Assembly (NCBI GenBank): GCA_041663425.1
Contig: JBAYMS010000004.1
Location: forward strand, 2,213-66,212
Source: Candidatus Omnitrophota bacterium
Lineage (GTDB): Bacteria > Omnitrophota > Gorgyraeia > 2-01-FULL-45-10
Reading direction: 5' to 3'
Length of the DNA stretch: 64,000 bases
This document shows, piece by piece, positions 1 to 64,000 of this stretch. Every line of letters starts with the position of its first letter. Position 1 is the first letter of the stretch. A program made the position numbers and the translations under genes. The notes under the pieces were generated by a model that was not told the DNA's origin, searched no databases, and saw nothing but the letters and a program-made list of their open reading frames with translations.

Positions 1-36
1 ATAAATAAGATGCTTGGCGGAGGATTGGCATAGATC

Positions 37-552
37 ATGAAGCACACTATATCGGTTTTAGTTGAGAATAAATTTGGTGTCCTGGCGCGTATTTCGGGGC
101 TTTTCAGCGCCCGCGGATTCAATATAAGTTCGCTCGCAGTTGGAGAAACGGAAGATCCTACCGTTTCAAGGATGACGATAGTTGTAAAAGGCGATGACAG
201 AACGCTTGATCAGGTAAAAAAGCAGCTTAATAAGCTTATCGACACGATAAAGGTTGTCGATTTTAAGGAAGGCGAATTTATCGACCGGGAACTTGTGCTG
301 GTTAAAGTTGCGGTTACTCCTAAGAATAGAAAAGAGGTTCTGGAGGCGATAGAATCGATCGGCGCTAAGATAGAGAACGCTGGCTCAAAGTCCATCAGTG
401 TTCAAGCGACCGGTGATCACACGAAGATAAAAGCGCTATTGGAGCTCTTGCGGCCGTTCGGAATACTGGAGGTGGTGAGGACCGGCAGGATCGCGATGAG
501 CGTTGAAGATAAAGGTTTAAAAGTTGAAGGAAAACCAGAAGTAAACGAATAG
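37..552 (+). CDS. ilvH: Acetolactate synthase small (regulatory) subunit
   Basis: 171 aa; ACT-domain N-terminus (VLVENKFGVLARISGLFSARGFNISSLAV) typical of IlvH/IlvN; followed by ilvC; RBS ggagg upstream. Confidence 0.9.
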   Translation: MKHTISVLVENKFGVLARISGLFSARGFNISSLAVGETEDPTVSRMTIVVKGDDRTLDQVKKQLNKLIDTIKVVDFKEGEFIDRELVLVKVAVTPKNRKEVLEAIESIGAKIENAGSKSISVQATGDHTKIKALLELLRPFGILEVVRTGRIAMSVEDKGLKVEGKPEVNE

Positions 553-571
553 GTAGCTAAAAAAATGAAAG

Positions 572-592
572 GCCGAGATCGGAGATCTCGGC
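572..592 (+). promoter_or_regulatory. Perfect 9-bp stem / 3-nt loop hairpin (GCCGAGATC gga GATCTCGGC) in ilvH-ilvC intergenic region, no U-tract
   Basis: Inverted repeat read directly; lacks poly-T tail so not a classic intrinsic terminator; possible attenuator or processing/stability hairpin. Confidence 0.3.
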
Positions 593-636
593 ACTTAGCC
601 AATAACATGGCTGAATAAACTTGGAGGAATAAGGCA

Positions 637-1629
637 ATGGCAAAGATCTATTATGACAAGGATGCAGATTTAAATTTATTAAAGGGTAAAAAAATAGCCG
701 TTATCGGATACGGCATACAGGGGCGCAGTCAGAGTTTGAATCTGCGTGATTCGGGGCTCGATGTTATCGTGAGCGAACTTGCGGGAACAGCAAATTACGA
801 ACAGGCAAAGAAGGACGGATTTAATCCGGTTACAGCAAAAGAGGCTTCCGCCCAGGCTGACATCATCCAGATATTGACCGAAGACCACGTCCAGGCGAAA
901 GTTTACAAGAGCGAAATAGCCGACAACATGAAGAAGGGAAAGACGCTTCTTTTCTCGCACGGTTTCAATATAAGGTTTAAACAGATAAAACCGAATAAGA
1001 AGATCAACGTCATCATGGTCGCTCCTAAAGGACCGGGCGCTTTGGTGCGCAAGATGTACGAAGAGGGTAAGGGAGTTCCTTGCCTGGTGGCGGTTTATCA
1101 GGATGCCACAGGCAATGCAAAGCAGATAGCGCTCGCTTACGCCAAAGGTATCGGCGGGACGAGAGCCGGTGTTATCGAGACGACCTTCGAAGAGGAGACT
1201 GAGACAGATCTTTTCGGCGAGCAGGCAGTTCTCTGCGGCGGAACGAGCGAATTGATCAAAGCAGGATTTGACACGCTGGTCAATGCCGGTTATCAGCCGG
1301 AGATCGCGTATTTTGAAGTTCTTCACGAGCTCAAACTTATCACCGACCTGATTCAGGAAAAAGGTATCAGCGGTATGAGGTCCAGAGTTTCGAATACCGC
1401 TTGCTATGGGGACATCACCCGCGGCAAGAGGATCATCACCGACAAGACCCGCAAAGTGATGGAAAAGATGCTCAAAGAGATAAAGACCGGTAAATTTGCC
1501 AGAGAGTGGATAAAAGAGAACGAAGAGGGCAGGCCCAACTATAATTCGATCATGAAGTCCGAAGCCGAACACAAGATCGAGAAAGTCGGAGCCGATCTGC
1601 GTAAAATGATGCCGTGGATGCAGAAATAA
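637..1629 (+). CDS. ilvC: Ketol-acid reductoisomerase
   Basis: 330 aa; N-terminal Rossmann motif [21 protein letters not shown] and conserved KARI C-terminal domain. Confidence 0.95.
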
Positions 1630-1639
1630 GATAAGGGAT

Positions 1640-3160
1640 ATGAACGAAAAGATAATAATATTCGATACAACGCTGCGTGACGGCGAGCAATCGCCGGGCG
1701 CAAGCCTCAACATAAAAGAGAAGCTCGAGATAGCCAGGCAACTGGCTATCTTGGGCGTCGATGTTATTGAGGCAGGATTTCCTATATCAAGTCCCGGAGA
1801 TTTTGAATCGGTCAGGACGGTGGCGAAGTCTGTCAAAGGGCCGGTCGTATGCGGCCTGGCGCGCGCTATTGAAAAAGATATTGATGCGGCGTCTGAGTCG
1901 CTGAAACAGGCGGTTCATCCGCGTATCCATGTATTTCTGGCCACCTCGAAGATCCACATGAAATATAAGCTCAAAAAGGCCGAAGACGAAATACTGAAAC
2001 TGGCCGTTGCGTCAGTGAAATACGCCAGGAATAAATGCGCCGACATAGAATTTTCACCCGAGGATGCTTCGAGGACGGAGAGAGGGTTTTTATACAAAGT
2101 CGTAGAAGCTGTCATAGCTGCCGGGGCGACCACGGTGAATATACCCGACACGGTAGGATATACTACGCCTTTTGAATTTGCCGATATCATTAAGGGTATT
2201 AAAGATAACGTGCCCAATATAGATAAATGCGTCATTAGTGTGCATTGCCATAATGACCTGGGGCTGGGTGTTGCAAATTCCTTAGCAGCAGTATTGAGCG
2301 GAGCAAGACAGGTTGAGTGCACAATAAACGGGCTGGGTGAGCGTGCAGGCAATTCTTCTTTAGAAGAAATTGTTATGGCCATCAAGACGAGAAATGACAT
2401 ATTTAAAGGAACCTATACAGATATAAATACGAAAGAGTTATATAAGACCAGCCGCCTGGTATCAAAATTGACCGGCATGGTAGTGCAGCCGAACAAGGCG
2501 ATAATAGGATCGAACGCTTTCAGCCACGAATCCGGAATACATCAGGACGGCGTTTTAAAGGAACGTATCACTTACGAGATCATGAAACCGGAAGATGTGG
2601 GTTTTGAAGAGACTCGTCTTGTTTTAGGTAAACATTCCGGCAGGCATGCCTTCGGAGAACGGCTGAAGAAGCTGGGTTTTGAGCTGAACAAAGAAGAGCT
2701 GGACGCCGCTTTTGACAGATTTAAAGCGCTGGCGGATAAGAAGAAGGAGATATTTGACGAAGATCTTGAGACCATAGTTAACGAAGAGATATCTAAGATA
2801 CCCGAGAAATTTCACCTGCTCCATTTCTATATTTCTTCGGGTGATGAGGTAAAGCCGACCGCTACGATAAAATTAAAATTTAATAACAAAGTTCTCGAAA
2901 CAACTTCGACAGGAGACGGCCCTGTTGATGCTTGCTATAAAGCTATAGACAAGGTCGCAGGCTCTGCCGGGAAATTGTTGGATTATCAGATAAGGTCTGT
3001 TACCAGCGGCAAAGATGCGCTGGGAGAAGTTTCGGTGAAGATATCGTCCAAGGGCGGCATAGTATCGGGCCGCGGCGCCAGCACAGATATTATCGAGGCT
3101 AGCGTTAAGGCGTATGTCAACGCCGTAAACAAACTTGTCTATAAGAGTCATAAGCCCTGA
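1640..3160 (+). CDS. leuA: 2-isopropylmalate synthase / citramalate synthase (LeuA family with C-terminal LeuA-dimer regulatory domain)
   Basis: 506 aa; HMGL-like TIM barrel ([30 protein letters not shown]) plus C-terminal regulatory domain; in ilv/leu context. Confidence 0.85.
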
Positions 3161-3166
3161 AATTAA

Positions 3167-4024
3167 ATGCTAAAACAAAAATACGGCCTTATAGGCCACC
3201 CCGTAAAGCATTCGCTTTCGCCGGCCATGCAGAACGCTGCCTTTGGCGCGCTGGGCATTAACGCCGAATATTTTTTGTATGATGTTGAACCGGAAAAACT
3301 GGAAGGGTTCTTAAAAGATGCCCGTTCCGGCAATATATCGGGTTTCAATGTTACCGTTCCCCATAAAATAAAAACAAAAGAATATCTGGAGCGCAAAGGT
3401 TTGCTTGATGAGAACGCCAGACGGCTGGGCGCTGTAAATACGATAAAGATATGTGAGGACGGCAAGCTTTGCGGGTACAATACCGACGGCCCCGGATTTT
3501 ACCGTTCGCTCGTCGAAGATCTGAAGTTTGAGCCTGAAGGCAAAGATATATTTGTCCTGGGGGCTGGCGGAGCGGCGCATGCGGTTATAATGTATCTGGG
3601 TAACGGGCCTAAGAATATATTTGTATTCGATATAGATAAGGCAAAAACCGACGATCTGCAAGAACATTACAAAAGGTATTTTGACGGCAACAGGCTTACG
3701 ATAGTTAACAGTAATAATTTTAAAGATAAACTTAAAATTTCCAGCCTTCTTATAAATACCACTCCTGTGGGAATGAAAGAATCCGACCCGTCGCCCGTGG
3801 ACACATCTTTGCTCCATTACGGGCTTTATGTTTACGATCTTGTATATAATCGTCCTGCAACAGAGCTTGTAAAAAAAGCGACTTCGCTGAAATTGCATGC
3901 CACAACAGGCCTCGGTATGTTGCTTTATCAGGGCGCTATAGCCTTTGAGATATGGACAGGAGCTAAGGCGCCGGTAGCTGTCATGAAGAAGGCCCTTAAA
4001 GAAGCTTTAAAAAATAAGAAATAG
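3167..4024 (+). CDS. aroE: Shikimate 5-dehydrogenase
   Basis: 285 aa; N-terminal YGLIGHPVKHSLSPAMQNAAF and NTDGPGF motifs of AroE. Confidence 0.9.
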   Translation: MLKQKYGLIGHPVKHSLSPAMQNAAFGALGINAEYFLYDVEPEKLEGFLKDARSGNISGFNVTVPHKIKTKEYLERKGLLDENARRLGAVNTIKICEDGKLCGYNTDGPGFYRSLVEDLKFEPEGKDIFVLGAGGAAHAVIMYLGNGPKNIFVFDIDKAKTDDLQEHYKRYFDGNRLTIVNSNNFKDKLKISSLLINTTPVGMKESDPSPVDTSLLHYGLYVYDLVYNRPATELVKKATSLKLHATTGLGMLLYQGAIAFEIWTGAKAPVAVMKKALKEALKNKK

Positions 4025-4040
4025 AGAATAGCGAGGTAAT

Positions 4041-4817
4041 GTGTCGGCGATCTTCGTTTTTGTTTTCGGGATGATCCTGGGAAGTTTTTTAAATGTCTGC
4101 ATTTACAGAATGCCGAAGAAAGAGTCGGTTGTATTTCCGGCTTCGCACTGTCCCAAATGCGGGAAAAATATTTTCTGGTTCGACAATGTCCCGCTCCTGA
4201 GCTATTTAGTACTCAGGGGGAAATGCAGGTTTTGTAAGGCGGGGATATCGGTTAAATATCCGATCGTCGAGCTTTTGACGGCGTTTTTGCTTACAGCGCT
4301 ATTCGTAACTTTTGGCATAACACCTAAATTCTTCGCGTATTCTTTTATGTCCTGCGGTCTTATAGCTGCGACTTTTATAGATTTTGAAATACAGGAGATA
4401 CCTGACGAAATATCCGTAGGCGGCACTATCGCGGGGCTTTTGCTGGCGGCATTGTTTCCGTCGATACTTGACACTGCTACAAGGATTGCGAGCATTACCA
4501 ATTCGCTCATGGGTGCGGTTACCGGAGGCGGGATCATATTTCTGCTGGGATTTTTCGGCAAACTTGCATTTAAAAAGGATGCGATGGGCGGCGGCGATGT
4601 TAAGCTGATGGCTATGATAGGTTCGATCGTCGGCGTAAAGATGGTCATCCTGACATTTTTCATAGCGCCTTTTTTAGGAGTAGTGCCGGGGATCGTTTCA
4701 AAGATAAAGGACGGCGCTGAAACTATTCCATACGGGCCGTTCCTGTCTGCGGCTGCATTGATATCTATATTTTTCGGTAATAAGATCTTGGGGTTTTTGT
4801 TCGGCGGATTAATTTAA
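4041..4817 (+). CDS. pilD: Prepilin peptidase (type IV leader peptidase / N-methyltransferase, A24 family)
   Basis: 258 aa polytopic membrane protein; N-terminal Cys pairs CPKCG...CRFC and conserved aspartates; GTG start at 4041. Confidence 0.85.
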   Translation: MSAIFVFVFGMILGSFLNVCIYRMPKKESVVFPASHCPKCGKNIFWFDNVPLLSYLVLRGKCRFCKAGISVKYPIVELLTAFLLTALFVTFGITPKFFAYSFMSCGLIAATFIDFEIQEIPDEISVGGTIAGLLLAALFPSILDTATRIASITNSLMGAVTGGGIIFLLGFFGKLAFKKDAMGGGDVKLMAMIGSIVGVKMVILTFFIAPFLGVVPGIVSKIKDGAETIPYGPFLSAAALISIFFGNKILGFLFGGLI

Positions 4818-4904
4818 AAATGTCCCTCGGCGCGGCCGACAGTCAGATCATGGCCTTGCTCGGGACGATTTACCAGATTTGGACAATAGTAAATCGGAGG
4901 GTTT

Positions 4905-6029
4905 ATGCTCAGATATATGACAAGCGGAGAATCTCACGGCAAATGTGTTCTTGCGATACTGGACGGAATGCCGGCAGGGCTTAAAATAGACGAGGCGTCT
5001 GTAAATAAAGAGCTTTTCAGACGCATGCAGGGTTATGGCCGCGGAGCGCGCATGAAGATCGAAGCTGATAAAGTGGAGATATTGTCCGGTGTGAGGAAAT
5101 CCGTAACTATAGGCAGCCCAATATCTGTAATGATAAAGAACGTGGATCAGTCGATAGATAAGCTTCCGGTCATTCTCGATCCCAGACCAGGGCATGCCGA
5201 CCTTACGGGTGCAATAAAATATAACCTGAATGATGTCAGGAGCGTTCTTGAGCGCGCCAGTGCCAGGGAGACAGTAGCCAGGGTAAGCGTCGGGGCTATC
5301 TGTAAAATATTGTTAGCTGAATTCGGTATCCGTATAACAAGCCATGTGACAGGCATAGGCGATATAACATCTAAGCCGAGTGGATTTAGTTTCGATAAGA
5401 TATTGTCAAGAGCTGAGGCGTCTTCGGTGCGATGTGTCGATCCGGCTGCGTCAGAATTGATGTGCAAAGAGATCGATAAGGCTATGGCTGACGGCGATAC
5501 GCTGGGCGGGACATTTGAGGTTGTGGCTAACGGCGTTCCTCCGGGGCTCGGCACTTATGTTCAGTGGGACAGAAGGCTCGATAGTATGCTTGCCGGTGCG
5601 ATAATGTCTATACAGGCGATAAAAGGAGTCAGCATCGGCGCCGGGTTTGAAGCTGCCGGTATGCGCGGCTCCGCAGTGCATGACGAAATATTTTATTCAA
5701 AAGCTAAAGGATTTTTCAGAAATACAAATCAGGCGGGCGGTATCGAAGGCGGTATGAGTAACGGTGAGGATATTGTAATAACCGCCGCTATGAAGCCTAT
5801 CGCTACGCTTAAAAAACCGCTTTCAAGCATAAATATCAAGACTAAGAAGGCTTTTAAGGCTACGGTAGAGCGTTCGGATGTATGCGCAGTGCCGGCGGCA
5901 GGTGTGGTGGCCGAGAGCGTGGCTGCTGTGGAGATCGCCAATGCGATGATCTTGAAGTTTGGCGGCGATTCGGTCGGTGAGATGCTGCGCAATTATAGTG
6001 AATACTTAAAACAGGTGGCGGAATTTTAA
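4905..6029 (+). CDS. aroC: Chorismate synthase
   Basis: 374 aa; MLRYMTSGESHGKCVLAILDGMPAGL and GRGARMKIE(A) motifs characteristic of AroC. Confidence 0.95.
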   Translation: MLRYMTSGESHGKCVLAILDGMPAGLKIDEASVNKELFRRMQGYGRGARMKIEADKVEILSGVRKSVTIGSPISVMIKNVDQSIDKLPVILDPRPGHADLTGAIKYNLNDVRSVLERASARETVARVSVGAICKILLAEFGIRITSHVTGIGDITSKPSGFSFDKILSRAEASSVRCVDPAASELMCKEIDKAMADGDTLGGTFEVVANGVPPGLGTYVQWDRRLDSMLAGAIMSIQAIKGVSIGAGFEAAGMRGSAVHDEIFYSKAKGFFRNTNQAGGIEGGMSNGEDIVITAAMKPIATLKKPLSSINIKTKKAFKATVERSDVCAVPAAGVVAESVAAVEIANAMILKFGGDSVGEMLRNYSEYLKQVAEF

Positions 6030-6530
6030 ATGAAGAACATAGTCCTTGTCGGATTTATGGGCACTGGAAAGACGACCATAGCTATTCAGCTTGCAAATAA
6101 GCTCGGCATGCGTTATGTTTCGACCGATGACATGATAGAGAAGCGGGAGAAGCGGACTATAAACGAGATCTTCACAAAGAGCGGGGAGGAATATTTCCGT
6201 GATGTGGAGAGCGACGTTGTCCGCGAGATCTCGCAGGCCGAAGGACTGGTAGTAGACGCCGGCGGCGGGGTGGTCATCAGGGAGGAAAACCTGGTCAATC
6301 TTAAATCGAGCGGCATAGTTATCTGTCTTACAGCCGATGAAGATACGATAATGGAGCGGACGAAAAAGTATAAACACAGGCCGCTTCTTAATGTCGAGGA
6401 TCCAAAGCAGAAAATCCGGGCGCTTCTTGCGAAGAGAGCGCCTTTTTATGCTAAGGCTGATCATTTTATAGATACCGGTGAGTTTACAGCCAGGCAGGTT
6501 ATAGAAAAAATTGAGGCTATTGTGAAATGA
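6030..6530 (+). CDS. aroK: Shikimate kinase
   Basis: 166 aa; Walker A GFMGTGKTT; start abuts aroC stop. Confidence 0.9.
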   Translation: MKNIVLVGFMGTGKTTIAIQLANKLGMRYVSTDDMIEKREKRTINEIFTKSGEEYFRDVESDVVREISQAEGLVVDAGGGVVIREENLVNLKSSGIVICLTADEDTIMERTKKYKHRPLLNVEDPKQKIRALLAKRAPFYAKADHFIDTGEFTARQVIEKIEAIVK

Positions 6531-6844
6531 GCAGAAAAGCGCGTTTGTGGACCGGGATGACGCTTATTGTAATATTAGCGTTCAACTATGGTATTTTCGG
6601 TTTTCCTTTGATAAGAAAAGCTCTTTCGCTCAACGATAAAGCGACGACGATACTGATGACGAAGATAAAGACGGGCAATGCCCTCAGAAGTTCGTCAGAA
6701 GAGGAATATATACTTGATATTTTCAGGCGCGAAAAGGAAGCTATCACACGTAAGTTGATAGTCCTTAACGCGGTCAGCCTGACGGTTGTGATCCTGATAG
6801 TAAGCTGGACGATGTTCGGGTTGGTTGTAAATAAGAAGAAATGA
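6527..6844 (+). CDS. Hypothetical small membrane protein (two predicted TM helices)
   Basis: 105 aa; ORF overlaps neighbours by 4 nt on both sides (translational coupling); no recognisable family. Confidence 0.5.
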   Translation: MSRKARLWTGMTLIVILAFNYGIFGFPLIRKALSLNDKATTILMTKIKTGNALRSSSEEEYILDIFRREKEAITRKLIVLNAVSLTVVILIVSWTMFGLVVNKKK

Positions 6845-7758
6845 GAATGGCTATACGGAAGATTACATTAAGTGATGCGGAATATCCGAAGAATTTACGG
6901 AATATGCATACGCCGCCGAAACAATTGTATGTCAATGGCGACTTGCTGGAGCGTGACGAGGTCGCGGTAGCGATCGTCGGCTCACGGCGCGCATCGGTCT
7001 ATGGGCTTGAAACTGCTGAGAAGTTCGGATTTGAGCTTGCCGCGCGGGGAGTGACGGTGGTCAGCGGTATGGCGATCGGTATCGACTCGGCCGCACACAA
7101 AGGTGCGCTCAAAGCCAAAGGCAGGACGATAGCGGTAATGGGCAGCGGGCATAACGTTATCTATCCGCCGCAGAATAAGAAATTGTACGAAGAGATCATA
7201 AGCAGCGGTGCGGTCGTAACGGAATACGACAATGACATGGAAGCGTTGCCGTACCATTTTCCGGCGCGCAATCGTATCATAAGCGGCCTTTCTCTGGGTA
7301 TAGTAGTTGTCGAGGCGGCCAGGAATTCAGGAGCGCTTATTACGGCGAACTTTGCGGCCGAGCAGGGCAGGACGGTGTTTGCGGTTCCGGGCAAAGTTTC
7401 GTCAAGCACTAGCTCAGGCACCAATGAACTTATTAAAGACGGCGCCTGTCTTATTCAGTCAGTCGATGACATATTACAGGAGTTGGCTATCGTGCAGGTC
7501 GGTCAGGTCGGCGGCGAGGTAAAAGAATCGCTGGATAAAAAGATATCGAAACAGACCAGGGCATATATTTATAATTCTCTGACCGATGACGAACGGAAAG
7601 TATATAAAAATTTATCAGATGAGCCGATGTATATAGACGACATTTTAGAAAAAGCAGGCATGGAGCATGCTGCGGTATCGAAAGTGTTGCTTAATTTAGA
7701 ATTGAAGAAGCTGATTTCGCAGCTTCCAGGCAAGCAATTTATACGAAAGGAAAATTAA
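6841..7758 (+). CDS. dprA: DNA processing protein DprA (Smf)
   Basis: 305 aa; Rossmann-like DprA core (VAIVGSRRASVYG, VVSGMAIGIDSAAH) and C-terminal winged-helix region. Confidence 0.9.
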   Translation: MRMAIRKITLSDAEYPKNLRNMHTPPKQLYVNGDLLERDEVAVAIVGSRRASVYGLETAEKFGFELAARGVTVVSGMAIGIDSAAHKGALKAKGRTIAVMGSGHNVIYPPQNKKLYEEIISSGAVVTEYDNDMEALPYHFPARNRIISGLSLGIVVVEAARNSGALITANFAAEQGRTVFAVPGKVSSSTSSGTNELIKDGACLIQSVDDILQELAIVQVGQVGGEVKESLDKKISKQTRAYIYNSLTDDERKVYKNLSDEPMYIDDILEKAGMEHAAVSKVLLNLELKKLISQLPGKQFIRKEN

Positions 7759-9785
7759 TGGCCAAAAACCTGGTAATAGTAGAGTCTCCCGCTAAAGCGA
7801 AGACGATAAATAAATTTCTCGGATCAAGCTACAAAGTTGTCGCCAGTATGGGGCATATTATAGACCTGCCCAAATCGAAGCTCGGGGTAGACGTTGAGAA
7901 TGACTTTGCGCCTAAGTACATAGTTATGACGGACAGGAAAAAAAATATGGCTGCGCTAAAAAAAGACGCCAAGTCCAAAACTACCATCTATCTCGCAGCC
8001 GACCCTGATCGTGAAGGCGAAGCTATAAGCTGGCATCTGAAGAATGTGCTGGGCAGCGAAGATAAGAAATGTTACAGGGTCGAGTTCGACGAAATAACCA
8101 AAGATGCCGTATTGAATGCGTTTAAGCACCCCCGCGATATAAACATGAACCTCGTTAATGCCCAGCAGGCAAGGCGGATACTCGACAGGCTTGTCGGATA
8201 TTCCATAAGCCCTATCCTTTGGAAAAAGGTAGCTAGGGGGCTTTCGGCCGGCCGCGTCCAATCTGTTGCGCTTCGCCTGATAGTTGAGCGTGAAAGCGAG
8301 ATAAAGAAATTTAACCCTCAGGAATATTGGAGTCTCGAGGCTGAGCTTAAGCGTAAAGCGGATCAGCCGAAGGATAAATTTATCGCCAAGCTTTATAAAT
8401 ATAAAGGCGTGGATGCAGATATAAAACACAAGCAGGATGCCGACAAAGCTCTGGAGCAGCTTAAGAAGGAGACTTTTATAGTCAGCGATCTGCGGGAGAC
8501 CAAGAAAAAAAGAAATCCATATCCGCCGTTTACCACATCAAAGCTTCAGCAGGAGTCGTTTAATAAACTGAAATTCTCGGGTGCGAGAACGATGCATATC
8601 GCCCAGACTTTATATGAAGGCGTCGAAATAGGGGACGAAGGGTCTGTCGGTCTTATAACTTACATGAGAACCGATTCAGTGAAAATTTCCAAAGATGCTC
8701 AGGCGGCGGCTAAAGAGTATGTCGTGAATACTTACGGTAACAAATATTATCCGGAGACGCCGAATGCTTATAAATCTAGAAAATCGGCTCAGGAAGCGCA
8801 CGAAGCCATAAGGCCGACACTTCCTTTGAGGAGTCCTGAATCTGTAAGAGATACGCTTACGCACGATCAGTTTAAACTTTATCAGCTCGTATGGAACAGG
8901 TTTATCGCCAGCCAGATGACACCGGCTGTCTTTTCGCAGGTCACTGTTGATATTAACGCCGGCGATTATCTTTTTAAGGCCAGCGATACAAAGGTGGTGT
9001 TTGACGGCTATACGGCTGTTTATGAGGTAGAGAAAGAGAAAGAGGATGATGAGGACGAAAAGACCAAACTGCCGGAGCTTTCCGTCGGGCTGCCGCTCGA
9101 TCTTCTGAACCTCATTCCCGATCAGCACTTTACTAAACCGCCGCCGAGATATTCAGATGCGAGCCTTGTAAAGATACTTGAAGAGCTCGGCATCGGCAGG
9201 CCGTCGACATATGCGCCTATTATACAGACCATTACGGCGAGGGATTATGTCAGGCGTGAGTCCGGGTATTTCCATCCGACTGAACTGGGCACAATAGTGG
9301 TTGAGCTCTTAATGAAGCATTTCACCAAGATCCTTGATGTTGAATTTACAGCTAGAATGGAAAATGAACTCGATGGCATAGAAGAGGGCGAAGCGGACTG
9401 GGTTACGGTTCTCAAAGCATTCTATTCGCCGTTCATACATTCTGTCGAGGCGGCAAAGCTTGAGATGAAGGATGTTAAAAAAGAAATAGGCGCAACGGAC
9501 CAGATATGCGAGCTTTGCGGAAAGCCTATGGTTATAAAGTGGGGCAGGCGCGGGAAGTTTTTGAGTTGTTCCGACTATCCGACCTGCAAGAACGCAAAAT
9601 CGATATCTTCAGGCGTAAAATGTCCTAATGGCTGCGGCGGAGAGCTGGTCCAGAGACGTTCTTTCCGCGGCACCTTTTACGGCTGTACGAAATACCCCGC
9701 ATGCACATTTACTTCCAAAAAACTTCCGGGGACTGAAGACAAAGAAGCCGATGATGCCAAGAAGGATGGGGAATCAGCCGCTTGA
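7758..9785 (+). CDS. topA: DNA topoisomerase I
   Basis: 675 aa; TOPRIM N-terminus (LVIVESPAKAKTI), catalytic domain, and C-terminal Cys4 zinc-ribbon repeats. Confidence 0.95.
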   Translation: MAKNLVIVESPAKAKTINKFLGSSYKVVASMGHIIDLPKSKLGVDVENDFAPKYIVMTDRKKNMAALKKDAKSKTTIYLAADPDREGEAISWHLKNVLGSEDKKCYRVEFDEITKDAVLNAFKHPRDINMNLVNAQQARRILDRLVGYSISPILWKKVARGLSAGRVQSVALRLIVERESEIKKFNPQEYWSLEAELKRKADQPKDKFIAKLYKYKGVDADIKHKQDADKALEQLKKETFIVSDLRETKKKRNPYPPFTTSKLQQESFNKLKFSGARTMHIAQTLYEGVEIGDEGSVGLITYMRTDSVKISKDAQAAAKEYVVNTYGNKYYPETPNAYKSRKSAQEAHEAIRPTLPLRSPESVRDTLTHDQFKLYQLVWNRFIASQMTPAVFSQVTVDINAGDYLFKASDTKVVFDGYTAVYEVEKEKEDDEDEKTKLPELSVGLPLDLLNLIPDQHFTKPPPRYSDASLVKILEELGIGRPSTYAPIIQTITARDYVRRESGYFHPTELGTIVVELLMKHFTKILDVEFTARMENELDGIEEGEADWVTVLKAFYSPFIHSVEAAKLEMKDVKKEIGATDQICELCGKPMVIKWGRRGKFLSCSDYPTCKNAKSISSGVKCPNGCGGELVQRRSFRGTFYGCTKYPACTFTSKKLPGTEDKEADDAKKDGESAA

Positions 9786-10663
9786 TGCAGAGGTTTGTAG
9801 AAAAATTTATAAATTACCTTAAGGTTGAAAAGAATTCTTCGGCGCATACAATAACAAATTATTCTGTGGACCTCAAAGCGTTTGAAGAATTTTTAGGCGA
9901 CAAGGACGTTTCCGCCATAGACCACCTGCTGCTCAGAAAGTTTCTTGCCGATATGCGCGCGAAGGACTATTCGAAAAGGACCGTTGCGCGCAAACTTGCA
10001 AGCTTGCGGAGTTTCTTTAAGTTTATGTATCGCGAAGGGCACATAAAGACCAACCCTATTTCCGCGATATCTACGCCCAAGCTTGATCATAAATTGCCGG
10101 TTGTCCTGGACGAAGGGCAGATAGCAAAGCTGCTCCAGTGCCCTCCCGAGGATGATGTATTCGGGCTAAGGGACAGGGCTATGCTTGAGACGATCTACTC
10201 CGCCGGGATCCGCGTAAGCGAGCTGGTGGGCTTGAATATCAGCAACGTTGACCTGATCGGTGAGGTCATTAAGGTATTCGGTAAAGGTTCTAAGGAGCGG
10301 ATGGTGCCGATAGGCCGTCCGGCAGCTACAGCGCTTCGGAGATATCTCGATAGGCGCGATGAGCTGGGTGTTAAGGATAAAGACAAGAATGCGGTGTTCC
10401 TTGGTAAAAATGGGACGCGTTTGTGGGACAGAAGTGTCCGCCGCATACTTGATAAGCATATAAAGTCATGCGCCGTTGTGGAGCATATTTCGCCGCATAG
10501 CCTGAGGCATTCGTTTGCGACACACATGCTTGATCATGGGGCGGATCTGCGCAGCGTCCAGGAACTTCTGGGCCATGCGAATCTGTCGACAACGCAGATA
10601 TACACGCATGTGACGATGGATCGCCTGAAAGCGGTGTATGACAAAGCGCATCCACGGGCATAA
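9782..10663 (+). CDS. xerC: Site-specific tyrosine recombinase XerC/XerD family
   Basis: 293 aa; phage-integrase catalytic signature (R...HSLRHSFATHMLD...LGHANLSTTQIYTHV); conserved dprA-topA-xerC synteny. Confidence 0.9.
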   Translation: MMQRFVEKFINYLKVEKNSSAHTITNYSVDLKAFEEFLGDKDVSAIDHLLLRKFLADMRAKDYSKRTVARKLASLRSFFKFMYREGHIKTNPISAISTPKLDHKLPVVLDEGQIAKLLQCPPEDDVFGLRDRAMLETIYSAGIRVSELVGLNISNVDLIGEVIKVFGKGSKERMVPIGRPAATALRRYLDRRDELGVKDKDKNAVFLGKNGTRLWDRSVRRILDKHIKSCAVVEHISPHSLRHSFATHMLDHGADLRSVQELLGHANLSTTQIYTHVTMDRLKAVYDKAHPRA

Positions 10664-10703
10664 AGTTTTTGACACGGTAGAATGTGCTGTGTCAAAGTGG
10701 TTC

Positions 10704-10789
10704 GCTTCGGACGCGTAATTTTCAACCATGTGAAAATTACGCTCGGGAAAAATTGCTCGGACGCTGCCTCGCAATTTTTACGCCGAAGC
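10704..10789. repeat. Copy A of a roughly 85-nt structured palindromic element (closing stem GCTTCGG/CCGAAGC + hairpin 10713-10742 + hairpin 10748-10779); inverted homolog of 11901-11983
   Basis: Hand alignment to the reverse complement of 11901-11983 shows about 80% identity over ~68 nt including a near-identical 14-nt loop TCGGACGCTGCCTC, with compensatory differences in all three stems. Confidence 0.6.
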
Positions 10790-10884
10790 TCACCACTTCG
10801 CCACATCACATTCATGGTGAGCGAAAAGGTTTACTGGAATTACGGTTGCCCTGGGACACGTTCAATATCAAAACCGGGGATAGC

Positions 10885-10914
10885 TTGAAGGTTGCAGATT
10901 GTACCAGGTACAAT
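10885..10914 (+). promoter_or_regulatory. Sigma70-like promoter (TTGAAG-N18-TACAAT) overlapping a 17-bp perfect palindrome ATTGTACC-A-GGTACAAT (10898-10914)
   Basis: Hexamers and palindrome read directly; located 30 nt upstream of orphan ORF start at 10946 (RBS aagg at 10935). Confidence 0.45.
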
Positions 10915-10945
10915 ATATAGTCTTAGATAATATAAGGTTTATATT

Positions 10946-11764
10946 ATGAATAATAAGAAACCATTTGCTAACTGGGTCGTGGATGAATGGGACGCCTTTA
11001 TCGAAGTATGGCGGAATAGACGTATGCTAGCAATTATTGTATTAGTAATAATTGTAGGGATAGTGGCATACTGGATTATAGATAAGGGGGCTATGGTTAG
11101 GATAATTAGTGATCTTAAAGCGCAGGTTGCTAAGATTCAGACAGAAAATAAAGAGCTTGCCGTAGAGAAGAATTTGCTTCGCATTGAAAATACTAGCTTA
11201 AAAGAAACTGTTGCACCCCTTCTTAAGCAAGCCGCCAAGGAATTTCCAGGAGAAGAAATTAATGAGTCGTTAAAAAAAATAGTTACTAGACTGAACGCAG
11301 TCGCACCGCTTAGTCAACCAATACGAGTGGCTACCGCAGCCATTGAAGTACGGATCAAGTCCGAAGAGAGTTTAAATAGTCATTTTATGGATCGGGGTGC
11401 TTATATTGCATTTGCTAAAGAAGGATCTGGTTTTGCTTTTGGAACACAAAAGGAAATATTCGTGATTATGAAATCTTTAGATTGTTTTGCTAATCAATTG
11501 GGAGAAGGGGAGGTTGCATATAAAGCACTCTGTAATATGGATGTTGGTAAGGGCATTACTGAAAAGCCCATCTCCCATCTTAATGACGCTAATTATATTG
11601 AAGTAGGATTTTCGCCGATGTTAAAAAAAAGTGATGTAGATGTAACGGGAGGGTCTATTGTTTGTACATTTAATAGTCTGGTTCGTGCAGAATTAAATAT
11701 TCCTCCACAGAAAATGTCTAATGGTGTAATTGTAATTCGCGATGCTAAAATATCTTTAAAGTAG
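10946..11764 (+). CDS. Hypothetical membrane-anchored coiled-coil protein (orphan, AT-rich, likely horizontally acquired)
   Basis: 272 aa; short cytoplasmic N-term, one TM helix (LAIIVLVIIVGIVAYWII), ~80-aa heptad/coiled-coil segment, ~150-aa C-terminal globular domain with no family I recognise; codon usage visibly more A/T-rich than neighbours. Confidence 0.6.
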   Translation: MNNKKPFANWVVDEWDAFIEVWRNRRMLAIIVLVIIVGIVAYWIIDKGAMVRIISDLKAQVAKIQTENKELAVEKNLLRIENTSLKETVAPLLKQAAKEFPGEEINESLKKIVTRLNAVAPLSQPIRVATAAIEVRIKSEESLNSHFMDRGAYIAFAKEGSGFAFGTQKEIFVIMKSLDCFANQLGEGEVAYKALCNMDVGKGITEKPISHLNDANYIEVGFSPMLKKSDVDVTGGSIVCTFNSLVRAELNIPPQKMSNGVIVIRDAKISLK

Positions 11765-11900
11765 TTGTTGGAAATTTAGCTCTGGAATTAGTGCATAGTT
11801 GAATGCTCGAGAGGGCTGTGTTTACGCGACGATGTGCGCCAGATTGAGCGAGGAAATTTTTCGACTCTGTAGTAGAAATTCCCGCAGGGATTTGTGACGA

Positions 11901-11983
11901 GCGGGGCGTTAAAATTTCGAGGCAGCGTACGAGAAATTTTACAGAGCAAATTTTTTACATGGCTGAAAAATTTGCGTCCCCGC
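11901..11983. repeat. Copy B (inverted) of the ~85-nt structured element; closing stem GCGGGG/CCCCGC, hairpin 11946-11975, second hairpin 11909-11940
   Basis: Reverse complement aligns with 10704-10789; flanked by short mutually inverted hairpins 11875-11896 and 11988-12009. Confidence 0.6.
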
Positions 11984-12035
11984 GAGGCACAATCCCGGAA
12001 GGGAATTCCTCGAGGGATGAAAATTTAGGAGTGAG

Positions 12036-13304
12036 ATGCTTTACGACATAGGATTTTTCATATTTTCACTGTTCTACTTGCCGACTTTGATATTCAAGGG
12101 CAAGCTGCATGGTGACTTTGGCGAAAGGTTCGGCTTTTACGGCAGGGAGAAGCGCGCGGCGCTTGCGCAGGCCAAGGGCGCGATATGGATACAGGCGGTG
12201 AGTGTCGGAGAAGTTGCGCTCTGCAGGAGCCTTGTTCCGATGATGCGCGAAAAGTTTCCGCAGCATCCGATAGTCTTTTCGACGATAACAAAGACAGGTA
12301 ATGAGCTTGCCAGGAAATTGTTTTCCAAAGATGCGGTGATCATATATTTCCCGCTCGACTTTTCGTTCGTTGTTAAAAAAGTGATCCGCATGATAAAACC
12401 GAAGATGTATGTTATGGTAGAGACGGAGATATGGCCCAACTTTCTTAAGACGATAGAACGCAATACGATCCCTGCCATTCTTATAAACGGAAGGATCTCG
12501 GATAAGTCCTTCGGGAAATATGAGATGGCGAGGCCGTTCCTTCAGAAGATAATAAAGAATATGAACTCTCTGTGCATGCAGTCGAAGACCGATGCGGACA
12601 GGATAATAAAGATGGGCGCTGCCGCTGAAAAAGTAAAAGTCACCGGCAACATGAAGTTCGACGTTCCGGCCAAGCCCATCCAGTCCTCAGGCGATGAGCT
12701 CAAGAAACAGCTTGGGCTCGAGGAGGGCGATGAGCTTCTTGTGGCGGGATCGACGCATCCGGGCGAGGAAGAGGCGGTTATTGATGCGTATCAGGATATT
12801 GTTAAAAAGATCCCCGGCCTTAAACTTCTGATAGCTCCGCGCCACATCGATCGCGCGGATGAGGTTGCGGAAGTCGCCAGGGGCTGCGGATTTAATCCTG
12901 TTAAATTGTCTGTCCTGCAGTCGGATGCCTCTAATTCCCAGATTTTCATATTGGATACAATAGGCCGCCTGAACGATTTCTATTCGATCGCATCGGCCGT
13001 ATTTGTTGGCGGCAGCCTTATACCGCACGGCGGACAGAACCCGATAGAGCCCGCTATTTATGGTAAGCCCGTGATATTCGGGCCGTATATGTTCAATTTT
13101 AAAGGTATCGCCGAAGCGTTTCTCAGCAAAGATGCGGCAATACGGGTTGATGCTGCAGGTGACCTGACTGCCGTCCTTTATAATATGCTGGCGAATAAAA
13201 ATAGACAGGCGGAGGTCGGCTTGCGCGCCAAAGAGGTTATTGCCGCAAATAGGGGTGCCACAGAAAACGTATTGAATGAAATGGGCAGGTTCCTGAATGC
13301 GTAA
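12036..13304 (+). CDS. waaA: 3-deoxy-D-manno-octulosonic acid (Kdo) transferase
   Basis: 422 aa; N-terminal membrane anchor, GT30 N-domain (IWIQAVSVGEV) and C-terminal GT-B domain; followed by lpxK. Confidence 0.9.
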   Translation: MLYDIGFFIFSLFYLPTLIFKGKLHGDFGERFGFYGREKRAALAQAKGAIWIQAVSVGEVALCRSLVPMMREKFPQHPIVFSTITKTGNELARKLFSKDAVIIYFPLDFSFVVKKVIRMIKPKMYVMVETEIWPNFLKTIERNTIPAILINGRISDKSFGKYEMARPFLQKIIKNMNSLCMQSKTDADRIIKMGAAAEKVKVTGNMKFDVPAKPIQSSGDELKKQLGLEEGDELLVAGSTHPGEEEAVIDAYQDIVKKIPGLKLLIAPRHIDRADEVAEVARGCGFNPVKLSVLQSDASNSQIFILDTIGRLNDFYSIASAVFVGGSLIPHGGQNPIEPAIYGKPVIFGPYMFNFKGIAEAFLSKDAAIRVDAAGDLTAVLYNMLANKNRQAEVGLRAKEVIAANRGATENVLNEMGRFLNA

Positions 13305-14334
13305 TTTTATTTATTCGCTCATGACCGATAAACGCAAAGGCGCGTTTTATTCTATTTTGAAATTTATACTTTATGCCGTTTCTCTCGCTTATGGAGCGGC
13401 TATCCTGGTCAGGCGGCTTTTTTATACTGTCGGGATATTTAAGTCCGAAAAGGTCCCTCTGAAAATTATATCAGTAGGAAATCTCACCCTGGGGGGTACG
13501 GGGAAGACGCCTTTCGTCATATGGCTTGTCGATATGCTGGATGAAGAGTTTGATAAAAAGGCGAGCGTTCTTATCCGCGGTTATGGCTGGGACGAGCAGA
13601 CGATGCTTAAACGAAAACTTCCTGACACACCTATCATGGTCGGCGAGGATAGGGCAAGGTCAGCTCACAAAGCGATAAAATTATATGGAAGCGACACAGC
13701 GGTGCTGGACGACGGTTTTCAGCACTGGGAGCTATCGCGCAATATCGATATAGTGCTGATAGATTCCCGCAACCCTTTTGGTAATGGATTTCTGTTTCCG
13801 CGCGGCGTTCTTAGGGAGACCAAGGAGGCGCTCAAGCGGGCATCGGTTGTTGTGTTTACGAAGACGGATAAAAAAAATGCAGAACTTGACAATGTAAAGA
13901 GAGAGATTAAAAATATAAACGATAATATTGTATTCCTGGAAGCGGTCCACAGGCCTTTTTATGTAAATGACCTAAAAGGCCGTAAAGACCGCCCTCTGGA
14001 ATTTTTGAAAGGGAAAAGGGTCGTCCTTCTTTCGAGCATAGGAGATCCGGGTTATTTTGCCGATACGGTCCGCTCTCTGGGGGCGGATATAGCAGAGCAT
14101 ATAATATTTGCAGATCATCATAATTACAAAGAGTCGGACGCGGAACTCATAGTGAAGCGCTGCAATGAGCGGAAGTTTGATTTTATTTTAACTACGGAAA
14201 AGGATGAAGTTAAATTGCGCAGGATGTCGCTGTCGTTTGCGGGTTATCCCGTAATGACGCTTGCTATAAAGATGGACATTCTTTCAGGGAAGGAGCTTTT
14301 AGTTGATAGATTACGCAGCTTATATACTCGTTAA
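13297..14334 (+). CDS. lpxK: Tetraacyldisaccharide 4'-kinase
   Basis: 345 aa; P-loop VGNLTLGGTGKTP characteristic of LpxK; overlaps waaA stop by 8 nt. Confidence 0.9.
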   Translation: MRNFIYSLMTDKRKGAFYSILKFILYAVSLAYGAAILVRRLFYTVGIFKSEKVPLKIISVGNLTLGGTGKTPFVIWLVDMLDEEFDKKASVLIRGYGWDEQTMLKRKLPDTPIMVGEDRARSAHKAIKLYGSDTAVLDDGFQHWELSRNIDIVLIDSRNPFGNGFLFPRGVLRETKEALKRASVVVFTKTDKKNAELDNVKREIKNINDNIVFLEAVHRPFYVNDLKGRKDRPLEFLKGKRVVLLSSIGDPGYFADTVRSLGADIAEHIIFADHHNYKESDAELIVKRCNERKFDFILTTEKDEVKLRRMSLSFAGYPVMTLAIKMDILSGKELLVDRLRSLYTR

Positions 14335-16249
14335 GGCGCTGAATAAAATATTCAGCATTGTGCCTATAAGCGTATCTTTGTGGCTGGGCAGGCGCATAGG
14401 CGACTTTGCTTTTTTTGTCAATAAAAAGCGGAGGCTCGTGGCGTATGCCAATCTGAAATCCGCGTTCGCATCTGAAAAGACACCTGCGGAATTACGGCAG
14501 ATCACCAAGAGAATTTACCGGAATATGGTCCAGACTTTTGTCGAGCTGCTCAACCTGACAAAGATAAACCGGAAGTATGTAGATAAATACGTCGAAGTCG
14601 TGAATATGGAACGCATACGGAATGCCGCGAAATCCGGCAGGGGGACGGTGCTTCTGACTGCCCATTTCGGCGACTGGGAACTGTCGAGCCTGGTGAGTTC
14701 AGTGGAAGGGTTTCCGATACTGGTCCTTGCCAGGGAGCAGAAGATGAAGCGGCTGAATGAGCTGCTGAACCAGCTTCGTGAATCCAACGGCTGCAAAGTT
14801 ATCAGGAAAGGGATGGACGTCCGGAATATACTTAAGGCGCTGCGCGGTAAAAATATTGTAGGCGTGCTGTCGGATCAGGATGCTGGTAAAAAAGGCATGT
14901 TCGTTGATTTTTTCGGCAGGCCGACATCCTGTCATTCCGGACCTTTCGAAATAGCAAAACATACAGATTCGCTGATATTGCCTAATTTTATAGTCCGCAC
15001 AGGCGGGCCATATCATAAGCTTTATCTTGAAGAATATATTGATTTCCGTAATACGAATAGTCCCGATGATATAAAAGAGAACCTGCAGAAGTTTGCGAAG
15101 CTTCTCGAAAGCTATGTCCGGAAGTATCCCGATCAGTGGCTATGGCTTCACAAGAGATGGAAATCTACTCCTGTCAGGACGACGCTCGTCCTGAATGACG
15201 GAAAGGCCGGTCATCTGAACCAGTCTCTGGCTGTCGCAAAAGAGCTTCGCAGGGCGCGCATGACGCAGGGCTTTAAAGCGGAAGATACAAATATAGTAGT
15301 AGTTGATGTAAAGTATAAGAGCAAATTTTCCAGGGCGATACTTACGGCCGCCTCGCTTTTTGCAGGCTGGCGCTGTCACGGCCGGATGGGTATTATGAAA
15401 TTCTGTCTCGAAGAAAACACGTATGAAACTTTAATGAAGACGTATTCGGAGTTCGTAATATCGTGCGGATCCGCAACTACGCCTGTAAATATTTTCATGT
15501 CAAAAGAGAACAACGCGAAAAATATAACTATAATGACGCCTATGCTTGCGCCATTTACCATGCGTAAATTTAAACTTGCTATAATTCCGCGCCATGATCA
15601 TCCCGCCCGGACAAAGAATGTGGTCGTGACCGAGATCGCCCCTAACCTGGTGGATGCGGACAGGATGAAACGTGATGCAGCCAGTCTTAAAGAACAGATA
15701 GGCGGCGGCGTCGGAGATTCTGTAGCGTTATTTATCGGCGGTGACAATCCGGAATTCTCGATGGCCAGAGATATTGTCAATTCAGCCATAGAGGGGGTAA
15801 CAGAATTTTGTGATCGCTCCGGAGCGTCTATTTTTGCAACGACATCAAGAAGGACATCGCCTGAGATCGAAGGTATTCTGAAGAACAGGCTGCAGAATTA
15901 TCCGAAATGTAAGTTCCTCGTGATAGCTAACGAAAAGAACTTTGATTTTACGGTAAGCGGTATGCTTGCGTCATGTAAGGTTGCAGTGGTCTCGGAGGAA
16001 TCGATATCTATGGTCTCGGAGGCCATCTCTGCAGGCAGGAAAGTTATTGTATTCCGCCTGTCGAAAAAGAATGACGCTGTGACTAAACATGAACGTGCGC
16101 TTAAGACGCTTGCCGATCAGGGGTATATTGCTATTGTTGAAGCGTCAGGGCTGGTCGCAGCGCTTGAGAAAGCCTGGAATGATAAAACGGCCGTAAAGCC
16201 GCCTGAAGATATGGACCGTATCTTCGAGGCGCTTAAAAGGTTGATTTAA
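14303..16249 (+). CDS. lpxL: Fusion protein: lipid A biosynthesis (Kdo2-lipid IVA) acyltransferase LpxL/HtrB family (N-term ~290 aa) + ELM1/DUF1022-like putative GT-B domain (C-term ~350 aa)
   Basis: 648 aa; N-domain has the Lip_A_acyltrans hallmarks (LTAHFGDWEL, ...YPDQWLWLHKRWK); C-domain begins VLNDGKAGHLNQSLAVAKEL resembling bacterial Mito_fiss_Elm1 (PF06258) proteins; TTG start, overlaps lpxK 3' end by 32 nt. Confidence 0.7.
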   Translation: MIDYAAYILVKALNKIFSIVPISVSLWLGRRIGDFAFFVNKKRRLVAYANLKSAFASEKTPAELRQITKRIYRNMVQTFVELLNLTKINRKYVDKYVEVVNMERIRNAAKSGRGTVLLTAHFGDWELSSLVSSVEGFPILVLAREQKMKRLNELLNQLRESNGCKVIRKGMDVRNILKALRGKNIVGVLSDQDAGKKGMFVDFFGRPTSCHSGPFEIAKHTDSLILPNFIVRTGGPYHKLYLEEYIDFRNTNSPDDIKENLQKFAKLLESYVRKYPDQWLWLHKRWKSTPVRTTLVLNDGKAGHLNQSLAVAKELRRARMTQGFKAEDTNIVVVDVKYKSKFSRAILTAASLFAGWRCHGRMGIMKFCLEENTYETLMKTYSEFVISCGSATTPVNIFMSKENNAKNITIMTPMLAPFTMRKFKLAIIPRHDHPARTKNVVVTEIAPNLVDADRMKRDAASLKEQIGGGVGDSVALFIGGDNPEFSMARDIVNSAIEGVTEFCDRSGASIFATTSRRTSPEIEGILKNRLQNYPKCKFLVIANEKNFDFTVSGMLASCKVAVVSEESISMVSEAISAGRKVIVFRLSKKNDAVTKHERALKTLADQGYIAIVEASGLVAALEKAWNDKTAVKPPEDMDRIFEALKRLI

Positions 16250-16254
16250 ACTAA

Positions 16255-18387
16255 ATGAATATACTGCAGATATTACCATCGCTGGATGTGGGAGGGGTTG
16301 AGACCGGGACGGTTGACCTGGCGAAATATCTTGTCGCCCATGGACACAAGGCCATAACGGTTTCAAGCGGCGGCCGTCTTGTAAGGGAACTCGACTCGAT
16401 AGGCGCGCGTCATTATAATCTGCCCGTAGGTAAAAAGTCTCTCATATCGATCATACAAATGATAAAAGAGCTGCGCGAGATAATCCGCAAAGAGGATATC
16501 GATGTAGTTCATGCGCGTTCCCGCGTGCCTGCGCTTATAGCCTATTTTGCCTGCAAATCATCCGGCAGGGCATTTATCACTACCGCTCACGGGTATTATA
16601 AGAAACACATGATGAGCGAGGCTATGGGCTGGGGTAAATACGTTATAGTTGCTTCTAATGTGATGGCCAAGCACATGATGAATAATTTTAAAGTCCCGTA
16701 TGACAGGATACGGCTTATCCCCCGCGGCGTGGACCTTGAAAGATTTACATTCAGAGATCCATCTTCCCGCCGGTCAGAATGGTTTGTTGTGGGGATGGTA
16801 TCGAGGATAACGCCTCTTAAAGGTCATGCCGATTTTGTCAGGGCCATATCCATATTAAGCCGCCAGATCCCAAACCTGAAAGCCGTCATAGTCGGCAGTG
16901 CACCGAAGGCAAAATATAAAGAGGATATCGAGCTTTTGATAAGAAGGCTGGGCCTTTCCAATATGATCGAGTTTCTTCCGGCTACGCATGATGTGCCGAA
17001 TATAATGCGCGGACTGGACGTGCTCGTATCTGCCACTACCACACCGGAAGCTTTCGGCAGGGTCATCATAGAGGCTCAGGCATCGGGCGTTCCGGTAGTT
17101 GCTACGCAGGTAGGCGGGGTAGTAGACATTATAGACGACAGGAAGACGGGGCTTCTGTGCCATCCTCAGAACCCGAAAGAGATGGCCGAAAAGATCCTGG
17201 AATTGCATAAAGATAAGGGGTTGTGGACGAGCCTTGCGGTTGAATCCAAAAAAAACGTGGAGACTTATTTCAATTTAAATAAGATGATGAATAGGACGAT
17301 CGCTGTCTACGAAGAAGCGATTGAAACTTTGAATATACTTGTAATAAAGATAAGTGCGATCGGTGATGTGATATTGAGCGTTCCCTCTCTTAAAGCGATA
17401 CGTGAAAAATATCCTAAGGCAAACATAAAGGTCCTGGTCGGTGTCCAGGCTCGGGAAGTGCTCGACAGGTGCCCGTATATCAATGACAGGATAGTCTGTG
17501 ATTTTAAGGGAAAGCATCACGGGCTGTTAGGCCTGTGGCGGCTTGGAGAAGAATTGCGCGCGTCGTGTTTTGACATAGTGATAGACCTCCAGAATTCCAA
17601 GAAGAGCCATATCCTTGCAGCGCTGAGTTTTGCACCCCTTAGATACGGATACGACAATAGGAAATTATCATTCCTGCTTAACAAGAGATTGAGAGACGAC
17701 GCTCCGCATCTTGACCCTGTAGAGCATCAGTTCAGGACGCTCAGAATGGCGGGCATAAAGCCTCAGGATAAATGTCTGGCACTTTGGCCGTCAGGTGCCG
17801 AGGAAAAACAGGTTGAGAAACTTTTAACCGACGGTTGGATGAAACCTACCACGGAGCTTGTCGGTATAAACGTCAGGGCGTCTGCCAGGTGGGTTACAAA
17901 GAACTGGCCGATAGCGAATATCGCCGAGCTGTGTGACAGGCTTGCCAGGGAATTTAATGTCAGGGTTGTTCTGACCGGCGCTGAAGAGGATGCGGGATTT
18001 GCCCAGGCGATAGCAAAGATGAGCAAATCTAAACCTCTGAACGCTGCAGGGAAGACCAGCGTCCTCGAGCTTGCCGCCCTGATCAGCCGTTTCAAAGTTT
18101 ATTTAACACCCGATTCCGCGCCCATGCATATAGCTACGGCGGTCGGGACTCCATGCATCGCATTATTTGGGCCTACGGATCCGGCGCGCCATGCGGTTCC
18201 GGTTAAGACGTGCATAGTGATCAGCAAAAAAGATGAATTGAAATGCAGTCCGTGCTACAGCCCCACTTGTGTAAAAAATTTCATGTGTATGAAAAAGATA
18301 TCGGTGGAAGAAGTCCTTGAGGCCATGCGGCCATATCTTAAAGAAGAGGCGAGAGTTGAAAGTACTGCAGATAACAACGCACATTAA
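16255..18387 (+). CDS. Fusion glycosyltransferase: GT4 (N-term ~350 aa) + GT9 ADP-heptose:LPS heptosyltransferase-like domain (C-term from ~17335)
   Basis: 710 aa; N-domain GT4 features (E...G.PVVAT..GG motif VIIEAQASGVPVVATQVGG); C-domain ILVIKISAIGDVILSVPSL...DSAPMHIATAVGTPCIALFGPTDP typical of WaaC/WaaF family; C-terminal Cys4 motif. Confidence 0.8.
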   Translation: MNILQILPSLDVGGVETGTVDLAKYLVAHGHKAITVSSGGRLVRELDSIGARHYNLPVGKKSLISIIQMIKELREIIRKEDIDVVHARSRVPALIAYFACKSSGRAFITTAHGYYKKHMMSEAMGWGKYVIVASNVMAKHMMNNFKVPYDRIRLIPRGVDLERFTFRDPSSRRSEWFVVGMVSRITPLKGHADFVRAISILSRQIPNLKAVIVGSAPKAKYKEDIELLIRRLGLSNMIEFLPATHDVPNIMRGLDVLVSATTTPEAFGRVIIEAQASGVPVVATQVGGVVDIIDDRKTGLLCHPQNPKEMAEKILELHKDKGLWTSLAVESKKNVETYFNLNKMMNRTIAVYEEAIETLNILVIKISAIGDVILSVPSLKAIREKYPKANIKVLVGVQAREVLDRCPYINDRIVCDFKGKHHGLLGLWRLGEELRASCFDIVIDLQNSKKSHILAALSFAPLRYGYDNRKLSFLLNKRLRDDAPHLDPVEHQFRTLRMAGIKPQDKCLALWPSGAEEKQVEKLLTDGWMKPTTELVGINVRASARWVTKNWPIANIAELCDRLAREFNVRVVLTGAEEDAGFAQAIAKMSKSKPLNAAGKTSVLELAALISRFKVYLTPDSAPMHIATAVGTPCIALFGPTDPARHAVPVKTCIVISKKDELKCSPCYSPTCVKNFMCMKKISVEEVLEAMRPYLKEEARVESTADNNAH

Positions 18388-19459
18388 TATTGGCGGCATA
18401 GCCAATTATATATTAAATCTTTCAGAGGCTCTTATAGTCAAAGACGTAAATGTTGTAGTGGCGTCAAGCGGCGGGAATCTCGAAGGAGAGCTGTGCGCGC
18501 GCAATATACCTCACATGCGCATTGACATAAAAACAAAGTTTGAGTTTGGGCCGAAGGTTATTTCCTCCGCTTTCCGGCTGGCAAATATCATAAAGCGTGA
18601 AAAGGTTGATATAATACATGCGCACACAAGGGTGTCCCAGGTTGCCGCGTTTTTAGCATCGCTTATTACAGGCGTGCCGTATGTTACTACCTGTCATGGT
18701 TATTTCAAGGTGCGGTCGAGGAAGATATTTGATACATGGGGATGTAAGGTCATAGCTATCAGTGATGCAGTGAAACGCCATTTAATAGATGATCTTGGAG
18801 TATCCGGCAGCCGGATAGATCTTATATATAGCGGTGTGGATGTGGACAAATTCCGTCGCAAGTATTCAGAAGATGAAAAAACCGCGATAAGGAACGATCT
18901 TGGTCTGAAAGACGCACCGGTAATAGGGACGATAGGCAGATTGTCTCAGGTTAAAGGACAGAGGTATCTGGTACAGGCTATGGCTGAAATAGTCAGCCGT
19001 AAAAAAGGCGCTCAGTGCCTGATTGTCGGCGACGGCGAAGAGAAGCTCGCTCTGGAAAATCTGGCCAGGTCTATGAATATAAGGGACGCTATTTACTTTG
19101 TCCCATCCTATATAGATACCCCCAGACTTCTGGCAGTCATGGATGTTTTTGTATTTCCTTCGGTTAAAGAGGGGCTGGGCATAGCGCTTTTGGAGGCCAT
19201 GGCTGCAGGCAGAGCTTGTGTAGCTTCCGATATAGGCGGCATAAGCGATATCATAAAAGATCCGTCCTTAGGCATTCTTGTGCCGGTGGGAGGAAGTAAG
19301 GAAATCTCAGATTCTGTAATCAAGTTTCTCGATGATGGAGTCTTAAGGCAGGCAACGGGTGATAACGCCAGAAAGCTTGTTGCTGAACAGTTTTCACTTG
19401 ATGCTATGAGCGATAATGTCATAAAGTTTTACAAAGGAGTTGTTGATGAAAAGAAGTAG
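18317..19459 (+). CDS. Glycosyltransferase family 4
   Basis: 380 aa; GT4 C-terminal EGLGIALLEAMAAGRACVASDIGG motif; true start probably TTG at 18356 (LKVLQITTHINIGG) to limit overlap with upstream gene. Confidence 0.8.
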   Translation: MRPCGHILKKRRELKVLQITTHINIGGIANYILNLSEALIVKDVNVVVASSGGNLEGELCARNIPHMRIDIKTKFEFGPKVISSAFRLANIIKREKVDIIHAHTRVSQVAAFLASLITGVPYVTTCHGYFKVRSRKIFDTWGCKVIAISDAVKRHLIDDLGVSGSRIDLIYSGVDVDKFRRKYSEDEKTAIRNDLGLKDAPVIGTIGRLSQVKGQRYLVQAMAEIVSRKKGAQCLIVGDGEEKLALENLARSMNIRDAIYFVPSYIDTPRLLAVMDVFVFPSVKEGLGIALLEAMAAGRACVASDIGGISDIIKDPSLGILVPVGGSKEISDSVIKFLDDGVLRQATGDNARKLVAEQFSLDAMSDNVIKFYKGVVDEKK

Positions 19460-20243
19460 CCCTGGGAATATGGCCTCAGGTAGAAAGCGGACGATTATAG
19501 CGGGCACTGTCGTTTTTTTTGTATTAGCGATAACGGCAGCGTTGCTCATCGAGACCTCCTATGTCGTCCCTGTTCTGATGTATCATTCGATAGACAATAA
19601 TGATAAAGCGAGCAAGCTCTCTGTCTCTCCGGAAAGTTTTGAACGGCAGATGGAATTTTTACATAAAAATAAGTATAATGTGATTCCTCTGGAGAGAGCC
19701 GTTTCGTACATAAATAAAAAAGAGAGACCGCCTTTTAAGACCATAGCCATAACTTTGGATGATGGGTTTGAAAATAACTATACAGCGGCCTATCCGATAC
19801 TTAAAAAATATAATATACCGGCAGCTATATTTGTCATAGTGGATAAAGTGGGCAGCCCCGGTTTTTTAACCTGGCCGCAGATCAAAGAGATGTCCGATTC
19901 CGGGCTTATTACTATAGGGAGCCATACGCGTACTCATTTCTGGCTTTCAGGATCAGATGATAAATTTCTTAAAAATGAACTGGTTGATTCCAAAAAGATT
20001 CTCGAAGAGAAATTGGGTAAGAAAGTAAATATTTTCTGCTATCCAATGGGTTTTTTCGACACAAATTCAAAAAAAGCTGTGGAGGCTGCCGGCTATGCCT
20101 GCGCTGTGTCAACAAATCCCAGCAACGTTTCCCCTGAAGACATTTTTGCTATAAAGCGTATTAAGATATCGCGCTCTTCGGATAATATGATTGTTTTCTG
20201 GGGAGAGATCAGCCGGCTGTATACATGGTTCAAAAGGAACTGA
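19446..20243 (+). CDS. Polysaccharide deacetylase (carbohydrate esterase family 4), membrane-anchored
   Basis: ~265 aa; N-terminal TM helix then NodB-like motifs (TLDDGFENNY, HTRTH); ATG 19446 preceded by RBS aaaggag. Confidence 0.8.
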   Translation: MKRSSPGNMASGRKRTIIAGTVVFFVLAITAALLIETSYVVPVLMYHSIDNNDKASKLSVSPESFERQMEFLHKNKYNVIPLERAVSYINKKERPPFKTIAITLDDGFENNYTAAYPILKKYNIPAAIFVIVDKVGSPGFLTWPQIKEMSDSGLITIGSHTRTHFWLSGSDDKFLKNELVDSKKILEEKLGKKVNIFCYPMGFFDTNSKKAVEAAGYACAVSTNPSNVSPEDIFAIKRIKISRSSDNMIVFWGEISRLYTWFKRN

Positions 20244-20250
20244 TATTAAA

Positions 20251-21273
20251 ATGAAACGAATCCTTATAGTAAATGTGAACTGGATAGGCGACACATTATT
20301 CGCTACACCTTTTATACGCGCGGTGCGCGAAGCGTATCCTGACAGTTATATTGCATGCTTAAGCCATCCAAGATGCACAGAGATGCTGGAGCTGAATCCC
20401 TGTCTGGATGAGCTCGTGATTTATGATGAGGAAGGTGCCCATAAGAGTTTGTTGGGAAAACTGAGACTTGTGTTTTCTCTGAGGAAGCGGAAATTTGATA
20501 CGGCGTTTCTTCTGCATAGGTCATTTACTAAAGCCCTTATCGTATTTTTAGCGGGCGTAAAAGAGCGCATAGGCTATCCTACGAAGAGGCGGGGTATGCT
20601 GCTTACAAAAATGGTGGATTCGCCGGCTGAAGAACTTCATAAAGTGGAATATTTTTTAAATATCGCGGCATCCTGCGGATTGAAGCCGTCGAGCCGGTCG
20701 TATGAATTTTTTATAAATGAGGCGCATAAAAAATTCGTAGGCGACCTTTTGCGCTCAGAGGGCATTTCTGAAAATGATACGGTAGTTGTCCTGTGTCCGG
20801 GCGGTAACTGGGACCCAAAACGATGGCCTAAGGAGAGCTTTGCCAAACTGGCAGATGCGTTATCCGAAAAATGTGCAGCGAAGATCATCATCTCCGGAGC
20901 GAAGAAGGATGTGGTGCTTGCCGGAGAGATAAAAAATATGATGAAAGCGAAGCCGGTCATCACCGCAGGCAAGACAACGCTTAAACAGCTCGGGGCGTTA
21001 TTCCAGAGGGCGGACCTTGTTGTGGCAAATGATACCGGGCCTATGCATCTTTCTGTTGCGATGAAGGCGAATACGATAGCTCTTTTTGGACCTACTTCAC
21101 CGCAGCTTACAGGTCCATATGGAGAAGGCCGCTACAAAGTCATCTTTAAGAACGACACCTGCGATGTCCCGTGCTACGATTTTACATGCACCGATAACCG
21201 GTGCATGGCAGCGATAAAGGTCGCAGATGTGCTGAATGAAGCTGTCTCGACGTTGGAGGCAAAGTGCAGATAG
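20251..21273 (+). CDS. Glycosyltransferase family 9 (ADP-heptose:LPS heptosyltransferase-like)
   Basis: ~340 aa from ATG 20251 (MKRILIVNVNWIGDTLFATP); DTGPMHLSVAM...FGPTSP; C-terminal Cys4 motif CDVPCYDFTCTDNRC. Confidence 0.85.
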   Translation: MKRILIVNVNWIGDTLFATPFIRAVREAYPDSYIACLSHPRCTEMLELNPCLDELVIYDEEGAHKSLLGKLRLVFSLRKRKFDTAFLLHRSFTKALIVFLAGVKERIGYPTKRRGMLLTKMVDSPAEELHKVEYFLNIAASCGLKPSSRSYEFFINEAHKKFVGDLLRSEGISENDTVVVLCPGGNWDPKRWPKESFAKLADALSEKCAAKIIISGAKKDVVLAGEIKNMMKAKPVITAGKTTLKQLGALFQRADLVVANDTGPMHLSVAMKANTIALFGPTSPQLTGPYGEGRYKVIFKNDTCDVPCYDFTCTDNRCMAAIKVADVLNEAVSTLEAKCR

Positions 21274-22241
21274 ATAAGTCTCAGATAAACCGTATACTTG
21301 TTATAACATTGAGCAATGTCGGCGATATCATTCTGACGACGCCGGTCATAAATGCTCTTTCTAAAGAATTTCCCGGAGTAAGGATTGACGTTATGGTAGG
21401 GCCTCAGGGACGTGAGATATTTGAAAAAGATCCGCATATCTTCAAGGTTATTATTTACGATAAACATCTGCCCATAGGCGAGAAGCGCAGGCTGCAATTG
21501 AAATTAAAAAAGCTGCACTATGATCTCGTGGTTGACATACGAAATACCGTGTTTCCAATGCTCATAGCTCCTAAATACAGAACAGCGACGATACAGAGGT
21601 TTCCGCGCGCTGCCATGCATAGCAGATCCCGCCATCTGCACAGGCTTAAATCCTTGGGTATCAATAATAGCGAAGACCTGTCATATATACACATTACAAA
21701 AGAAGACGAAGACTACACTGATAAGCTGATCAAAGAGAACGGTATTATGGATCCTGTGGTTGTTATTAATGCCGGTGCTAAGAGCCATCTGAAACGATGG
21801 TTTGCCGAAGGGTTTGCCGAAGTTGCCGACAGGCTTATATCAGAGTGCAAAGCGAGCGTCGTATTTGTGGGATTAAAAGAAGACGAGGCTATCGTGAACG
21901 ATATAGTTTCAAAGATGAGACACAAACCGTTTGTTCTAGTTAATAAGACAAATATACGGCAGCTTGCAGCGCTTTTAAAACGTTCCAAGCTTCTTATAAC
22001 CAATGACAGCGCTCCTCTCCATTTGGGTTGCGCAGTAGGCGTTAAAGTCGCGGCGTTGTTCGGCCCTACGGATCCGCAAAAATACGGCCCGACCGGAGAA
22101 TTCGATGTAGTTATAAAAGAAAAATTGTCATGCGCTCCGTGCGAGAAGGCGGAGTGCGTCCGGAATTATGAGTGCATGAAATTGATTACACCCGATTCAG
22201 TGTTTGACGCCGCGAAGATGCTTCTGGAGGGGTATGAGTAA
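21264..22241 (+). CDS. Glycosyltransferase family 9 (heptosyltransferase-like)
   Basis: 325 aa; GTG start overlapping upstream stop; ILVITLSNVGDIILTTPV...NDSAPLHLGCAVG...FGPTDP; C-terminal CAPCEKAECVRNYEC. Confidence 0.85.
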   Translation: MQIDKSQINRILVITLSNVGDIILTTPVINALSKEFPGVRIDVMVGPQGREIFEKDPHIFKVIIYDKHLPIGEKRRLQLKLKKLHYDLVVDIRNTVFPMLIAPKYRTATIQRFPRAAMHSRSRHLHRLKSLGINNSEDLSYIHITKEDEDYTDKLIKENGIMDPVVVINAGAKSHLKRWFAEGFAEVADRLISECKASVVFVGLKEDEAIVNDIVSKMRHKPFVLVNKTNIRQLAALLKRSKLLITNDSAPLHLGCAVGVKVAALFGPTDPQKYGPTGEFDVVIKEKLSCAPCEKAECVRNYECMKLITPDSVFDAAKMLLEGYE

Positions 22242-23295
22242 GACTGAAAAGGTGCGTAAGGGTAAGAGGGTCCTGATAGTAAGGCTCGACCGGCTAGGGG
22301 ACGTGGTCCTGTCTACGCCTGTTATAAAAGCTGTGCGCGAAGCATGCCCGGATGGCTACATTGCATTTATGGCGGCCCGGCACGCACGCGATATACTGGA
22401 AGGCAATCCTTATCTGGACGAAGTGATAATATATGAGAAGGCCGGCAGGGAGAAAGGGATTGCGAGTAACCTCAAATTTATCCGGTCCCTTCGCCGTAAA
22501 AAATTTGATATAGCGCTCATTCTCCATCCTACTAACAGGGCTCATCTTCTTGTTTCGCTGGCCGGTATACCTGAGACGATCGGATATAATAAAAAATGGG
22601 GATTTTTGCTTACAAAACGCATTCCTCATAGTAAGCATCATGGCCTGAAGCATGAGATTGATTATGTCCTGGATGTGTTAAGATACACGGGCCTTGAGCC
22701 TAAAGACAAATCTCTTTATATGCCGGTCAATGCCTGTTCTGAGCGAAACGTTGAAAGTATTTTTCAGGAACATGGTATTTCCAAGAACGATATCTGTGTT
22801 GCTGTTAATCCCGGAGCCAGCTGTGTATCCAAAAGGTGGGGGACGGAAAAATTTGCCCAGGTTGCGCACATCCTTGCGGAAAAATATAAGGCAAAGATCA
22901 TAATAATATCCGGAGCCTCAGATAAAAAGCTCGGCGATGAAGTCGCATCATTACTGCAGGGCAAGTGTGTAAATCTTGCCGGCCGGACTAGCGTTGCCGA
23001 TGTGGCGGGTGTTTTAAGGCGGGCAAAACTTTTTGTCTCAAACGATTCCGGACCGGTCCATATAGCATGCGCTGTAGGAACTCCGGTCATTGCTATATTC
23101 GGTCGCAGCGATAGGGGACTTTCTCCAGAGAGGTGGGGGCCGACAGGTAAGAGCGATATCGTGCTGCACGAAGATGTCGGCTGCGTTGAGTGTTTGGCGC
23201 ATAAGTGTAAAAAGGGTTTTATGTGTCTTGAGGCGGTCACTGTAGATGATGTAATCGCGGCAGCTGACAAGATTTTAACTAAGGAGACTAGATAG
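22234..23295 (+). CDS. Glycosyltransferase family 9 (heptosyltransferase-like)
   Basis: ~353 aa from ATG 22234 (ATGAGTAA overlap with upstream stop); VLIVRLDRLGDVVLSTPV...NDSGPVHIACAVG...FGRSD; C-terminal CVECLAHKCKKGFMC. Confidence 0.85.
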   Translation: MSKTEKVRKGKRVLIVRLDRLGDVVLSTPVIKAVREACPDGYIAFMAARHARDILEGNPYLDEVIIYEKAGREKGIASNLKFIRSLRRKKFDIALILHPTNRAHLLVSLAGIPETIGYNKKWGFLLTKRIPHSKHHGLKHEIDYVLDVLRYTGLEPKDKSLYMPVNACSERNVESIFQEHGISKNDICVAVNPGASCVSKRWGTEKFAQVAHILAEKYKAKIIIISGASDKKLGDEVASLLQGKCVNLAGRTSVADVAGVLRRAKLFVSNDSGPVHIACAVGTPVIAIFGRSDRGLSPERWGPTGKSDIVLHEDVGCVECLAHKCKKGFMCLEAVTVDDVIAAADKILTKETR

Positions 23296-23303
23296 ACAAC
23301 AAA

Positions 23304-23332
23304 AAAGACCCGCAGTTTCGCTGGTCTTTTCC
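23304..23332 (+). terminator. Probable rho-independent terminator ending the waaA..GT9 operon
   Basis: AAAGACC-12 nt loop-GGTCTTT followed by T-run, 9 nt after the stop codon at 23295. Confidence 0.45.
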
Positions 23333-23571
23333 GGAGGTGATAGGCCTCAATGGCTCTCGCTATCATTTCCCTCTCGTATATCTAAATAAAGTATGCCACA
23401 TAATATTGAAAAAGGCAATAGCGGAAGGGTATTTTTATTTATCAAACGTTTAACAAAGATTTTTTTGTGGGGATTATTGCTATTCATTGTTGTTTCGACC
23501 GTAAGGGAAATGCGTAACGATAAAGTGGTTTCTAAAAATTTATCAAAACAGGCCTCATTTAAGGAGCTAAA

Positions 23572-24645
23572 ATGAAGATAGGTATCATAGGTTTGCCGCA
23601 GGTAGGAAAGAAGACACTGTTCGAACTGCTTACTAATCACAAGCCTTCCGAAAAAGAACTGGTTTCAGGTAAGCCCATTAAAGGGGTTTCCGAAATAAGA
23701 GATCCTCGCTTTGACAGACTTGTTACGATCTATAAGCCCAAGAAAGAGGTGCGGGCCAGAATAGATATTGAGACATTACCGAAAGTAGAAAAGGATACCA
23801 TCGCCAAGGGCGAGATATTCGCGGATATAAATGAGCTCGACGCTGTATGCCATGTTGTCAGGGCGTTTAAGGACGATTCCGTTTATCATGTTGACGGTTC
23901 GGTTGATGCCAGGCGGGACATCGATTTTGTAAATTCCGAACTCATACTTCACGATATGATATTTATAGAGAAACGTATGGAGCGCCTTGAGCAGAAGATA
24001 AAAGTAACCAAAGAAGAAGCGTCGATAAAGGAGCGGGATGTCCTCCTCAAACTTAAAGCGCATCTCGATAAGACTCTGCCGCTCAGGCTTCTCGATCTGA
24101 CCAACGATGACAAAAAATTCATAACGAGCTACCCGTTCGTTACTCTTAAAGATATGATCGTAGTGCTGAACGTATCCGAGGACAGTCTTAAAGATACCAA
24201 AGAACTGAACCAGCTTAAGTCCGAGCTGGCGCCTATCAGGATAGATGTTATGCAGGTATCGGCAAAGGTTGAGGCGGAGATAGCGGGCCTCGGATCGGAC
24301 GAAGAGAAGAAGGAATTCTTGGGTGCGCTTGGCATAGAGGAGCCCGCAATAAATTTACTTACCAGGGTTTGCATAAAAGCGCTGAACCTTATATCTTTCT
24401 TTACTGTCGGAGAAGACGAGGTCCGTCAGTGGCTTATAAGGAAAGGGTCGAGCGCCCCCGAAGCAGCCGGAGCCATACATTCTGATCTTCAGAAAGGTTT
24501 TATCAGGGCTGAGACGATGAAGTATGCCGACCTTATAGCGCTGGGCGGAGAAGATAAGCTGAAAGAAGCGGGTAAATTTTATCTGAAAGGTAAAGATTAT
24601 ATAGTGGAAGACGGAGATATAATGAACATCCGTTTTAATGTATAG
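23572..24645 (+). CDS. ychF: Ribosome-binding ATPase YchF (Obg-like, with C-terminal TGS domain); G1/G3 motifs atypical
   Basis: 357 aa; strong C-terminal similarity to YchF (GFIRAE..., GKDYIVEDGDIMNIRFNV); P-loop reads GLPQVGKKT instead of GLPNVGKST. Confidence 0.85.
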   Translation: MKIGIIGLPQVGKKTLFELLTNHKPSEKELVSGKPIKGVSEIRDPRFDRLVTIYKPKKEVRARIDIETLPKVEKDTIAKGEIFADINELDAVCHVVRAFKDDSVYHVDGSVDARRDIDFVNSELILHDMIFIEKRMERLEQKIKVTKEEASIKERDVLLKLKAHLDKTLPLRLLDLTNDDKKFITSYPFVTLKDMIVVLNVSEDSLKDTKELNQLKSELAPIRIDVMQVSAKVEAEIAGLGSDEEKKEFLGALGIEEPAINLLTRVCIKALNLISFFTVGEDEVRQWLIRKGSSAPEAAGAIHSDLQKGFIRAETMKYADLIALGGEDKLKEAGKFYLKGKDYIVEDGDIMNIRFNV

Positions 24646-24673
24646 CGTGTAAAGCCGGACTCGGGAGGGTTCA

Positions 24674-25141
24674 ATGCTGCCTAAAGAACTGTCGGACCTG
24701 CTTGATAAAAGAGAGTTTATAAGCGTTGCCACGTGTGATTTTAACGGACGGCCTAATGCCGCTCCGAAATTTGTTCTAAAGGTGGAAAACAATCACGTCT
24801 ATCTTGTAGATTATACGATAGGAAAGACATGGAAGAACCTTAAAGTCAATCCGAAGATATCGATGTCGCTTACAGATACAAGGACGCTTAAAGGTTATCA
24901 GCTGAACGGAACGGTTAAGATAATATCGCGCGGTAAGCTTTATGACAAGATGCGGCAGGAGATGACGGACAGAGAGGTGCGCCTTACAACGCAGCATATA
25001 ATAGATGAGGTCCGGGGTAATCCTACTCATGAAACATTTGAGATACTCATAAGCGAGAAATTTGTAATATTTGATGTTAAGTTGGAAGAAGTAGTTGAAA
25101 TGGACATCCATGGTGAGCTTAAGAGGAGCAAAAAAGAGTAG
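24674..25141 (+). CDS. Pyridoxamine 5'-phosphate oxidase-like FMN-binding split-barrel protein (general stress protein 26 family)
   Basis: 155 aa; pattern FISVATCDFNGRPNAAPKFV...HVYLVDY typical of PNPOx-like small proteins. Confidence 0.55.
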   Translation: MLPKELSDLLDKREFISVATCDFNGRPNAAPKFVLKVENNHVYLVDYTIGKTWKNLKVNPKISMSLTDTRTLKGYQLNGTVKIISRGKLYDKMRQEMTDREVRLTTQHIIDEVRGNPTHETFEILISEKFVIFDVKLEEVVEMDIHGELKRSKKE

Positions 25142-25189
25142 CATATCTTGCTGACTTCATGCTAAAATATGCGCTTCAAAGGAAATGAT

Positions 25190-26128
25190 ATGAAAAGACA
25201 GAGAGTTGATCTTACAAAAATAAAGACCATACCGCTTAATGCCAGGAAGTGCAAAGTATCTATACAGAATTTTGCCAAACCCGGCAAAAAAGGCGCTTCG
25301 TTCAAGGAATTTTATAATTCGCTCCCGGATGTTCTGGCGAGCCAGAATCTGCGGTTTCTCGTCGATAAAATTGTAAATGCTTATAACGGCGACAAGATGG
25401 TCATACTGATGATGGGTGCGCATGTCATAAAGTGCGGGCTCTCTCCGCTGGTTATCGACCTTATGAAGCGGGGTGTGATAAAAGCGGTTGCGCTTAACGG
25501 CGCTGGCATAATCCATGATACCGAAATAGCCATGATAGGCAGGACAAGTGAAGATGTCGGAGAGGGTATCCTTGACGGTTCATTTGGTATGGCAAAAGAA
25601 ACGGCCTCTTTCATAAACGGGGCTATAAACAAAGGCTTCCAGAAGGGTATCGGTATAGGCGAGGCGCTCGGAGGTGAAATAGTAAAGACGAAGAAACCTC
25701 ACAGAGACTTAAGCATACTTGCCAACGGATATGAGCTCGGCGTTCCTGTAACTGTGCATGTGGCTATAGGGACTGACATAATACATCAGCATCCGTCTGC
25801 CAACGGTGAGGCGATAGGCGAAGGGTCGCTTCTCGACTTCAGGAATTTTATTTATAGCGTCGGCTCTCTCGATAACGGCGTGGCCGTAAATTTCGGATCG
25901 GCTGTAATATTGCCGGAAGTTTTCCTGAAAGCCTTAACCGTTGCGAGAAATCTCGGATACAAAGCGAACATATTTACAACCGCAAATTTTGACATGATAA
26001 GTCAGTACAGGCCTTATCAGAATATATTGTCGCGGCCGACCTCTTCCGGCGGGAAGGGTTATAATATTATCGGCCATCACGAAATAATGTTCCCGCTGCT
26101 TTATCGTTCAATAATAGAGAAGATATAA
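25190..26128 (+). CDS. Deoxyhypusine synthase-like protein (DHS-like NAD-binding fold)
   Basis: ~313 aa from ATG 25190 (RBS aaagga); by-eye match to DHS family landmarks: GAHVIKCGLSPLVIDLMKRGVIKAVALNGAGIIHDTE (cf. SSGIRETIRYLV...VTTAGGVEED), LGVPVTVHVAIGTD, C-terminal FPLL. Confidence 0.45.
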   Translation: MKRQRVDLTKIKTIPLNARKCKVSIQNFAKPGKKGASFKEFYNSLPDVLASQNLRFLVDKIVNAYNGDKMVILMMGAHVIKCGLSPLVIDLMKRGVIKAVALNGAGIIHDTEIAMIGRTSEDVGEGILDGSFGMAKETASFINGAINKGFQKGIGIGEALGGEIVKTKKPHRDLSILANGYELGVPVTVHVAIGTDIIHQHPSANGEAIGEGSLLDFRNFIYSVGSLDNGVAVNFGSAVILPEVFLKALTVARNLGYKANIFTTANFDMISQYRPYQNILSRPTSSGGKGYNIIGHHEIMFPLLYRSIIEKI

Positions 26129-26131
26129 AAT

Positions 26132-27136
26132 ATGCATAACGTAAATTTTAACAAAATAAAAGAGAAAGTCTCAAATTTTAAAAATGCCAGAGTGCTGGTG
26201 ATAGGCGACCTTATACTTGATGAATTTTTATGGGGTGATGTTTCCAGGATATCTCCTGAGGCCCCGGTACCTGTAGTCTGGGTTAAAAAAGAAAGTTTTA
26301 TGCCGGGCGGCGCTTCAAATGTCGCGAACAATCTGCGCTCTCTTGGCGCAAGCGTTCATCTCGTCGGTGTAGTGGGCGATGATGAGAGAGGGGCTATCCT
26401 TAAAGGCGAACTTGAGCAGAAGGGTATAAATACCGCAGGGATAGTGACCGACGATTCGAGGCCGACGATCCTTAAGACACGCGTTGTTGCGCAGCACCAG
26501 CAGGTGGTGAGGATCGATAAGGAGAGAATCGATCCGCTGAGTGCCAACATAGTGGCGAAGATGGTTATGCAGGTTGAGCAGATAATAAAAGATGTCGACG
26601 CTGTAATAATAGAGGACTATGGCAAAGGTGTTATAACGTCAGCCTTGCTCAGTAAAGTTGTCCCAATAGCCAAGAAACATAATAAGATAATATCGGTCGA
26701 CCCGAAAGAAGAGCATTTTAAATATTATAGAGGAATAAGCGTAATCACTCCGAATAACCACGAAGCCTCAAAGGCTGTAGGTTTCCAGATAAAAGACGAA
26801 GCTACCCTGATCAAAGCGGGGCAGGAGCTTCTGAGGAAATTGAATTGTAAAATAGCCCTGATAACTCTCGGCGAGAACGGTATGGCAGTTTTCCAGAAGG
26901 CTAAACCTATGAAGCATATCCCTACAGTGGCGCAGGAAGTATTTGATGTCTCCGGCGCAGGCGATACAGTTATTGCCAGCTATACTCTTTCTCTTGCCGC
27001 AGGTGCAGATCCTATAATGTCTGCGTATATTGCGAACTGCGCAGGCGGAATAGTGGTAGGTAAGGTTGGTATAGCAGTTGTAGGTCCCGACGAGCTTCTT
27101 AACAGGATCCGTAAAGAACTGGACAAAAAGCAATAA
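26132..27136 (+). CDS. hldE: D-glycero-beta-D-manno-heptose-7-phosphate kinase (HldE/RfaE domain I only; PfkB family)
   Basis: 334 aa; VLVIGDLILDEFLWGDVSRISPEAPVPVV and DVSGAGDTVIA motifs of RfaE kinase domain; no fused adenylyltransferase domain. Confidence 0.85.
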   Translation: MHNVNFNKIKEKVSNFKNARVLVIGDLILDEFLWGDVSRISPEAPVPVVWVKKESFMPGGASNVANNLRSLGASVHLVGVVGDDERGAILKGELEQKGINTAGIVTDDSRPTILKTRVVAQHQQVVRIDKERIDPLSANIVAKMVMQVEQIIKDVDAVIIEDYGKGVITSALLSKVVPIAKKHNKIISVDPKEEHFKYYRGISVITPNNHEASKAVGFQIKDEATLIKAGQELLRKLNCKIALITLGENGMAVFQKAKPMKHIPTVAQEVFDVSGAGDTVIASYTLSLAAGADPIMSAYIANCAGGIVVGKVGIAVVGPDELLNRIRKELDKKQ

Positions 27137-27155
27137 CTTAAAAGGAGCAAAAACA

Positions 27156-27905
27156 GTGAAAGTGATAGGAGTCATACCGGCGCGATGGGGTGCGACAAGG
27201 TTCGAAGGTAAGGTTTTGGCTAACCTTTTAGGAAAACCTGTAATACAGCATGTCTGGGAAAATGCGAAAAAGGCAAAGACGCTCGACGAGCTTATAGTTG
27301 CGTGCGATGATGAGCGTATAATGAAAGTGGTGGAAGGTTTCGGCGGTAAGGCTGTTTACACATCTCCCGACCAGCCGTCGGGTACGGACAGGCTCGCCGA
27401 AGTTGTTAACCCGCTCGATGTTGATATTGCTGTTAATATTCAGGGTGACGAGCCTCTCATTAAACCTATCATAATAGATTCGCTTGTTATCGCACTTCAA
27501 AGCGATAAAGAAGCCCAGATGGCAACGGTTATCAAAAAAATAGAAGATGACGCGGAGCTTACGAATTCCAACGTTGTCAAAGCCATCGTCGATAAGAACG
27601 GTTACGCTATATACTTTTCCCGCTATGCTATACCTTACAACAGGACAAGTGAGGTCGATGAATCGAAACGCCCCACATATTATAAGCACATAGGCCTTTA
27701 TGCTTTTACGAAAGATTTTCTTTTCACTTTCAGGAATCTCCCGAAGTCAGCGCTTGAGAATGCTGAAAAACTTGAACAGTTAAGGGTTATTGAGAACGGA
27801 TACAAGATAAAAATAGTTGAGACAAAGCTCGATACGATAGGTATCGACAGGCCTGAAGATCTTAAGAGGGCAGAGATAGCCTTACTAAAGGAAAGAGAGA
27901 AATAG
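27156..27905 (+). CDS. kdsB: 3-deoxy-manno-octulosonate cytidylyltransferase (CMP-Kdo synthetase)
   Basis: 249 aa; VIGVIPARWGATRFEGK N-terminus; GTG start with RBS aaaggag. Confidence 0.9.
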   Translation: MKVIGVIPARWGATRFEGKVLANLLGKPVIQHVWENAKKAKTLDELIVACDDERIMKVVEGFGGKAVYTSPDQPSGTDRLAEVVNPLDVDIAVNIQGDEPLIKPIIIDSLVIALQSDKEAQMATVIKKIEDDAELTNSNVVKAIVDKNGYAIYFSRYAIPYNRTSEVDESKRPTYYKHIGLYAFTKDFLFTFRNLPKSALENAEKLEQLRVIENGYKIKIVETKLDTIGIDRPEDLKRAEIALLKEREK

Positions 27906-27907
27906 TA

Positions 27908-28723
27908 GTGAAAGAGATCAAGGTTGGCAGGATAAAGATAGGCGGGAACAACCCGTTTGTTCTGATCGCAGGGCCCTGCGTTATAGAATCCGAAGCGAGC
28001 GTTATGCGCCATGCCAAAGCTCTTAAGACGATCGCAGGCAGGCTTGGCATTCCGTTTATCTATAAGTCGAGCTACGACAAGGCTAACAGGACTTCTGTAG
28101 ATTCTTTCCGCGGCCCGGGGCTTAAGAAGGGCCTGGCCATACTTAACAGAGTTAAGGAAGAGCTTAATCTGCCGATATTATCCGATGTCCACTGCAAGGC
28201 AGATATAAAGGAAGCTGCAAAAGTTCTCGATGTTATTCAGATACCGGCTTTTCTTTCGCGCCAGACAGATCTTATCCTGGCCGCTGCCCAGACGGGCAAG
28301 GCGGTGAATATAAAGAAGGGGCAGTTTCTCGCCCCATGGGATATGAACAATGTAATAAAGAAAATAGAATCTATAGGGAACAAAAATATCATACTGACCG
28401 AGCGGGGTGTGAGTTTTGGATATAATAATTTAGTGAGCGATTTCAGGGCCATACTTATAATGAAAGAATCCGGTTACCCTGTCATATATGATGCGACGCA
28501 TTCCGTCCAGATGCCGGGCGGCATGGGCAATAAGTCGGGCGGGGAGAGCCGGTTTGTCCCTTATCTTTCCTCTGCGGCGATCGCATGCGGAGCTAATGGT
28601 ATATTTGTTGAAGTTCATGAAGATCCTGCCAGAGCGCTTAGCGATGGCCCGAACATGATCAAACTGAAAGACCTTGAAAGTATTCTCATAAAATTGAAAA
28701 AGATAGAGAAAGCCGCAAAGTAA
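27908..28723 (+). CDS. kdsA: 2-dehydro-3-deoxyphosphooctonate aldolase (Kdo-8-phosphate synthase)
   Basis: 271 aa; PFVLIAGPCVIES and KSSYDKANR(T)S motifs; GTG start. Confidence 0.9.
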   Translation: MKEIKVGRIKIGGNNPFVLIAGPCVIESEASVMRHAKALKTIAGRLGIPFIYKSSYDKANRTSVDSFRGPGLKKGLAILNRVKEELNLPILSDVHCKADIKEAAKVLDVIQIPAFLSRQTDLILAAAQTGKAVNIKKGQFLAPWDMNNVIKKIESIGNKNIILTERGVSFGYNNLVSDFRAILIMKESGYPVIYDATHSVQMPGGMGNKSGGESRFVPYLSSAAIACGANGIFVEVHEDPARALSDGPNMIKLKDLESILIKLKKIEKAAK

Positions 28724-28733
28724 TCTAAAACAT

Positions 28734-29693
28734 ATGTCGAAAAATATAGCAAAAGAAGTTTTGAAAATAGAGCGCGATGCGCTTACGAGCCTTATTGGCA
28801 GGGTTGGTGCCGATTTTGACGATATAATAAATGTCATCTGCCGGACTAAGGGGCGGGTCATCATTACCGGCATGGGTAAACCCGGTTTTATAGCTCAGAA
28901 GATCTCTGCCACGATGTCGTCTACCGGTACGCCGTCTCTTTATCTGCATCCGGCAGAGGCTCTCCACGGCGATCTTGGCCGTGTCACAAAAGACGATCTC
29001 ATAATAGCACTTTCAAATAGCGGCGAAACAGAAGAGGTTGTTAAGCTTCTGCCGATAATAAAGAAGATCGGCGCTAAGCTTGTAGCGATGACAGGCAACG
29101 TCAAGTCAACTCTCGGAAAATTCGCAGATCATGCTATCGACGTTTCGGTAAAGAGGGAGGCGTGTTCGCTTGGTCTGGCTCCGACTACTTCTACTACGGT
29201 GATGCTTGCGATGGGAGACGCTATCGCGGTTGCTCTTCTGGAAAAGAAAGGTTTTAAGGAAAAAGATTTTGCGTTATTTCACCCTGGTGGTATTTTAGGC
29301 AAGCGCCTTATACTTAAAGTGGCTGACATCATGAGAAAAGGTTCCGACAATCCGGTGGTGGATGAGAATACTCCAGTAAAAAAAGTGCTCGTTATGATAA
29401 CTAAAGCCCGTGCGGGGTCAGCAAGCGTTGTTGATTCTAAGAAGAGGCTGGTCGGGATATTTACAGATGGTGACCTGAGGCGGCATGTCGAAAGCGACCC
29501 GCGCTTAATCGAGAAAAAAGTCAAAGACGTCATGACAAAAAATCCGACTTATATAAAGAAAGAAAAATTGGCTGCAGAAGCGTTTGATATCCTGCGCTCA
29601 AAAAGGATAGACGAGCTTCCGGTGGTCGATGATAAAAAGCGGCCCATAGGTTTACTGGATGTCCAGGATCTATTAAAAGCAGGTCTCGTATGA
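28734..29693 (+). CDS. kdsD: Arabinose-5-phosphate isomerase (SIS domain + tandem CBS)
   Basis: 319 aa; SIS motif ITGMGKPGFIAQKISATMSSTGTPS and C-terminal CBS pair. Confidence 0.9.
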   Translation: MSKNIAKEVLKIERDALTSLIGRVGADFDDIINVICRTKGRVIITGMGKPGFIAQKISATMSSTGTPSLYLHPAEALHGDLGRVTKDDLIIALSNSGETEEVVKLLPIIKKIGAKLVAMTGNVKSTLGKFADHAIDVSVKREACSLGLAPTTSTTVMLAMGDAIAVALLEKKGFKEKDFALFHPGGILGKRLILKVADIMRKGSDNPVVDENTPVKKVLVMITKARAGSASVVDSKKRLVGIFTDGDLRRHVESDPRLIEKKVKDVMTKNPTYIKKEKLAAEAFDILRSKRIDELPVVDDKKRPIGLLDVQDLLKAGLV

Positions 29694-30220
29694 TTCAGCC
29701 GGAAATTATTGAAAAACTGAAAAATGTAAAAATACTCATCGTCGATATAGACGGCGTTATGACCGACGGGCGTATAGTATATAGCGGCTATGGCGAAGAG
29801 CTGAAATTTTTTGACGTGCAGGACGGTTTCGGCATAACTCTCCTGCGCAGGGCCGATATTAAAACCATAATCATAACCGCAAAAAAATCAAAGATAGTAA
29901 AACATAGGGCGCGTGATCTTAAAGTAGTCAAAGCTTACCAGGGTTTTATGGACAAACTAACCCCTTTTAACGATGTCTTGAAGCGTTTCGGTGTCCGGCC
30001 GGAGGAGATCTGTTTTATAGGTGATGACCTTATAGATATTCCGGTATTAAAACGTGTCGGATTGGCAGTGGCTGTTCCAAACGCGGTCGAAGAAGTTAAA
30101 AAATCAGCCCATTTTACCACTGTGAATAAAGGCGGCCGCGGCGCTGTCCGCGAGATCTGCGATCTCATCCTCAAATCCCAGGACAAGTGGGATCTCGTTA
30201 CATCCAAATATTTTAAGTAA
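29690..30220 (+). CDS. kdsC: Kdo-8-phosphate phosphatase (HAD family)
   Basis: 176 aa; HAD motif I ILIVDIDGVMTDG and GDDLIDIPV motif; overlaps kdsD stop. Confidence 0.85.
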   Translation: MIQPEIIEKLKNVKILIVDIDGVMTDGRIVYSGYGEELKFFDVQDGFGITLLRRADIKTIIITAKKSKIVKHRARDLKVVKAYQGFMDKLTPFNDVLKRFGVRPEEICFIGDDLIDIPVLKRVGLAVAVPNAVEEVKKSAHFTTVNKGGRGAVREICDLILKSQDKWDLVTSKYFK

Positions 30221-30290
30221 GCGAATTAAGCAAGTTAGCCTGCGATTTCCCGAGGATTATTGACGAGGAAAAATTTTACCCCAAGACTTA

Positions 30291-30319
30291 TTGACAAAGC
30301 CCCACCGCTATTATATATT
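30291..30319 (+). promoter_or_regulatory. Near-consensus sigma70 promoter TTGACA-N17-TATATT, ending 8 nt before the ATG of the second lpxL (leaderless-like arrangement)
   Basis: Hexamers and 17-nt spacer read directly at 30291-30296 and 30314-30319. Confidence 0.45.
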
Positions 30320-30327
30320 GTATCTCT

Positions 30328-31218
30328 ATGAAATTTAAATTAAGGCGTTATTTCATTTATTATATAGGCCGGGCGGTTGCGTTTGTCTTTACCATAATTC
30401 CGCTTAAAGTAGGTCTTGCCATAGCATCCGGTGTGGGATCTTTCGTATTTTACATCCTTCCGCGTTACAGGAACCTTACCATAGAAAACCTTAAGACAGC
30501 GTTCGGCAATGAAAAATCTGATAAGGAGCTTGAAGATATCGCGAAACGTGTGTTCCAGAACCTGGGCAAGAATGCTGTCGAGCTGGTAAACCTGCCTAAG
30601 TTCAATAAAGCAAGGATGGATAAATTTGTCAGGTTCAGGAACCGTGAAAGGCTGGACAAGGCATACGAGAAGGGCAAAGGTATAATAGTCCTTACAGCTC
30701 ACTTCGGAAGCTGGGAGCTTATGGCGGCGGCTTTGCGCGAAAATAACTGTCCCGGCGTTACGATCGGCAGGAGGATATATTTTAAGAAGTACGACGATTT
30801 TCTCAATAAGCTGCGCAGATCGCGCGATGTTGAAGTCATATACCGCGATGAATCTCCCAGAAAAATGCTCAGGACGCTTAAGCAGAATTGGATAGTCGGG
30901 ATAGTTGCAGACCAGGATGTCGATTCGGTTGACGGCGTGTTTGTTAACTTCTTCGGTCATCAGGCATATACGCCCAGCGGACCTGTGGTGCTTGCCAGAG
31001 CGAGCGGCGCTGTCCTTCTACCGGTATTTATTATCAGGGAAGGCGATTGGCACACAATAGCTATAGAAGAGCCGGTTGAATTGGCCGATACAGGCAACAA
31101 AGAAGCGGATCTAATTTCCAATACCCAGAAATGGTCGAATGTGGTAGAATCTTATGTGAGAAAATATCCTGATCAATGGGTGTGGATGCATCGGAGATGG
31201 AAGACAAAAAAACAATGA
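30328..31218 (+). CDS. lpxL: Lipid A biosynthesis acyltransferase (LpxL/LpxM/HtrB family), second paralog
   Basis: 296 aa; N-terminal membrane anchor, LTAHFGSWEL and YPDQWVWMHRRWK motifs. Confidence 0.85.
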   Translation: MKFKLRRYFIYYIGRAVAFVFTIIPLKVGLAIASGVGSFVFYILPRYRNLTIENLKTAFGNEKSDKELEDIAKRVFQNLGKNAVELVNLPKFNKARMDKFVRFRNRERLDKAYEKGKGIIVLTAHFGSWELMAAALRENNCPGVTIGRRIYFKKYDDFLNKLRRSRDVEVIYRDESPRKMLRTLKQNWIVGIVADQDVDSVDGVFVNFFGHQAYTPSGPVVLARASGAVLLPVFIIREGDWHTIAIEEPVELADTGNKEADLISNTQKWSNVVESYVRKYPDQWVWMHRRWKTKKQ

Positions 31219-32051
31219 AAAATTTCATATTAATTCTGGCAGCAGTATTGATGCTGGGGGTTATGGGCTGTTCTAAGGGCGGATCGGTCGCGCAGGCTGC
31301 AGAGCCGAATAATTCAACGGCCAATTCTACCGTTAACGCTCAAGCTTCGTCTGCCGGCATTTCCAATAATATCGACCCTGTAAAACATCAGGTTATGGCT
31401 TTTGATCTCGAAGGACTTGCCGACGATGGGTCGAAGAAATGGGATGTCAAGGGGCAGTCTGCCGAGTCCCTCACTGAAGACAAGGTAAGGCTGAACAATG
31501 TAACGGCCGGCACTTACGGCAAAGACGCTAAAGCGACCATAACTGCCGATGCAGGAATGTATGATAAGTCAAAAAACAATGTGCGTCTTGAACAGAACGT
31601 AAAGGCTGTCATCGAGAATACTAAGGGCAGTGCGGCAGATTTTATGTCATTGCCGGTTTCGTCGAAAGATGCCGCAAAGTCTAAAGAGATCCCGTTTGGC
31701 GCCGCAGATAAGTCCAAGAAGAGCAGGACGATCATTACTTGTGACGCCGAAGTAGAGTTTAATTACGAGAAGAATGAAGGATACTTCAATAAGAACGTCC
31801 ATGTCATCAACGACGAAGGCACTATCGATGCCGACAGGCTTACCATATACCTTGATTCCTCATCGAAAACCGTGAAGACGATAGTTGCGGAAGGCAATGT
31901 TAAGATAAAGCGCGGAGAAAATATCACATACAGTGATAAGGCCACATATATCGAAGCAGAAAAAAAGATCGTTTTAACCGGACAGCCTAAACTGGTTATA
32001 TATCAGGAGGGCGGGTCCGAAATGGATGTGTTCGGCAGTTCCAAAAAGTGA
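31215..32051 (+). CDS. lptA: LPS-export periplasmic bridge protein, lipoprotein-anchored LptC/LptA-like (OstA-N fold)
   Basis: ~279 aa from ATG 31215; lipoprotein signal (LMLGVMGC), Ala/Ser/Asn-rich linker, then two OstA-like beta-jellyroll segments (…LTGQPKLVIYQ); immediately upstream of lptB. Confidence 0.65.
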   Translation: MKNFILILAAVLMLGVMGCSKGGSVAQAAEPNNSTANSTVNAQASSAGISNNIDPVKHQVMAFDLEGLADDGSKKWDVKGQSAESLTEDKVRLNNVTAGTYGKDAKATITADAGMYDKSKNNVRLEQNVKAVIENTKGSAADFMSLPVSSKDAAKSKEIPFGAADKSKKSRTIITCDAEVEFNYEKNEGYFNKNVHVINDEGTIDADRLTIYLDSSSKTVKTIVAEGNVKIKRGENITYSDKATYIEAEKKIVLTGQPKLVIYQEGGSEMDVFGSSKK

Positions 32052-32781
32052 GGCATGCGTGCACCTACTAGAGACAACAGGCCTTATAAAAAAATACGGC
32101 CACAGAACTGTAGTTAATTCCGTAGATATAAATGTAAAGCGCGGTGAGATCGTCGGGCTTCTCGGTCCGAATGGTGCTGGCAAGACTACCACTTTTTACA
32201 TGATCACCGGTATTGTGAAGCCTGATATGGGCAAGATAGTTTTTGATAAGCGTGATATTACCGGAATGCCGCTTCATGCCAGGGCTCGCTGCGGGATAGG
32301 CTATCTTTCACAGGAGCCGTCTATATTCAGAAAACTTACCGTAGAAGAGAATATAATGGCTGTTCTTGAGACTTTAGGCTTCTGTCCTCGCGAGAGGAAG
32401 AGACGGTGTGACGAGCTTCTCAATGAGCTTAAAATAGCGCATCTGAGAAAACATAAAGCTTATACGCTATCGGGCGGAGAGAAGAGACGTGTAGAGATAA
32501 CCCGTGCACTTGTTACGAACCCTTTATTCATACTTCTTGATGAGCCATTTAGTGGCATAGACCCTATAGCCGTTGCGGAGTGCCAGGAAATAATAAAAGA
32601 CTTAAGAGATAAAGGTCTGGGGATATTGCTGACTGATCATAACGTGAGAGAGACCCTTACTATAACGGATCGTTCCTACCTTATGGCCGGCGGCAAGATA
32701 CTGATAGCCGGTTCCAAAGAGGATCTTATATCAAGTCCCAAAGCGCGCGAATTATATCTGGGTGAAAAATTTACGATGTAA
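32026..32781 (+). CDS. lptB: LPS export ABC transporter ATP-binding protein
   Basis: Walker A GPNGAGKTT, signature LSGGEKRRVEI, Walker B ILLDEP; start may be GTG at 32059 rather than ATG 32026. Confidence 0.9.
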   Translation: MCSAVPKSEACVHLLETTGLIKKYGHRTVVNSVDINVKRGEIVGLLGPNGAGKTTTFYMITGIVKPDMGKIVFDKRDITGMPLHARARCGIGYLSQEPSIFRKLTVEENIMAVLETLGFCPRERKRRCDELLNELKIAHLRKHKAYTLSGGEKRRVEITRALVTNPLFILLDEPFSGIDPIAVAECQEIIKDLRDKGLGILLTDHNVRETLTITDRSYLMAGGKILIAGSKEDLISSPKARELYLGEKFTM

Positions 32782-32796
32782 ATTCTCCCGTATTTA

Positions 32797-32805
32797 TGAT
32801 ATAAT
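32797..32805 (+). promoter_or_regulatory. Extended -10 promoter element TGaTATAAT upstream of tig
   Basis: Perfect TATAAT with TGn extension read directly; RBS aaggag and GTG start follow at 32831-32845. Confidence 0.4.
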
Positions 32806-32842
32806 CTTTTTCTCAAAAACCATTTAATAACAAGGAGACGTT

Positions 32843-34120
32843 GTGAAATCGAAGATAAAAACCGTTGAAGACTGCACTTCGCTTTTAGAAATAAATGTTC
32901 CGAAGGAAGAGATCGGAAAAGCTTTTGACGAAGTGTATGCTGAGTTAACCAAGTATGCCAATATCCCGGGTTTCAGGACGGGAAAAGCCCCGAAGGAACT
33001 GGTAAAAAAACATTACGAAAAGAATGCGAAGGAAGAGGTTTTAAAACGCCTTGTCCCTGAAGCCTACAGAAGCGCGATCCTCGAACATAAAATATCGCCT
33101 GTAGGTATGCCGGATATAAGCGATGTAAATTTCGAGAGCGAAGATAAGCTTTCTTTTAAGGCAAAAGTAAATACCAGGCCGGAATTTAAATTGAAGAGCT
33201 ATAAAGGCATAAAGGTCAGCAAAAAGCGCCCCAAGGTTTCTGATGATGATGTGAAAAAGATGCTCGATAACCTGCGCGAAATGAATGCCAAGTATGTTTC
33301 TGTCGAAGACAGGCCGGTCCAGATGGGTGAGTATGTTGTCAGCGATATGGACTGTTCTATAGGCGGAAAGCCAGTTCATAAGACCAGGGAGAATTTATGG
33401 ATGTTCCTGGACAAAGATTCGCTCGTTCCCGGGCTTACCGAAAAGATGGTCGGTATGACAAAGGGCGAGGAGCGTGATATAGAGGCAAATTTCCCGGAAA
33501 AGCACCCCGATAAAACCCTCGCAGGGAAGCTTGCAAAATATCATATAAAGGCTAAGGAAATAAAGAGACGGGAGCTGCCGGAGCTGAACGATGAATTTGC
33601 AAAGATATTTGGTAAAGAGAATTTAGCTGCGCTGAAAGAAGAAATATCTAAAGAACTCGAGGAGCGGGAAAAGGCTAATGCTGAAATTGACGCCGAGAAC
33701 CAGGTCCTTAATAAGATTATAGACGATAACGTTTTTTCTGTTCCGCCGAGCTTTGTGGCAAGACAGCTTGATTATATGGTTGAAGATGCAAAGAGGCATC
33801 TGGTTGAGAAAGGATTCAAAAAAGAAGATCTTGATAAGAAAGACAATGAGTTGAAGGAGAAATTTAAGAATGAAGCTGCCCGGAAGGTTAGGCTGTTATT
33901 CATTCTGGAAGATATAGCTAGGCAGGAGAAGATTGAGGCGACGGATGCAGACCTTAATGATGCGTATAAGGTCATATCTGCCCAGGCAGGTAAGGGCGAG
34001 GATGAAGTCCGCGCTTATTACGAAAAAGAAGACATGACTGACGACCTGAAAGATAAGATCAGGGAAGGAAAAGTTATTCAGTTTCTTCTGAAGAACGCAG
34101 AGATAACCGAGAAAGATTAG
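32843..34120 (+). CDS. tig: Trigger factor
   Basis: 425 aa; N-terminal ribosome-binding signature GFRTGKAPK, PPIase and C-terminal arm; followed by clpP. Confidence 0.95.
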   Translation: MKSKIKTVEDCTSLLEINVPKEEIGKAFDEVYAELTKYANIPGFRTGKAPKELVKKHYEKNAKEEVLKRLVPEAYRSAILEHKISPVGMPDISDVNFESEDKLSFKAKVNTRPEFKLKSYKGIKVSKKRPKVSDDDVKKMLDNLREMNAKYVSVEDRPVQMGEYVVSDMDCSIGGKPVHKTRENLWMFLDKDSLVPGLTEKMVGMTKGEERDIEANFPEKHPDKTLAGKLAKYHIKAKEIKRRELPELNDEFAKIFGKENLAALKEEISKELEEREKANAEIDAENQVLNKIIDDNVFSVPPSFVARQLDYMVEDAKRHLVEKGFKKEDLDKKDNELKEKFKNEAARKVRLLFILEDIARQEKIEATDADLNDAYKVISAQAGKGEDEVRAYYEKEDMTDDLKDKIREGKVIQFLLKNAEITEKD

Positions 34121-34132
34121 AAAGGAGCTATT

Positions 34133-34729
34133 ATGAGTATGCTGGTTCCTATGGTAATAGAGAGCACAGGAAGATCTGAGCGGGCGTATGACATATACTC
34201 ACGCCTTCTTAAGGACAGGATAATTTTTATAGGCACCCCCATAGATGACGTAGTTTCAAATCTCATTATAGCTCAGTTATTATTTTTACAGATGGAAGAT
34301 CCGGCAAAGGATATAAATATTTATATAAACACGCCGGGCGGATCTGTGACGAGTGGTTTAGCTATTTACGACACGATCCAGTTTGTGAAACCGGATGTTA
34401 ATACGTATTGCGTAGGGCAGGCGTCCAGTATGGGCGCGGTTCTTCTTGCAGCTGGTACGGAAGGAAAGCGCTACGCTCTTCCGCACGCTCGTATAATGAT
34501 ACATCAGCCGTGGGGCGGATTTGAGGGACAGGCTACCGATATAAGTATTCATGCTAAAGAGATACTGCGTATGCGCGAAAAGCTGGAAGAGATCTTGTCG
34601 AAGCATACCAAGCAGTCATTGGATAAGATAAAGAAAGATACCGACAGAGACCATTTCATGTCTGCCGAAGAAGCTAAGGCGTATGGGATAGTTGACGAGG
34701 TAATTACTAATATAGCAAAGAAAAAATAG
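34133..34729 (+). CDS. clpP: ATP-dependent Clp protease proteolytic subunit
   Basis: 198 aa; Ser-His-Asp triad context ([17 protein letters not shown]). Confidence 0.95.
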
Positions 34730-34751
34730 CTTCAGACGAAGGAGACGCAAG

Positions 34752-35882
34752 ATGAAGAAACACTATTTGATGACGCCAGGGCCCACACCAGTTCCGGAAG
34801 AGATAAGAAATGAAATGGCGAAACCGATGATACATCATCGGACTAAGGAATATCAGGCCATATTCAAGGACGCTACCGAAGGATTAAGAAAGATATTCAA
34901 AACCTCCGGCGATCTCTTTACTTTTACTTCCAGCGGAACGGGAGCTATGGAGGCATCGATAGTGAACGTTCTTTCTCCTGCGGATAAAATCATAGTGGTT
35001 CGCGGCGGTAAATTCGGAGAAAGGTTTGGCGACATTGCTAAGGCATATGGCATAGAAGTTATACCTCTAGATGTCGAATGGGGAAATGCGCCGGAGCCGG
35101 CAGCCATTAAAGAGCTTCTTAAAAAGAATCCCGGGGTTAAAGGTGTTTATACGACTCTTTGCGAAACATCGACTGCCACAGCTTATGATATCAAAGCTAT
35201 AGGTGAAGTTGTCAGGTCTACAAACGCTTTATTTGTAGTTGACGTTATAAGCGGGCTGGGCGCTGACAAGTTTGAAAATGATGCCTGGGGAGTAGATATA
35301 GCTATCTGCGGTTCTCAGAAGGGTTTGATGATACCGCCCGGATTGGCATTCTGTTCCGTCAGCCAGAAGGCGTGGAAGGCTGTGGAGGAATCAAAGCTTC
35401 CAAAATTCTATTTTAGTTTTAAGAAATACAAAAAGGCTTATGATAATACCGATACGCCGTTTACATCTGCTCTGACACTTGTCATAGGATTAAGAAAAGC
35501 TGTAGAGACGATTAATAAAAAAGGCGTGGACAACGTTATAGCTGAGCATGAAAAAATGGCCGAAGCTTTCCGTCAGGCCTGCAAGGCTATAGGACTTAGC
35601 ATATTTTCCCGCCGTCCGTCATCTGCGGTTACGGGCGTGAATGCTCCGGCAGGTATTGATGCTGATGATATAATAAAGCTGCTCAAAACTGAATACGGCG
35701 TTACGTTTGCCGGAGGTCAGGATGCTCTGAAGGGCAAGATATTCAGAGGCGCTCATATGGGCGGTATAGATATTGAACATACTATAGAATCTCTAAAGGC
35801 TCTCGAAGAGGCACTCGAAAAGCTCGGATATAAATTTAAAAAAGGCAGCGGAGTCGAAACTGCGAAAAAAATATTGGCGTAA
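34752..35882 (+). CDS. serC: Class V aminotransferase, probable phosphoserine aminotransferase (SerC, archaeal-type)
   Basis: 376 aa; PLP-dependent class V fold (LMTPGPTPVP...SGTGAMEA...CGSQKGL); immediately upstream of serA. Confidence 0.6.
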   Translation: MKKHYLMTPGPTPVPEEIRNEMAKPMIHHRTKEYQAIFKDATEGLRKIFKTSGDLFTFTSSGTGAMEASIVNVLSPADKIIVVRGGKFGERFGDIAKAYGIEVIPLDVEWGNAPEPAAIKELLKKNPGVKGVYTTLCETSTATAYDIKAIGEVVRSTNALFVVDVISGLGADKFENDAWGVDIAICGSQKGLMIPPGLAFCSVSQKAWKAVEESKLPKFYFSFKKYKKAYDNTDTPFTSALTLVIGLRKAVETINKKGVDNVIAEHEKMAEAFRQACKAIGLSIFSRRPSSAVTGVNAPAGIDADDIIKLLKTEYGVTFAGGQDALKGKIFRGAHMGGIDIEHTIESLKALEEALEKLGYKFKKGSGVETAKKILA

Positions 35883-35910
35883 CTAATAAACTTCAGAGGA
35901 GAGGTAAGCG

Positions 35911-37497
35911 ATGTCATTCAAAGTACTTATAAGCGATTCGCTGTCGAAAGAGGCAGTCGAGATCCTGGAAAAAGAAAAAGAGTTTAAGGTAGAAGTCAAT
36001 ACAAAGCTGACGCCGGACGAGCTCAAGAAAGTTATAAAGGATTACGATGCTCTCCTTGTCCGCAGCGCAACTAAAGTTACAAAAGATGTCATAGCAGTGG
36101 CCGACAAGCTTAAAATAATAGGCAGGGCAGGTGTTGGTCTGGATAACGTTGATGTTGAGGCGGCCTCAAAGAAGGGCATTATAGTAGTAAACACGCCCGC
36201 CGGTAATACCATATCGACAGCGGAGCATACATTCTCAATGCTGCTTGCGCTTTCACGCAGCATTCCTCAGGCGGACTTTTCTGTGAAGAAAGGCGAGTGG
36301 GAGAGGAAGAAATTCATGGGTGTTGAGGTTTATGGAAAGACGCTCGGGATAGTGGGGCTTGGCAGGATAGGGACGGAAGTGGCCAAGAGGGCTTTAAGTT
36401 TTGGGATGAAGGTTCTGGCGTACGATCCTTTTCTGTCTGCAGATAGAGCCAAAGAGCTGGGTATCGAGCTCGTAGATCTGAAGACTATATATAAGAACGC
36501 CGACTATATTACGGTCCATACGCCCCTTACAGACGAAACCAGGCATATGATATCCGACAAAGAATTTGCCATCATGAAGAAGAATGTCAGGCTTGTCAAC
36601 TGCGCTAGGGGCGGCATTATAGACGAAGAGGCGCTTGTCAAAGCTATAGAAGCAGGTAAAGTTGCGGGCGCTGCTTTTGACGTCTTTGAACAGGAGCCGC
36701 CTAAAAGTTCCAAGCTTTGTAAGCTTGATAAGGTGGTCCTTACTCCGCATCTGGGTGCTTCTACAGAAGAAGCTCAGATGAATGTGGCCATAGATGTTGC
36801 GAATACTGTCCGCGATATGTTATTAGGCCGTGGTGTAAAGAATGCGGTTAACGTTCCTTGCGTGGATCCGGAAATGTATAAGGTTTTAGAGCCTTATCTT
36901 AAGCTTGCCGAGAATATCGGATCTATACAGGCGCAGCTCGTTGACGGACATATAAAAAAGGTTAAAATCAAATATGTAGGGGATCTTCTTAAGTATGACT
37001 TATCTCCGTTTACAGCTACAATAGTAAAAGGCATGCTGACGCCTATACTTCAGGATACTGTCAACTTTGTGAATGCGCTTGTTATAGCGAAAGAGCGCGG
37101 CATAACAGTTGTTGAGTCAAAAACGGCAGAGATACGTGATTTCGCCAGCCTCATTCTGGTCGAAGTCGAGACCGACAAGACCACGAGTTCAATACTGGGA
37201 ACTTTATTTACAAAAGTAGATCCCAGAATAGTTAAGATCAATGATTTCTACGTAGATGTTGTCCCTGAAGGCAACTTACTGATGGTGTTCAATAAAGACG
37301 TGCCCGGAATCATCGGGCACATAGGTACGATCTTAGGTAAAAATAAAATAAATATCGCAAGTGTGTCATTCGGAAGGGATGAAAAAGGCGGTAAAGCTGT
37401 CAGCGTATGGAATGTAGACAGCGATGTCCCGAAGAAGATCCTGGACGAGATAAAGAGCTCAAAGAACGTCTATGAGCTAAAATTAGTCAAACTATAA
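35911..37497 (+). CDS. serA: D-3-phosphoglycerate dehydrogenase (long form with ASB and ACT domains)
   Basis: 528 aa; NAD-binding GLGRIGTEVAKRA, catalytic His/Glu region, C-terminal ACT. Confidence 0.9.
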   Translation: MSFKVLISDSLSKEAVEILEKEKEFKVEVNTKLTPDELKKVIKDYDALLVRSATKVTKDVIAVADKLKIIGRAGVGLDNVDVEAASKKGIIVVNTPAGNTISTAEHTFSMLLALSRSIPQADFSVKKGEWERKKFMGVEVYGKTLGIVGLGRIGTEVAKRALSFGMKVLAYDPFLSADRAKELGIELVDLKTIYKNADYITVHTPLTDETRHMISDKEFAIMKKNVRLVNCARGGIIDEEALVKAIEAGKVAGAAFDVFEQEPPKSSKLCKLDKVVLTPHLGASTEEAQMNVAIDVANTVRDMLLGRGVKNAVNVPCVDPEMYKVLEPYLKLAENIGSIQAQLVDGHIKKVKIKYVGDLLKYDLSPFTATIVKGMLTPILQDTVNFVNALVIAKERGITVVESKTAEIRDFASLILVEVETDKTTSSILGTLFTKVDPRIVKINDFYVDVVPEGNLLMVFNKDVPGIIGHIGTILGKNKINIASVSFGRDEKGGKAVSVWNVDSDVPKKILDEIKSSKNVYELKLVKL

Positions 37498-37512
37498 ACC
37501 AAGGAAAACAGC

Positions 37513-38751
37513 ATGGCAAGACAAAACAAGATCTATATAGTTGATGTTACAAACCGGGATGGCGTCCAGACTTCAAGGCTCGGGCTTGCGAAGCTTCAGA
37601 AGACAATGATAAATATATATCTTAACGATATGGGTATTTCGCAATCAGAATTTGGTTTTCCCGTGACGCGGCATGAGACAAATTATCTGAATGCCAACCT
37701 TGAGCTTGTTAAGATGGGTGCTTTGAAGCCGATCATGCTTAGCGGATGGATCAGGGCTATTAAGGAAGATGTTGAAAAGGCCTGTAAGATGACGAAGGTC
37801 GAGAATCTTAATTTATCCATATCAACATCCGACCAGATGATACAGGGTAAATTTCAGGGTAAATACACAAAAGAAGATGTTATAAGAGAGATGGTTGAGG
37901 CTGTCCAGACCGCCCGCAAGCTGGGAGTTAAGTATGTGGGAGTTAACGCCGAGGATGCGTCAAGGACCCGCATAGATTATCTGATAAAATTTGCGCGGGC
38001 TGCCAAGAAGGCCGGAGCTGAACGCATAAGATACTGCGATACTCTCGGTTACGACGACCCATTCACTATTTACGATCGGGTGAAGATGCTCGCCGAAGAG
38101 GTTAAGCTGCCGGTAGAATTACACTGCCATAACGATCTCGGTATGGTGGTGGCGTGTTCCGTGGCAGGCGCTAAGGCTGCTATTGACGCCGGCGTAGACG
38201 CTTATATCAATACTACGGTAAATGGGATGGGCGAGAGAGCTGGAAACGCGGATCTCGTCAGCGTAATTTTAGCGATTAAATACTCGAGCGGGTTTAGCGG
38301 TAAATATATTCTTGATGAGCGGGTTAAGCTTTCGCACGCATGGAAGATAGCGAAATATGGTTCATACGCTTTCGGGGTGCCCATACCGATCAATCAACCT
38401 GCCGTGGGAGCCAATGCTTTTGCGCATGAATCCGGTATACATGCTGATGGTGCGTTAAAAGCCAGGCGCAATTATGAGTTGTATGATTTTGAGGAATTAG
38501 GCCGCGGAGAGCCGGAGATAATAGATACCGGCAGGCAGATCACCGCAGGTGAGTATAGCGGCATAAAGGGCTTCAGGAATGTTTACGATAAGCTTGAAGT
38601 GAAATTTAAGGATGAGAAGGAAGCGACTAAGATATTAGAGCTTGTCAGGTATGCCAACGTTCACACACAGCAGCCGCTTACCGAAGACGAACTGCTTTTT
38701 ATCGCGAAATACCCAGAACAGGCGCGTAAAATATTTACGATGACGCCGTAG
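37513..38751 (+). CDS. HMGL-like alpha-keto acid:acetyl-CoA condensing enzyme (short LeuA/NifV/CimA family; homocitrate- or citramalate-synthase-like)
   Basis: 412 aa; VDVTNRDGVQ and HCHNDLGMVVA metal-binding motifs; lacks the C-terminal LeuA-dimer domain present in 1640-3160. Confidence 0.7.
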   Translation: MARQNKIYIVDVTNRDGVQTSRLGLAKLQKTMINIYLNDMGISQSEFGFPVTRHETNYLNANLELVKMGALKPIMLSGWIRAIKEDVEKACKMTKVENLNLSISTSDQMIQGKFQGKYTKEDVIREMVEAVQTARKLGVKYVGVNAEDASRTRIDYLIKFARAAKKAGAERIRYCDTLGYDDPFTIYDRVKMLAEEVKLPVELHCHNDLGMVVACSVAGAKAAIDAGVDAYINTTVNGMGERAGNADLVSVILAIKYSSGFSGKYILDERVKLSHAWKIAKYGSYAFGVPIPINQPAVGANAFAHESGIHADGALKARRNYELYDFEELGRGEPEIIDTGRQITAGEYSGIKGFRNVYDKLEVKFKDEKEATKILELVRYANVHTQQPLTEDELLFIAKYPEQARKIFTMTP

Positions 38752-38759
38752 GAAATTTA

Positions 38760-39257
38760 ATGCCGAATATTAGAGTGGTAGTGATTGCGCTGCTTTTGGC
38801 TGTAAGTTTTGCGTCGATGGCGGTTTGCGCCGAAAAGGTTCCTTCTAAGGAGGGGGCTGTCAAAGTAAAAAAAACCAGAAAAGACTTTACCAAGGAAGAT
38901 TTTATTTCACGCATAAAAAATAACCTGGACCGCTTTCCGGAAATAGTAGATCTAGTCCAGGGTCTGAGCAGAAGTAAGGATGCGGCCGGAAATATTTTTT
39001 ATGTATATCAGGGTAAGAAAATAGAAGACCTTGACAAAGAGTTATTGTCCAAACTTTATGCGAGGGTCAGCAATGACGCAGTCCGCCTAAGAACCGAAAG
39101 AATCAATAAACAACTTGAAGCGATGAGCCGTGCTGAACGGCTTTCCCGTCAGACAAGCCAAGTTTCTCCGGTACCGAAGATTCCGAAAGCACCTGCTACT
39201 CCGCCTACAGTAACTCAGCTGCCAAAGACGCCGCCTTCAACGACTACGAGGAGATAG
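38760..39257 (+). CDS. Hypothetical secreted protein with Pro/Thr-rich C-terminus
   Basis: 165 aa; N-terminal signal peptide (VVIALLLAVSFASMAVCA); no recognisable domain. Confidence 0.5.
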   Translation: MPNIRVVVIALLLAVSFASMAVCAEKVPSKEGAVKVKKTRKDFTKEDFISRIKNNLDRFPEIVDLVQGLSRSKDAAGNIFYVYQGKKIEDLDKELLSKLYARVSNDAVRLRTERINKQLEAMSRAERLSRQTSQVSPVPKIPKAPATPPTVTQLPKTPPSTTTRR

Positions 39258-40538
<1,281 letters not shown>

Positions 40539-40602
40539 CAGTTTCGCTTGACTTTAAATGGGTCGGGTGATAGGATTAAAAAACAAACAGGAGGGGCTTC
40601 AA

Positions 40603-41283
40603 ATGAAAAGGGTATTGGCATTAGTTTTGGCTGTGATTTTTACAACGTCTATGACTGGCTGTGCGTTAAATTTCTACAAAGGAAAACCCGAACAGGAACG
40701 TAAAATAAAACAGCTGACGAGCCAGCTTGAAGAGCTTGAAATGGCTAAAAAGACTCTCGAGGACAGGCTTGCAAAAGAGATAGCCGACAAACAGATCCTT
40801 CTCGAGCAGACCAGCCGAGGCCTTGTCATAACAATGGCAAACGACATACTTTTCGATTCCGGCAAAGCTAAGCTGAAGAAGAATGCCTACCCTGTCCTGG
40901 ATAAGATAGCGAGCGTTTTGAATGAAGAGGCGTCCGGTAGAGATGTAGGAGTGGAAGGGCATACCGATACAGTGCCTATAAAGCATTCGGGCTGGAAGTC
41001 TAACTGGGAACTTTCTTCAGCGCGCGCAACCAATGTTCTCCATTACCTCATAGGAAAAGGCATTACTCCGCAGAGGCTTTCTGCTATAGGATACGGCGAG
41101 TATAAGCCGATCGATACCAACGATACTAAGGCAGGCAGATCGAGAAACCGCCGTGTTGAGATCATTATTCTCCCCAAAGAGATAACGAAAAAATCTTACG
41201 AAGAAGCACAGACAAAAGTATCTGAAGAAGCTAAGGCCGCGGAAGAGTCAAAAGCTCCGCAGGGCGAGGAGTCGGTCAAATAA
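40603..41283 (+). CDS. OmpA-family peptidoglycan-associated lipoprotein (Pal-like) with coiled-coil linker
   Basis: ~226 aa from ATG 40603 (RBS aggagg); lipobox MTGC; C-terminal OmpA_C motifs (GHTD..., NRRVEI). Confidence 0.8.
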   Translation: MKRVLALVLAVIFTTSMTGCALNFYKGKPEQERKIKQLTSQLEELEMAKKTLEDRLAKEIADKQILLEQTSRGLVITMANDILFDSGKAKLKKNAYPVLDKIASVLNEEASGRDVGVEGHTDTVPIKHSGWKSNWELSSARATNVLHYLIGKGITPQRLSAIGYGEYKPIDTNDTKAGRSRNRRVEIIILPKEITKKSYEEAQTKVSEEAKAAEESKAPQGEESVK

Positions 41284-41320
41284 GGCTGCTTCTCTAGTGC
41301 TGGTAAATATGTGATTTCAG

Positions 41321-41356
41321 ACGATGGGGGATATAATAAATCCCCCATCGTTATTT
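41321..41356 (+). terminator. Rho-independent terminator
   Basis: 11-bp stem ACGATGGGGGA / TCCCCCATCGT with 9-nt loop followed by TATTT. Confidence 0.6.
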
Positions 41357-41383
41357 AGCAATGGTGGCGGATAGAAAATCAAA

Positions 41384-42091
41384 ATGACAAAAGAACAAAA
41401 CATTCCTCAGCACATTGCGATAATAATGGATGGCAATGGCCGGTGGGCAAAAGCGCGTCATCTGCCGAAGATAGCAGGCCATAAAGCCGGAGCGACCAGT
41501 GTCCAGCATGCGATAGAGGCTGCCAGGGAATTTGGTGTCCGGGTGCTTACTTTGTATACCTTCTCCACGGAGAATTGGAAAAGGCCGAAAGACGAGGTGC
41601 ATGCTCTCTTTGCTCTGCTCGAGGATTATCTGGATAGGGAAGAAGAAAAGCTTAATAAGAATAATATAAAATTTTTTGTGACAGGCGATATTGAAGGACT
41701 CCCCGAGACTACGCGCAACATGATAGAAAAGGTCATGGCATCTACTGCGGCCAATTCCGGGCTGATATTGAATCTTGCACTTAATTACGGAAGCAGGCCT
41801 GAGATAGTGCGTGCAGTAAAAAGAATTGCTGAGGATGTCGTAGCTGGGAAAATTGATCCGCAAAAGATCGATGAGAAATTATTCTCGGGATATCTTTATA
41901 CGAAAGACCTACCGGATCCCGATATGGTTATACGTACTTCCGGTGAATGCCGGGTTTCGAATTTTCTGCTCTGGCAGATAGCTTACTCCGAACTTTATAT
42001 AGTGAAAAAGATGTGGCCCGACTTCAGAAAGGGAGATTTCAAAAAAGCTGTTCTGGAATATCAAAGAAGGGAGAGGCGGTTTGGCGGATAA
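41384..42091 (+). CDS. uppS: Undecaprenyl pyrophosphate synthase
   Basis: 235 aa; HIAIIMDGNGRWA and cis-prenyltransferase core. Confidence 0.95.
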   Translation: MTKEQNIPQHIAIIMDGNGRWAKARHLPKIAGHKAGATSVQHAIEAAREFGVRVLTLYTFSTENWKRPKDEVHALFALLEDYLDREEEKLNKNNIKFFVTGDIEGLPETTRNMIEKVMASTAANSGLILNLALNYGSRPEIVRAVKRIAEDVVAGKIDPQKIDEKLFSGYLYTKDLPDPDMVIRTSGECRVSNFLLWQIAYSELYIVKKMWPDFRKGDFKKAVLEYQRRERRFGG

Positions 42092-42908
42092 TATGAGCCT
42101 TGCAAAAAGAATATCGACCAGCGGTCTTGTCCTGGCGCTGGTGGGAACTGTTGTATTCCTGTCCCCTAACTGGGTTTTTTCGCTCCTGGCTTCTGTGATG
42201 ATAGGCATAGCGCTTGTTGAGTTTTTCAGCCTAGTGGAAAAGAAGGGCATATTTGTTTACAAGTATATCGGAGTCGCCATTGGGATGTGCGTTCCTCTTA
42301 TAATAAATTTTCAGATGGGCGGAGAAGGATATTTTACTCTCGAACCTTTCTTTATAGTCATAGCATGTATGTTCATTTTTGTCCTTCAATTCACACGACG
42401 TGACAGCTCTCAGGCCTTGGCGAGTATTGCCATAACGCTCTTCGGACTTCTTTACATCGGATGGTTTTTCTCGTTTTTTATAAAACTTAAATTTTTACCC
42501 AACGGTGCATTGCTGGTGGCCTTCCTGGTCCTTGTGACCAAAATGGGCGATGTGGGCGCCTATCTTGTAGGGAATGCGCTAGGCAAACATAGCCTTATCC
42601 CCAGGATAAGTCCGCACAAGACAATAGAGGGCACCGTAGGCGGGCTGGCATTCAGCATAATGAGCGCGGTAGCTTCTAAGAGTTTTCTTCCGCATTTTCC
42701 ATATGGACATCTGGTAGTGTTGGGTGCTCTTCTGGGGATACTTGCTCAGGTCGGCGATCTGGCGGAGTCGCTTCTGAAAAGGGATTGCGGAGTAAAAGAC
42801 TCGGGCGGTATATTACCGGGTTTCGGCGGCATGCTGGATCTTATCGATAGCCTGCTCTTCACAACCCCTATTTTCTATTTTTATATTGTGGTGCTGATAA
42901 AACAATGA
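42081..42908 (+). CDS. cdsA: Phosphatidate cytidylyltransferase
   Basis: 275 aa polytopic; C-terminal CTP-transferase signature (SLLKRDCGVKDSG..LPGFGGMLD). Confidence 0.9.
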   Translation: MADNMSLAKRISTSGLVLALVGTVVFLSPNWVFSLLASVMIGIALVEFFSLVEKKGIFVYKYIGVAIGMCVPLIINFQMGGEGYFTLEPFFIVIACMFIFVLQFTRRDSSQALASIAITLFGLLYIGWFFSFFIKLKFLPNGALLVAFLVLVTKMGDVGAYLVGNALGKHSLIPRISPHKTIEGTVGGLAFSIMSAVASKSFLPHFPYGHLVVLGALLGILAQVGDLAESLLKRDCGVKDSGGILPGFGGMLDLIDSLLFTTPIFYFYIVVLIKQ

Positions 42909-44059
42909 AAAAGAGAGTCGTTATACTTGGGTCGACCGGATCGATAGGGACAAACGCGCTTAAAGTTATATCCGCTCTTAAAGGTGAATTTGAAGTGGCG
43001 GGACTCTCGGCGGACTCTAATGCTGAGCTTCTTGCGGCGCAGGCGCGATGTTTCAAACCCAGGATGGTCTGTATAGGCAGGGAAGGTCTCTCAAGTAAAG
43101 TTAAGGCCCTGCTGCCGCGCAATGTAAAATTGGTTTCAGGGACGGGTGGTTTAAAAATAATAGCTTCCGAGCTTGAAGCAGATATTGTTGTAATGGCGAT
43201 AGCAGGCACTGCAGCTATCATCCCTCTGATTGAGGCTGTAAAGAATAAAGTGCGCATTGCCCTGGCAAATAAAGAAGCCATCATAAGTGCCGGACCTATC
43301 GTGACCGCGGTGGCAAAAAAGAGCGGGGCCGAGATAGTACCTGTTGATAGTGAACACAGTGCAATATTCCAATGTCTCGAAGGCAGGCATAAGGACTTGT
43401 CTAAAATATATCTGACTGGAAGCGGCGGGCCGCTTTTGGATGTTAAGGCTGAGAAATTCGACTCCATTGCTAAAAAAGATATGCTGAAGCATCCGAAGTG
43501 GAGCATGGGTGCGAAGATAACAATAGATTCTGCTACTATGATGAATAAGGGTCTGGAGATAATAGAAGCTCATCATCTGTTTGATGTGGGCGAAGATAAG
43601 ATAGAGGTTCTGATACATCCCGAAGCTATAATTCACTCTATGGTGGAATTTGCCGACGGTGCTGTTCTGGCGCAGCTTGCGGTTCCGGATATGCGTATCC
43701 CGATCCAGTATGCGCTTACATATCCGGCCAGACGCAAAAATTGCTCAGGGAACGTTAAATTCACCGATATAAAATCTCTCTCGTTTCGTTCGCCGGACAC
43801 TAAAAAATTTCCATGTCTTGAGCTGGCGCGCGAGGCGGTGCGTTGCGGTGGAGCTCATCCCGCTGTTTTGTGTGCGGCCGACGAGGAAGTGGTGCAGGGG
43901 TATCTTGCCGGTAAAATAAAGTTTTCAGATATACCCAAAGTTATTGAAAAGGTTGTTTCGGGATATAAAAATACAAAAAAAACAGGTCTTTCTCTGGATG
44001 AAATATTGAATGCTGGAGAATGGGCTAAAGAGGAAGTGAGGAAAATTTGTTATCATTAG
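42905..44059 (+). CDS. dxr: 1-deoxy-D-xylulose 5-phosphate reductoisomerase
   Basis: 384 aa; N-terminal VVILGSTGSIGTNAL and conserved DXR core. Confidence 0.95.
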   Translation: MKKRVVILGSTGSIGTNALKVISALKGEFEVAGLSADSNAELLAAQARCFKPRMVCIGREGLSSKVKALLPRNVKLVSGTGGLKIIASELEADIVVMAIAGTAAIIPLIEAVKNKVRIALANKEAIISAGPIVTAVAKKSGAEIVPVDSEHSAIFQCLEGRHKDLSKIYLTGSGGPLLDVKAEKFDSIAKKDMLKHPKWSMGAKITIDSATMMNKGLEIIEAHHLFDVGEDKIEVLIHPEAIIHSMVEFADGAVLAQLAVPDMRIPIQYALTYPARRKNCSGNVKFTDIKSLSFRSPDTKKFPCLELAREAVRCGGAHPAVLCAADEEVVQGYLAGKIKFSDIPKVIEKVVSGYKNTKKTGLSLDEILNAGEWAKEEVRKICYH

Positions 44060-45132
44060 CATGTTTTGTGATAGTCCTGGGTGTTCTTGTTCTGGTTCAT
44101 GAATTCGGGCATTTCATCGTAGCGAAAAAGCTCGGCGTCCGTGTTGAAAAGTTTTCTATAGGATTCGGACCTAAGCTCTGTTCGGTAAAAAAAGGGGACA
44201 CAGAATATCTTCTATCCGCGATACCGCTCGGCGGATATATTAAAATGGCGGGTGAAGATCCCACAGAGGTCAGAGTGGGCGACAAAAGCGAGTTCCTTTC
44301 CAGGAGCGTATACGATCGTTTCAAAATAATATTTGCCGGGCCGCTCCTTAATTATCTTCTGGCCTTTCTTATATTTTCTGTCATATTCATGTTCGGTTCT
44401 CCTACTATGACTACGGAAGTCGGCAGCCTTCTTAAGGATTATCCTGCCCAGGCGCAAGGCATTATGGTGGGCGACAAAATACTGACAGTCGACGGTAAAA
44501 ATGTTAAATACTGGGAGGATATGACGGAGATAATCCATAAGCATATCGAAGGCCCGATGGACATTTCTATCAAAAGAGGCAGTGCTGTTATAGATATGAA
44601 AATAGCGCCGATTATACGTAAGACGAAAGATATATTTGGGAAAGAGACTACGATCGCGTTAATAGGCGTGGGGCCTTCCCAGAACATTGAAAAGGTGCGC
44701 TATGGCTTTTTTGCTTCCGTGAAAATGGGATTTAATAAATTGATCCAGCTGACAGCGGTTACTTACAAGGCTCTCTGGTCGATCATTACCGGCAAGCTTT
44801 CGTTTAAAGAATCCATGACAGGTCCTATAGGGATTTTTGTTGTGACGGGTCAGGCGGCGAAATTGGGCTTTATATATATTCTGCACCTTATGGGAATACT
44901 GAGCGCGTCTTTGGCTATATTTAATGTCCTGCCTTTCCCGGTCCTTGATGGAGGGCATATACTGTTCTTGGCTATCGAGAAACTGCGCGGAAAACCTCTT
45001 TCCCTGAAGACTCAGGAAGCTATAATGAATGTAGGTGTAAGCCTGCTGATACTTTTTACGGTTTTTGTTTTCTATAATGACATTGTAAAATTTGGCATTG
45101 CCGACAAAACTATGAAATTGTTTAAACACTAA
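44047..45132 (+). CDS. rseP: Regulator of sigma-E protease RseP (site-2 zinc metalloprotease) with PDZ domain
   Basis: 361 aa; HEFGHF zinc motif in first TM, PDZ, C-terminal LDGG motif; TTG start. Confidence 0.9.
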   Translation: MLSLACFVIVLGVLVLVHEFGHFIVAKKLGVRVEKFSIGFGPKLCSVKKGDTEYLLSAIPLGGYIKMAGEDPTEVRVGDKSEFLSRSVYDRFKIIFAGPLLNYLLAFLIFSVIFMFGSPTMTTEVGSLLKDYPAQAQGIMVGDKILTVDGKNVKYWEDMTEIIHKHIEGPMDISIKRGSAVIDMKIAPIIRKTKDIFGKETTIALIGVGPSQNIEKVRYGFFASVKMGFNKLIQLTAVTYKALWSIITGKLSFKESMTGPIGIFVVTGQAAKLGFIYILHLMGILSASLAIFNVLPFPVLDGGHILFLAIEKLRGKPLSLKTQEAIMNVGVSLLILFTVFVFYNDIVKFGIADKTMKLFKH

Positions 45133-45133
45133 T

Positions 45134-46195
45134 ATGGTAGAGCGCAGAAGGACCAGACAGGTAAAGGTGGGCGGTGTAAGGGTCGGCGGCGATGCGCCGA
45201 TTTCGATCCAGTCGATGACGAAGGTCGACACGTCCGACGTAAAAGCCGTCGTTGCTCAGGTTAAGCGGCTTGAAGCGGCAGGGTGTGAGATAATCCGCGT
45301 CGCAATAAAAGATCTCGATGATGCCGCAGCCGTTAAAGATATAAAAAAGAATATACATATTCCGATAGTCTGCGATATTCATTTTAATTACAAGCTTGCG
45401 CTTAAATGTATAAAGAGCGGTGCTGATAAAATCCGTCTTAATCCCGGCAATATGAGGAATAAGGATGAGATAACGCAGGTCGTGAAAGCCGCTAAAAAAG
45501 CGGGCATACCAATACGGATAGGGCTCAATTCCGGGTCTGTATTTGCCAGGCTGCAGCCCGCTGCGATTAATCAGAAGGTAAGTTTGCCCTCCGCTCTTAT
45601 AGGATCTGCACTTGCCTACATCAAAATATTTGAGGATTTAGACTTTCGTGATATAATCGTATCTCTTAAAGCTTCCGACGTCGATACTACTGTTGAGGCT
45701 TACAGGAAGATGGCCAGGCTCTGCGACTATCCGATGCATCTCGGCGTTACGGCATCCGGTTCCTATGATCAGGGAGTGATAAAGTCTTCCATAGGCCTGG
45801 GAGCGCTTCTTCTCGACGGTATAGGTGATACTGTAAGGGTTTCGCTTACTGCTGATCCGGCGGAAGAAGTGATAGCCGCTAAGCGCATACTAAGTTCGGT
45901 GGGATTGCGCAGTTTCGGTCCGGATGTGATATCGTGTCCTACCTGCGGCCGCTGTCAGGTGGACCTGAGTTCTATAGTGAAACAAGTTGAAGACGGAGTT
46001 AAAGACCTGGGGCAGAAGTTTAAAGGGATCAGGATCGCGGTTATGGGCTGCGAGGTTAACGGTCCCGGCGAAGCGAAAGATGCCGATATCGGGATAGCCT
46101 TCGGCAGGGCAAGCGGAGTGATATTTAAAAAAGGTAAGATAGTTAAAAAAGTGGATGTAAATAACGCTGTAAAGGAGTTGTTGAAACTATTATGA
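45134..46195 (+). CDS. ispG: 4-hydroxy-3-methylbut-2-en-1-yl diphosphate synthase
   Basis: 353 aa; GcpE family with C-terminal Cys triad (CPTCGRC ... MGCEVNGPGE). Confidence 0.95.
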   Translation: MVERRRTRQVKVGGVRVGGDAPISIQSMTKVDTSDVKAVVAQVKRLEAAGCEIIRVAIKDLDDAAAVKDIKKNIHIPIVCDIHFNYKLALKCIKSGADKIRLNPGNMRNKDEITQVVKAAKKAGIPIRIGLNSGSVFARLQPAAINQKVSLPSALIGSALAYIKIFEDLDFRDIIVSLKASDVDTTVEAYRKMARLCDYPMHLGVTASGSYDQGVIKSSIGLGALLLDGIGDTVRVSLTADPAEEVIAAKRILSSVGLRSFGPDVISCPTCGRCQVDLSSIVKQVEDGVKDLGQKFKGIRIAVMGCEVNGPGEAKDADIGIAFGRASGVIFKKGKIVKKVDVNNAVKELLKLL

Positions 46196-47889
46196 AATGG
46201 ACAGAAGCGCTGATACCTACATTAAAAGAAGACCCGCAGGACGCAGAGGTTATAAGTCATAAACTTATGGTGCGCGGCGGTTTTGTAAGGAAACTTGTCT
46301 CAGGGGCATATTCGTATCTTCCCCTCGGTGTCCGAGTTCTGCATAAAGTCGAAAATATTATCAGGGAGGAATTGGATTCTGTAGGAGCCCAGGAAGTGCT
46401 TTTACCGGCTATCCATCCGCCGGAAATATGGAAGAAGACGGGCCGCTACGATGTCCTTGGGCCGGTTTTGATAAAATTTAAGGACCGGCATGGCAAAGAA
46501 TGCGTTCTCGGTCCGACACATGAAGAAATAATAACTGATCTCGTTGCAAATAATGTTAAATCCTACAAAGAGCTGCCGGCGATATTATACCAGATACAGA
46601 CTAAATTCCGCGATGAGCCGAGGCCGCGATTCGGCATTATGAGGACGAGTGAATTCATAATGAAGGATGCTTATAGTTTCGATTGCGATGTCGAGGGGCT
46701 GGAAAAGAGCTATAAGAAGATGTTCGATGCTTATTGCAGGATATTTGAACGATGCGGCCTGCCATACGTCGCGGTAGAGGCGGATCCCGGCATGATGGGC
46801 GGTAATATGTCTCACGAGTTCATGGTTCCCACACCTGCCGGTGAAGACAGGATAGTTATCTGCGATAAATGTAAATACTCTGCGAGCACGGAAGTGGCAA
46901 AATGCAAAGAGCCAGGTGCACCGTCGAAAGAGAAGAGGATGCCGATAGCGGAAGTCGAAACACCCGGCATAACGACTATAGAAAAAGTCTCCGAGCTTTT
47001 GCAGGTAGGAGCGGAAAAGCTTGTCAAGACGTTGATATATAAATACGACGGCAAGCCCGTAGCTATACTTTTGCGCGGTGATCATGAGGCCAACGAGGCC
47101 AAGATAAAAAACTACCTGAAATGCGTATCTCTGGAACTGGCAGACGCAAAGACCGTGGAAGAAGCTACCGGAGCCAGCGTTGGATTCGCGGGGCCGGTAA
47201 AATTAAGAAATACACGCATAATCGCGGACAACAGCGTAAAGGGCATGGTGAATTTTATAACAGGAGCCAATAAGAACGACGCTCATCTTATAAATGTAAA
47301 TATCGATAGAGATTTTGAGACGAAGGAATTCGGCGACCTCAGGATGATCACGGAAGCCGATGGCTGTCCGGCGTGCGGAAAAACTATACAGATAAAACAG
47401 GCTATAGAGATCGGGCATACTTTTAAGCTTGGCACAAAATATTCTGAAGTGCTCTCGGCCAAGTTTCTGGACAAGGACGGCACTGAGAAGCCGGCTATCA
47501 TGGGTTGCTATGGCATAGGCGTCAACAGAATCATGGCCAGCCTTATAGAAACATCCAATGACAAAGACGGCATTATATGGCCGTCGTCAATTGCGCCGTA
47601 TCGTATAATAATTCTGGCGTTAAACATGGAAGATAAGAAGGTTAAGTCGCTTTCCGAAGAAATTTACAATATGCTTACTAAGGCAGGCTGCGATGTCCTT
47701 TTCGATGACCGTAATGAGTCTGCAGGTGTTAAATTTAAAGACGCCGACCTTATAGGCATCCCTACCAAGATAATTGTAGGGTCAAAGAACGCCAAAAAGG
47801 GAATAGCTGAAGTTAAGGACCGAAAAACCGGCAAGGTGGAGGAAATGAAGCCGGAAGACGAAGTTTTCTGCGTTCGCGCCATGCAATGA
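46192..47889 (+). CDS. proS: Proline--tRNA ligase (bacterial type with editing insertion)
   Basis: 565 aa; class II motifs and anticodon-binding domain. Confidence 0.95.
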   Translation: MKWTEALIPTLKEDPQDAEVISHKLMVRGGFVRKLVSGAYSYLPLGVRVLHKVENIIREELDSVGAQEVLLPAIHPPEIWKKTGRYDVLGPVLIKFKDRHGKECVLGPTHEEIITDLVANNVKSYKELPAILYQIQTKFRDEPRPRFGIMRTSEFIMKDAYSFDCDVEGLEKSYKKMFDAYCRIFERCGLPYVAVEADPGMMGGNMSHEFMVPTPAGEDRIVICDKCKYSASTEVAKCKEPGAPSKEKRMPIAEVETPGITTIEKVSELLQVGAEKLVKTLIYKYDGKPVAILLRGDHEANEAKIKNYLKCVSLELADAKTVEEATGASVGFAGPVKLRNTRIIADNSVKGMVNFITGANKNDAHLINVNIDRDFETKEFGDLRMITEADGCPACGKTIQIKQAIEIGHTFKLGTKYSEVLSAKFLDKDGTEKPAIMGCYGIGVNRIMASLIETSNDKDGIIWPSSIAPYRIIILALNMEDKKVKSLSEEIYNMLTKAGCDVLFDDRNESAGVKFKDADLIGIPTKIIVGSKNAKKGIAEVKDRKTGKVEEMKPEDEVFCVRAMQ

Positions 47890-47897
47890 GATTTCCC

Positions 47898-47926
47898 TTG
47901 ACAATAATATGATATTATAGTATAAA
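47898..47926 (+). promoter_or_regulatory. Sigma70-like promoter TTGACA-N17-TATAAA upstream of rimP-nusA-infB
   Basis: Hexamers with 17-nt spacer read directly. Confidence 0.45.
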
Positions 47927-47951
47927 TGTTTATACTTTCTTGAAAGGGGGA

Positions 47952-47986
47952 AAGTGGGTTTATTAAAATAGACCCACTTTTTTATT
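47952..47986 (+). terminator. Intrinsic-terminator-like hairpin (8-bp stem AAGTGGGT/ACCCACTT, loop ~12 nt, then TTTTTTATT); either proS terminator or leader attenuator of the nusA operon
   Basis: Stem-loop and U-tract read directly; lies between the promoter-like element and the rimP start. Confidence 0.5.
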
Positions 47987-48004
47987 GGTTTTAAAGGTAA
48001 AAAC

Positions 48005-48457
48005 ATGGAAATCACAGAACAGGTTAACTCTTTAATCGAAAGCTATTTACAAGAAAATGGTATAGAGCTTGTCGAGATAATCTATAGGCGTGAACAAGGC
48101 GGCATGGTATTAAGGCTTCTTGTTGACACTCCTAATGGCATAACTGTCGATGAATGCGAAAAGCTGAACAATTTTTTGAGTGAAGCCCTTGATAAAGAAG
48201 AGGTTGTGGCGGACCATTTTCTGCTTGAAGTTGCTTCGCCCGGCCTTGATAGGGCGTTGGTTACTGATAAGGATTTTGCAAGGGTCATGGGTAAGGAATT
48301 AGACGTAAGTATGTATGAGCCTATAGATGGAAAAAGAGAGCATCAGGGGAAGCTTTTAGGTATGGACCGGGAAAACATTGTAATAGAATCAAACGGTGTC
48401 AGCATAGTTATCCCGAGGACTAAAATAGCGAAAGCAAAACTTAAGATAGAATTTTAG
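48005..48457 (+). CDS. rimP: Ribosome maturation factor RimP
   Basis: 150 aa; conserved RimP N-domain (ELVEIIYRREQGGMVLRLLVD) ; precedes nusA. Confidence 0.9.
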   Translation: MEITEQVNSLIESYLQENGIELVEIIYRREQGGMVLRLLVDTPNGITVDECEKLNNFLSEALDKEEVVADHFLLEVASPGLDRALVTDKDFARVMGKELDVSMYEPIDGKREHQGKLLGMDRENIVIESNGVSIVIPRTKIAKAKLKIEF

Positions 48458-48477
48458 GTAATGGAGAGGCGGACAAA

Positions 48478-49707
48478 ATGAACGAAGAACTATTGACGGT
48501 GCTGGAACATATAGAGCGTGAAAAAGGTATAGATAAAGAGTTTTTATTTAAAGCTATAGAATCTGCCCTTACGAGCGCGGCAAAGAAGATCGTGGGAAAT
48601 AAAGAAGCAGATGTTGTGGCTACTATAGACAGATCCACTGGTTCGATAAAGATCCTGAGCGAAGGTAAAGAGGTTAAATCGGAAGAATTTGGCAGAATTG
48701 CCGCCCAGACCGCCAAGCAGGTTATAATCCAGAAGATACGTGAGGCGGAACGCGATATAGTTTTTGACGACTACCAGAAGAGGCTTGGCACGATAACGAG
48801 CGGTTCTGTTCATAGGTTTGAAAAGGGCGATATTGTAATCGACCTCGGTAAGACCGAAGGCATACTGCCGAAGTCGCAGCAGTGCCCCAAGGATCGCTAT
48901 AAACAGGGTGACAGGGTAAGGGTTCTCATACAAGAAGTGACCAAGACTTCGCATGGGCCGCAGATAATACTTTCGAGAGCTGACCCGATGTTCGTTAAGA
49001 AATTATTTGAGATCGAAGTCCCTGAGATAACGGAAAGCATCGTCGAGGTGCGGTCTATATCCAGAGAGGCCGGTGAGAGGACGAAGATTGCCGTATGGTC
49101 AAAGGACGAGAAGGTTGATGCGGTAGGGGCCTGTGTGGGCATGAGGGGCTCTCGCGTAAAAGATATCGTCCGCGAACTTCAGGGGGAGCGTGTTGATATA
49201 GTCAGATGGAGCGACGATCTGCGTGAATATGTAAAGGCTGCGCTTTCTCCGACGGAAATTTCTGAGATAAAGATAGATAAAACAACGAAGAAGATTGAAG
49301 TTGTAGTGCCTGATGACCAGCTTTCCATAGGGATAGGCAAGCACGGACAGAATATAAGACTTGCTTCCCGTCTCATAGGGTGGGAAATGGATATCCGCGG
49401 TAAGGAAGAGAAGAAAAAGGAAACCGAGGCTGCGGCAAAGGCTAAAGCTGAAGAGGTTAAGGTCGAAGCAGTTGAGGCTCAACCGGAAGTGAAAACTGCG
49501 GAGGAAGTTGTTGTATCCGGAGCTGACATTACAACGCTCGACGGGATAGGTCCGAAAGTGGCGAAAATATTAAAAGCGGCTGGATATGATACGGTCGATA
49601 AAATAAAAAGCCTTACCGCAGAAGAGCTTATTAAGCTCGAGGGTATCGGCGAAAAGACGGCAGAAAAAATATTGAACTCCGCAAAAGAAGGCTTAACAAA
49701 GGAATAA
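48478..49707 (+). CDS. nusA: Transcription termination/antitermination factor NusA
   Basis: 409 aa; N-domain, S1, two KH domains and C-terminal HhH extension. Confidence 0.95.
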   Translation: MNEELLTVLEHIEREKGIDKEFLFKAIESALTSAAKKIVGNKEADVVATIDRSTGSIKILSEGKEVKSEEFGRIAAQTAKQVIIQKIREAERDIVFDDYQKRLGTITSGSVHRFEKGDIVIDLGKTEGILPKSQQCPKDRYKQGDRVRVLIQEVTKTSHGPQIILSRADPMFVKKLFEIEVPEITESIVEVRSISREAGERTKIAVWSKDEKVDAVGACVGMRGSRVKDIVRELQGERVDIVRWSDDLREYVKAALSPTEISEIKIDKTTKKIEVVVPDDQLSIGIGKHGQNIRLASRLIGWEMDIRGKEEKKKETEAAAKAKAEEVKVEAVEAQPEVKTAEEVVVSGADITTLDGIGPKVAKILKAAGYDTVDKIKSLTAEELIKLEGIGEKTAEKILNSAKEGLTKE

Positions 49708-51963
49708 ATGGTAAAAAAGGCGAAAGAGAAAGAAGTCAAAGAAGTTAAGGCTAAAAAGCGCGTTGTGAAACCTGTGGTTTCTGATAAGGTGCCTGAAAAA
49801 ATTAAAGTCAAAAAGGCCGCCGAAAAGGTTATTGAGAAAACTCCGCTGGCTAAGAGCAAGGCTGCCGCACCCAAAAAAGAGACTGTCAAAAAAGAGAAGC
49901 CGGTAATTTCGAACGTTGAAATGGCTGTCCCGGATGTTAAGAAGATAGAAGTGCCGGCAAAAAAGGTTGAGGTTCCGGTAAAAAAGACGGAAGCTCCTAT
50001 TCAGCCTAAGAAAGCAGAACCGGTAATCGCAAAGCCCGTAGTCAGTCCTATCGCCAAAGAAGTGAAGCCGCCGGTTGTGAATAAGCCCGAAGAGAAACCG
50101 ACCCTGCAGGCATCACCCGTTCCGCCATCGCCTGTAATAGAAAAACCTGTAGAGACACCCAAACCGTCAGCGGAAGAATCCAATAAGAAAATTCTAGAAA
50201 TTGAAACTCCTATTTCACTAAAAGACCTCGCCATAAAAATAGGCGTTAAGCCTAATGAAATAATAGTAAATTTAATGGCAAAGAATATTTTTGCCACCAT
50301 AAACCAGTCTCTGGGCGAGGATATACTAAAAGATATTCTTGGCCAATATGGTATCGAGTATCGTAAACCGCCAAAGCTTGAAGATCAGGTTGTGAAAGAG
50401 CATCGAGAGCTTGAAGAAAAGCAGGACATAAAACATCTTGTGTTGAGACCTCCTGTAGTTACTTTCATGGGACATGTTGACCATGGCAAGACAAGTCTTC
50501 TCGATTTTATACGGAAGACACGTGTTGCTGATAAAGAAAAAGGCGGTATAACTCAGCATATTGGTGCTTATGAAGTAAAGCTTAAAAACGGTTCTGTTAC
50601 ATTTTTGGATACGCCGGGTCATGAAGCATTCACGGCTATGCGCGCGCGTGGTGCTAACGCAACCGATATCGTAGTCCTTGTAGTTGCTGCGGACGACGGT
50701 ATAATGCCGCAGACCAAAGAAGCGCTCGATCATGCAAGAGCTGCCGGTGTGCAGATAGTGGTAGCTATGAATAAATGTGATCTTCCAGGTGCTAATGTAG
50801 AAAAGGTTAAAGGTCAGCTGTCTCAGATAGGTTTAACGCCCGAAGATTGGGGCGGTAAGACGATTGCGCTGCCAGTGTCGGCCAAAACAGGTGAAGGTGT
50901 TGAGGCGCTTCTTGAGATGCTGCTCCTCGAATCGGAGCTTCTGGAGCTGAGGGCAAATCCTCATCTTAGAGCGCGCGGCGTAGTTATCGAGGGTAAATTG
51001 TCCAGCGGACAAGGCTCGGTAGCGACAATGTTGGTGAAGAACGGAACTCTTCGTTTGGGCGATATGGTGTTGACGGGTATGCATTATGGCAGGATCAAAG
51101 CTATGATGGATCATACCGGAAAACGCATAAATGAAGCGCCGCCATCAAAGCCGGTAACTATTTTAGGTTTATCGGGCGTTCCGATGGCAGGAGATGAATT
51201 TTTTGTAGTTAAAGACGAGAAGAAGGCAAGGATCCTATCTACATTGAAACAGGACGAGGCCAGGTCTAAAAAACTTAAGATGAGCCAGAGGGTTACGCTG
51301 GAAGATTTCTATAAGCAGATGAAAGAAGGTATTGCTAAAGAGCTTACCATTATCATGAAGGGTGACGTTCAGGGATCTATTGAAGCGCTTAAACAGTCGC
51401 TCAACGAACTTAGCACGAAGGATGTTAAAATAAATATAGTTCACGCAGACGTGGGTAATATAAATGAATCAGATGTTATGCTTGCGGTTGTGTCGAACGC
51501 CGTCGTCCTTGGGTTTAACGTAAAGGTGGACGAGGGTGCGTCTGATCTTGCGGCAAAAGAAGGTATTGAGATAAAGATATATGGAATAATTTACGAGGCG
51601 ATCCAGGATGTTGTGGCAGCTATGGAAGGATTGCTGGAGCCGTTCTCTAAAGAGATATTTGTGGCCAGGGCTCAGGTAAAGCAGGTCTTCAAAGTTACCA
51701 AAGCGGGGACTATTGCCGGATGTGTGGTCGTAAAAGGGAAGATGGTCAGGACCGGCATTGCAAAATTGATACGTGATAAGAACATAGTCTATGAGGGCAA
51801 GATATCATCGCTTAAGAGATTTAAAGATGACGTGCGCGAAGTGAATGAAGGTGTCGAATGCGGTATAGGTCTCGATAGGCATGATGATATCCGTTCCGGA
51901 GATCTCATAGAAATTTATTCTATAGAAAAAGTTGCCCGAAGGCTCGACTCAAAAAAGCCATAA
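49708..51963 (+). CDS. infB: Translation initiation factor IF-2
   Basis: 751 aa; Lys/Pro/Val-rich N-terminus then G domain ([21 protein letters not shown]). Confidence 0.95.
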
Positions 51964-51971
51964 GGATATAG

Positions 51972-52955
51972 ATGAAGAAGCGAATACTTAGCGGTATGAG
52001 GCCGACAGGCAAATTGCATCTAGGGCATCTGTTGGGAGCTCTCAGTAATTGGGTCAGGCTTCAGGATGAATATCTCTGTTTTTACATGATCGCCGACTGG
52101 CATGCGCTCATGAGCGAATACGAAGATCCTAAATCTCTCAAAGAATCATGTTATGAGATGGTCAGGGATTTCGTGGCTTCCGGAATAGATCCGGATAAGA
52201 GTGTTATATTTGTGCAGTCCCACGTGCCGGAGCACCTTGAGCTTGCTATGGCATTTTCAGACATCACGCCGCTGGCGTGGGTTGAGAGGGTGCCTACTTA
52301 CAAAGAGCAGCTGCGCGAGATCAAGGGGCGCGATCTGACGACTTATGGTTTTCTCGGATACCCGATCCTGCAGGCGGCGGATATAGCCGTCTACAGAGCG
52401 AATGCCGTTCCTGTAGGCGTAGATCAGATTCCGCACCTGGAATTGACGCGCGAGATCGTTCGTAGATTTAACGGACTTTACAAGACTAGCCTTTTCCCGG
52501 AACCGGAAGCCATACTTACGAAGACTTCGAAGCTTCTGGGTCTGGATAACAGGAAGATGTCGAAGAGCTATAATAATTTTATCTCCTTATCTGACACTCC
52601 GGATGTGATCAGGAAAAAGGTTAGTGTTATGATTACCGATCCCGGAAGAATAAAGCTCAGTGATAAAGGTCATCCGGATATATGCAACGTGTTCAGTTAT
52701 TATTCGACATTTGCAAAGCCGGGAGATACAAACAAGGTGAAAGAGTGGTGCGAGGGTGCATTAAAAGGCTGCACGGAATGCAAAAAAGGCTTAGCCGAGA
52801 TAATCATTGAGTCTTTAGAGCCGATCCGTACCAGGCGCGCCAAATTATCTGACGCTGAGGTTGAGGACATAATAGTTAAAGGTGCTAAGAAGGCGCGGGA
52901 TGCTGCGTCTGAAACGATGCGTGAAGTTAAAAAGCTGATAAATTTTTTACAGTAA
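51972..52955 (+). CDS. trpS: Tryptophan--tRNA ligase
   Basis: 327 aa; class I HIGH-like (GKLHLGH) and KMSKS motifs. Confidence 0.95.
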   Translation: MKKRILSGMRPTGKLHLGHLLGALSNWVRLQDEYLCFYMIADWHALMSEYEDPKSLKESCYEMVRDFVASGIDPDKSVIFVQSHVPEHLELAMAFSDITPLAWVERVPTYKEQLREIKGRDLTTYGFLGYPILQAADIAVYRANAVPVGVDQIPHLELTREIVRRFNGLYKTSLFPEPEAILTKTSKLLGLDNRKMSKSYNNFISLSDTPDVIRKKVSVMITDPGRIKLSDKGHPDICNVFSYYSTFAKPGDTNKVKEWCEGALKGCTECKKGLAEIIIESLEPIRTRRAKLSDAEVEDIIVKGAKKARDAASETMREVKKLINFLQ

Positions 52956-52964
52956 AGTTCAGTA

Positions 52965-53729
52965 ATGACATATAAAGTAAAGCTTGATGTATTTGAAGGG
53001 CCGCTCGATCTTCTTCTTTATCTTATTCAGAAAGAGGAAGTAGACATATATGATATCCCGATAGCTAAGATCACCGATCAGTATCTGGAATACCTGGAAC
53101 TGATGAAGCTTTTGGACCTTGGTATTGCGGGTGAATTTTTAGTAATGGCTGCAACGCTGATGCATATAAAGTCAAAGATGCTGTTGCCTCCGGAGCCGGT
53201 TGAGGGCGAGGAAAAGGTAGAGGAAGACCCGCGGGCAGAACTGGTAAAGAGGCTTCTCGAATATAAAAAATTTAAAGAGGCTGCGTCGGAACTTTCACAT
53301 ATGGAGTCGCAGCATAAGCATTTCTTTGCGCGAGTCGGACCAGGCATAGATGTAGAAGATCTGCCCAAGGAAGAGGCATTTTTTGAGGCAAGCTTATTCG
53401 ATCTGATAACAGCATTTACTAAGGTTTTAAAAGATATCCCCAAGGAAGTATTCTATAAAGTAGTAAAAGACGAATTTACGGTATCGGAAAAGATACATGA
53501 CGTTCTGCACATGGTTGTTGATCAGAAAAAAGTTTTGTTTACTGACCTGTTCAGAGCTGCCAGGACAAAGTTTGAGATCATAACTATATTTTTAGCTCTA
53601 CTGGAGCTTATTAAGATAAAAGAGTTGATAGTAATTCAGGCAGAGCCCTTCGGCGAGATAGAGATAACGAAAAACGTCGAAGCGGTAAAGCCGTCTAGCG
53701 AGGTTAAAGATGGAGAGGGAACAAAGTAA
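52965..53729 (+). CDS. scpA: Segregation and condensation protein A
   Basis: 254 aa; FEGPLDLLLYLIQKEEVDIYDIPIA N-terminus characteristic of ScpA. Confidence 0.9.
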   Translation: MTYKVKLDVFEGPLDLLLYLIQKEEVDIYDIPIAKITDQYLEYLELMKLLDLGIAGEFLVMAATLMHIKSKMLLPPEPVEGEEKVEEDPRAELVKRLLEYKKFKEAASELSHMESQHKHFFARVGPGIDVEDLPKEEAFFEASLFDLITAFTKVLKDIPKEVFYKVVKDEFTVSEKIHDVLHMVVDQKKVLFTDLFRAARTKFEIITIFLALLELIKIKELIVIQAEPFGEIEITKNVEAVKPSSEVKDGEGTK

Positions 53730-54444
53730 GAAAATAATAGAGGCGCTTCTTTTTGTGAGCGACAAACCTGTTTCTATAGACGCTCTGAAGGATGTGTTGA
53801 AAGAGGTTGAGTCGACGGAGATCAGGTCTATTATAGAAGACCTCAACGGTGAATATGTATCGTCAGGCAGAAGTTTTGCTATAAAAGAAATAGCCGGCGG
53901 ATTTCAAATGTTGACGGATCCTGTATACAGCCGATGGGTATCAGCCCTGTATAAGAGGCCCTCAGACAGGATATCGGGACCTGGGCTAGAGACGCTTGCA
54001 ATAATAGCTTATAAGCAGCCGCTTACCAGAAGCCAGATAGAACTCATAAGGGGTGTCAATGTCGACGGTGTACTGCATACACTCGAGGAGCGTAATCTTA
54101 TACGCCCAAGGGGCAAGCTCGATGCTCCCGGACGGCCGATACTTTATGGCACTACTATGGAATTTTTACAGCACTTCGGATTGAAGTCATTGGATGAGCT
54201 GCCCAAGCTGAAAGAATTTCAGGAGAGCGATCTCGATTTCTCAAAAGACAGGCGCGAAGTTATAAATACGGAAACGGGTAAGCTGCATAATGAAAAAAAT
54301 ACCAGCCCCTCCTCGTCGCCGGAAATAGCGGCGGCTTCCATCGTATCGGAAAATGCCAATGATGCTCAGGGTGATTTGCCGGAGGCGGATAATAACAAAT
54401 CGGAGAACTTAAATGCAGATCAACAAATTGCGCAAAACAGTTGA
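53710..54444 (+). CDS. scpB: Segregation and condensation protein B
   Basis: 244 aa; tandem winged-helix (IIEALLFVSDKPVS...; LETLAIIAYKQPLTRSQIE); acidic C-terminal tail. Confidence 0.9.
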   Translation: MEREQSKKIIEALLFVSDKPVSIDALKDVLKEVESTEIRSIIEDLNGEYVSSGRSFAIKEIAGGFQMLTDPVYSRWVSALYKRPSDRISGPGLETLAIIAYKQPLTRSQIELIRGVNVDGVLHTLEERNLIRPRGKLDAPGRPILYGTTMEFLQHFGLKSLDELPKLKEFQESDLDFSKDRREVINTETGKLHNEKNTSPSSSPEIAAASIVSENANDAQGDLPEADNNKSENLNADQQIAQNS

Positions 54445-55555
54445 TGCTTCGACAGGCTCAGCATCAACGCTGAGCAAGCATTTGTCTTTAACTAGAGCGC
54501 GTCGAAGCGTTGATGCGATAGATTCTCAAGTTCTGAAACTTCTTAATGAAAGAGCTAAGGTTATACTTGGTATAGGTAAGCTGAAGGCGAAGACGAACGG
54601 TGCTATTTATGTTCCGGAGCGCGAGAAAGAAGTTTATAAAAAACTAATAGCCAAGAATGCCGGTCCGCTATCTGTAGAATCATTAAAAGCGATATTTAGA
54701 GAAGTGATGTCCAGTTCTTTTGCGCTGGAACGTCCGCTTGTCATTGCTTATCTCGGGCCTGAATGCACATTTACGCACCTGGCAGGGATAAAGAAATTCG
54801 GATCAAGCGTTACGTATAAAGCTTGCAGTACGATAACGGATATATTCAGCGAGGTTGAAAAGGGTGCGGCCGATTACGGCGTTGTGCCCATAGAGAATTC
54901 TATTGAAGGTGCGGTTAATCATACTCTTGATATGTTTATAGATTCCGACCTTAAAATATGTTCTGAAATATATCTTGAGGTTACGCACAATCTTCTTTCC
55001 AGAAAATGCGATAAGAACAGGATACGAAAGGTGTATTCCAAGTCCGAGGTTTTTGGACAGTGCAGGATCTGGCTGGAGTCTAATCTTCCGCGGGCTGAGC
55101 TCATAGAGGTTTCGAGTACCGCGAAAGCTGCCGAGATCGCCTCGAAGGAAAGTGCTACAAGCGCCTGTATTGCCAGCGACCTGGCTGCAAAGAAATACGG
55201 GCTGAAAGTATTGTGTAAAGCCATACAGGATAATGCGCATAACGTTACGCGCTTTTTGGTTATAGGCAAATATAATGCTATGCCGACAAAAGAAGATAAA
55301 ACATCGATAATGTTTTCGGTCAAGGACAGGGCGGGTGCACTGCATGATATGCTCGTTCCTTTCAAAAAGCACAAGATAAGTATGACCAAGATAGAGTCAA
55401 GGCCGTCGAAGGTAAGGGCGTGGGAGTATTACTTCTTCGTTGACCTTGAAGGTCATTATAAGACTGTCAAAGTAAAAAAAGCGCTGGACGAGCTGGATTC
55501 TCAGGCTTCTTTCGTTAAGATCCTTGGCTCGTATCCCGTAGAAGAAGGAGTGTAG
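54413..55555 (+). CDS. pheA: Bifunctional chorismate mutase / prephenate dehydratase (P-protein) with C-terminal ACT
   Basis: 380 aa; CM_2 helix (IDSQVLKLLNERAKV), PDT domain (TRF...), ACT (ESRPS). Confidence 0.9.
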   Translation: MQINKLRKTVDASTGSASTLSKHLSLTRARRSVDAIDSQVLKLLNERAKVILGIGKLKAKTNGAIYVPEREKEVYKKLIAKNAGPLSVESLKAIFREVMSSSFALERPLVIAYLGPECTFTHLAGIKKFGSSVTYKACSTITDIFSEVEKGAADYGVVPIENSIEGAVNHTLDMFIDSDLKICSEIYLEVTHNLLSRKCDKNRIRKVYSKSEVFGQCRIWLESNLPRAELIEVSSTAKAAEIASKESATSACIASDLAAKKYGLKVLCKAIQDNAHNVTRFLVIGKYNAMPTKEDKTSIMFSVKDRAGALHDMLVPFKKHKISMTKIESRPSKVRAWEYYFFVDLEGHYKTVKVKKALDELDSQASFVKILGSYPVEEGV

Positions 55556-56650
55556 GTGAAGAGTTTAGTTAAACAGAATATATTGAACGTAAAAAATTAC
55601 GTTCCTGGTAAACCCATAGAAGAAGTTGAAAGGGAGCTTGGTATAAAAAATGTTGTGAAGCTCGCTTCCAATGAAAATTGCTTCGGGCCGTCTCCTGTGG
55701 CGATCGCAGCTATACGGGATGCCTTAAGGAAGATAAATAGGTATCCTGACAGCGCCTCTTTCTATCTTAAGAAAAAACTTGCCGCCTCCCTTGGTGTTGG
55801 TGAAAGCAATCTGATATTCGGGAACGGTTCAGACGAAGTTATATGTATGGCAATCAAGGCGTTTGTCTCTGATGGAGATGAAGTTATTATTGCCACGCCC
55901 ACGTTTCTTATATATGAGATAGCATCGACGCTTCAGAATGCCAAAATTAAGATCGTTCCGATGACACAGGATCTGAAATACGATCTTCGCGAAATGAAGA
56001 AGGCGATCACGCCCAAGACTAAGCTCGTATTTATCGCAAACCCGGACAACCCTACCGGTACTTACGTTACAAAGAAAGAGCTGGATGAATTTCTACAGGG
56101 ATTACCGGAAAAGCTGATCGTATTTTTAGACGAGGCCTATTTCGAATTTGCAAATTACAGCTTTAAAGATTATCCTAACGGTATGGACTATATCTCAAGA
56201 CCTGGCATGATAGTGGCCAGGACTTTTTCTAAGGTCTACGGCCTGGCGGGATTGAGGATAGGCTACGCCATAGCTAACCCTGAGATAATAAGTTATATGG
56301 AGCGCGTTCGCGAACCTTTTAATATAAATATTCTCGCCCAGATAGGTGCCGAAGCGGCCCTTGATGATAAGACATTTCTTAAAAAGACGCTATCCCATGT
56401 AGAGATAGAAAGAGAGTATCTTTACGCTGCCTTCAGGAAGATGGGGCTGGAATACGTCAGAAGCGCCACGAACTTTATAATAGTTAACGTCGGGAAGGAT
56501 TGCAAGGAAGTATTTAATGCCTTGCTTAAAGAAGGTGTTATAGTCAGAGACATGAAGGCGTGGGGTTTTGATACGTTTATAAGAGTTACCGTAGGAACTA
56601 AACCTGAGAATAGGAAATTCATAACGGCGCTTAAGAAGGTTATAAAATAG
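55556..56650 (+). CDS. hisC: Histidinol-phosphate / aromatic-amino-acid aminotransferase (class II)
   Basis: 364 aa; [12 protein letters not shown] and PLP-lysine region [15 protein letters not shown]; GTG start; embedded in aromatic operon so may act on aromatic substrates. Confidence 0.8.
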
Positions 56651-56660
56651 GAGCAAATCC

Positions 56661-57677
56661 ATGATTATAGTAATGCGTCCGGATGCGACAAAGAAACAGC
56701 TCAATCATTTAGTAAAAAAAGTTACTGCTCTGGGTCTTAAGCCATGGGTTTCAGAAGGTGTGGAAAGGACCATCGTCGGAGTGATAGGTGAGGAGGATAT
56801 TATAAGGGTCCAGCCTCTTGAGGTTTTCCCCGGCGTAGAAAAAGTCCTACAGATATTAAAACCCTATAAGCTTGCATCCAGGGATTTTAAAAAAGAAGAC
56901 AGCATTATCGATATAGGCGATGGCGTAAAAGTTGGCGGTAGAAAGCTTGTTATTATGGCCGGGCCATGTTCTGTTGAAAACGAGAAATTGCTGATAGATA
57001 TAGCGAAGAAAGTGAAGAAATCGGGCGCAACCGTTTTGAGGGGCGGAGCTTTTAAGCCGCGAACTTCCCCTTATGCGTTCCAGGGATTAGGTTTGAAGGG
57101 ATTGAAATTCCTTGCGGAGGCAAAGAAAGAGACGGGTCTTAAAATAGTCACAGAACTTATGGATATCAGAGATCTTGAGATGGTCCATAAATATACTGAT
57201 ATAATTCAGATCGGCGCCAGGAATATGCAGAATTTCAATCTTCTAAAAGAGGTTGGTAAGACCAAAAAGCCCGTACTGCTTAAACGTGGTATGGCAAACA
57301 CGATAAAAGAATTACTCATGTCGGCCGAATACATACTTTCTGAAGGGAATTTTAACGTAATATTATGCGAGCGTGGGATAAGGACCTTTGAGGATGCCAC
57401 CAGATTTACTTTTGACACGGCGGCTATACCGTTACTTAAGAGCCTGAGTCACCTGCCTGTAATAGCGGATCCTTCGCATGCTACGGGTAAGTGGGGCCTT
57501 GTAACGCCATGTGCCAGAGCGGGCATAGCTGCAGGCGCTGATGGCCTGATAGTAGAGGTCCATCCGAATCCCGAAGAGGCTATGTCTGATGGTGAGCAGT
57601 CTTTGTTGCCGGAAAATTTCGATAAGATGATGAAAGAAGTAAAGAAAGTAGCCATAGCGGTTAATAGGGGGTTATGA
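56661..57677 (+). CDS. aroF: 3-deoxy-7-phosphoheptulonate (DAHP) synthase, type I-beta with N-terminal regulatory ferredoxin-like domain
   Basis: 338 aa; KDO8PS-like core (IMAGPCSVE, ...ADPSHATGK) preceded by ~80-aa regulatory domain. Confidence 0.85.
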
Positions 57678-58534
57678 AGCGCTTAAATAAAATTGCTATT
57701 ATAGGCGTGGGATTGATAGGCGGTTCGATAGGACTTGCGGTAAAGAGGCAGGGCCTGGCGAAAGAAGTTGCCGGAGTTTTCAGACGTAAGTCTACCCTTA
57801 AGAAAGCTATGAGGCGCAAAGCTATAGATAAAGGTTTCATGAGTATTAAGGATGGGGTGAAAGGTGCAGATCTTATTATATTGGCAACGCCTGTTTCGTC
57901 CATCGTTACCGTTGCGCGGGAGGCTGTAAAATATGCTGAGCCGGGCGCTGTGCTGACCGATGTTGGAAGTACGAAAGAATGGATAGTGGGGCATCTGGAA
58001 AAGATAACCAGAGGTTCTACTGTGAGTTTTATAGGTTCGCATCCTATGGCAGGATCCGAGCATAATAGTGTAGAGTTTTCGCGTGACAATTTGTTAGAAG
58101 CGGCACCATGTATCGTTACCAGGACGGTGCGGACAAATGCGCAGGCTTTATCAAAGGTTGTAAATTTCTGGAAGGAGCTGGGAGCAAAAGTGAAGACTAT
58201 GACGCCGTCGCAGCATGATCATAGCGTTGCGCTTATAAGCCATCTTCCTCACATAGTCGCATTCAGCCTTGCAGGGGCGGTGCCGGAAAAAGAGCTTGTG
58301 TATGCGGCTGAAGGGTTTAAAGATACAACAAGGGTTGCGTCAAGCGATCCTAATTTATGGGCAGACATATTCATAACGAACAAGAAGGAGGCTGTAAAGG
58401 CCTGTCGTTTGTTCGAGATATCATATAAAAATATTCTGAAGGCGTTGGCTAGAAATGATTACAGAGGAGTTGTTGCGGCCCTCAGAAGAGCTAAAACCAA
58501 ACGTGATAAATTTATTTATGGGCCGAAAGTATAG
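57674..58534 (+). CDS. tyrA: Prephenate dehydrogenase
   Basis: 286 aa; Rossmann [14 protein letters not shown] and conserved HPMAG(S/P)E catalytic motif. Confidence 0.9.
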
Positions 58535-59189
58535 CGAGCTTGTAATAGCGATAGACGGGCCTGCCGGAAGCGGCAAGAGTACTGTATCTAAACTGGTGGC
58601 TAAATCTCTGGGTGGCGTTTATATAGATACCGGTGCGATGTATAGGGCGTTGACTCTAAAAGCTATGAGGGGAGCTGTTGATCTTAAGAATGAAGCTGAC
58701 CTAACTAAGCTTGCAAGATCTACAGAGATAGACCTGAAGGAAGAATCTGGTTCTTTAAAAGTTTATCTGGATGGTGAGAATGTTGCCGGCCTGATAAGAA
58801 CGCCGGAACTTACCAACAATGTCAGGTATATCGCACGCGTGCCCGGAGTCAGGGAAGAGATGGTCAGGCTTCAGAGGTCTATAGGGCAGAGGCATGGTGC
58901 GGTGCTTGAAGGCAGGGATATAGGTACGGTAGTTTTCCCGGATGCTGATTACAAATTTTACCTGGATGCTGATCCTGATGAGCGGGCAAGGCGGAGACAT
59001 AAAGAGCTGATCGAAGCAGGGCAGCCGGTAAATTTTGACGATATAAAAAAAGATGTTATAAGCCGTGATGAGTCGGACATGACGAGGTCGGTCGGTGCTT
59101 TGAAGAAGGCAGATGATGCGATATCGGTCGATACGACGAGGCTTTCGATTGACGAGGTTGTAAAAAAGATTTTGTCTTATATAAAATGA
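58518..59189 (+). CDS. cmk: Cytidylate kinase
   Basis: ~223 aa from ATG 58518; P-loop IAIDGPAGSGKST; overlaps tyrA 3' end. Confidence 0.9.
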   Translation: MGRKYSELVIAIDGPAGSGKSTVSKLVAKSLGGVYIDTGAMYRALTLKAMRGAVDLKNEADLTKLARSTEIDLKEESGSLKVYLDGENVAGLIRTPELTNNVRYIARVPGVREEMVRLQRSIGQRHGAVLEGRDIGTVVFPDADYKFYLDADPDERARRRHKELIEAGQPVNFDDIKKDVISRDESDMTRSVGALKKADDAISVDTTRLSIDEVVKKILSYIK

Positions 59190-59193
59190 TCTT

Positions 59194-59817
59194 ATGGTCT
59201 ACTTCGTAGGATGGTCATTATTTTTCGTTTTCTTTAAAGCGTATCTTGGTTTCAAAGTGGTGGGGCGGGAAAATGTTCCCAAGAAGGGGGCTTTTATATT
59301 TGTCTCCAATCATGCCAGCTACTTTGACCCGATACTTTTGGGCACATCTATTCACAGAAGCCTTTATTATATGGCCCGGGAAAATCTTTTTGCGAAGGGA
59401 ATTTCTGACTGGATAATGAGAGGCGTTCACGCCTTTCCCGTAAAGCGTGGAACGGGTGATCTGGGTGCGTTGAGGCAGGCGCTTGCGATACTTGATGAAG
59501 GTAAACCTCTGGCGATGTTCCCAGAAGGGACGCGCGCTACAGATAAGGAATTGCGGTCCGCGAAGCCCGGAGTAGGTTTCATCGTGGCTAAGGCAGGAGT
59601 TCCGGTTGTGCCTGCTTACATTGCTGGTTCTCTCGAGGCGCTGCCGCGAAGCATAAAAACTCTTAAGAGGCACCCTGTTACTATATATATAGGTGAGCCG
59701 ATAGTTTTTGATGAAGCTATGAAACGTAAAAATAAAGAGGCGTATCGGGCTATGAGCGATGAAATAATGAGAAGGATCGCCATTTTAAGAGATGAGCATG
59801 TCGGTAAAGCTGGCTAA
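59194..59817 (+). CDS. plsC: 1-acyl-sn-glycerol-3-phosphate acyltransferase
   Basis: 207 aa; HXXXXD motif (NHASYFD) and FPEGTR motif. Confidence 0.9.
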   Translation: MVYFVGWSLFFVFFKAYLGFKVVGRENVPKKGAFIFVSNHASYFDPILLGTSIHRSLYYMARENLFAKGISDWIMRGVHAFPVKRGTGDLGALRQALAILDEGKPLAMFPEGTRATDKELRSAKPGVGFIVAKAGVPVVPAYIAGSLEALPRSIKTLKRHPVTIYIGEPIVFDEAMKRKNKEAYRAMSDEIMRRIAILRDEHVGKAG

Positions 59818-60664
59818 GAAGACGGGTTTTTGTTTCGGCGTCAAGCGTGCCGTTAGGATGGCAGAAGAGGCATTATCGGAAAAGAAGCCCATATATTCGC
59901 TTGGTTCGATAATTCATAATAAGCAAGTCGTTGGCAGGCTTTCCAAAAAAGGCCTTAAGGTAGTAGAGAATATAAATAATATCAAGAAGGGGGTGCTTGT
60001 AATATCCTCTCACGGGCTTAGCCCGAAAAAACAATCGTCTATAGCAAAGAGGGGTATAGACATCATCGATACAACGTGTCCGTTTGTGCTGAATGCGCAA
60101 AGGATAGCAAGGCGTCTGGCGAGTGAAGGCTATGTGGTTGTGATCGTAGGTGACGCACGCCATCCGGAAGTTAAAGCGCTGGTAGATTTTGCTGCGAAGA
60201 ACGTCCGCGTTGTAAAAGATAAGGCTCAGGCAAAGAAACTGAAGTTACGCAGAGCTGATAAAGTAAGTGTGATATCGCAGACGACCCAGTCTAAGGGCAA
60301 CTTTTCGGATGTTGTGAAGGTGATAGCTGCGAAGAAGCCGAAGGAGCTGGCGGTATTTAATACGATCTGCGAAGATGCTGAAACTAGGCAGGAGGACGCC
60401 AGAAGATTATCTGCTAAGGTAGATCTCATGATAGTTGTCGGCGGCCGGAACAGTGCAAATACGAAAAGGCTTCTTGACGTGAGTGCGGCAAATTCACCTG
60501 CTGCATATCTTATTGAAACGGAATCTGAGATCAAAGATGATTGGCTCGGATCGGTTAAATCGATAGGCATAACAAGCGGTGCTTCAACACCTGATTGGAT
60601 CGTTGAAAAAGTAATGAAAAAAATAAACACAAAGCTTCACAGAGCAAAATCAAAAAAATCCTAA
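59792..60664 (+). CDS. ispH: 4-hydroxy-3-methylbut-2-enyl diphosphate reductase
   Basis: 290 aa; three conserved Cys (GFCFGV, TTCPFV, NTIC) of LytB. Confidence 0.9.
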   Translation: MSMSVKLAKKTGFCFGVKRAVRMAEEALSEKKPIYSLGSIIHNKQVVGRLSKKGLKVVENINNIKKGVLVISSHGLSPKKQSSIAKRGIDIIDTTCPFVLNAQRIARRLASEGYVVVIVGDARHPEVKALVDFAAKNVRVVKDKAQAKKLKLRRADKVSVISQTTQSKGNFSDVVKVIAAKKPKELAVFNTICEDAETRQEDARRLSAKVDLMIVVGGRNSANTKRLLDVSAANSPAAYLIETESEIKDDWLGSVKSIGITSGASTPDWIVEKVMKKINTKLHRAKSKKS

Positions 60665-60674
60665 GAAAGGGGTT

Positions 60675-62297
60675 GTGTACGTAATGTCAGAAGAAAAAAC
60701 TAACAACATAGAAGAGCTGGAAAAAGAAGAATCGAAGGAGGGCAAGAAGATGAGTTTTGCCGACCTTTATCAGCAGAGCATCGTTGATATAAAGGAGGGG
60801 CAGATCGTCAAAGGTAAGATTATAGCTATAAACTCTAAGGATGTGGTTGTTGATATAGGGTACAAATCCGAAGGAGCTATCAATATTTCGGAATTTTCGG
60901 ATCCGGAAGCTATAAAGATCGGTGACGAAGTAGACGTGTATCTTGAATCTAAAGAAGATGAGAACGGTATGGTCGTTCTTTCGAAGCAGAAAGCCGAGCG
61001 TGCCGTGGGCTGGGAGATGGTAATATCCAGATATGGCGAAGGCGACATGGTCGATGGCAAAGTTTCCAAGAAGGTTAAAGGCGGTTTTATGGTCAATATC
61101 GGAGTTGAAGCCTTCCTTCCTGCGAGCCTTGCAGCGATGAAAGGCTTTGGCAATCTGAACCAGCTTATCGGTCAGACCTTTCCCTTCAAGATCGTAAAGA
61201 TAAATAAGGCGAGAAAGAATATAGTGGTGTCCCGTAAAGATGTGCTTCAGGCGCAGAAGGACGAGGACAAGAAGAAGATATTTGATGCGCTTCAGAAAGG
61301 TGCTATAGTGAGCGGCATCGTCAGGAATATAACCGATTTCGGTGCATTCGTGGATCTCGGAGCGGGAATGACGGGCCTTTTGCACATAACCGACATGAGC
61401 TGGGGCAGAGTTTCTCACCCAAGTGAAGTGCTGGCTATCGGCGATAAGATAGACGTTGTCGTTCTCGATTTTGATAAAGATTCAGGCCGTGTATCTCTGG
61501 GTCTTAAGCAGAAGACGCAGAACCCATGGGAACTCGTAGACAATAAGTATCCCGTTGGCAGCCGCATAAAGGGCAATGTTGTAAATCTCGTACCTTACGG
61601 TGCGTTTGTTGAGCTTGAAAAGGGAGTGGAAGGATTGCTCCATATTTCAGAGCTCTCCTGGACGAAGAAATACGCCAATCCTAATGAGCTCCTCGCTATA
61701 GGCGACAAGATCGAGGTTCAGGTGCTAGAAGTAGACAGGAATAACAAAAAGATATCCCTGGGTTTAAAGCAGCTTGAAGCAAATCCATGGGTAGGTGTTG
61801 AAGAGAAATATCCTGTTGGCACTAAAGTAAAAGGAAAGATAAGGAACCTCACCGACTACGGAGCTTTTGTAGAGCTAGAAGACGGTATTGATGGGCTAAT
61901 ACACGTCTCGGATATTTCATGGACAAAACGCATCGGCCACCCTAAAGATGTTTTCAAAAAAGGTGAGAAGGTCGAAGCTGTTGTTCTGGCCGCAGACGCC
62001 AATAACAGGCGTATATCTCTTGGAGTAAAGCAGCTTACGCCCGATCCGTGGGATGATATTGCCGTTAAGTATGTGGCAGACAGCATTATGGATGGGAAAA
62101 TTACCAAGGTTGCTAATTTCGGGCTCTTTGTGGAAATAGATAAAGACCTGGAAGGCCTCGTTCATATCTCTGAGATACCGCTTGCCGAAGGTGAGAAGCT
62201 CGAGGAGAAATTTAAAGCGGGGGACGACCTTAAGGTGAAGATAATGAAGGTTGACTCCATTCAGCACAAGATCGCGCTTAGTATTAAGGGCGCATAG
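60675..62297 (+). CDS. rpsA: 30S ribosomal protein S1 (six S1 repeats)
   Basis: 540 aa; repeated S1 modules (GxV.....GAFV.L..G..GL.H.S); classic cmk-...-rpsA synteny. Confidence 0.95.
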   Translation: MYVMSEEKTNNIEELEKEESKEGKKMSFADLYQQSIVDIKEGQIVKGKIIAINSKDVVVDIGYKSEGAINISEFSDPEAIKIGDEVDVYLESKEDENGMVVLSKQKAERAVGWEMVISRYGEGDMVDGKVSKKVKGGFMVNIGVEAFLPASLAAMKGFGNLNQLIGQTFPFKIVKINKARKNIVVSRKDVLQAQKDEDKKKIFDALQKGAIVSGIVRNITDFGAFVDLGAGMTGLLHITDMSWGRVSHPSEVLAIGDKIDVVVLDFDKDSGRVSLGLKQKTQNPWELVDNKYPVGSRIKGNVVNLVPYGAFVELEKGVEGLLHISELSWTKKYANPNELLAIGDKIEVQVLEVDRNNKKISLGLKQLEANPWVGVEEKYPVGTKVKGKIRNLTDYGAFVELEDGIDGLIHVSDISWTKRIGHPKDVFKKGEKVEAVVLAADANNRRISLGVKQLTPDPWDDIAVKYVADSIMDGKITKVANFGLFVEIDKDLEGLVHISEIPLAEGEKLEEKFKAGDDLKVKIMKVDSIQHKIALSIKGA

Positions 62298-62320
62298 CAT
62301 AGGAAAGCAGTTAAAGAAAG

Positions 62321-62352
62321 AGGCCGGGCTTATCAAAGTCCGGCCTTTTTTA
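62321..62352. terminator. Bidirectional rho-independent terminator between convergent rpsA and minus-strand gene
   Basis: GGCCGGG-9 nt loop-CCGGCC flanked by A-run upstream and TTTTTTATTTTT downstream. Confidence 0.65.
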
Positions 62353-62355
62353 TTT

Positions 62356-62883
62356 TTACTTCCTGTCGAAGTATGGATTTTTTCCTGTTACGCTCAGAGG
62401 TATTCCCAGGGCTTGATTTACACCTATGCCGAAAAGTTTAAGATCGAGGCAGGCTCTTCCGATGGAATACATTATCCTGTTATCTATGCGAAATTGGTTT
62501 GCGATAGCGGCTGCCGAGCTTACCGCTATGCCTAAGTCTATAGAGTTGTAGGCACAGGCGCCTTTTGATTTTTTGAGTGCTTCGCAGGTCGGATAGCCGC
62601 AATATCCGCAATTTAATCCGCTGGGATTCGACGCCACTCCGATAACCAAGATGACAGGAGAGAGCGCTATTGAGTTTGAGTCACGTTCGAAACTCGGCCT
62701 GGTCTCTTTTCGAGCTATCTCAGCCATCTTTACGACGAGGAGTTTCTTTGTGTTTTCATCGTCTATCGTGAGTATCTCAATATTATCAATGCCTCTGGTT
62801 TTCGGTGCTGTCCTTGCCGCGGCGGTCATATGACTTGCCGTAGCAATTATCGCTTCTTTTTCGAGCTCTGCGGATCTCTTCAT
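62356..62883 (-). CDS. DUF2148/COG4739-like ferredoxin-domain protein (function unknown)
   Basis: 175 aa; only convincing minus-strand gene in window; Cys cluster CGYCGYPTC...C; assignment to DUF2148 is from memory of the family and tentative. Confidence 0.5.
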   Translation of the reverse strand: MKRSAELEKEAIIATASHMTAAARTAPKTRGIDNIEILTIDDENTKKLLVVKMAEIARKETRPSFERDSNSIALSPVILVIGVASNPSGLNCGYCGYPTCEALKKSKGACAYNSIDLGIAVSSAAAIANQFRIDNRIMYSIGRACLDLKLFGIGVNQALGIPLSVTGKNPYFDRK

Positions 62884-62909
62884 AATTACCCCCCCATTAG
62901 AATTTTCAA

Positions 62910-62938
62910 TTGCGTATAACTAAATTAGCTAGTATAAT
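62910..62938 (+). promoter_or_regulatory. Sigma70-like promoter TTGCGT-N17-TATAAT ending 8 nt before ATG 62947 (leaderless-like); divergent from the minus-strand gene
   Basis: Hexamers and 17-nt spacer read directly. Confidence 0.4.
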
Positions 62939-62946
62939 AAATTTAT

Positions 62947-63315
62947 ATGAGAAATTATGTTTTGTCCATACTTATATTGGCTTTTTTGATGGTTTCAAAT
63001 AACTGCGAAGCTGGCTTAAGGGAGCTCAGGCAGATAGCATCCGCTCAGGATGACGCTCAAAGCACATATAAGGAAGAGACTAGAGCCTTTGAGCGTGTCA
63101 AGGCAGCTATTGACAGAGGAGATATCAAGAAGGGGCAGGCGAAGAAGGATATACGCAGCCTGTATGGTGAGCCCGTCGTCAATACAAGAGATATCGATAC
63201 ACGCAGAGATAAATGGATATATAAACCAGCCAAATCATCATTCTTTTCAGGCACCAAGGCATACCTGTATTTCGACAGGGATGATAAACTGGATGAAATT
63301 AAAATAGTGGAGTAA
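62947..63315 (+). CDS. Hypothetical small secreted protein
   Basis: 122 aa; signal peptide ([17 protein letters not shown]); no recognisable domain. Confidence 0.5.
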
Positions 63316-63317
63316 TT

Positions 63318-64000
63318 GTGGAAAAGAGTATTGATAAACAGTTAGAGCTGATAAGCCGCGGCACGGTTGAGATAATACAGGCGGAAGGGCTTAAAAAGAA
63401 GCTCGAACATGCCATAAAAGAAAACAAGCCCCTTGTCGTTAAGGCGGGATTTGACCCCACAGCCCCCGATATTCACTTAGGCCACACCGTATTATTAAGG
63501 AAGATGAGGCATTTTCAGGATCTTGGGCATAAGGTTGTGTTCCTGATAGGTGATCACACGGCTATGATAGGCGATCCTTCGGGCGCATCCAAGACGCGTC
63601 CTCAGCTTACACGTCAGCAGGTTGAGGAGAATGCCAGGACATACGAAAAGCAGATATCCAGAGTGCTTGACCACAAAAAACTTGAGATACGGTTCAATAG
63701 CGAATGGCTTGGCAAACTGGACATAGTCCAGATAGGTGAGCTTATGGGCAGGTATTCAGTCCAGAGGATGCTTGAGAGGGATGATTTTTCCGAACGTTAT
63801 AAACAGCAGAAGAATATAACTATGCTTGAGTTTTTATATCCGCTTCTGCAGGGATATGACTCTGTAGCTCTCAAGGCAGATGTCGAAATCGGCGGTAATG
63901 ACCAGAAATTCAATCTGCTCGTCGGACGTAATATCCAGGGTGCATATGGGCAGGATGCTCAGGTAGTAATAACCATGCCGCTTCTCGAAGGTCTCGACGG
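63318..64000 (+). CDS. tyrS: Tyrosine--tRNA ligase (5' partial, runs off window end)
   Basis: GTG start with RBS ggag; HIGH motif ([12 protein letters not shown]) and TyrRS-type core; no stop before position 64000. Confidence 0.85.

Follow-up and report, generated by a model that had tools for sequence, protein, structure and literature searches.

Late lipid A acyltransferases usually occur as separate proteins of roughly 300 aa, and a locus in a 64,000-nt stretch of a Candidatus Omnitrophota contig (JBAYMS010000004.1, positions 2,213 to 66,212; hereafter the window) raises the question of whether such an enzyme has been joined to a second, ELM1-family domain, and what the two halves would do on one polypeptide.

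Two domains in one reading frame

In the ORF listing, a single uninterrupted frame runs from a TTG at 14303 to a stop codon ending at 16249, and a Pfam search places two domains on its 648-aa product (Table 1). PF03279 (Lip_A_acyltrans) matches aa 4-287 with an E-value of 8.6e-54 (183.2 bits against a cut-off of 22.3; model positions 13-294 of 295), and PF06258 (Mito_fiss_Elm1) matches aa 302-619 with an E-value of 8.4e-48 (163.5 bits against a cut-off of 27; model positions 1-280 of 304). A continuous ORF carrying an LpxL and an ELM1 domain, as described in an earlier reading of the sequence alone, is thereby confirmed, including the placement of the C-terminal half in PF06258. The junction sequence (...WLWLHKRWKSTPVRTTLVLNDGKAGH...) is stop-free with the frame unchanged, and sits between the C-terminal WxHKRWK motif of the LpxL domain and the first GT-B strand. 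No in-frame ATG, GTG or TTG was found at residues 270-304, and so the second half cannot start separately in that region. The first 32 nt of the gene lie within the end of lpxK, an overlap that recurs in related loci, and the location of the Shine-Dalgarno sequence within the 3' end of lpxK suggests that translation of the fusion is coupled to that of lpxK. The AF2 model of the full-length protein has a mean pLDDT of 87.5, falling to 66 at aa 281-290 around the junction, and a whole-protein pTM that is still 0.82, the single value from which the two-domain arrangement was judged.

Table 1. Coordinates of the fusion gene, its domains and motifs, and neighbouring genes in the window.
Feature	Coordinates	Strand	Evidence
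waaA, Kdo transferase, GT30	12036..13304	+	PF04413 E 9.7e-61; NCBIfam WaaA models; conserved upstream position
lpxK, tetraacyldisaccharide 4'-kinase, overlaps fusion start	13297..14334	+	PF02606 E 1.4e-74; synteny
Shine-Dalgarno AAGGAG, 7 nt upstream of TTG, inside lpxK 3' end	14290..14295	+	Sequence
Complete fusion ORF, 648 aa, TTG start, stop included	14303..16249	+	ORF listing; two Pfam domains; full-length homologues
LpxL-type late lipid A acyltransferase domain, aa 4-287, PF03279	14312..15163	+	Pfam; PDB sequence match; Foldseek
N-terminal hydrophobic segment, aa 8-26, putative membrane anchor	14324..14380	+	Kyte-Doolittle; AF2 helix
HFGDWE, HX4E catalytic dyad H121/E126	14663..14680	+	Invariant 123/123; aligned with AbLpxM
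Fixed-length junction, aa 288-298, STPVRTTLVLN	15164..15196	+	11 residues in 121/123 homologues
ELM1/GtrOC1/KdoT-family GT-B glycosyltransferase domain, aa 292-648	15176..16246	+	Pfam; AF2; Foldseek; KdoT alignment
DGKAGH motif (D299, H304) = KdoT D8, H13	15197..15214	+	KdoT alignment
IPRHD motif (H431, D432) = KdoT H109, D110	15584..15598	+	KdoT alignment
TTSRRT motif (S515 R516 R517 T518) = KdoT SRRT (R179/R180)	15839..15856	+	KdoT alignment
EESISMVSEA motif, C-terminal Rossmann half	15995..16024	+	Conservation; shared with KdoT
GT4::GT9 fusion, 710 aa, next gene downstream	16255..18387	+	PF13439/PF00534 and PF01075; conserved in related loci
CMP-Kdo pathway genes kdsB, kdsA, kdsD, kdsC	27156..30220	+	NCBIfam matches above cut-off
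kdsB	27156..27905	+	NCBIfam above cut-off
kdsA	27908..28723	+	NCBIfam above cut-off
kdsD	28734..29693	+	NCBIfam KpsF/GutQ-family isomerase above cut-off
kdsC	29690..30220	+	NCBIfam KdsC family above cut-off
Unfused LpxL-family paralogue	30328..31218	+	PF03279 E 5.1e-55

Distribution and conservation of the fusion

The fusion is genuine and widespread in Candidatus Omnitrophota. Among the matches listed, more than 110 of 120 database clusters cover 100% of the query at identities of 59-100%, and of the best 150 representatives, each drawn from a different 50%-identity cluster, 122 have lengths of 600-700 aa, with identities down to about 31%. Omnitrophota proteins of 647 aa carry the NCBI name 'ELM1/GtrOC1 family putative glycosyltransferase'. 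Related GTDB species-representative loci were retrieved with the EESISMVSEA motif pattern, and all 80 loci retrieved match across both domains; the match extends from residues 1-3 to residues 646-648 in 57 loci, and a few end at a contig edge. The 80 genomes comprise 62 titled Omnitrophota or Omnitrophica and 18 third-party records titled Planctomycetia, Planctomycetales or 'uncultured bacterium'.

A sequencing or assembly artefact, in which a frameshift or lost stop codon had joined two adjacent genes, has a negligible probability, and the frame continuity on which the sequence-only reading depended is borne out: the fusion occupies a single stop-free frame in 79 of the 80 independent genomes, hundreds of full-length homologues come from different projects, the junction is exactly 11 residues long in 121 of 123 aligned divergent homologues, and a separate second gene would lack an in-frame start codon. 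No support for such an artefact was found, and the stop codon present in one related MAG (L065) sits elsewhere than at the junction. It lies inside the conserved GHLxQS helix.

Both halves retain their key residues. Across the 123 aligned fused proteins, which are 29-46% identical to the query and show about 31% identity per column, H121, E126, R159, D191, D299, G303, H304, H431, S515, R516 and R517 are invariant, and this invariance among divergent proteins indicates selection on both halves. The novelty is the domain architecture; each half belongs to a known enzyme family.

The acyltransferase half

By family membership, the N-terminal domain is an LpxL/LpxM-type late acyltransferase. Its family profile matches A. 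baumannii LpxM (PDB 5KN7) with an E-value of 3e-38, and a Foldseek search with this half returned 5kn7 with an E-value of 5.9e-13. The HFGDWE motif aligns with HFGTWE of AbLpxM, of which the E127A variant (PDB 5KNK) is described as a 'catalytic residue substitution'. The best NCBIfam match was PRK08419 (176.6 against a cut-off of 248), and TIGR02207 and TIGR02208 scored 113.8 and 83.3 against cut-offs of 297.8 and 336, respectively. Since the domain reached none of the NCBIfam equivalog cut-offs, it is not assigned to LpxL, LpxM or LpxP specifically, nor to a particular acyl chain or position of acylation. Residues 8-26 form the highest 19-aa Kyte-Doolittle window of the protein, with a borderline score of 1.65, and are helical in the AF2 model; in 60 of the 123 family members the corresponding region reaches 1.6 or more.

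The same domain resembles PatA, a phosphatidylinositol-mannoside acyltransferase, in sequence (E 6e-24), in fold (Foldseek TM 0.80-0.84, normalised to the target) and through NCBIfam PRK07920 (101 bits). Together with the LpxL equivalog cut-off that was never reached, these matches would fit action on a glycolipid different from lipid A, whose sugar head group, freshly built by the GT-B domain, would be acylated in a PatA-like manner. We regard such a substrate as very unlikely, given that LpxM 5KN7 and PRK08419, the best matches, are lipid A acyltransferases, that overlap with lpxK and a place behind waaA are retained in virtually all related genomes, and that Kdo2-lipid IVA is the substrate of the sole bacterial ELM1 enzyme characterised (PMC12856342).

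The ELM1 half

By family and modelled fold, the C-terminal domain belongs to the GT-B glycosyltransferases, within the ELM1/GtrOC1/KdoT family. Its AF2 model (pLDDT 93.1) consists of alternating strands and helices in two Rossmann-like halves, and its best Foldseek matches are MurG, MGD1 and 2-epimerases, with GT4 and GT9 enzymes also returned, in agreement with the GT-B-like fold anticipated earlier. Foldseek revealed no special closeness of this domain to WaaA or to any CMP-sugar transferase, and WaaA is not among its top 50 PDB matches.

The family had been taken to have no assigned function, which is out of date: A. baumannii KdoT (A1S_2903), which we equate with GtrOC1, was identified in 2025 as an in vitro CMP-Kdo:Kdo2-lipid IVA KdoIII transferase (PMC12856342; PMC10936431). 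The KdoT sequence was recovered via published primers and aligns end to end with the fused domain by BLASTP (25% identity, E 6e-16), with KdoT D8, H13, H109, D110, R179 and R180 in register with D299, H304, H431, D432, R516 and R517. The SRRT motif of KdoT has been implicated in donor positioning, with R180 mutagenesis reported, and the enzyme depends on the SRRT arginine (PMC12856342). The single mutants D8A, H13A, H109A and D110A were still active (PMC12856342), and the corresponding motifs are thus of unproven importance. Among the 123 fused proteins, T518 follows the invariant S515, R516 and R517 in 119, D432 follows the invariant H431 in 122, and S567, S569, M570 and E573 of the EESISMVSEA motif, whose KdoT counterpart is TEDSVSMVFEA, are near-invariant.

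The absence of a phenotype in the single mutants of candidate catalytic bases in KdoT (PMC12856342), and the role of plant ELM1 as an adaptor for dynamin-related proteins (PMC10936431), would also be compatible with a catalytically inert ELM1 domain that serves as a scaffold or regulator, either by tethering or controlling the acyltransferase or by bringing in further core enzymes. This is highly improbable: the invariance of D299, G303, H304, H431 and S515-R516-R517 amid about 31% column identity is a pattern typical of an active site, KdoT, a proven enzyme, relies on the same SRRT arginine (PMC12856342), and the model shows an intact GT-B fold with high confidence.

Gene neighbourhood

The gene order waaA-lpxK-fusion-GT4::GT9-GT4-GT9-GT9 is conserved in related loci. 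The lpxK product scores 179.8 bits with TIGR00682 (cut-off 91.95), and the GT4::GT9 fusion scores 154.1 bits with TIGR02195, heptosyltransferase II (cut-off 134.6). The sequence-only reading had described ELM1-family genes as often lying next to waaA and lpxK, which was confirmed within this lineage; in A. baumannii, kdoT is instead located in the outer-core locus (PMC4172580). The gene array of the fusion encodes a complete CMP-Kdo pathway, and the locus is rich in GT9 and GT4 genes, with four GT9 domains, and also encodes an ADP-heptose kinase.

A second, unfused LpxL had been placed in the same operon. The gene exists, and its product is 38% identical to the fused acyltransferase domain, but a shared operon is not supported. 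The gene is 14 kb further downstream, separated by a 277-nt gap, by ychF and by another two genes without a link to LPS, and a promoter-like site directly upstream of it (30291-30319) is the best sigma-70-like match in the 20-kb stretch (11/12).

The sugar donor

By analogy with KdoT, the leading candidate for the sugar added by the ELM1 domain is a further Kdo from CMP-Kdo, an assignment that is plausible but tentative. The fused domain is not closer to KdoT than to a second ELM1 paralogue group of Acinetobacter: hhalign profile-profile scores are equal (275.6, E 4e-40, for KdoT and 269.6, E 8e-39, for the paralogues), and HMM medians over the fused domains are 61.8 bits for KdoT and 70.1 bits for the paralogues. 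The protein in the window scores 62.5 and 76.8 bits, respectively, and the paralogue HMM is favoured in 77 of the 123 fused domains. The second group also carries [ST]TSRRT and DGxxGH, and SRRT is therefore not diagnostic of KdoT. In addition, an insert of approximately 30 aa and a length of approximately 350 aa are features that the fused domain has in common with the paralogues, unlike KdoT at 296 aa. By contrast, IPxHD, GSxT and E[DE]S[IV]SMVxEA are common to the fused domain and KdoT and missing in the paralogues, the IPRHD motif among them, and the mean identity of the fused domain is 24.5% to KdoT and 20.6% to the paralogues.

KdoT attaches KdoIII at O5 of KdoI, a position that usually bears heptose when the core contains this sugar; with four GT9 domains encoded at the locus, it may be taken here as well. 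The same bifunctional architecture could accommodate an ELM1 domain that is not a Kdo transferase and instead draws on a different nucleotide sugar (ADP-heptose or a UDP-hexose, UDP-hexuronic acid or UDP-HexNAc, for instance), or that acts on a later core intermediate, as might those ELM1-family members of Acinetobacter that are predicted to be outer-core transferases. The equidistance from the two Acinetobacter groups with the slightly better paralogue HMM score, the shared insert and length, the presence of SRRT in both groups, the GT9/GT4-rich locus with its ADP-heptose kinase, and the prediction that several Mito_fiss_Elm1 proteins are outer-core transferases (PMC4172580) all point in this direction. 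We nevertheless consider a non-Kdo donor or later acceptor somewhat unlikely, as the signatures and higher identity shared with KdoT count against it, fusion to a Kdo2-lipid IVA enzyme and a position after waaA-lpxK favour an early Kdo-proximal step, a distant Rickettsia homologue still complements ΔkdoT (PMC12856342), and no paralogue has a biochemically defined donor.

A candidate bifunctional enzyme of LPS assembly

The fusion protein is probably a membrane-anchored bifunctional enzyme of LPS assembly that acylates and glycosylates the product of WaaA, and the role in lipid A and inner-core modification to which the sequence-only reading had pointed is supported as the core of this interpretation. 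For this polypeptide we infer two catalytic activities, a common acceptor, a membrane topology and possible coupling or channelling. The N-terminal hydrophobic helix would hold the acyltransferase domain at the cytoplasmic membrane face, where the H121/E126 dyad would place an acyl chain on Kdo2-lipid IVA, and the ELM1 domain would attach a sugar within the Kdo region of that lipid; by analogy with KdoT, its invariant SRR(T) motif would hold the donor in position. Kdo2-lipid IVA, the product of WaaA, is the presumed common acceptor of both domains, and waaA lies two genes upstream. The short, fixed-length junction would keep an otherwise anchor-less glycosyltransferase at the membrane beside the acyltransferase, and acylation would be tied, both in stoichiometry and in space, to the first step of core extension that follows WaaA.

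A stronger form of this proposal, which we consider unlikely, is a hard-wired machine with two active sites, in which Kdo2-lipid IVA is both acylated and glycosylated on the enzyme or in which glycosylation is gated by acylation; in a variant, the ELM1 domain would add a non-Kdo sugar at an inner-core position not yet seen. This form is suggested by the constant junction length of 11 residues and by the confident model of the two-domain assembly. If true, the enzyme would contain its own checkpoint, by which core extension is linked to the completion of lipid A; A. baumannii appears to achieve a similar effect only by having separate enzymes depend on one another in vivo in an unexplained way.

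Comparison with known systems

LpxL, LpxM and LpxP (such as E. coli LpxL and A. baumannii LpxM, 5KN7/5KNK) share with the N-terminal half PF03279 over the whole domain, an N-terminal hydrophobic segment (borderline in the fusion) and an lpxK/waaA neighbourhood, and the H122/E127 dyad of A. baumannii LpxM aligns with H121/E126 in a similar fold. These enzymes are normally stand-alone, whereas the domain described here carries a C-terminal GT-B domain. KdoT resembles the C-terminal half in its PF06258 membership, its GT-B fold, the D8/H13, H109/D110 and SRRT residues whose equivalents are conserved in the fused proteins, and a genomic link to LPS core assembly and CMP-Kdo synthesis genes. However, KdoT is a stand-alone protein without a membrane anchor, encoded in an outer-core locus next to ilvE, whereas the longer, insert-bearing fused domain lies behind an LpxL domain in a gene that follows waaA-lpxK.

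The second Acinetobacter paralogue is also PF06258-type, with DGxxGH, [ST]TSRRT, a similar length (342-348 aa after start trimming) and the insert, but is stand-alone, is encoded in outer-core loci and has none of the IPxHD, GSxT and E[DE]SxSMVxEA signatures. From its length and locus position, it is probably of the GtrOC14/19/22 type, which are predicted outer-core transferases (Kenyon et al. 2014, PMC4172580). WaaA (KdtA, GT30) is likewise a GT-B enzyme, which transfers Kdo from CMP-Kdo onto lipid IVA-type acceptors, and structural similarity between KdoT and WaaA has been reported by the KdoT authors (PMC12856342; PMC10936431); nevertheless, WaaA belongs to PF04413 rather than PF06258 and initiates Kdo transfer onto lipid IVA, a step of which KdoT is incapable (PMC12856342). 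Plant ELM1, the PF06258 namesake, acts in mitochondrial fission (PMC10936431) and, although a member of the same family, has no known glycosyltransferase role and is not informative for bacterial function.

The fusion is a single open reading frame

The sequence-only reading had proposed that an LpxL-type acyltransferase and an ELM1-family domain share one open reading frame, and this is confirmed: the uninterrupted 648-aa frame carries both Lip_A_acyltrans (PF03279) on aa 4-287 (E 8.6e-54, 183.2 bits, cut-off 22.3) and Mito_fiss_Elm1 (PF06258) on aa 302-619 (E 8.4e-48, 163.5 bits, cut-off 27). At the junction, ...WLWLHKRWK-STPVRTT-LVLNDGKAGH..., the LpxL C-terminal motif leads directly into the ELM1 N-terminal motif, and no in-frame ATG, GTG or TTG is present at residues 270-304, so a separate translation start of the second half is impossible there. 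The two checks proposed with that reading, assignment of the C-terminal half to PF06258 and continuity of the frame, both favour the fusion, given this Pfam assignment and the lack of a separate start at the junction. The start codon sits 32 nt inside the lpxK 3' end, which suggests that translation of the two genes may be coupled.

An alignment was made of the window protein and 122 divergent fused representatives (29-46% identical to the query, with a mean identity per column of 31%). Invariant residues are H121, E126, R159, D191 and W281 in the acyltransferase half and D299, G303, H304, G389, H431, G479, S515, R516 and R517 in the ELM1 half; from these positions both halves appear to be enzymatically active and under purifying selection. 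In 121 of the 123 sequences, K287 and D299 are separated by exactly 11 residues. AlphaFold2 gave a mean pLDDT of 87.5 and a pTM of 0.82 for the whole protein, and a pLDDT of 93.1 for the ELM1 domain alone; the whole-chain pTM and the fixed junction together suggest a defined inter-domain arrangement. The most hydrophobic 19-residue window of the protein, aa 8-26, has a borderline Kyte-Doolittle value of 1.65 and is consistent with an N-terminal anchor like that of LpxL/LpxM.

Features of the LPS gene array and its flank
Feature	Coordinates	Strand	Length	Remarks
ORF	10946-11764	+	272 aa	flanks LPS array
lpxK	13297-14334
Shine-Dalgarno AAGGAG	14290-14295	+		7 nt upstream of TTG 14303
LpxL-ELM1 fusion ORF	14303-16249	+	648 aa	TTG start, no interruption to stop
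GT4::GT9 fusion	16255-18387	+	710 aa	PF13439/PF00534 aa 12-323; PF01075 aa 428-673
ORF	24674-25141	+	155 aa	inside LPS array
GSU2086-family protein	25169-26128			432.7 bits
ADP-heptose pathway kinase	26132-27136	+	334 aa	TIGR02198 above cut-off
Sigma-70-like match TTGACA-17-TATATT	30291-30319	+		11/12; strongest in 11700-31400
Second LpxL paralogue, unfused	30328-31218	+		38% identical to fused domain

The fusion is widespread in Omnitrophota

Of 5.8 billion proteins, a word-indexed search matched 801 at E <= 1e-10. Among the 120 of these that were listed, more than 110 have 100% query coverage, 59-100% identity and both Pfam domains, and those listed with a named source are all Candidatus Omnitrophota/Omnitrophica. 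phmmer, run exhaustively against 1.84 billion cluster representatives, gave 18,932 matches; of the 150 best representatives (each standing for a 50%-identity cluster), 122 have a length of 600-700 aa, nearly all of them with one match stretch spanning both domains, at identities down to ~31%. The divergent representatives that bear names are also Omnitrophota.

A scan of GTDB species-representative genomes recovered 546 relatives, and the best 80 loci were analysed. Both domains are matched in all 80, from residues 1-3 to 646-648 in 57, and a few end early at a contig end. By title, 62 of these loci are Omnitrophota/Omnitrophica, 16 are 'uncultured Planctomycetia/Planctomycetales' and two are 'uncultured bacterium'. 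All 18 loci with other titles come from third-party TPA assemblies and have the Omnitrophota gene order; they include L052, L055, L062-L065, L070-L072, L074, L082, L089 and L101. Since Omnitrophota belongs to the PVC group, the Planctomycetia/Planctomycetales titles may be placeholders, or the fusion may extend to another PVC lineage. Among the named matches, these 18 third-party assemblies are the only ones not titled Omnitrophota.

The continuity of the frame, which the sequence-only reading had marked for checking, holds across the lineage: the two halves lie in one stop-free frame in 79 of the 80 loci. An assembly or sequencing artefact that joined two genes is rejected on this count, together with the full-length homologues and the lack of a start codon at the junction. 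The exception is L065:6001-7965, from an 'uncultured Planctomycetia' MAG, where a lone TGA lies in the conserved GHLxQS helix of the ELM1 domain (GHLKQS*AV). A natural split gene is rejected for this locus, as the stop falls within that helix and away from the junction; the TGA is a sequencing error, a pseudogene mutation or a recoded codon.

The fusion lies in a same-strand LPS gene array

The order waaA - lpxK - fusion - GT4::GT9 - GT4 - GT9 - GT9 is found in nearly all of the 80 related loci. The GT9 part of the GT4::GT9 protein is a heptosyltransferase domain (TIGR02195 above cut-off), and a contiguous ~2.1-kb match at its position in nearly all related Omnitrophota loci indicates conservation of this second fusion as well. 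The array goes on in the window with a polysaccharide deacetylase gene and three GT9 genes, as far as 23295; then come a 277-nt gap, ychF and two other genes, and the ADP-heptose kinase, which is a stand-alone HldE domain I and not a bifunctional HldE. A complete CMP-Kdo pathway (kdsB, kdsA, kdsD, kdsC) comes next, and after it lie the unfused LpxL paralogue, an LptA-like gene that scores below its model's cut-off, and lptB. At the thresholds used, NCBIfam gave no match to the 155-aa and 272-aa ORFs.

The unfused second LpxL is present where the sequence-only reading had placed it, but the claim that it shares an operon with the fusion is unsupported, because of the 277-nt gap and because the best sigma-70-like match lies directly upstream of this gene. 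'Same-strand LPS gene array' is the accurate description of the setting of the two genes. The sigma-70-like match ends 9 nt upstream of the second LpxL's ATG, and the mRNA would be nearly leaderless if the site is real. The window (1-64000) has nearly all its long ORFs on the + strand, every 2-kb bin shows positive GC skew, and the cumulative skew rises monotonically; these features fit a long co-directional leading-strand gene array.

The first half belongs to the late lipid A acyltransferase family

In a PDB sequence search, the family profile matched A. baumannii LpxM (5KN7) with an E of 3.4e-38 and PatA with an E of ~6e-24, and Foldseek agreed with both. The HFGDWE motif (H121/E126) aligns with HFGTWE of LpxM, of which an E127A variant has been deposited as a 'catalytic residue substitution'. 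By sequence, membership of the late lipid A acyltransferase family is certain. None of the NCBIfam equivalog cut-offs was reached (best PRK08419, 176.6 vs 248), and so the specificity, LpxL or LpxM, is uncertain.

The second half aligns end to end with KdoT

The description of the ELM1 family as one of unassigned function is out of date, since A. baumannii A1S_2903, named KdoT, was shown by in vitro reconstitution to be a CMP-Kdo transferase attaching KdoIII to Kdo2-lipid IVA (PMC12856342). KdoT is here taken to be GtrOC1, since GtrOC1 belongs to the ELM1 family and its gene comes first in the outer-core locus. No transmembrane helix is predicted for KdoT, which occurs in soluble as well as membrane fractions (PMC12856342; PMC10936431; PMC4172580). 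KdoT requires R180, part of an SRRT motif, keeps its activity in the single mutants D8A, H13A, H109A and D110A, and its deletion is complemented by a Rickettsia homologue (PMC12856342).

The KdoT sequence was obtained by translating published cloning and mutagenesis primers and scanning metagenomes with a back-translated N-terminal pattern, which recovered 44 Acinetobacter-type loci. Two of these, L029 and L033, contain all four searched primer-derived segments exactly and encode a 296-aa KdoT, a strong PF06258 member (202.8 bits). The alignment of the fused ELM1 domain with KdoT runs from end to end (25% identity, 302 columns, E 6e-16), with D299/H304, H431/D432 and S515-R516-R517-T518 in register with D8/H13, H109/D110 and SRRT of KdoT.

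The ELM1 half has a GT-B fold. A PDB sequence search for it found no solved structure, and its Foldseek PDB neighbours are generic (MurG, MGD1, UDP-GlcNAc 2-epimerases; TM 0.5-0.6), with no WaaA or CMP-sugar enzyme among the top 50 matches. A donor assignment from the fold was rejected, Foldseek having given generic GT-B neighbours alone.

Discussion

One polypeptide carries both families, with invariant key residues and in conserved synteny. Such proteins are already in public databases, where they are annotated by halves: the NCBI name, 'ELM1/GtrOC1 family putative glycosyltransferase', covers the ELM1 half only, and the JGI name, 'KDO2-lipid IV(A) lauroyltransferase', the acyltransferase half only, so that the annotation is incomplete. 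A literature search for an LpxL-ELM1 fusion or for Omnitrophota lipid A found no paper. The fusion is a new domain architecture made from two known kinds of enzyme and holds no mechanistic surprise; fusions of same-pathway enzymes are common. Both halves belong to known families and the current picture is not overturned.

The two activities, their acceptor, the topology and the coupling are putative in the following scheme. WaaA makes Kdo2-lipid IVA. E. coli LpxL requires Kdo residues on its acceptor. KdoT prefers the tetra-acylated Kdo2-lipid IVA intermediate (PMC12856342). Through the LpxL helix, the short fixed junction would keep a GT-B enzyme that has no anchor of its own permanently at the membrane, and one lipid molecule would be offered to both active sites at fixed stoichiometry. 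The role of bacterial 'mitochondrial fission ELM1' proteins was a mystery before the KdoT work of late 2025, and the fusion, coming from a distant uncultivated phylum, adds independent 'Rosetta-stone' evidence that places the family at the Kdo2-lipid IVA stage together with late acylation. A naturally tethered acyltransferase-glycosyltransferase could also aid structural studies of the engagement between a peripheral GT-B enzyme and a lipid A acceptor; by sequence, no solved structure was detected for any member of the ELM1 family.

At ~2.7 kb from kdoT, several of the recovered Acinetobacter-type loci have another ELM1-family gene, whose product is 342-348 aa long once its start is trimmed and, from its length and position, is probably of the GtrOC14/19/22 type. 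Such paralogues occur at L025:10964.., L034:3631.., L004, L015, L028 and L043, with one copy truncated at ~275 aa. They carry [ST]TSRRT and DGxxGH without IPxHD; SRRT is therefore a family motif and no Kdo signature, and was rejected as proof of a CMP-Kdo donor.

The fused domain shares IPxHD, GSxT and E[DE]S[IV]SMVxEA with KdoT, all absent from the Acinetobacter paralogues, and its mean identity is 24.5% to KdoT and 20.6% to the paralogues, whereas a ~30-aa insert common to the fused domain and the paralogues counts against likeness to KdoT. In hhalign the fused domain scores equally against KdoT (275.6, E 4e-40) and the paralogues (269.6, E 8e-39), while the score of KdoT against the paralogues is only 140.7, and the median score of the fused domains is lower with the KdoT HMM (61.8 bits) than with the paralogue HMM (70.1 bits). 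Orthology to KdoT is thus unsupported, and for this reason the donor sugar is not secure: CMP-Kdo is a possible but somewhat doubtful donor, and the remaining probability falls mainly on another nucleotide sugar. Membership of the ELM1 family is secure. From these scores and the mixed sharing of motifs and insert, the fused domain looks like a less derived member, about equidistant from KdoT and the paralogues. The fusion widens the range of the family from Acinetobacter and Rickettsia to an apparently lineage-wide feature of Omnitrophota.
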